NCBI GenBank assembly: GCA_016202975.1
Contig: JACQNR010000116.1
Location: 1-24,000 of the forward strand
Reading direction: 5' to 3'
From: Acidobacteriota bacterium
Lineage (GTDB): Bacteria; Acidobacteriota; Terriglobia; UBA7540
DNA: 24,000 nt
This document shows positions 1 to 24,000 of this stretch, one piece after another. Made by a program: the position numbers and the translations under genes. Numbering within the stretch: the first letter of the stretch is position 1; each line of letters starts with the position of its first letter. Under the pieces are notes generated by a model that was given only the letters and a program-made list of their open reading frames with translations, was not told the DNA's origin and did not search any database.

Positions 1-413
1 AAATCGATCTTGTTGATGACGGGCAGAATCGCCAGCTTGTTGTTCATCGCCAGTTGCGCGTTGGCGAGAGTCTGCGCCTCGACGCCCTGGGAGGCATCGA
101 TCACCAGAAGTGCGCCCTCGCACGCCGAGAGGCTGCGCGAGACTTCGTAAGAAAAATCTACGTGGCCGGGCGTGTCGATGAGGTTGAGCTGATACTCATT
201 GCCGTCCTGGGCGTGATAATGCAGGCGGACGGCGTGAGCTTTGATGGTAATGCCGCGCTCGCGCTCGAGGTCCATCGAGTCGAGGACCTGGGCCGACATT
301 TCGCGCTTGGTCAGAGCCCCGGTGATTTCCAGCAGGCGGTCGGCCAGCGTGGATTTGCCGTGGTCGATGTGGGCAACGATGGAGAAGTTGCGTATGTAAC
401 GAGAGTCCGTCAT
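1..413 (-). CDS. lepA: Translation elongation factor 4 (LepA), N-terminal GTPase domain; the gene continues beyond the left window edge
   Basis: Absent from the ORF track because it has no stop in the window. The reverse complement of 1..413 starts with ATG (413..411). It reads [32 protein letters not shown]...[17 protein letters not shown]...[40 protein letters not shown]...LPVINKID. The G1 (AHIDHGKST), G3 (DTPGH) and G4 (NKID) motifs sit in the EF4/LepA arrangement. The listed + ORF 54..419 is its antisense shadow. Confidence 0.93.
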
Positions 414-524
414 CTATAGGTCAGAGCGCCAAACCAGTAGGGAAGTAGTGCCGGTGGAAAAAGTCCCGTAGACCTGATGCGGCAGAGCGGAACCTGATCG
501 ATTTCGCGGTTGTATCCAAACCCT

Positions 525-553
525 TTGAAAATCTAGCAGAACGGGGTTATCCT
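525..553 (+). promoter_or_regulatory. Candidate sigma70-type promoter for the TPR-GAF-GGDEF-like gene
   Basis: TTGAAA (525..530), a 17-nt spacer, then TATCCT (548..553), lying in the lepA/TPR divergent intergenic region. Pattern match only. Confidence 0.25.
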
Positions 554-614
554 GTCAATTTACGCGAACTTGTATTCGGGTGGGCCGAGCTCACCCCCAT
601 TTTTTCGAGAAGCT

Positions 615-3146
615 ATGCCCGACATCAACAAACTTTTCGAGAAGGCTGAGAAGTATCTTCAAAAGCAGAAGTTCGAGTCGGCTCTGGAAACATACCAGGA
701 AATTTACAGGTACGAGCCGAACGACGAAGATGTTCTGCTTAACTTGGGGGACATCTGCCTGCGTTTGAATCGCAACGCTGAGGGTGTCCGCTACCAGTCC
801 CTACTGGTTGATTACTACACAAAGAAGAACGACTCCATCAAAGCCATTGCGACCTGCCGCAAGATCCTCAAGGTCATGCCTCAGGACCTCAACACGCTGA
901 CGAAGCTTGGGGCCTTGCTGGAAAAGACAAACAAGTCCGCCGACGCCCTCGACGTGTATCGAGAGATGCTGGCCATACACCGGGCCGCGGGAGCTGCCGT
1001 GCCGGCTCTGGACAGCCTGGTGCGCATCGCCAAACTGGATCCGAATAGCCTGAATGCTCAGGTCGAGCTGGCTGAGCAGGCCGTCAAGAACCGGGTCCCT
1101 GCGGTGTCGGCACCGGCCTTCCTGCAAGCGGCTCTTCTCGCCAGAAAAGCCGGCGACGAAGGACGCTGGGGGGAGTTGGTCGAGCGCGCCCATTTTGTCG
1201 ACCCCGCGAACGAAGACGCAAGTGTTTCGGCCGCAGAACTCTATCTGCAAAAAGACCGCGGCGCGGACGCGGTCGCCCTCCTTGAACCGATTCTTGCCGT
1301 ACGCCCCGATGATTTGACGGTTCTCGAACTGCTGACCAGGGCCTGCGTTCAGATTCAAGACTTCGCCAAAGCCCAACCCCTTTGCTGGAGGCTCTACCAG
1401 GCGAAGCCGGAGGCCATCGACATTGTCGTAAAGCTGACTGAGACGCTCATTGAAGCTGGAAAGACCGGCGAGGCCATGAGCCTGCTCCAGCAATTCAAGC
1501 CCCGACTCCTCCAGCAAGGGAAGCGCGAGGATTACTTGAGAATCGTCGAGCGGATGTACGAGGCGGACGAATCCAACCTGCCCATCCTCGAGGCGCTCTG
1601 CGGGCTTTACAACGACTTGAACAAGGAAGAGGGTCTGCGGCGCTCGCAAGCCCGGCTCTTCGGCTTGTATCTGGCCGGCGAACTCTACGACAGGGCTGCC
1701 GACACGCTTGAAAGAATCATTGACGTGGATCCGTACGGAGCTGGCCACTACGACCGCCTGCTCATGCTCGAAGGGAATATCGACAAGATCTGGTATGACA
1801 ACATCGCCTCCAGAGTGCAGCCTCCTTCCACGAGTCATTCCTCCCCGGGTGGCACCGAAAGCAAACAGGGAGCAGGCAAGATGGGGTTGGATGACCTCAT
1901 TATCGAAGGTGAGATGTACCATCAGTACCAGCTTGATTCGAAGCTGAAGGAGACACTCGCCACCCTCAACCGCCTTTATCCCGGAGAAGAGGAAAAGAAC
2001 GAACGCCTGCGCGATCTCTACCAAGCTGCGGGGTTCGTCCCGGCAGGATCGGCCTCCACATCTCGATCGGCGCCGGGACCAGCGGCTGGATCGGCCGCCG
2101 CGCCGTCTGCTCCACAGCAGGACGCGCTTGACGGCCTGAAGCGAATTTCAGAAATCACCGCCAACATTTACCGTGAGGCATCGCCCCAGGGCGTGATGCA
2201 AGTGGCGGTCAACGAAATCGGGCGTGCCCTCAACGCCAGCCGGTGTTGGGGTGCCCTGGGGGCTCCGGACCGGGCGCCCACCCTCACGGTCGAGTATTGT
2301 TCGCCCACCACGCCCTCATCCGATGTCAGCGCCGCCACGGATATTTACAGCGTCTTCATGCGCCAGGCAGCTTCCAAGCCCGATGGCTGGATCATGCACG
2401 ACGTGACACAATTCCCCGTCCTTTCCTCCGTGAGCGCACAACTGCGAAAGCTCAACCTGCGCTCCTTGCAGGCCCTGCCCCTGATGGACAAGGATCAGCC
2501 AGTGGGGCTGCTCTGCGTCGAGCAATGCGACCAACTCCGTGCCTGGTCGCCCTCGGACGCGCTTTTGCTGCAAACCACGGCGACGCAGGTCGTCATTGCC
2601 GTCAATAACACCAAGCTGCGCCGGATGGCGCCAGGGATGGCGGGTGCCGACCGGACGACAGGCCTGCTTCCAAGAAGTTCCTACATTGGTTGCCTGCTGA
2701 CAGAGGCTGGGCGCGCGAAGGAGTTGTCAAAACCCCTGGCGCTTTGCCTGCTTGAACCGGAAAATCCGGCGAGTCTGACGAAGAGCCTGGGAGATGCGGG
2801 ACTGCAGCAATATCTGGTGCAAGCGGCGAAGATCCTTCAGTCGAACATGCGGCCGAATGATATTGCCGTCCGCTACAGCCCGTGGGCCATCGCCCTGATC
2901 CTGCCGGATACGCCGTTGCCGCAGGGAGGGCTCACATTGGAGAAAATTCGCCGCGCCCTTTTGCAGGAGCGAGTTGATGGAAAATCGTCTCCCAACCTGT
3001 GCTGCGCGATTTGCGATGTCCCTCTCGGGTTGCGCTTTGACGCCGTGGACGGCGTTACGGAAGTCATCAATCGCCTCGAATCGGCCATGGACAAGGTGCG
3101 CCAGGAGGGCGGGAAACGCGTACTTATCTCCGCATACGAAGGTTGA
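615..3146 (+). CDS. Multidomain signalling protein: N-terminal TPR repeats, GAF domain, C-terminal degenerate GGDEF domain with retained RxxD I-site
   Basis: The track ORF is 570..3146 and starts at TTG. The first ATG is at 615 (MPDINKLFEKAEKYLQKQKFESALETYQEIY...), so I prefer 615. About 480 aa form TPR-like helical repeats, followed by an Ala/Ser/Pro linker. The GAF-like core reads ...NASRCWGALG...RSLQALPLMDKDQPVGLLCVEQCDQLRAWSPSDALLLQTTATQVVIAVNNTKL. The GGDEF fold is recognisable from TGLLPRSSY (compare TGLxNRR) and RPND-IAVRY-SPWAIALILPDT. The GG(D/E)EF position reads SPWAI (2877..2891), and RxxD = RPND (2850..2861) lies exactly 5 residues upstream. The DxD metal region reads LEPEN. Confidence 0.8.
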   Translation: MPDINKLFEKAEKYLQKQKFESALETYQEIYRYEPNDEDVLLNLGDICLRLNRNAEGVRYQSLLVDYYTKKNDSIKAIATCRKILKVMPQDLNTLTKLGALLEKTNKSADALDVYREMLAIHRAAGAAVPALDSLVRIAKLDPNSLNAQVELAEQAVKNRVPAVSAPAFLQAALLARKAGDEGRWGELVERAHFVDPANEDASVSAAELYLQKDRGADAVALLEPILAVRPDDLTVLELLTRACVQIQDFAKAQPLCWRLYQAKPEAIDIVVKLTETLIEAGKTGEAMSLLQQFKPRLLQQGKREDYLRIVERMYEADESNLPILEALCGLYNDLNKEEGLRRSQARLFGLYLAGELYDRAADTLERIIDVDPYGAGHYDRLLMLEGNIDKIWYDNIASRVQPPSTSHSSPGGTESKQGAGKMGLDDLIIEGEMYHQYQLDSKLKETLATLNRLYPGEEEKNERLRDLYQAAGFVPAGSASTSRSAPGPAAGSAAAPSAPQQDALDGLKRISEITANIYREASPQGVMQVAVNEIGRALNASRCWGALGAPDRAPTLTVEYCSPTTPSSDVSAATDIYSVFMRQAASKPDGWIMHDVTQFPVLSSVSAQLRKLNLRSLQALPLMDKDQPVGLLCVEQCDQLRAWSPSDALLLQTTATQVVIAVNNTKLRRMAPGMAGADRTTGLLPRSSYIGCLLTEAGRAKELSKPLALCLLEPENPASLTKSLGDAGLQQYLVQAAKILQSNMRPNDIAVRYSPWAIALILPDTPLPQGGLTLEKIRRALLQERVDGKSSPNLCCAICDVPLGLRFDAVDGVTEVINRLESAMDKVRQEGGKRVLISAYEG

Positions 3147-3233
3147 TCCCGCGGCGAGAATTGTTGGGCCCGCACGTGAACGAGTCTGAGCGCGCAACCG
3201 TGGATTTTCAATTGCCAGCGCCTGCCGTGATCA

Positions 3234-4031
3234 ATGGAAAAACAAGCCATGTCCTACGAGACCCTGCTCGTTGAGAGAAGCGGCGCGGTCGCCCGTGTCA
3301 CTATCAACCGGCCCGAGAAACTGAACGCACTCAATGGTAAGCTCCTGGGCGAACTGGAAGATTGTTTCCGTGCCGTGGGGGACGAATCCGAGGTTCGAGT
3401 CGTCATTTTGACGGGTGCGGGCGAGAAGTCATTCGTCGCGGGCGCGGACATCAGTGAACTGTCGGTGCTCTCCCCCCTTGAAGCTCGTGAGTTCGCGCGC
3501 CGCGGACAGCGAGTTTTTGGTCTGATTGAAGACCTGGGGAAGCCCGTCATCGCTGCGGTGAATGGCTACGCCCTGGGAGGAGGCTGCGAGCTGGCGATGG
3601 CCTGCTCGCTGCGCGTCGCCGCTGAAAACGCGCGCTTCGGCCTGCCGGAAGTGAAGCTGGGCGTTATTCCGGGGTACGGCGGCACACAGCGCTTGGCACG
3701 CTTGATCGGGAAGGGAAGGGCGATTGAAATTACTACGATCGCCGAACCGATCAGCGCCCAGGAAGCCTATCGGTTAGGCTTGGTGAATCAGGTCGTGCCT
3801 GCAAAGGACCTCATCACGGTCTGCGAGGCCCTCGCGGGAAAGATCATGGCCAACGCGCCTCTGGCCGTCAAATTTGCCCTCGAAGCCGTGAACCACGGAA
3901 TGGAGATGACGCTCGAGGAAGGCCTGTTCCTTGAAGCGAACCTCTTTGGCCTTTGCTGCGCCACTGAGGATATGAGAGAGGGCACCCGGGCGTTTCTCGA
4001 AAAGCGGCCTCCCAAGTTCACCGGCAAATAA
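3234..4031 (+). CDS. Enoyl-CoA hydratase / crotonase family (short-chain enoyl-CoA hydratase-like)
   Basis: MSYETLLVERSGAVARVTINRPEKLNALN...VVILTGAGEKSFVAGADISEL...AAVNGYALGGGCELAMACSLRVAAENARFGLPEVKLGVIPGYGGTQRL...FLEKRPPKFTGK. Both catalytic Glu contexts (GGGCEL and LPE) are present. An alternative start is ATG 3249 (MSYE...). Confidence 0.9.
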   Translation: MEKQAMSYETLLVERSGAVARVTINRPEKLNALNGKLLGELEDCFRAVGDESEVRVVILTGAGEKSFVAGADISELSVLSPLEAREFARRGQRVFGLIEDLGKPVIAAVNGYALGGGCELAMACSLRVAAENARFGLPEVKLGVIPGYGGTQRLARLIGKGRAIEITTIAEPISAQEAYRLGLVNQVVPAKDLITVCEALAGKIMANAPLAVKFALEAVNHGMEMTLEEGLFLEANLFGLCCATEDMREGTRAFLEKRPPKFTGK

Positions 4032-4103
4032 CCGGCATTCTCGACGACAAAACCGAATTCGCCTTTTGCTCGATATGCGGTACTTGTCGCTTGTCACTCT
4101 GAG

Positions 4104-4526
4104 ATGGCATCTCGAAGAAAAGCCCGCGAGTTAGCGCTGCAGATGCTCTTTCAATGGGAGCAGGGCAAGCACTCTCCTCAGCACGTCGTCCAGTCCTTTC
4201 TCCGCATGCTCAAGACGGACCCGGACGTCGAGCAGTTCGCACAGGAGTTGTTCGAGGGCACGGTTGCCGAAAAAGAAGTTTTGGACCGGCTCGTTCGCGA
4301 GCAGACGGAAAATTGGCGGCTCGAACGAATGGCGGCGGTGGATCGCAACTTGCTGAGACTCGCTGCCTACGAACTCGTTCACCATCCCGAAACCCCGCCG
4401 GCCGTCGTGATCAATGAAGCCGTCGAAATCGCTCGGCGCTACTCCGACAAGGACTCCGTGGATTTTGTGAACGGAGTGCTCGACGCCATCCACAAAAAGC
4501 TCGCCTGCATGCCGACGAAATCCTGA
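4104..4526 (+). CDS. nusB: Transcription antitermination factor NusB
   Basis: A 140-aa ORF: MASRRKARELALQMLFQWEQ...DRNLLRLAAYELVHHPETPPAVVINEAVEIARRYSDKDSVDFVNGVLDAI. Size and sequence pattern are classic NusB. Confidence 0.9.
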   Translation: MASRRKARELALQMLFQWEQGKHSPQHVVQSFLRMLKTDPDVEQFAQELFEGTVAEKEVLDRLVREQTENWRLERMAAVDRNLLRLAAYELVHHPETPPAVVINEAVEIARRYSDKDSVDFVNGVLDAIHKKLACMPTKS

Positions 4527-4563
4527 AAGACATTTTGGTGGATGTAGTGGGATTGGCCGGGGG

Positions 4564-5976
4564 CTATTTCTGTCTTCGAGCAAATTCGGTCATCTCGCCG
4601 AGCATAGCATTGACTTGCTCGCCCCCGGGGGCCTCGGCATAGAGGCGGAGAAGGTTTTCCGTTCCGGAAGCGCGGACGAGGAGCCAAGCGGCTTCACCGA
4701 GGATCATTTTGGCGCCGTCGAGGTCTTCGACTGCCGTAACGTCGAGTCCAGCCACGCTCCCGATCTTCTTTTGGGCCACGTGGCGGACGAGGCGGTGCGC
4801 GACATCGCGCTCAATCTCGAGATCGACACGCCCGTATTCGTGAGGCCCGAATTCCTGATTCAACTCGCGAACCAGGTCGGCCAGGCCATGGTGTTTTTCG
4901 GCCATCACTTCGGCGAGGAGCAAGGCATTGAGCACGCCATCGCGCTCCGGCAAGTGGCCTTTGACGGCAATGCCGCCGCTCTCTTCACCGCCGATCAGCA
5001 CGTTGCGCGTGAGCATCAGATCGCAAATGTATTTGAATCCGATGGGAGTGATGTGCAGGGGCAAATCATATTTGCGGGCCAGCTTGTCGATCAACTGCGT
5101 TGTCGAGAATGTTTTGACGACTTCGCCGTTCAACCCCAGGTCTTCGACGAGATGGCGCAACAGCAGTGAAAATATTTTGTGCGAATCGACAAAGGCTCCC
5201 TTGCCATCGACCGCTCCAATCCGGTCCGCGTCACCGTCGGAGGCAAAGCCCGCGTCATAGGCCGACTCGATGACGGCCTTCTTCAGGCCGGCGACGTGCG
5301 GCTCGATGGGCTCGGGATTGAGGCCCGGGAAGAGCGGGTTATGGTCGCTGTGAATTTCGATGCACGGAATGCGAGCTTCTTCGAACAGGCGCGCCAGACA
5401 GCCGCGCGCCGCTCCATACATCGGGTCGACCACAAACCTGAGCCCCGAGGCGCGAATATGATCCAGGTGGACAAGGGTCTTGAGTTTTTCGAGGTAAGGA
5501 GTGACGAGATCCACCTTTTCGATGGGAGCGTCCTTGGCGCGTCGAGCCCTCGCGCCCCCTCGCATGACCCGGGCGAGTTGGGCTTCAACCTTCTTCATAA
5601 TGGCCGGAGACGCCGAGCCGCCGTAGGGTGCCTTAAACTTGACGCCGTTCCATCGGAAGGGGTTGTGGCTTGCGGTGATGACAATGGCGCCGGAAGTCCC
5701 ACGCGCCACGACGGCATAGCTTGCGGCGGGCGTGGGTGCAGGCTGGCTGGTGAGGAAGACGGGAATTCCTGCTGCCGCGACTTCCTCGGCTGCCGCCTGT
5801 GCTGCTTCTGCCGAAAGGAACCGTGTGTCGTACGCTACTATCAGGCCGCTCGATTTCGAGCTCTCCTTCCGAACGTATTGGGCGATGGCCGCACAGATGC
5901 GGCGAACATTCGCGAAATTGAAATCTTCGCCGATGAGTCCGCGCCAGCCGTCCGTGCCGAATTGAATATCACTCAT
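4564..5976 (-). CDS. Phosphomannomutase/phosphoglucomutase (alpha-D-phosphohexomutase family)
   Basis: All four family motifs are present: ITASHNPFRWNGVKF (catalytic Ser loop), FASDGDADRIGAVD (metal), IGGEESGGIAV (sugar) and VRASGTENLLRLY (phosphate). The track ORF extends to 6150, but the homologous N-terminus MSDIQFGTDGWRG starts at ATG 5976. That is 19 nt after the stop of the upstream gene. Confidence 0.9.
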   Translation of the reverse strand: MSDIQFGTDGWRGLIGEDFNFANVRRICAAIAQYVRKESSKSSGLIVAYDTRFLSAEAAQAAAEEVAAAGIPVFLTSQPAPTPAASYAVVARGTSGAIVITASHNPFRWNGVKFKAPYGGSASPAIMKKVEAQLARVMRGGARARRAKDAPIEKVDLVTPYLEKLKTLVHLDHIRASGLRFVVDPMYGAARGCLARLFEEARIPCIEIHSDHNPLFPGLNPEPIEPHVAGLKKAVIESAYDAGFASDGDADRIGAVDGKGAFVDSHKIFSLLLRHLVEDLGLNGEVVKTFSTTQLIDKLARKYDLPLHITPIGFKYICDLMLTRNVLIGGEESGGIAVKGHLPERDGVLNALLLAEVMAEKHHGLADLVRELNQEFGPHEYGRVDLEIERDVAHRLVRHVAQKKIGSVAGLDVTAVEDLDGAKMILGEAAWLLVRASGTENLLRLYAEAPGGEQVNAMLGEMTEFARRQK

Positions 5977-5995
5977 AAAAGTCTGCCTGCCGGCC

Positions 5996-7087
5996 TTATA
6001 AGAGACCTTTCCGTCCAAGACGGGCCAGTTCTTGTACGGCTTTCCCCACGTCCTGCGAGCGCGCGAGATCCGCGACGAGCAACGCGTCCTCGGTATCCAC
6101 GATGACGAAGTTCTTGATGCCCACGGTGACCACGGTTTTGTGCGGCGCAATGATCATATTACCGCGCGAATCAAGGCTGAGGCTGCCGCGCGGGCGTGCA
6201 TTGCCGTCGCGGTCCTTGCGGGCGAGATCGTGGACGACAGCCCAGCTTCCCACGTCACTCCATCCCATGTCGGCCTCGATCACATAGCAATCGGAGATGG
6301 ATTCCATTACCGCGTAATCGATGGAGACGTTTTCCAGTCGAGGGAAGACTCGTCGCAGCGCGCGGGTTGCACGCACGCCGCCCGCGGCGGAGATCCTGGC
6401 AAGCCCACTCGCCATTTCGGGTGTGGCGCGCTCCAGATTTCGGAGCAGGGTGGCGGCGCGCCAGATGAACATGCCGCCGTTCCAGAGATAGCGACCCGAG
6501 GCGACGTACCGGCGCGCGGTTTCAAGCCGCGGCTTTTCCGTGAAACGGCCGACCACGAAAAGTTGCTCCCCGTCCAGTTTCGCGGCGCGGCGACCCTTCT
6601 GGATGTACCCGTACCCGGTTTCCGGGCGGTCGGGTTTGAGGCCAATGGTCACCGATCGGCCTTGCACGGAAGCCCAGTGGCAGGCGGCGCGGAGCGCGCG
6701 GCGGAATCTTGCCGCCTTGCGTATGACGTGATCGGCGGGAAGAACGATCATGATGCCGTCCGGATCGCGCCGCAGAATTTCATGCGCGGCGAGCCCGATG
6801 GTGGGGGCAGTGTTGCGCGCCGCGGGTTCAGCAATAATTTGCCTGCGCGGAATATCAGGCAGACAGCGCGCGCAGGCGGACTTAAGGAGTTCGCTGGTGT
6901 AAACAAAAATTCGATCAGCGGGCAGGAAGCCTCGCAGGCGGCCGACGGTCTCTTCGAGCAGGGTTTCCTTGCTGAGGAGGGTCAGTAACTGCTTGGGGCG
7001 ACGGCGACGGCTGAGCGGCCAGAAGCGCGTTCCGCTTCCTCCCGCCATAATCACGGCGTAGGCATGTGCAAGGGCCGAGTCGCGCAT
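5996..7087 (-). CDS. manC: Mannose-1-phosphate guanylyltransferase (GDP-mannose pyrophosphorylase)
   Basis: MRDSALAHAYAVIMAGGSGTRFWPLSRRRRPKQLL... carries the nucleotidyltransferase signature GGxGTRxWPLS. The start was chosen at ATG 7087, whereas the track ORF begins at 7138. It lies 7 nt downstream of the manA-like stop. Confidence 0.88.
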   Translation of the reverse strand: MRDSALAHAYAVIMAGGSGTRFWPLSRRRRPKQLLTLLSKETLLEETVGRLRGFLPADRIFVYTSELLKSACARCLPDIPRRQIIAEPAARNTAPTIGLAAHEILRRDPDGIMIVLPADHVIRKAARFRRALRAACHWASVQGRSVTIGLKPDRPETGYGYIQKGRRAAKLDGEQLFVVGRFTEKPRLETARRYVASGRYLWNGGMFIWRAATLLRNLERATPEMASGLARISAAGGVRATRALRRVFPRLENVSIDYAVMESISDCYVIEADMGWSDVGSWAVVHDLARKDRDGNARPRGSLSLDSRGNMIIAPHKTVVTVGIKNFVIVDTEDALLVADLARSQDVGKAVQELARLGRKGLL

Positions 7088-7094
7088 CGTCAGT

Positions 7095-8153
7095 TTATTC
7101 CGCGAAAATGATTCGTTCGATCGTCGATGTCTGCACACCGCGCTTCAGGAGTGGCCGACGGAAATCCTTATCCACATCCGGCACGTAAAACTTCAGCAGC
7201 TGAGTTTTCTCGCGCGGCACGAGCCGGAACTCTGCGGCAGCGGGCGGGATCAGCCACGTGTCGCCACAGTGAAAACCCAGCCAGCCCGCAGGCGTCTCGA
7301 TGCGGCCCTCGCCCGCCAGCACGGACAGCACCTCGACGGCATGCCCCCGTCCGCGGAAGACCGCCCTCTTTTGCAGGTTTAGTTCCTCCAGGGCAAAGTA
7401 CCCGCACGCGGTAACGAAGCGATGAGAACCCCATGGTTCCTTCAAGCTTACGACGGGCAAGTTCCGCAGCGCGGGCGCATCGAGACGCGCGACCGCCAAC
7501 CCTTTTTCGAGGTGCAGCGGTCGCGGTTTCCCATCGAGTCCTTTGCGTCCAAAGTCGTCGAGGCGGTAGGTCAAGTCGGAGTTCTCCTCGACTTCGAACA
7601 GCACCAGGCCCGGGCCGAGCGCGTGGACGGTTCCGGGCGGCATGAAAACCGCTTCACCGGGCCGCGGATGGAACAAGTTCAGGTCCGATCGCGACGTGCC
7701 TTGTTCGAACGACGCCCTCAACTTTGCCGCGGTGACACGCGGCTTGACCCCGGCGAGGTACGCTCCCTTGCGCCCCGAGGACACCATATACCACAATTCG
7801 CATTTCCCGCGCTCCCCGGGATTGAAGCGCGCCGCCTGCGCGTCGTCCGGGTGAACCTGCACGGAAAGCCAGTCGCTGGTGTAGATATACTTGGCCAGCA
7901 GCGGGAAGCGGCGATCCTTCCACATTTCCCCATTCAGTTGCGGCCCAAATTGTTCGGAAGCCTCGCCGAGCGTCATGCCGGCAATCGGGCCATTCATGAA
8001 GCGCGATTCGCTGGCCGTGAGCCACACTTCGCCGATGAGTTCGCCAGGAGGGAACGAAGCGGGTCGCTTGAAAATAGGTTCCAATTTTTCGCGGCCCCAT
8101 ATTTTCGGGAGGAACACCGGCGAGAGCTGCAGAGGACTGTCAAGGTTGGGCAT
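7095..8153 (-). CDS. manA: Class I mannose-6-phosphate isomerase (phosphomannose isomerase)
   Basis: ...PKIWGREKLEPIF...GEVWLTA...RFPLLAKYIYTSDWLSVQVHPDD...GKCELWYMV...AVFMPPGTVHALGPGLVLFEVEENSDLTYRLDDFGR... matches the short bacterial type I PMI pattern, including the Zn-ligand contexts QVHPD and VHA. ATG 8153 (MPNLDSPLQLSPVF) is preferred over the track start 8195. Confidence 0.85.
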   Translation of the reverse strand: MPNLDSPLQLSPVFLPKIWGREKLEPIFKRPASFPPGELIGEVWLTASESRFMNGPIAGMTLGEASEQFGPQLNGEMWKDRRFPLLAKYIYTSDWLSVQVHPDDAQAARFNPGERGKCELWYMVSSGRKGAYLAGVKPRVTAAKLRASFEQGTSRSDLNLFHPRPGEAVFMPPGTVHALGPGLVLFEVEENSDLTYRLDDFGRKGLDGKPRPLHLEKGLAVARLDAPALRNLPVVSLKEPWGSHRFVTACGYFALEELNLQKRAVFRGRGHAVEVLSVLAGEGRIETPAGWLGFHCGDTWLIPPAAAEFRLVPREKTQLLKFYVPDVDKDFRRPLLKRGVQTSTIERIIFAE

Positions 8154-8214
8154 ACTAGGGCAATACGTCCAGCGGCGACCCTGCGCCGCCCTCACCGCGC
8201 TGAAGCCTCAGGAG

Positions 8215-8241
8215 CCGTGACGTGTTCGTATATCGTCACGG
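8215..8241 (-). other. Intergenic hairpin between the aminotransferase and manA (possible terminator or processing site)
   Basis: The perfect 8-bp inverted repeat CCGTGACG (8215..8222) / CGTCACGG (8234..8241) has an 11-nt loop. It begins 5 nt after the aminotransferase stop. No U-tract follows, so it is not a canonical intrinsic terminator. Confidence 0.3.
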
Positions 8242-8246
8242 CCGGT

Positions 8247-9419
8247 TCAAAGTTTCCCGCAGAATTCCTTGAGCCGCCGCACGCCTTCGTCGATTTGCTC
8301 CGTCGAAGTGGCGTAGGAAATCCTCACGTGCGGGTCGGTGCCGAACGCCGGGCCCGGGACAAGAGCCACGTGCGCCTCTTCCAGGAGCTTTTCCGCGAGC
8401 TGCGTGGCGTCCGTAATCCCGTTCTTTCCGATGTAGGCACCCAGGTTGGGATAAACGTAGAACGCGCCCTCGGGCATCCGGCACTTCACGCCCGGAATTT
8501 CGCGCAGGCCCGCCACGATGCGGTCGCGCCGGCGATGGTACTCGGCGAGCATGGCTTTGATGGAATCTTGCGGCCCGCGCAGCGCCTCCACAGCGGCCTT
8601 CTGCGCAATCGAAGTCGGGTTCGACGTCGAATGGCTCTGCAGCTTGAGCATATTGCCCATCAGCTTCGCCTGGCCCAGGGCGTATCCTACGCGCCAGCCG
8701 GTCATGGCAAACGTCTTTGAGAGCGAGCCGACGACAATCAAGTTCTCGCGATCCTTCGTGCTGGCGATCGAATACGGCTTTCTCCCGTCGTAGAGGAAAT
8801 GGCAATAGCATTCGTCGGACATCAGCAAAGCATTGTGCTTGACGGCGACCGCCAACAGCTTCTCCATTTCATCGGGTGGAACGACCGCCCCGGAGGGATT
8901 GGAGGGCGAATTCACGATAATCATGCGGGTCCGCGGCGTGATAAGCTTTTCCACGTCGCTGGCGCGCACCGTGAATCCTTCGTCCTCGCAGGTCTCCAGC
9001 AGCACGACTTTGCCGCCCGCGTAGTTGACGATATCCATAAACGAAACCCAATACGGAACGGGGAGAATCACCTCGTCGCCGTGATTGATCGTGGCCATGA
9101 TGGCTTCGAAAATCGCGTGCTTGCCGCCCACGGTCACGATGCACTCGTCCGGCGAGTAATTGGAAGAAAAGTCGCGCGCGTGCCACTCCACGATCGCTTG
9201 CTTGAGCTCGCGCGTGCCCCCGGCGGGCGTGTACTTGGTGAAGTTCGCATCGAGCGCCGCCACAGCGGCCTGCTTGATGTTCTGGGGGGTCGGGAAATCC
9301 GGCTCGCCGGCGCCAAAGTCGACGACTTTAATGCCGCTGGCCTTCATCTTGTCCGCCTTGGCCATCACGGCCATGGTGGACGACACAGATATTCTGGAAA
9401 TTCGTTCGGAGAACTGCAT
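8247..9419 (-). CDS. PLP-dependent aminotransferase, class I/II (aspartate aminotransferase-like)
   Basis: MQFSERISRISVSSTMAVMAKADKMKASGIKVVDFGAGEPDFPTP...YTPAGGTRELKQAIVEW...VNSPSNPSGAV...GSLSKTFAMTGWRVGYALG. The PLP-lysine motif SxSK and the GEPDF motif are both present. Confidence 0.9.
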   Translation of the reverse strand: MQFSERISRISVSSTMAVMAKADKMKASGIKVVDFGAGEPDFPTPQNIKQAAVAALDANFTKYTPAGGTRELKQAIVEWHARDFSSNYSPDECIVTVGGKHAIFEAIMATINHGDEVILPVPYWVSFMDIVNYAGGKVVLLETCEDEGFTVRASDVEKLITPRTRMIIVNSPSNPSGAVVPPDEMEKLLAVAVKHNALLMSDECYCHFLYDGRKPYSIASTKDRENLIVVGSLSKTFAMTGWRVGYALGQAKLMGNMLKLQSHSTSNPTSIAQKAAVEALRGPQDSIKAMLAEYHRRRDRIVAGLREIPGVKCRMPEGAFYVYPNLGAYIGKNGITDATQLAEKLLEEAHVALVPGPAFGTDPHVRISYATSTEQIDEGVRRLKEFCGKL

Positions 9420-9439
9420 AGGATAATTGACCTCGCTGG

Positions 9440-9928
9440 TTATTTTGGAAAAACTTTCTTCCGAAGGCGCTCTTCGACAACGGGTGGGACGAGTCCCTTC
9501 ACCGACCCGCCGTGCATGAAGATCTCCTTCACCAGGCGCGAACTGATGTGGCTGAAGGCTTCGGCAGGGGTGAGGAAGACAGTCTCAATTCCCGGTTCGA
9601 GGCCGCGATTGGTGAGTGCCATCTGAAGCTCATATTCATAATCCGAAAAGGCGCGAATGCCGCGCAGAATGGCACGCGCGCGCTTGCGCCGCGCTTATTC
9701 GACGAGCAGTCCGCCGAAAGTGTCTATCGAGACTTATGACAAGCCTTTGGTCACCGTCCGGAGCATTTCGACGCGTTCCTTTATGGTAAACAATGGTTGT
9801 TTATCGAAGTTCGTCAGCACAGCAACCACCAGGCGGTCAAACAACCGGCTGCCGCGGCGGATCAAATCCAGATGCCCGCGGGTGAGGGGGTCGAACGATC
9901 CGGGATAAATGGCGAGGACTTCGGACAT
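9440..9928 (-). pseudogene. coaD: Phosphopantetheine adenylyltransferase (CoaD) reading frame interrupted by two in-frame TAA codons
   Basis: Track ORFs 9734..9928 ([64 protein letters not shown]) and 9440..9622 (MALTNRGLEPGIETVFLTPAEAFSHISSRLVKEIFMHGGSVKGLVPPVVEERLRKK...) are in the same frame. My translation of the piece between them gives ...[47 protein letters not shown].... One frame of 162 codons matches CoaD end to end. It is broken only by TAA at 9736..9734 and 9697..9695. Confidence 0.85.
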
Positions 9929-9972
9929 GAGTGCAAAATCGGGCTCGGTAGAAATGCACTGTTCGAACGTTC

Positions 9973-10002
9973 ATTCTAGCGTCCGGTTCGCAGGGTTGTA
10001 AA
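9973..10002 (-). promoter_or_regulatory. Candidate sigma70-type promoter upstream of coaD
   Basis: On the minus strand: TTTACA (10002..9997), an 18-nt spacer, then TAGAAT (9978..9973). The overlapping palindromes GTTCGAAC (9961..9968) and GAACGTTC (9965..9972) sit at the predicted transcription start. Pattern match only. Confidence 0.3.
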
Positions 10003-10019
10003 CGGGATTCTCGCCGCTG

Positions 10020-10976
10020 CTAGAGCAGGGCTCCCATGCAACTGGAGCCGCTTCCCGCCGTGCAGCCGTAGCAATGCTGCCCGGTACGGATTTCGCGGCT
10101 CGCGAGCAGATAAGCATCGAAATCGCGAATATGATGCGGCAGTCCGTGATTGACACGCAGGCCGAGCATTTGGTTGAAATCGCAATCATAAAGCGTGCCG
10201 TCCCAGCCGACGCTCACCAAGCTCCGGCACATCAGGTCTTCGATCGTCGTGGGATTGAACTTCTCCTCCAGCAGCGCCATGTAAGTTTCATACTTGCCGC
10301 TGCGACTGAGGTCAGTGAGAAACCGGCTAATGGGCATGTTGGTGAGCGTGTAAAGGCGGTTGAAGATCACGCCGTGCTCGTCGCGCAGGTGCTGGTGGTA
10401 ATCTGCCTCGAGCGCTTCCTGCGGCCCGGGCAGATACGGCCCGACCGGGTTATAGACCAGATTGAGTTTCAGGCCGGTTTCCGGCTGGCCGTAGCCGTGC
10501 TGGTTCAGTATGCGCAGGGCTTCGATGCTTTTGGTGAAGACGCCCTTGCCTCGCTGTTTGTCCACGTTCTCTTCCGTGTAACAGGGAAGAGACGCCGTGA
10601 CTTCCACCTGCTGGTCTCGCAGGAAAGCGGGCAGATGTTGGTTGCCCTCGACGAAAAACACAGTCAGGTTGCAACGGTCGATAACGTGACGGCCCAGTGC
10701 ACGCGCCTCGCGTACGAGGAATTCGAAATTCGGATTGAGTTCCGGCGCGCCCCCTGTAATGTCGACCGTGTTGATGGTGTGACGGCGAAGCACGTCTATA
10801 ACGAGCTCTGCCGTCTGGCGTGTCATGATCTCGGTACGAGTGGGCCCGGCGTCCACGTGGCAATGCCGGCAAGTCTGGTTGCAGAATTTTCCGACGTTGA
10901 CTTGAAGCGTCTCAATGCCCGCCGCGCGCAGCGGCCACTGGCTGATTTCTACGAGCTTTGCTTCAAATGCAAGCAC
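10020..10976 (-). CDS. arsS: ArsS-type radical SAM enzyme (radical SAM / Cys-rich C-terminal domain family; Cys rather than Sec form)
   Basis: ...PLRAAGIETLQVNVGKFCNQTCRHCHVDAGPTRTEIM...TVDITGGAPELNPNFEFLV...LKLNLVYNPVG...FNRLYTLTNMPISRF...SVGWDGTLYDCDFNQML...GQHCYGCTAGSGSSCMGALL. It has the canonical CX3CX2C motif plus the Cys-rich tail typical of the family that NCBI names arsenosugar biosynthesis radical SAM (seleno)protein ArsS. The start is uncertain. GTG 10976 is preceded by AAGGGGA 6 nt upstream and is preferred. The track start is TTG 11021. Confidence 0.8.
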   Translation of the reverse strand: MLAFEAKLVEISQWPLRAAGIETLQVNVGKFCNQTCRHCHVDAGPTRTEIMTRQTAELVIDVLRRHTINTVDITGGAPELNPNFEFLVREARALGRHVIDRCNLTVFFVEGNQHLPAFLRDQQVEVTASLPCYTEENVDKQRGKGVFTKSIEALRILNQHGYGQPETGLKLNLVYNPVGPYLPGPQEALEADYHQHLRDEHGVIFNRLYTLTNMPISRFLTDLSRSGKYETYMALLEEKFNPTTIEDLMCRSLVSVGWDGTLYDCDFNQMLGLRVNHGLPHHIRDFDAYLLASREIRTGQHCYGCTAGSGSSCMGALL

Positions 10977-11066
10977 GCAAATCCCCTTATGCCTGGTAAG
11001 GGACGCCCTGTCGCACAACAAACTTACAAAACCGCGGAGAGATTTTACCGCACTCGGGAATCATTG

Positions 11067-12479
11067 TCACAACATGAAAACAAGCGCAACGGCGCCGGCG
11101 AAACTCGTGCCGGTGAAGTTGACGATGCCGTTGGTGACCAAGCCGCGACGTTCGATCGTTGCGCCGAGCAAGCTGTCGAGAAGATTCCCGGCAAGTGCCG
11201 CGCCCCATGCAAGGGCCGTTCCACCGGGCCCGCATAGGCCCAATCCGAAGCCTACGGCGACAACAATAGCCGAAGCCATAAATCCCGCCAGCGTGCCGCC
11301 TATAGACACTCCGCCGTCTTCTCCCGCGGGAACGGGTTTGAATGTTGTGATGAGGTAGGCTCGCTGCGAAAGCCATTGGCCGATCTCGCTTGAGACGGTG
11401 TCGCCTGCAGCCTCGGCAAAGGCAGCAACCAGCGCGACGAGAAACGCTGCTTCGTGATGAGTGGTGATGACGAGAACGGCGAAGAAAGCCCCGGCGAGTG
11501 AGTTTGCCGTCGCCTCACGCCAACTGCGCCGGCCGCCGCGCCTTTCCGCAACGCCCCGCTTCGCTTTGCTCGCGTAGCCGACCCGCGTGGCCAACGAACC
11601 GAGAACAAAGAATGCGAACAGAATGAGGAAGCTCTTCCAGCCGTAGCCAAGATATATGGCAACGCCCAGAAAAAATCCCGCGGCGGCGCCCGAGCGATCA
11701 ATGAATTTCAGCCCCAGCGCCAGCAGTGCGAAAAAGGCATTGATACCCACGGCGAAAATGGCGCGTTGGCTAAGGTAAGGCAGATTCGCTCCGAGGGCTG
11801 ACCATTCCATCAGGTAGGCGCAGAACAGGAAGCCTCCGGTTACGAGCGGGACCGAAACATTATCGTCAAGCCGCACCGGGACGCTCTCAACGAGCGCGCC
11901 CACGAGAGCACCTGCAATCGAAACGAGGAATGCTTTCTCCGCAGGAAATGCAGGTGCGACCCAGCGCGCGAGAACGTAAGCTCCAGCTGCTCCCGCAAGT
12001 GCGAACGCGAGAAATCCCGACCACCGCTTTTCGCTGTTCCAAGGCAGCGCAGGCCCGCGCAGCGATTCACCCGCCACGCTCGCTATGCCGTCTCCAAGCG
12101 CGAGAATTGCCCAAGCCGAAGCCGCCACGTGCAGGTGATGACGATAGAGAAGAATGAGCGCCAGCACGGAAATGGGATAAAGAACAACTCCGGTCCAGTC
12201 GCTGGTGGTTCGATCCCGTCCCTTGCGGAGGTCCACGGCTAATCGCGGAAGGAGAAAAATGTTGAACAGCAGCGCCAGAATCGCACAACCTGCTGCCTGC
12301 ACCCAGGTCAGAATGGGGAGAAGGAACGCAAACGCGAGCATCGAAATGTGGACCACCTTGCGAGTCGTGATGAGCGGTCGGCGGGCGATGGAAATATCGG
12401 TCGAAGGAGACATGTTAGTGAACGGAAGATTCAAGACACCAAAATGGAAAGTGAGTGCGACCCGGGTCCCAATTCCCAA
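11067..12479 (-). CDS. Polytopic membrane fusion protein: N-terminal phytol/dolichol-kinase-like (CTP-dependent polyprenol kinase, VTE5-like) domain + C-terminal DUF92 (TMEM19/VTE6-like) domain
   Basis: N-terminal half: ...WAILALGDGIASVAGESLRGPALPWNSEKRWSGFLAFALAGA...GALVESVPVRLDDNVSVPLVTG. This matches the GDGxAxxVG...LPxNxxKSWxG...VES.P...DDNxxVPL pattern of the phytol/dolichol kinase family. C-terminal half: ...FFVLGSLATRVGYASKAKRGVAERRGGRRSWREATANSLAG...AAFAEAAGDTVSSEIGQ...ITTFKPVPAGEDGGVSIGGTLAG. This matches the DUF92 pattern (...GGxR...ANG...ADTxxSExG...VxxGTxGGxSxxG). The protein is hydrophobic throughout. The start is uncertain, either TTG 12479 or ATG 12413. Confidence 0.75.
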   Translation of the reverse strand: MGIGTRVALTFHFGVLNLPFTNMSPSTDISIARRPLITTRKVVHISMLAFAFLLPILTWVQAAGCAILALLFNIFLLPRLAVDLRKGRDRTTSDWTGVVLYPISVLALILLYRHHLHVAASAWAILALGDGIASVAGESLRGPALPWNSEKRWSGFLAFALAGAAGAYVLARWVAPAFPAEKAFLVSIAGALVGALVESVPVRLDDNVSVPLVTGGFLFCAYLMEWSALGANLPYLSQRAIFAVGINAFFALLALGLKFIDRSGAAAGFFLGVAIYLGYGWKSFLILFAFFVLGSLATRVGYASKAKRGVAERRGGRRSWREATANSLAGAFFAVLVITTHHEAAFLVALVAAFAEAAGDTVSSEIGQWLSQRAYLITTFKPVPAGEDGGVSIGGTLAGFMASAIVVAVGFGLGLCGPGGTALAWGAALAGNLLDSLLGATIERRGLVTNGIVNFTGTSFAGAVALVFML

Positions 12480-12511
12480 TCTCTGGTTTCTTCAACGCAA
12501 ATAATTAATCG

Positions 12512-13486
12512 CTATTCCACCAAATCACCCACTGTTTTCCTCAGTCCTTCCTCGAGGGGCGTTACGTGATATCCGAGTTCTGCTGCGGCCTTGGCGCCCG
12601 AATACACCCAGTCGTGCTTGAAGGTTTCGGCCACGCCCGGTGTGAGTTGTGGCTTGTGACCGAACATGCTGGCGCGCATGACCTCCACGCCCCCCGCTAT
12701 CTTACCCGCCCAGAATGGCAGGTGCCGCGGTGGGCGCCGTACGCCGGTGAGTTCGCCGAGCACGCGGAAGAAATCGTTCAGCGACCGATTGTCGCCCGCC
12801 AGAATGTATTGCTGGCCAGTCATTCCTTTCTCAAGCGCCGCGAGATGCGCTGCGACCACGTCGGCATTGTAGGCAAAGCTCCAGCGCTGGTTGCCGTCGC
12901 CGAGCAGGCCGGGAAATTCCCCCGCGAGGTATTGGTCCACCATGCCGCCCACAAGGTTCCCTTCGGTTTTCGGGCCTGGCCCGTACATCACGCCGGGTAG
13001 CAATGTGACGACAGGATATTTGTCCTCCTGAGCGCGCAACCAGTCGAGCGCCTCGGCCTTGGTCTGTTCATACTCATTCGAATAGGGGCCACGATGGACG
13101 AGGCTCTCGTCGCCGGTCGCGTAATCCGAGGGCCCGAGAGCGATGAACGAGGAAGTATAAATGATTCGCTGGACGCCGGAATTCACCGCTGTCTGAAGCA
13201 GGTTTTGAAATCCCGCCACGTTGATCCGCCAAAACTCGCGTGGATCGCGCACCCACATTTTGACCAGCGCGGCGGTGTGAATGAGCTGTTCCACTCCTTT
13301 CAACGCGGTCCGCAAGGCAGCCAGATCCGTGATGTCGCCCACGGCGACCTCGCAAGGGGATGCCGCAGTACTCATCGGTAATCGCGCTGGATCGCGCACC
13401 AGGACGCGTAACGGCATCTTGCGCCCATTGATTTCGCGCGCGATCTGCGAACCGAGATAACCTGTTGCGCCAGTGAGAAGGATCAT
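12512..13486 (-). CDS. NAD(P)-dependent epimerase/dehydratase/reductase, extended SDR family (HpnA / dihydroflavonol-reductase-like)
   Basis: MILLTGATGYLGSQIAREI carries the Rossmann motif TGxxGxxG. Further features are ...IHTAAL..., ...IYTSSFIALG... and the catalytic YxxxK in SNEYEQTKAEA. At 324 aa it has the typical length of an extended SDR. Confidence 0.85.
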   Translation of the reverse strand: MILLTGATGYLGSQIAREINGRKMPLRVLVRDPARLPMSTAASPCEVAVGDITDLAALRTALKGVEQLIHTAALVKMWVRDPREFWRINVAGFQNLLQTAVNSGVQRIIYTSSFIALGPSDYATGDESLVHRGPYSNEYEQTKAEALDWLRAQEDKYPVVTLLPGVMYGPGPKTEGNLVGGMVDQYLAGEFPGLLGDGNQRWSFAYNADVVAAHLAALEKGMTGQQYILAGDNRSLNDFFRVLGELTGVRRPPRHLPFWAGKIAGGVEVMRASMFGHKPQLTPGVAETFKHDWVYSGAKAAAELGYHVTPLEEGLRKTVGDLVE

Positions 13487-13533
13487 TGCTTCATCGGCTC
13501 ATTGAACCATTGATTCATCGGACGGAGAAACTG

Positions 13534-13577
13534 GAAATTCGAAACTCGAGGACAGAGGTGCGCGAGTTTCCATTTTC
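13534..13577. repeat. Imperfect 15-nt inverted repeat in the UbiA-SDR intergenic gap
   Basis: GAAATTCGAAACTCG (13534..13548), a 14-nt loop, then CGAGTTTCCATTTTC (13563..13577). 13 of 15 positions are complementary and the inner 8 bp are perfect. It is built from reiterated GAAA(C/T) units. Confidence 0.6.
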
Positions 13578-13619
13578 GGGTTTCGATTCTCGCTTTCTTC
13601 CCTTCATCCAGCGATTGCC

Positions 13620-14516
13620 TCAATGACTCAATAGGTAAGCCCCTGCCAAACCCAAGTGTCCGACCATCATCATCCAGTACATGTGGTGCCAGGCGGGATG
13701 ATTTTCCCCTTCGGAGACGAGCCGGCGGGGATCCTCGTTCATGAGGTAAATAACGTACGACCCCCAGACGAGCATGATCGCTGCAAGCGCCAGGATAGCT
13801 GGCGCGCGCCCGCTCAACACGTGCAAAGCCACGCCTAGCGGCAAAAGAAGCCAGGGCACGATAAACGCCGGGCTGATGGCACGAGCGCTCCATTCGGCGC
13901 CATATCGAACTGGCAGGGTGATGCACCCGGCGGCGCGGTCGCCTTCAATGTCAGCGAAATCCTTGGTGGTTGTTGCCCCGAGGAGGAATACGAAATAAAT
14001 GCAGCCGATGTACCACGGCTCGATCGAAGTGAGGACGGTTGAAACCGCGGCCCAACCCGCAACCTTGAGCAGCCAACCGCGGATGAGAGCGATGATGAGA
14101 TTCGATCCCAAGGGGTCCCGTTTCAGGCGCACCGGAGGGGCCGAATAGGCGACGGTGGAAACTGCCGCGACGCAATAGATGGCAAAGGTCTCGCGATTGA
14201 CCAGCGCGGCCATCGCGAGCGCCACCGCATAAGTGATCGCGACAAATGTCCACGCAGGGCGGAGCGTCAGGCGGCCCGAAGGCAGTGGGCGGTGCGGCTT
14301 GTTGATGCGGTCGTTCTGAAGGTCGCAAATCTGGTTCAAGCCGTTGGAGGCGGCGTTGAGCACGCCTGCCGCAAGGACCGCAAGCGCCACGTGCACAGCG
14401 GGAAACTCGACGTGCGACGCGCCGTAACCGATGAGCGAGCCGGAAAATATCCCGACCATCGGCGGGACAAGCGTAAACGGGCGAGCGAAGGCCCAATAGA
14501 GGCGGAGAAAATTCAT
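13620..14516 (-). CDS. UbiA-superfamily membrane prenyltransferase (Asp-rich motifs NQxxDxxxD and KDxxDxEGD)
   Basis: MNFLRLYWAFARPFTLVPPMVG...NGLNQICDLQNDRINKPHRPLPSGRL (motif 1 at 14310..14336) ...LLGATTTKDFADIEGDRAAGCITLPVRYG (motif 2 at 13938..13964). The protein is multi-TM. ATG 14516 is preferred. The track start, TTG 14666, would overlap the upstream gene by 83 nt. Confidence 0.88.
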   Translation of the reverse strand: MNFLRLYWAFARPFTLVPPMVGIFSGSLIGYGASHVEFPAVHVALAVLAAGVLNAASNGLNQICDLQNDRINKPHRPLPSGRLTLRPAWTFVAITYAVALAMAALVNRETFAIYCVAAVSTVAYSAPPVRLKRDPLGSNLIIALIRGWLLKVAGWAAVSTVLTSIEPWYIGCIYFVFLLGATTTKDFADIEGDRAAGCITLPVRYGAEWSARAISPAFIVPWLLLPLGVALHVLSGRAPAILALAAIMLVWGSYVIYLMNEDPRRLVSEGENHPAWHHMYWMMMVGHLGLAGAYLLSH

Positions 14517-14583
14517 TCGCGACGTATTGTCGGATTTCTTGATGGGGCTTACAAGCGCAAATGCTTTAGATGAAAGGCAAACG

Positions 14584-15003
14584 TCATTCAGGAATTTCGA
14601 AGGGGAATGCGCGGCGCAAATGGGCGGGGCGTTTTTCGGGGTGGAATCCGGAATTGACGAAGGCAAGCCATTCTGCGATGTCGCCGGGATTTAATTCGCC
14701 GTCTTTCAAATCGACTCCGCCGTAGCTGTAGCGATCGCGGCTGTAAGGCACTAGGCTTCTTTTGTAGAAGAAGATAAGCGTATGGCCAGGTCGCGGGCTG
14801 AAGATCTTTATTCGACCCCGGTTGGGGAGACCCGAGGGAAGCCGGTCAGTGGCGCGAGCCTCAAGTCCCACTGCATCCGTGGAAATCTCGAAATTATCGC
14901 GTGACTGGTCGATCGTTTCACAGACGGCTCTCGCCACGGCGCTCTGCGCCAATTCATGTCGGAGCTTGGCTTGAACTTGGGGACTCGCTCGATTCAGGAT
15001 CAT
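14584..15003 (-). CDS. Hypothetical protein (139 aa), no family recognised
   Basis: An ATG-initiated ORF packed between the radical-SAM-like gene (73-nt gap) and the UbiA gene (67-nt gap) on the same strand. By eye its codon usage resembles its neighbours. It has no TM segment or signal peptide. Sequence: MILNRASPQVQAKLRHELAQSAVARAVCETIDQ...GGVDLKDGELNPGDIAEWLAFVNSGFHPEKRP.... Confidence 0.55.
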   Translation of the reverse strand: MILNRASPQVQAKLRHELAQSAVARAVCETIDQSRDNFEISTDAVGLEARATDRLPSGLPNRGRIKIFSPRPGHTLIFFYKRSLVPYSRDRYSYGGVDLKDGELNPGDIAEWLAFVNSGFHPEKRPAHLRRAFPFEIPE

Positions 15004-15076
15004 GGTACGGACTTAATACGCCAGAGAAGTTCTGGCACCCGATTGGACAACTCTTGCGCTCGGGGCAGGGATTCGA

Positions 15077-16393
15077 TTATTCCTGCAGAATATCCGAGGC
15101 CGCAATCTTCCGGGGCCGTCGCTTCCACCAAAAGTAAGGCTTAGCCAGTTGCCGGGCGGCCGCTAACTTCATGCTGTACCACCGTGCACCCCAGTTACGT
15201 GGCGCCAGATAGCGCGTGTCACCCGGCTGGACGATCAGGCTTACTTCGATATTGGGTGTGACATCAATCGGGATATTGTTTTTCCGGCACGCTTCGTAGA
15301 GGTGGCGGAAGACGATCACCATGTCCTCGTAGTGCGGTGGCGGCCAGTGCTCCATGTCGGCGCCTAGAGTGGGGCGAAAGATACAAACGGTTGGAAACGC
15401 GCCGAGGCTGGTAATGTAATCGATGCCTTTAAGCGTGTCTTCGATGGGCTCAACGCCGGCAATGATTTCGCCCGAGCACGCGCCCTTGCCGAGTTTGTTA
15501 GAAGTGTATTCGAGTGCCCGAAAGAAGGTCTTTTGCCCAACCAGTTTCTCCTTCCCCGGCAGAACTTTTGCGAAGAAGTCAGGGTTATGGAACTCGTAAC
15601 AGAAACTGAAGTGATCCGCCCCCAGGTCCATCAAGCGGTGGTATTTCCAAAAGTCAAGGGTGGGGATCAATTGCACCCCAATGAGCGCCCCCACGCGCGA
15701 TTTGACCGCTTTAACATAGGGCGCGGCCACGTCGAGATCGCGGTCGGTCTGGTAGCCCGAGTTGAAGTGCACGAAGGTGAGGTCGGATTCCTCTTTCGCC
15801 GCCCGGCAGACCTCCACGACATCCTGGATATCTTTCACGGCAACTTCATTTACTCCGACGTTCAATCCCGTCGCGCAAAATCGGCAGTTGAGCGCGGGCG
15901 AGTGATACCAGAAGCCGCAGGAATTTGAAATGTAGATGCCGAGGTAGGTTCCCTGCAGGACGCCAACTTTATGCATGGGTGTGCCGCGCGAAGTTGTGCG
16001 CGTGTACCACGCGGGTTCCGGCGGAATACGAATGGAATAAGCGTGCCCAGTGCGATCATCCGTCACCGAGTATTTGCCCGAGTCGAGCCCCAGCCAATAG
16101 CACGATTGCTGCGCAAAGTCTTCCTCGACAGGGACGTTGACCCAAACGTCTTTGATCGCCCCCGGAATCACGATCTCGAGCCCGCTGCCGAGCCCGGCGC
16201 GGGTCCGGGAAATAAATCGCGCGTCCTGCTCGAGCGCGCAGGAAGGATCGATGCGCATGCCCTTGCAGAAGAGATCGATCTCAAGTTCGCAAGGGTTGAG
16301 TGGAGTTGCGCCCGCCGCAGGCGCTGGAATGGATAGAGCGCGCGTAACGCTCGATTCGAGCGGCGGTACGAGACTCTGTCCGACGGAGGCCAT
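15077..16393 (-). CDS. Radical-SAM-like Fe-S enzyme with non-canonical CX10CX2C cluster motif and a ~150-aa N-terminal extra domain
   Basis: ...VLQGTYLGIYISNSCGFWYHSPALNCRFCATGLNVG... has Cys159, Cys170 and Cys173, encoded at 15875..15919. Later TIM-barrel-like elements are FVHFNSGY, GVQLIP, GADHFSFCYEF, ACSGEIIAGVEPIEDTLKGIDYITSLGAFPTVCIFRPTLG. The start was chosen at ATG 16393, which is preceded by GGAGGA (ggcGGAGGAagccaATG). The track ORF reaches 16750, but those extra 119 codons look non-protein-like. Confidence 0.7.
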   Translation of the reverse strand: MASVGQSLVPPLESSVTRALSIPAPAAGATPLNPCELEIDLFCKGMRIDPSCALEQDARFISRTRAGLGSGLEIVIPGAIKDVWVNVPVEEDFAQQSCYWLGLDSGKYSVTDDRTGHAYSIRIPPEPAWYTRTTSRGTPMHKVGVLQGTYLGIYISNSCGFWYHSPALNCRFCATGLNVGVNEVAVKDIQDVVEVCRAAKEESDLTFVHFNSGYQTDRDLDVAAPYVKAVKSRVGALIGVQLIPTLDFWKYHRLMDLGADHFSFCYEFHNPDFFAKVLPGKEKLVGQKTFFRALEYTSNKLGKGACSGEIIAGVEPIEDTLKGIDYITSLGAFPTVCIFRPTLGADMEHWPPPHYEDMVIVFRHLYEACRKNNIPIDVTPNIEVSLIVQPGDTRYLAPRNWGARWYSMKLAAARQLAKPYFWWKRRPRKIAASDILQE

Positions 16394-16828
16394 TGGCTTC
16401 CTCCGCCCCATCATCTTCCACCCGCGGCGCGCCGTCAACCCCAAAGCAACGCCGATTTGGTGGGGCGAGATATTAGTCAAGAACAAACCACGCGGTTTGC
16501 CAAGTGCTCCCGCCGCGGGTGCGGAGCTTAACTTCCGAGTGCATCCGACCGAATTCCGGCACCCAGGTCGTGGCGTAACGCGCCGCGAGATCTCGGGCGA
16601 GTGAAGTTTTGCCGGCAGATTCTGTTCCGACGATTCATGCAGGCACAGGTTGGCGTCAGGCCCGAGGCCGGTTGTTGAGATTTTGTTAAATTCTTGAGCG
16701 ATGAACTTGGGAGGAAAAGAGGATTGGAGGAATGAATGCAAGAAATCCATGGTGGGAGACTAAGGTTTTTCAATTACTTTCTTCAGCGACGCTTTAGATT
16801 AGATGTCTTGGAGCGGATAGGTAAAAAA

Positions 16829-16844
16829 TTTCCCCGTGGGGAAA
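16829..16844. promoter_or_regulatory. 7-2-7 inverted repeat TTTCCCC-GT-GGGGAAA in an AT-rich intergenic region (operator-like)
   Basis: Read directly from aaaaaaTTTCCCCGTGGGGAAAgttt. The loop is too short for a stable RNA hairpin, so a dimeric protein binding site is more plausible. Confidence 0.35.
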
Positions 16845-16882
16845 GTTTACGCGCTCTATCATGAAAAGCCTGAATCCACTTT

Positions 16883-16913
16883 TTGACATGACTCACGTGA
16901 GCCTTGGTAAATT
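16883..16913 (+). promoter_or_regulatory. Promoter-like element with an embedded perfect 10-bp palindrome
   Basis: TTGACA (16883..16888), a 19-nt spacer, then TGgTAAATT (-10-like TAAATT at 16908..16913). The spacer contains the perfect palindrome CTCACGTGAG (16892..16901). The spacer is longer than optimal, and no convincing plus-strand gene follows directly. Confidence 0.2.
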
Positions 16914-17057
16914 CACAAAATAAAGGAGAAACAAAACACCGCCGTCGCCCCGCTTTTGGTGCGATACGTGCATGACCCTTGGGTCAGTACGAACAGGACT
17001 AGATGGCGCTTGGCTAAACGCACTAAAGTCGGGAGCAAGCGAAAAATGTCTCCTTGG

Positions 17058-17237
17058 TCAAGAAAATCCAGTCGCCAGCGGACTCATGACCGGTCCAAAT
17101 CGGCTCCGACAATTTCCACGCGCAAGCGAAAGTCCCTCGGCGACATCGTTTTCATTTCTGACCCGCACCTGCTCAAAAAATACCCCTGGCTCCTCGCCTG
17201 CAGCAATATCAGATTTGACCGCTAGCCGCGCCGTCAT
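17058..17237 (-). CDS. Possible small ORF (59 aa) or gene remnant; coding status and strand unresolved
   Basis: It falls below the track size cutoff. ATG 17237 is preceded by GGAGGAG (17251..17245) 7 nt upstream. Translation: MTARLAVKSDIAAGEEPGVFFEQVRVRNENDVAEGLSLARGNCRSRFGPVMSPLATGFS*. It is fully antisense to the 3' part of + ORF 16956..17225, which contains a metallophosphoesterase-like GDIVFISDPHL string. Neither strand is convincing. Confidence 0.2.
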   Translation of the reverse strand: MTARLAVKSDIAAGEEPGVFFEQVRVRNENDVAEGLSLARGNCRSRFGPVMSPLATGFS

Positions 17238-17362
17238 TCACAATCTCCTCCAAATTTCAATCGCCTTCTTGGGTCATGAAATCTCGCCCTTGGCCGCGGG
17301 CCGTTTGAGCCAGAAACGTCAGTCGTGAGGGTGCTTTTTCGCTCCGTCTCGAATTGAGGTTG

Positions 17363-17368
17363 TATAAT
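17363..17368 (+). promoter_or_regulatory. Candidate -10 box (perfect TATAAT, with TG just upstream) for the FG-GAP/ASPIC gene
   Basis: ggtTGTATAATttgag lies 48 nt upstream of ATG 17416. There is no good -35, so an extended -10 type promoter is possible. Confidence 0.3.
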
Positions 17369-17415
17369 TTGAGTTTGGCCATTGGAACGGATTTGGGACT
17401 TACCAGCAAGCCAAA

Positions 17416-20400
17416 ATGGGGGCGAGAAGCCGAATGAGCCGAACCATGGCACGAGTGCTCCGTATTATTCTCTTGATCTTGCTAGCGTTTGGCGCATGCC
17501 TTGTTTTCCCGCGGCGTGCGACCGAAGCAGAGGAGCCGGCCTTCATGGCGGACGCCGGACTCCTCGCGCAACCCCAGGATCCTAAAGCTCCGAGGGCAAC
17601 GTCTCCCAGGGGGGCGAAACGGGCCGCGGCACCCGCCCGCAAAACCTCCTCCTCCGTCCAGTCGCTTCGGAATATTGGCAAGGCGTATTACGAACAGGCC
17701 AAGTACGTTGAAGCGATTGAGGAATTCAAGAAGGTGATTGCCTCGGGTAGCGCCGTGGCCACCGACCATCTGAACCTAGGCCTTGCACTCATGCAGGCTG
17801 GCAAGCTCAACGACGCCCTTGCTTCTTTCACTACCGCCAAACAGATCGATCCCAAGCTCGTGCCCGTCGACTACAACCTCGGAATTCTCTACAAACGCGA
17901 GCTGCGGTATCCGGACGCGGAGGCTTCGCTGCGACGCGTGATCGAGGCTGACCCGCGCGATCCGGCTGCGTGGTTCAACCTGGGGACGGTCTACTTCGCT
18001 CAACGCAAACTCGAGGAGGCACTTCAAGCGCACGGGCACGTGGTCGAGATGGGATTCGGACAAGGTCAGAATTTCTACGTCGCGTCGCTGTTTCATTCTT
18101 TCACGACGCTGGTCCGCCTGAAGCGCCAGGAAGAAGCACAAAAATTTCTCAAGATGCATGAATCGATGCGCGATGCCGTCCCGGGAATCTCCCTCCAGAA
18201 TTCCGCCCTGGAAGGCGGCAAGTACGGTGCCGTGCTTGTGCCGTCATCGCCGCTTACAACGGTGGCGCGCCGCGCGGCCACCGCCAATGTCAGCTTCTCC
18301 GACGTCACGGCCCGGTTGGGCATTGCGGCGCCCGCTCCGTCGGCCAGCCTGCGTCCCGAGGCCCTCCCCGGCGTCAAGAGCGATGGGTTTTCGCTTGAAT
18401 ACGCACGCCGGGAACTGCAGCCCCGTTTTGGCCCCTACCTCGCGGTGGGCGACCTCAATCAGGACGGCCAGCCGGATATGTACATCGCGAATCCCGCCGG
18501 CGGCAGCCGCCTTTACCAGAACAATGGTGATGGGTCCTTTACCGACGTGACGGAGAAATTTGGACTGCCCGAATCCGAGGCGGCATTTTCAGCGGTCTTT
18601 GTGGATCACAACAACGGCGCATGCACGAGCCTGCTGGTTACGGGCGACAGCGGCGTTCACCTCTATCGAGCCAAGGGCGATGGCAACGGTAAGTGTGACG
18701 GCGTTTTTGTGGACGACACGGACCGAGCCGGTCTGCGAGGCAAGCCGGGCGAGCTCACCACGGCCGCGGCGTTCTTTGACGGCGACAACGACGGCTTTCT
18801 GGACCTGCTTGTCGCGCGCTATGCGGACTTGAATTCGCTGCCGCACCACGATCCTTTCACATTTCCGAACGACTTCCAGGGCGGGGGCGTCCGCTTTTAT
18901 CGCAACAATGCGGACGGGACCTTCACCGACCGGACTTCACACTCCGGCTTCGGCAGTGTACCCGGCAGGGTACGCAAGATTCTATTCGGCGACTTCGATA
19001 ACGACGGGTACACGGACGCCGTTATTCTTCGCGACGACGCCGCACCCCTCATTTATTTCGGCAAGGGAGAGTGCCGCTTCGTAAACCGGACCGCTGAAAC
19101 TGGAAATGATTTCGTGCAGACGGTCGCGGTGGACGGGGCCGTGACGGACTTCAACCACGACGGCTATTTCGACCTCGCGCTGTGGTCGCCGGCTGGGTAT
19201 CAAGTGTTGATCAACCGCGGCGGAGGCCGATTTGCCGAGGAGAAGGGACTACCGTCCATTACGCCGCCCATTGGCGTATTCGCTTTCCGAGGGACGGTGG
19301 CGGATGTGGATGGAGACAGCTTTGATGATCTTATTCTGGTGGATTCCGACGGCAAGTGGCATTGGCTCGCCAATCGTGCGGGAAAATTCCGGGAAGAGGA
19401 ATTGACGCTGCCCGAAGGGAAGACGGGCTCTCTGGGGGCGTTTCGCGCTACCTGGCTTTCCACGGCGGGAAAATTGAACCTTGTCGCAGTCGCGCGCGCG
19501 GGGAACGTCACCGCATTTGAAAAAGATGGCCCTGCATCGCGCTGGCTTGAAGTCAGAATGACCGGCTTCAAGAGCAATACGCTTGGAATTGGGAGCGTCG
19601 TCGAGCTGAAGGCCGGGAATTTCTACAACAAACTTCTCGTCAACGGCGACCGCGTTCGAGTCTATACGGGTGACTTGCCGAGGCTCGACGTGGTGCGTGT
19701 CACGTGGCCCAACGCCGTCGTGCAGAACTGGGTCAACGTTTCGACTGACAAGCCCATGGAAGTGCGCGAGTCGGAGCGCCTGGCAAGTTCCTGCCCGTTC
19801 CTCTATGTGTGGAATGGGAGGGAGTTTGAGTATGTCACCGACGTGCTGGGCGTGGCGCCGCTCGGGCATCTGCTTCCCAGCGGCGGCTATGTTCGGCCGA
19901 ACCCCGAGGAACTTGTGCGGCTCGGTGACCAGCTCCAACCGCGAAACGGCCGCTACGTATTTCAGTTGACCGATGAGTTGCGTGAAGTCGACTACTTCGA
20001 CCAGGTGCGCTTGCTCGCCGTGGACCATCCCGCATCCGAGGAAGTCTACTCGAACGAAGTGTTCCTCGAGTCGCTCGGCTCGCCTACTCTTCACACTGTG
20101 AAGCAACACCGGGCGCCGGGCGCCGCGCGCGATCAGGATGGTCGTGACGTGCTGCCGCTCGTCCGAACCGCGGATAAGGCTTACGTCTCAGGTTTCCGCC
20201 GGCTCGGCATCCCGGGGCTCGCCAGTGAACACGCACTAGAACTCGACCTTGGCAAACTCGACCCTGCCGCTCCTGTCGCCCTCTATCTGCGAGGCTGGGT
20301 CTACTGGACGGATTCGAATTCGCACCGGGCGCTCGTTTCCAATCGATCCACGATACTCACCCCGCCTTACCTCCAGGTGCGCGACGTTTCTGGAGCGTGG

Positions 20401-21063
20401 AAGACCGTCATTGAAGATATGGGCGTTCCGAGCGGCACAGACCGTACGATGCGAGTCGATCTCAGGGGGAAATTCCTCAGCGACCGGCGCGAGGTGCGCA
20501 TCGTGACCAACATGTGTGTTTACTGGGACGAGGCATTCTTCACGACCGAAGAAGGCGCGGCGCCCGCGACGTTCGAATTGCCGCTTGTCTCCGCCGACCT
20601 GCACTATCGGGGCTTTTCCACCCCAGAACTCGACCCTCAAGGGGTAAAGCCCGAGCACTTCGATTACTCGAAGGTGTTGGCCGAGGCGCCATGGAATCCC
20701 ATGATCGGGAATTACACGCGCTATGGCGATGTTCACAACCTGCTGGGAAAAGCGGACGACCATCTGGTGGTGATGGCGACGGGCGACGAAATAACTGTGG
20801 AGTTCGACGCCGGGCATCTACCCCCGCTTCAGCCCGGATGGAAACGAACATACTTCTTGTACACGCACGGCTGGGCGAAGGACGGCGAACCGAACACCGC
20901 GTATTCCAAGACCGTCGCGCCGCTTCCGTTCCGCCGCATGTCGGGCTACCCGCAGACTTCGGGAGACCTAGGGCCCGACGCTCCGGATTATCGGGAATAT
21001 TTGAGGGAGTACCAGACAAGGCGCCGGTACGAATTGATTCCATCACTCGCGCCCGTGCAGTAG
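17416..21063 (+). CDS. Large secreted TPR + FG-GAP/VCBS repeat + ASPIC/UnbV-domain protein (CRTAC1-like family)
   Basis: The N-terminal signal or anchor is MSRTMARVLRIILLILLAFGACLVF. TPR units follow (IGKAYYEQAKYVEAIEEFKKVI..., NLGILYKRELRYPDAEASLRRVIEADP...). At least five Ca-binding FG-GAP motifs are present: GDLNQDGQPDMYIAN, FFDGDNDGFLDLLVA, GDFDNDGYTDAVIL, TDFNHDGYFDLALW, ADVDGDSFDDLILV. The ASPIC/UnbV-like segment is RWLEVRMTGFKSNTLGIGSVVELKAG. Alternative starts are ATG 17434 and 17446. Confidence 0.88.
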   Translation: MGARSRMSRTMARVLRIILLILLAFGACLVFPRRATEAEEPAFMADAGLLAQPQDPKAPRATSPRGAKRAAAPARKTSSSVQSLRNIGKAYYEQAKYVEAIEEFKKVIASGSAVATDHLNLGLALMQAGKLNDALASFTTAKQIDPKLVPVDYNLGILYKRELRYPDAEASLRRVIEADPRDPAAWFNLGTVYFAQRKLEEALQAHGHVVEMGFGQGQNFYVASLFHSFTTLVRLKRQEEAQKFLKMHESMRDAVPGISLQNSALEGGKYGAVLVPSSPLTTVARRAATANVSFSDVTARLGIAAPAPSASLRPEALPGVKSDGFSLEYARRELQPRFGPYLAVGDLNQDGQPDMYIANPAGGSRLYQNNGDGSFTDVTEKFGLPESEAAFSAVFVDHNNGACTSLLVTGDSGVHLYRAKGDGNGKCDGVFVDDTDRAGLRGKPGELTTAAAFFDGDNDGFLDLLVARYADLNSLPHHDPFTFPNDFQGGGVRFYRNNADGTFTDRTSHSGFGSVPGRVRKILFGDFDNDGYTDAVILRDDAAPLIYFGKGECRFVNRTAETGNDFVQTVAVDGAVTDFNHDGYFDLALWSPAGYQVLINRGGGRFAEEKGLPSITPPIGVFAFRGTVADVDGDSFDDLILVDSDGKWHWLANRAGKFREEELTLPEGKTGSLGAFRATWLSTAGKLNLVAVARAGNVTAFEKDGPASRWLEVRMTGFKSNTLGIGSVVELKAGNFYNKLLVNGDRVRVYTGDLPRLDVVRVTWPNAVVQNWVNVSTDKPMEVRESERLASSCPFLYVWNGREFEYVTDVLGVAPLGHLLPSGGYVRPNPEELVRLGDQLQPRNGRYVFQLTDELREVDYFDQVRLLAVDHPASEEVYSNEVFLESLGSPTLHTVKQHRAPGAARDQDGRDVLPLVRTADKAYVSGFRRLGIPGLASEHALELDLGKLDPAAPVALYLRGWVYWTDSNSHRALVSNRSTILTPPYLQVRDVSGAWKTVIEDMGVPSGTDRTMRVDLRGKFLSDRREVRIVTNMCVYWDEAFFTTEEGAAPATFELPLVSADLHYRGFSTPELDPQGVKPEHFDYSKVLAEAPWNPMIGNYTRYGDVHNLLGKADDHLVVMATGDEITVEFDAGHLPPLQPGWKRTYFLYTHGWAKDGEPNTAYSKTVAPLPFRRMSGYPQTSGDLGPDAPDYREYLREYQTRRRYELIPSLAPVQ

Positions 21064-21096
21064 GACAGGTCCGGGTCGATTTCATCCCCCGCCCGG

Positions 21097-21125
21097 TTGA
21101 GGTGCGCCTCCGACGGGCATATACT
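21097..21125 (+). promoter_or_regulatory. Candidate sigma70-type promoter upstream of the decayed molybdoenzyme/fdhD locus
   Basis: TTGAGG (21097..21102), a 17-nt spacer, then TATACT (21120..21125). Pattern match only. Confidence 0.25.
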
Positions 21126-21164
21126 TTCCATGCTACAGGGCTGCGTTGCTCAATTTCGATTGGA

Positions 21165-22096
21165 TTGAATGTCCGCCAATATGGCGGTGGGGTGTACTTT
21201 AGTCAGAAACTGTCGGAACCCACATCCAAGAAGAACCGCAACTGCATCAGCCTCGTCCCGTGTGGCATAAACCGCCTGCAGCCCTATCACTTTCTCGAAA
21301 TTCCCAGTGTGGCGTGGGAGAATCATGACAGTCTGGATTACGCTTGGCGGATTCTTCGCGACGGCTGCTGGGACGGCTGCGCCCCAGGCACGAAAGGCAT
21401 GGGCGATTGGACGATGGAAGGTGCTCACCTGTGCGAAGTGCGGCTGCAGCTGATGCGTTACAACACTATGCCGGCGATGGACTGGCGCCTGCTGGAAGAT
21501 GCCGATGCTCTGCGCGGCATGACGGAGTGGCAGGTCCGAAAGCGGGGCGGCTCGCGGTGCCCGTGGTCCGGCGGCGGGGCGACGCAGGATTCAGTCGCGT
21601 TTCGTGGGATGAGGCGAGCGTACTCGTGGCGCGTGACCTTCGGACCATCGATCCCCGGCGCCTCGGCTGGTTTCGCACTTCCCGTGGGCTGACTAAAGAA
21701 GCCTATTACGCGCATCAAAAAGTAGCGCGCTTTCTCGGCACCAATCACATCGACACGAGCTCGCGCATCTGCAACGGGCACAGCGCCACGGGCCTCAAGG
21801 CGACGATTGGCATCGCCGCGACGACATGTTGATTTCGGCAGAGGATGCGCCGCGCTAGGGGCTTCGGAACGGGCAAGTCATCACGCTGCGGAATGAGGTG
21901 GGAGAATTTCGCGGACGCGCGCGGATCCACCGAATCAAGCCCGGATGCCTGCAGGGACACCGGCCAGAGGTCAATTGCTTGATCCCTTCCGGTGTCCTCG
22001 ACCCCAGCGGCGTTCCCGATTACAACACGACCGTGGAAATTGTGACGGGGCGCTCACCGGCGGGAAAGACTGACAGACCCGAGGAGGTCCGGGAAA
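21165..22096 (+). pseudogene. Molybdopterin oxidoreductase (FdhF/YdeP-like) remnant: frameshifted and missing most of its core
   Basis: Homologous pieces lie in three frames. (a) ~21165..21542: ...AWRILRDGCWDGCAPGTKGMGDWTMEGAHLCEVRLQLMRYNTMPAMDWRLLEDADALRGMTEWQVRK. (b) 21542..21832: GRLAVPVVRRRGDAGFSRVSWDEASVLVARDLRTIDPRRLGWFRTSRGLTKEAYYAHQKVARFLGTNHIDTSSRICNGHSATGLKATIGIAATTC, then TGA. (c) 21859..~22060: GLRNGQVITLRNEVGEFRGRARIHRIKPGCLQGHRPEVNCLIPSGVLDPSGVPDYNTTVEIV, the C-terminal molybdopterin-dinucleotide-binding domain. Only about 280 residues of a family that is normally ~750 aa remain. Confidence 0.75.
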
Positions 22097-22655
22097 GTGT
22101 TGCGGCGACCCAAAAGACTCGCGCCCAGCAGCGTCTCGGAATGGTCCGAGGGATGCATGGTCCGTCGCGAGGATTCGCCCGCCGCCGAGGAACCACTCGA
22201 AATCCGCCTGGGCAAGACTCCTTTTTTGACTGTGACCATGCGCGCCCCGGGCGATGATCTGGAACTTGCCGCTGGATTGCGCTTCACCGAGGGCATCATT
22301 CGCTGCCCGGAAGATATTGTTTCGATTCGGCACAGCGACGGAAACGGAAAAGGCCACGGCAAAAACGTGGTCCACGTGGACCTCGCCCCGGGAGTTCAAT
22401 TGGACGAGGACCGCGCCCGGCGGAATTTTGCCGCCACGTCGGGCTGCGGACTTTGCGGCAAGACGACGATCGAATCGATTCGCGCACGCGGCGTACGCCC
22501 TCTGCATGCGGATCACACATCCCCCAGTGCTAACCGCGGCCGAGCGGCGACCGTAACCTCCCACTTTTCGGCCACAGATGCGGGAGTCATTTGTCTGCCG
22601 GGGGGGTCACGACTTGTCGGGTTCCTACGATGCAGGGCTAAGCGGCAGGCAGCAC
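22097..22655 (+). pseudogene. fdhD: Formate dehydrogenase accessory sulfurtransferase FdhD, frameshifted and 3'-truncated
   Basis: GTG 22097 is preceded by GAGGAGG (22081..22087). The first ~140 codons are good FdhD: ...AAEEPLEIRLGKTPFLTVTMRAPGDDLELAAGLRFTEGIIRCPEDIVSI...NVVHVDL...RNFAATSGCGLCGKTTIESI.... After ~22510 similarity continues only weakly in another frame (...PPVLTAAERRP*PPTFRPQMRESFVCRGGHDLSGSYDAG...). The conserved C-terminal half (EDVGRHNA...) is absent. The rest of track ORF 22097..23029 is antisense to the SYLF gene. Confidence 0.7.
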
Positions 22656-22672
22656 AAAGTTCCATCCTCCCT

Positions 22673-23404
22673 TTACAGGGAAGGCGTGAAACCGGAAAGC
22701 GAACAATGCAAATTTCCCGAAAGGTTTCGCGGCGACTTGCGATTGAGCAGGTCGATCAGCTTGCGGCCGGCTTCCGGCGTCGCGACACCGCCCTCACGCA
22801 CGATGCTCCGCGCGGAAAGTCCCCGTCCGTAAAGATTCCTGTTCGCTCGGCCATCCGAGCGCAGCGTGCCGCCTTCGAGCGAGATTCCGGCGAAGGCTCC
22901 GCGCGAGCGCGAGTAGGAGAGGATTTCAGCCTTCATGACGATGTCCGTTTGCGCGGCTGCGGTACGCCCTTTGGGCCCGGCGACGGCGGAGGCGTCCACG
23001 CCCAGCTTCACCTTGCTGCCCAGGACTGAGTTCGCGCCTTTATTGTTCATCACCAGCAGGACGAAGTCGGTGGCCTGCCCGCCCAATTGGATGCCGATGT
23101 TGGCCGCTTCCAGGGCGAACATGGCGGGGGCGCTCCAGCCGCCGCCAAACTCCTGGCCGGTGCGGCACGTGATCGCCCCGCGGCCGTAGCTGCCTCCGAT
23201 TCCGATCGCCAGTTTCTTGACGGACGGAACCACAATCACGCACTCCGCCATGTCGAGGAGCTCCTGGGGAATGTTATCCGGAATGTCCAGGATTTCCTGC
23301 AGCACGGTACCGCATTCTTCCAGCCGCGCGCGCTCCTTCTCCTGTGCCTGCACCGGCGGCGCAAACACCGCTGAAACCAGCAATGCCGCAATCAACTTTC
23401 TCAT
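22673..23404 (-). CDS. SYLF (DUF500/Ysc84-like) lipid-binding domain protein with signal peptide
   Basis: ATG 23404 is preceded by GGGGAGGA. The signal peptide is MRKLIAALLVSAVFAPPVQAQ. The SYLF core is ...ECVIVVPSVKKLAIGIGGSYGRGAITCR...GGGWSAPAMFALEAANIGIQLGGQATDFVLLVMN...KLGVDASAVAGPKGRTAAAQTD...ILSYSRSRGAFAGISLEGGTL. The track start 23509 adds 35 non-homologous residues. Confidence 0.82.
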   Translation of the reverse strand: MRKLIAALLVSAVFAPPVQAQEKERARLEECGTVLQEILDIPDNIPQELLDMAECVIVVPSVKKLAIGIGGSYGRGAITCRTGQEFGGGWSAPAMFALEAANIGIQLGGQATDFVLLVMNNKGANSVLGSKVKLGVDASAVAGPKGRTAAAQTDIVMKAEILSYSRSRGAFAGISLEGGTLRSDGRANRNLYGRGLSARSIVREGGVATPEAGRKLIDLLNRKSPRNLSGNLHCSLSGFTPSL

Positions 23405-23619
23405 CGAGTCCTCCCCTAACGTCTTTGTCCGCTCATCGTTGCCATTTTCCTCTCTCGGCCCGCTGAACTCAACAGCAATATAAAGAAGTTTGCGGGACGG
23501 CAACTCCATTGGACTCCCCCCATTTATATGCTATAACGCTGAATAGGCGGTAACCGGGGCGAACCTCCGCTTTGACGCAGCCGTGGGGCGCTGCGCCAGG
23601 TTTTGAAAGGACGGCCAGT

Positions 23620-24000
23620 ATGGGACTCCTTACCACGAATGCAGACAGCGGGCGGCGAAGGGCGAGGCTTGCTCGCGAACTGACGGTCATTGCAGCCCTG
23701 GGAATAATCGCGGCCCTGCCATTGGCGGCGTGGCCCCAGGGCGCACCGCCGGCGGCCGAGGCTAGTGCGGCGACCAATAAACCGCAGGCGCAGGCACGAG
23801 CGCCCGCCGAGCCCGTCGCGGAGGAGGCCGCGCAAGCGGAGCCGTCTGATCAGAAGACCACCAAGAAATATCCGGTGCGCAATGGCACCGCAGCCTACGG
23901 CCGCACCGAGGAGTTTGAAAAGAAGAAGACCGCGGACGGAGAAATTGAGATTCAACGCGTGCGCTCCCCCTCTTACAGCGGCGACCCGAACGTGTTATAC
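23620..24000 (+). CDS. Hypothetical membrane-anchored Pro/Ala-rich protein, 5' part only (runs off the right edge)
   Basis: Absent from the track because it has no stop in the window. ATG 23620 has AAGGA about 10 nt upstream. Translation: MGLLTTNADSGRRRARLARELTVIAALGIIAALPLAAWPQGAPPAAEASAATNKPQAQARAPAEPVAEEAAQAEPSDQKTTKKYPVRNGTAAYGRTEEFEKKKTADGEIEIQRVRSPSYSGDPNVLY.... It has one TM helix followed by a low-complexity linker. The opposite-strand ORF 23524..23955 is Arg-rich junk. Confidence 0.5.
   Translation, partial: MGLLTTNADSGRRRARLARELTVIAALGIIAALPLAAWPQGAPPAAEASAATNKPQAQARAPAEPVAEEAAQAEPSDQKTTKKYPVRNGTAAYGRTEEFEKKKTADGEIEIQRVRSPSYSGDPNVLY

Follow-up and report, generated by a model that had tools for sequence, protein, structure and literature searches.

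Do six neighbouring genes on one strand, encoding a kinase-like fusion protein, a UbiA-superfamily prenyltransferase, an SDR, two radical SAM enzymes and a 139-aa protein, specify a single prenyl-lipid pathway? The question is raised by a 24,000-nt stretch of DNA (the window) from an uncultured Terriglobia (Acidobacteriota) genome, which we compared with about 170 related loci. Our preferred answer, to which we give a joint probability of roughly 0.55, is that the block is an evolutionary mosaic of three units around one UbiA prenyltransferase and not a single six-gene pathway, and that the fused kinases convert free prenol into a prenyl diphosphate, whose chain UbiA then transfers to an acceptor.

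All six minus-strand reading frames claimed by the initial annotation were found where it had placed them (Table 1), and its intergenic gaps, recomputed from the coordinates, came to 73, 67, 133, 32 and 45/90 nt. The 32-nt SDR-fusion gap, which is correct by coordinates, is probably 98 nt: P0121, a database protein identical to the window fusion, has 448 aa, and the fusion start is therefore probably 12413. No opposite-strand gene intervenes, the overlapping plus-strand ORFs being antisense shadows of strongly supported genes. The co-directional run extends past ArsS through coaD, an aminotransferase gene and the PMI, GMPP and PGM genes, down to 4564, so the lower boundary of the six-gene block is arbitrary. 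Most of the family assignments hold as well, and so does the proposal that the N-terminal half of the fusion, where Pfam is silent, is VTE5-like.

Table 1. Features of the six-gene block in the window
Feature	Coordinates	Strand	Basis
ArsS-family radical SAM, 318 aa: CX3CX2C, DUF3641, Cys-rich C-terminal tail ...HCYGCTAGSGSSCMGALL	10020..10976	-	TIGR04167
Fusion, C-terminal half: DUF92 / COG1836 domain, VTE6 phytyl-phosphate kinase family	11067..11774	-	PF01940, TIGR00297
Fusion, N-terminal half: COG0170 (dolichol kinase / VTE5 phytol kinase-like) polytopic membrane domain	11775..12413	-	profile search
Extended SDR (NAD-dependent epimerase/dehydratase-type), HpnA-like	12512..13486	-	PF01370 Epimerase, 120 bits
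UbiA-superfamily prenyltransferase, hub of the block, outside every named subfamily	13620..14516	-	PF01040, 142.6 bits
139-aa partner of the variant radical SAM enzyme	14584..15003	-	conserved alignment A7
Variant radical SAM enzyme, 438 aa, CX10CX2C replacing CX3CX2C	15077..16393	-	NF045502

The neighbourhood comparison, which the initial annotation had itself named as a test that could refute its single functional unit, divides the block. Neither ArsS nor the pair formed by the variant radical SAM enzyme (rSAM) and the 139-aa protein is present at any of 80 metagenome fusion loci (78 of these distant), and both are also missing from several other Terriglobia fusion loci; in other Terriglobia lacking both, UbiA-SDR-fusion is followed directly by coaD-aminotransferase-PMI-GMPP-PGM. 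A block-type UbiA lies within 10 kb of the rSAM gene in 12 of 80 rSAM-bearing genomes, and among these the complete block is confined to the closest relatives. That all six genes nevertheless form one operon-encoded pathway, in which the kinases and UbiA make a prenylated product for the SDR and both radical enzymes to tailor, seems to us very improbable. It would agree with the identical six-gene order of the window, L001, L004, L005, L013, L045, L056 and L165 (the order is retained in at least nine Terriglobia genomes, and in L002 and L003 it is truncated), with the short gaps and the lack of a convincing terminator between the six genes, and with the position of the rSAM pair next to a block-type UbiA in L044 and L067 too. 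However, the genomes with this order are all closely related (77-85% identity in rSAM), and the common order may be simple inheritance; the same-strand run goes on into coaD and the sugar genes; every unit occurs without the others; and ArsS is partnered by ArsM in relatives and has a promoter-like site (11070-11042) just upstream.

The mosaic that we favour has at its centre a trio, UbiA, the HpnA-like SDR and the fused kinases, which recurs as a conserved, uncharacterised module of associated genes, probably a widespread one, for which we infer the chemistry below. We counted this association at 78 metagenome loci where the fusion shares only 35-50% identity with the window fusion, distant being defined here by fusion identity, with no claim of breadth beyond Acidobacteriota. 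At 46 of 60 informative distant loci the gene directly upstream of the fusion is an orthologous SDR, at 34 of 50 the gene directly downstream is UbiA, and 25 of 44 have both; these SDR and UbiA proteins match the same family profiles as those of the window, and the order is SDR-fusion-UbiA, as against UbiA-SDR-fusion in the window. That the three genes travel together across distant lineages, in changed order, fits the earlier proposal of a kinase pair feeding UbiA. It is scarcely credible that there is no functional link at all and that the arrangement, trio included, represents conserved synteny of unrelated housekeeping genes: much of the window is indeed syntenic across Terriglobia (coaD to PGM, NusB, an enoyl-CoA hydratase and a GGDEF protein), but a trio kept at 35-50% identity in rearranged order, while all other neighbours differ, is not what synteny by descent predicts.

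What might the trio do? In the fusion (11067-12479), the DUF92 match (PF01940, 181.7 bits) is confined to the C-terminal half, on which TIGR00297 scores 186.7 bits, slightly below its cut-off of 205.85. The N-terminal half has no Pfam match, and in none of 33 diverse fusions does this domain reach PF01148. A profile search with it recovered 1865 representative clusters, including stand-alone forms of about 190-200 aa; stand-alone homologs carry the IMG name 'dolichol kinase', and one such form has a weak PF01148 match. BLASTP of the N-domain against AtVTE5 gave a motif-level match (E = 1e-11) that serves as a lead only. VTE6 and COG1836 are equivalent (PMC9782597, PMC3223725), and archaeal proteins with the same COG0170+COG1836 fusion architecture have been reported, with links to isoprenoid genes (PMC5898192). 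Cytidylyltransferases are members of the same superfamily as the two halves (PMC5898192), and one half could therefore make a CDP-activated lipid instead of a diphosphate.

UbiA carries both Asp-rich motifs (NQICDLQND and KDFADIEGD); its best NCBIfam matches, PRK12884, ChlG, HPT and DGGGPS, are all far under the cut-offs, and against solved structures it scores highest with DGGGP synthase 6m31 (79 bits), followed by chlorophyll synthase (54 bits). The SDR has a Rossmann motif (GATGYLG) and a catalytic YEQTK (YxxxK), scores 83 bits against 3Beta_HSD and 184 bits against its best named model, HpnA TIGR03466 (cut-off 367), and is closest among solved structures to 3wj7, a 'putative oxidoreductase' (148 bits). 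Apparent SDR-kinase fusion proteins were frameshift artefacts, and no domain fusion backs the SDR link. In L044 and L067 the neighbour of a UbiA from the block's subfamily (55% and 47% identical) is a polyprenyl diphosphate synthase, not the kinases, and the L067 UbiA forms one protein with a phosphodiesterase-type domain. The presence of the synthase fits the idea that kinases and synthase are alternative suppliers of one prenyl diphosphate donor.

In the chemistry that we propose, the COG0170 half would phosphorylate free farnesol, geranylgeraniol, phytol or a longer isoprenoid alcohol, CTP being the probable phosphate donor, the DUF92 half would add the second phosphate, and UbiA would ionise the allylic prenyl diphosphate and pass the chain to an acceptor. 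The SDR, the least certain step, may serve the same lipid stream, either ahead of the kinases, where it would interconvert prenal and prenol, or by tailoring the acceptor or product.

We consider it unlikely that the trio makes instead a polyprenyl-phosphate-linked envelope sugar, as in decaprenyl-phospho-arabinose, with the kinase regenerating polyprenyl phosphate, UbiA coupling a phospho-sugar and the SDR epimerising or reducing the sugar. In favour are the class of the SDR (nucleotide-sugar epimerase/dehydratase) and the UbiA-phosphodiesterase-type fusion of L067, which is reminiscent of the phosphatase step in pathways of this kind. Neighbours of the trio in distant loci are often nucleotide-sugar genes (rmlA, rmlD, dehydratases), with LptD, and GDP-mannose genes lie near it in the window, as PMI-GMPP-PGM does in Terriglobia; these neighbours would also suit a lipid-linked sugar pathway, but the sugar genes are housekeeping ones, found on different sides in different lineages. 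Moreover, UbiA resembles transferases that take a prenyl diphosphate as donor (DGGGP, chlorophyll and homogentisate-phytyl), and not the phosphoribosyltransferase type; a monophosphate product would not require two kinase-like domains; and the replacement of the kinases by a polyprenyl diphosphate synthase also argues against it. Synthesis of an archaeal-type isoprenoid ether phospholipid is highly unlikely. Here UbiA would O-alkylate a derivative of glycerol phosphate or dihydroxyacetone phosphate, the SDR would reduce a keto intermediate and the CTP-transferase-like domain(s) would form a CDP-lipid, like CarS/CdsA. DGGGP synthase as the best solved relative of UbiA and the superfamily membership of both fusion halves point in this direction, and alkyl-DHAP is reduced by SDRs in ether-lipid synthesis; however, GGGP synthase and G1P dehydrogenase are near none of the loci, CarS/CdsA was not matched in the profile search of solved structures, and we know of no report of isoprenoid ether lipids from Terriglobia.

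The second unit of our mosaic is the rSAM/139-aa pair, which is loosely linked to the trio. The rSAM product (15077-16393) scores 184.7 bits against NF045502 'variant_rSAM' (cut-off 125). Its C159-x10-C170-x2-C173 motif is invariant in 41 homologs, the Cys pattern does not vary in alignments A1 and A8, and there are additional invariant cysteines at 35, 265 and 337. Its AF2 model (pLDDT 81.5) matches barrels of the radical-SAM type, AprD4, HydE and LipA among them; the best 120 of its 3126 homologs share 68-87% identity. The 139-aa protein, initially described as an orphan, is a conserved, genuine gene. It has no family match in Pfam or NCBIfam, ends in a conserved motif (NRxRxKxF...FFxKxSxVPxSxDRxSYG...W...SG..P..RP..LRRAFxxxIPE), is encoded next to rSAM at 51 of 80 loci and forms a C-terminal domain of the rSAM polypeptide itself in P0011, P0025, L007 and three Eisenbacteria loci, with genuine fusions in at least six lineages. 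The pair mostly occurs in unrelated genomic contexts. In L044 and L067, whose clusters are built differently from the block, rSAM lies beside the same UbiA subfamily, the polyprenyl synthase and a phosphodiesterase, and from this recurrence the pair, probably operating as a complex, may act on the acceptor or product of UbiA. The suggested tie of the radical enzymes to the prenyl pathway thus survives for this pair, as a hypothesis.

ArsS, the third unit, is probably a passenger and most likely an arsenic-handling gene. It scores 457.9 bits against TIGR04167 (cut-off 300) and is confined, among the compared relatives, to some Terriglobia. The earlier statement that arsM is absent is right for the window and wrong for its relatives: L013 and L168 have a fusion-ArsM-ArsS arrangement, with ArsM-like genes (NF040538, 354-360 bits, under curated cut-offs) directly upstream of ArsS. 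L167 has fusion-ArsS without UbiA or SDR, and L166 has ArsS by itself. ArsS would add 5'-deoxyadenosyl to methylated arsenic (arsenic organification), a reaction that the prenyl module would not need, and its place on the chromosome may be inherited, either along with an adjacent arsM or after arsM loss. The six-gene order of the Terriglobia genomes and the fusion-ArsS adjacency despite UbiA and SDR loss make a lineage-specific functional tie of ArsS possible.

Each unit shows similarities to, and differences from, known systems: (i) The window rSAM shares its cluster-binding motif with MSMEG_0568-type and other NF045502 'variant' radical SAM proteins, of which we know no characterised member, and is predicted to adopt the radical-SAM partial TIM barrel of BioB, HydE and LipA, with a weak sequence match to BioB. 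It scores, however, 99 bits against MSMEG_0568 (cut-off 303.7), and differs from NF045502 and BioB-type proteins in its own N-terminal domain and in its dedicated 139-aa partner or fusion domain. (ii) In the cyanobacterial ArsM-ArsS arsenosugar module, the product of ArsS is 5'-deoxy-5'-dimethylarsinoyl-adenosine. The window ArsS clears the NCBIfam equivalog cut-off and two relatives have an ArsM-like methyltransferase immediately upstream, whereas the window lacks arsM and the ArsM-like proteins are under curated cut-offs. (iii) The archaeal COG0170+COG1836 fusions (e.g. Mbar_A3310), predicted to be kinases of isoprenoid metabolism, have the same two-domain architecture; those genes are linked to uppS, whereas the conserved partners of the bacterial ones, here and in distant relatives, are UbiA and the SDR (Makarova et al. 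2015, PMC5898192). (iv) Plant and cyanobacterial phytol salvage (VTE5, VTE6, then VTE2/HPT, MenA or ChlG) has in common with the block both kinase families (COG0170-like and DUF92/COG1836), a likely diphosphate consumer of the UbiA superfamily (ChlG/HPT/DGGGPS-like group) and the logic of phosphorylating an alcohol twice, to a monophosphate and then a diphosphate, before transfer. In contrast, the two kinases of the block are one polypeptide, clustered with an HpnA-like SDR; its UbiA is under every named subfamily cut-off; and it resides, without tocopherol, phylloquinone or chlorophyll genes, in a non-photosynthetic soil acidobacterium. The trio would thus be a variant of the VTE5-VTE6-prenyltransferase logic, one that probably recycles free isoprenoid alcohols.

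All six minus-strand open reading frames of the block at 10020-16393 were found, with the ends and gaps that the initial annotation had described, and profile searches of the six proteins upheld most of its family calls; the start of the fusion gene probably lies at 12413 (448 aa). Its central proposal, one isoprenoid or prenyl-lipid pathway made up of all six genes, is not supported, since gene-neighbourhood comparison separates (i) a trio of UbiA prenyltransferase, HpnA-like SDR and fused kinase; (ii) a variant radical SAM enzyme (rSAM) with its 139-aa partner; and (iii) ArsS. Co-directional genes run on beyond ArsS (coaD, aminotransferase, PMI, GMPP and PGM), so that a six-gene unit cannot be delimited by adjacency alone. 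The G+C content of the window is ~60%, and database comparison identifies uncultured Terriglobia, phylum Acidobacteriota, as the nearest relatives of its proteins; a protein identical to the window fusion (P0121) comes from a 29-kb MAG contig named 'Acidobacteria bacterium'. Rfam and tRNA scans for RNA signals returned no match, and the promoter and terminator scan stayed at background level, except for one site upstream of ArsS.

Conservation was searched from three anchor genes: the rSAM, the fusion and ArsS. Relatives of the rSAM occur in 545 species-level genomes, from which 80 loci were kept and compared by tblastn with the window proteins. The full block is restricted to the closest Terriglobia (L001, L004, L005, L013, L045 and L056) and truncated in L002 and L003, while most of the remaining loci place the rSAM amid unrelated housekeeping genes that vary by lineage; the gene order is conserved as a whole among the closest relatives, but its units are split in other loci. 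In other Terriglobia (67-70% identical) the run UbiA-SDR-fusion leads straight into coaD-aminotransferase-PMI-GMPP-PGM, and ArsS and the rSAM are absent from these loci. Scanning metagenomes with distant fusion proteins as seeds yielded 80 loci, 78 of which carry a fusion 35-50% identical to that of the window; judged by source names, the distant fusions come from Vicinamibacterales and Terriglobales only. In 46 of 60 informative distant loci the gene directly upstream of the fusion is the best SDR match, in 34 of 50 the gene directly downstream is the best UbiA match, and both occur together in 25 of 44, the distant SDR and UbiA having the same family profiles as their window counterparts. 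The order is SDR-fusion-UbiA in the distant loci, as against UbiA-SDR-fusion in Terriglobia, and neither ArsS nor the rSAM nor the 139-aa gene occurs in any of the distant metagenome loci. The three genes of the trio are conserved together, and they are kept despite rearrangement while every other neighbour changes, which is the hallmark of a functional cluster.

The surroundings of these units were also inspected (coordinates are collected in the table). The aminotransferase, PMI, GMPP and PGM genes are syntenic with Terriglobia loci L081, L165, L167 and L168, as are the genes for NusB, an enoyl-CoA hydratase and a TPR-GAF-GGDEF protein, which shows that much of the gene order of the window is plain inheritance. 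A sugar-nucleotide neighbourhood recurs: GDP-mannose genes follow the trio in Terriglobia, and in five distant loci (L087, L097, L104, L121 and L126) genes identified by reading the sequences, for an LptD-like protein, an RmlA-like nucleotidyltransferase, RmlD and two or three more sugar-type SDRs, precede it on the same strand, 3-6 kb upstream of the fusion. Lineage-specific insertions lie in or beside the block: between the 139-aa gene and UbiA in L004 and L056, one insertion between the rSAM unit and UbiA encoding a ~630-aa protein that is aldo/keto reductase-like by sequence, and after ArsS in L165, where a gene for a 751-aa GT4 glycosyltransferase and a GH130 gene are found. The unit junctions therefore tolerate insertions. 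Along its whole length the coaD gene, normally essential, is 78% identical to its ortholog. Two TAA stops interrupt its reading frame, in place of Asn65 and Tyr78; either the gene has become a pseudogene or the assembly or consensus is in error here. On the plus strand, a set of overlapping short ORFs with fragmentary matches only may represent a disrupted or mis-framed formate-dehydrogenase region.

Coordinates of features in the window and in related genomic loci
Feature	Sequence	Coordinates	Strand	Remark
TPR-GAF-GGDEF/NusB/enoyl-CoA hydratase synteny	window	including 3234-4526	+	
Aminotransferase, PMI, GMPP, PGM	window	4564-9419	-	
coaD	window	9443-9928	-	
ArsS	window	10020-10976	-	
Promoter/terminator scan site	window	near 11042-11070		
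Fused kinase	window	11067-12479	-	
HpnA-like SDR	window	12512-13486	-	
UbiA	window	13620-14516	-	
139-aa gene	window	14584-15003	-	
Variant rSAM	window	15077-16393	-	
Region without supported gene	window	16394-17415		
Terminator-like hairpins	window	16844-16829	-	
Overlapping short ORFs	window	20514-23029	+	
Molybdopterin-oxidoreductase fragment	window	21344-21832	+	fragmentary match
FdhD fragment	window	22097-23029	+	fragmentary match
Insertion before UbiA	L004	4218-6101		
ArsM-like gene	L013	15183-16520		
rSAM-UbiA cluster	L044	9076-14526		
rSAM-UbiA cluster	L067	7053-14654		
Glycosyltransferase and GH130 genes	L165	11309-14600		
ArsM-like gene	L168	8817-10025		

ArsS is separable from the other units. 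Among the four contexts examined from this anchor, the six-gene block is repeated in L165, ArsS stands by itself in unrelated surroundings in L166, fusion-ArsS occurs without UbiA or SDR in L167, and L168 has UbiA-SDR-fusion-methyltransferase-ArsS. The window protein scores 457.9 bits on TIGR04167, passing the equivalog cut-off of 300, and 184 bits on DUF3641, and the motifs CNQTCRHC (CX3CX2C) and, at the C-terminus, GSGSSCMGALL can be read in its sequence. Since the family acts on arsenic, it is by analogy a putative arsenic enzyme (10.64898/2026.04.29.721666). The earlier observation that arsM is missing is correct for the window, which has no ArsM-like ORF to pair with ArsS, but not for the relatives L013 and L168, where an ArsM-like gene lies between the fusion and ArsS; the two encoded proteins reach 354-360 bits with NF040538 and ~205 bits with the model of the arsenite methyltransferase subfamily, in each case below the curated cut-off. 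In L168 the ArsM-like gene and the called start of ArsS overlap.

The fusion protein combines two halves, each a putative kinase domain. DUF92 is confined to the C-terminal half (PF01940, 181.7 bits against a Pfam gathering score of 27.5), with TIGR00297 reaching 186.7 bits, under its cut-off of 205.85; this is the family, DUF92/COG1836, of the VTE6 phytyl-phosphate kinase (PMC9782597, PMC3223725). The N-domain gave no Pfam or NCBIfam match even at E <= 10; PF01148 matched none of 33 diverse fusions, and one stand-alone homolog matched it weakly (E = 0.015). A profile search with this domain recovered 1865 representative clusters, its relatives including ~450-aa fusions (35-49% identity) and stand-alone proteins of 190-200 aa that IMG names 'dolichol kinase'. 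A profile search of solved structures with the N-domain gave no match. An archaeal COG0170+COG1836 fusion of the same architecture has already been described by Makarova et al., with HHpred placing both halves in the cytidylyltransferase/dolichol-kinase superfamily, the equivalent of our N-domain matching COG0170 at 99.85%, and a link to isoprenoid genes (PMC5898192). BLASTP of the N-domain against Arabidopsis VTE5 gave E = 1e-11, and the motifs GDGxA, PxNxxKSWxG and VESxP...DDNxSVPL are common to both, which serves as a lead only; hhalign of the N-half against the C-half was uninformative, the alignments being shallow. Three apparent SDR-kinase 'Rosetta-stone' fusions (P0304, P0346 and P0301) were rejected: Arg-rich out-of-frame stretches join their domains, and they are therefore frameshift or gene-calling artefacts. 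All three come from high-G+C contigs, and such artefacts could mislead domain-fusion analyses.

UbiA scores 142.6 bits on PF01040 and has both Asp-rich motifs (NQICDLQND and DFADIEGD), and it fails the NCBIfam cut-offs of ChlG/BchG, HPT, DGGGPS, MenA, UbiA/COQ2, CyoE, EboC and MqnP; its best subfamily scores, in bits with cut-offs in brackets, are PRK12884 119 (269), ChlG 114 (313), HPT 113 (226) and DGGGPS 92 (296), and among solved structures DGGGP synthase and chlorophyll synthase are the closest to it. The SDR is of the extended type, and its best named model is HpnA (TIGR03466), at 184.1 bits under a cut-off of 367.65; it fails as a member of that family and, as had been noted from the sequence alone, there are no hpn genes across the window. 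Its nearest solved relative is 3wj7, itself a putative oxidoreductase. In the pathway that we propose, the fusion would convert a free prenol into the prenyl diphosphate in two CTP-type steps, the second of them, by analogy with plant and cyanobacterial VTE6, a CTP-dependent phosphorylation of the prenyl monophosphate by the DUF92 half (PMC9782597). UbiA would move the prenyl chain onto an acceptor, and the SDR may act on the same lipid, with either a prenal/prenol oxidoreductase or a tailoring role. The rival explanations for these genes are a polyprenyl-phosphate sugar pathway, an ether-lipid/CDP-lipid pathway and the single six-gene pathway of the initial annotation.

The rSAM passes the cut-off of 125 for NF045502, 'variant radical SAM', with 184.7 bits, and its C-x10-C-x2-C motif is invariant among 41 homologs; PF04055 reaches merely 16.5 bits, and the MSMEG_0568 family (TIGR04043) fails at 99 bits against 303.7. 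Cys 35, 265 and 337, also invariant, suggest an auxiliary cluster. The predicted structure is confident (pLDDT 81.5) and matches generic radical-SAM barrels only (AprD4, HydE, MgmA and LipA), with a Foldseek probability of 1.0 to AprD4, HydE and LipA; BioB is a weak sequence match. ArsL, of arsinothricin, was ruled out as a relative, its motif being the canonical CX3CX2C. The 139-aa protein, called an orphan in the initial annotation, is indeed without a family match in profile searches, but it is a genuine conserved gene with a conserved C-terminal motif, and an HMM search found it adjoining the rSAM, on either side, in 51 of 80 loci. The domain is also fused to the rSAM C-terminus (proteins P0011 and P0025, locus L007, three Eisenbacteria species) through natural-looking, partly conserved linkers. 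Adjacency and fusions thus indicate that the two work together, and their pairing in cis is not obligatory. No common theme was found among the neighbours of the pair across the loci examined, the conserved ones being YvcK-like, TPR, rhodanese, dienelactone hydrolase, YceI, ETF-QO and QueG-like. Between the rSAM start and a divergent TPR/FG-GAP gene lies ~1 kb without a supported gene or any Rfam family match, into which the rSAM reading frame stays open as far as 16750 and where terminator-like hairpins occur.

Two further loci connect the rSAM unit with UbiA. L044, from Terriglobia, encodes, in this order, a polyprenyl synthetase, the rSAM, a type-I phosphodiesterase, a 139-aa homolog and a UbiA 55% identical to that of the window; in L067, whose source is an uncultured bacterium of low G+C, genes for a polyprenyl synthetase and UbiA are found near the rSAM, the UbiA (47% identity to the window UbiA) forming one 988-aa protein with the phosphodiesterase domain. 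Both clusters include a 139-aa homolog, and their phosphodiesterase belongs to the alkaline-phosphatase superfamily. This UbiA subfamily is thus accompanied by the rSAM unit in three clusters of different build, and the two may be functionally tied. In L044 and L067 a polyprenyl diphosphate synthase stands in place of the kinases of the window, which argues that the UbiA donor is a prenyl diphosphate and that kinases and synthase are alternative suppliers. That the rSAM pair, UbiA and a prenyl-diphosphate supplier alone make up a new pathway to a prenylated metabolite is a tentative idea, which we consider rather unlikely.

Far less probable still is that all units make one product in this Terriglobia lineage, a bacterial arsenosugar-prenyl lipid. 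The kinases would then supply phytyl or geranylgeranyl diphosphate from the salvaged alcohol, ArsS, with arsM elsewhere, would supply a 5-dimethylarsinoyl-ribose head, a DGGGPS-like UbiA would O-prenylate this head, and the variant radical SAM and its partner would tailor the lipid; such a product would be comparable to the arsenosugar-phytol of algae.

The salvage of farnesol and geranylgeraniol in other settings has been called a 'missing pathway'. A cluster of SDR, fused VTE5/VTE6-like kinase and UbiA offers bacterial candidates for prenol salvage with a built-in consumer enzyme, and these candidates come from non-photosynthetic soil Acidobacteria. These abundant litter degraders may recycle plant-derived phytol or polyprenols. 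Experimental work on the smaller conserved module would be worthwhile. A further outcome is the definition of a variant radical SAM that is widespread and highly conserved and has a partner domain of its own. There is also a caution to be drawn, in that three separate units had been lumped together on the strength of co-directional adjacency in a single genome. We found no paper on the SDR-fusion-UbiA cluster in non-photosynthetic bacteria, nor on the pair of rSAM and partner. The component families are known, and the architecture of the fusion has been described before; we would class the trio as a variant of the VTE5-VTE6-prenyltransferase logic, accompanied by an arsenic gene unrelated to it and a radical-SAM pair that is loosely linked.
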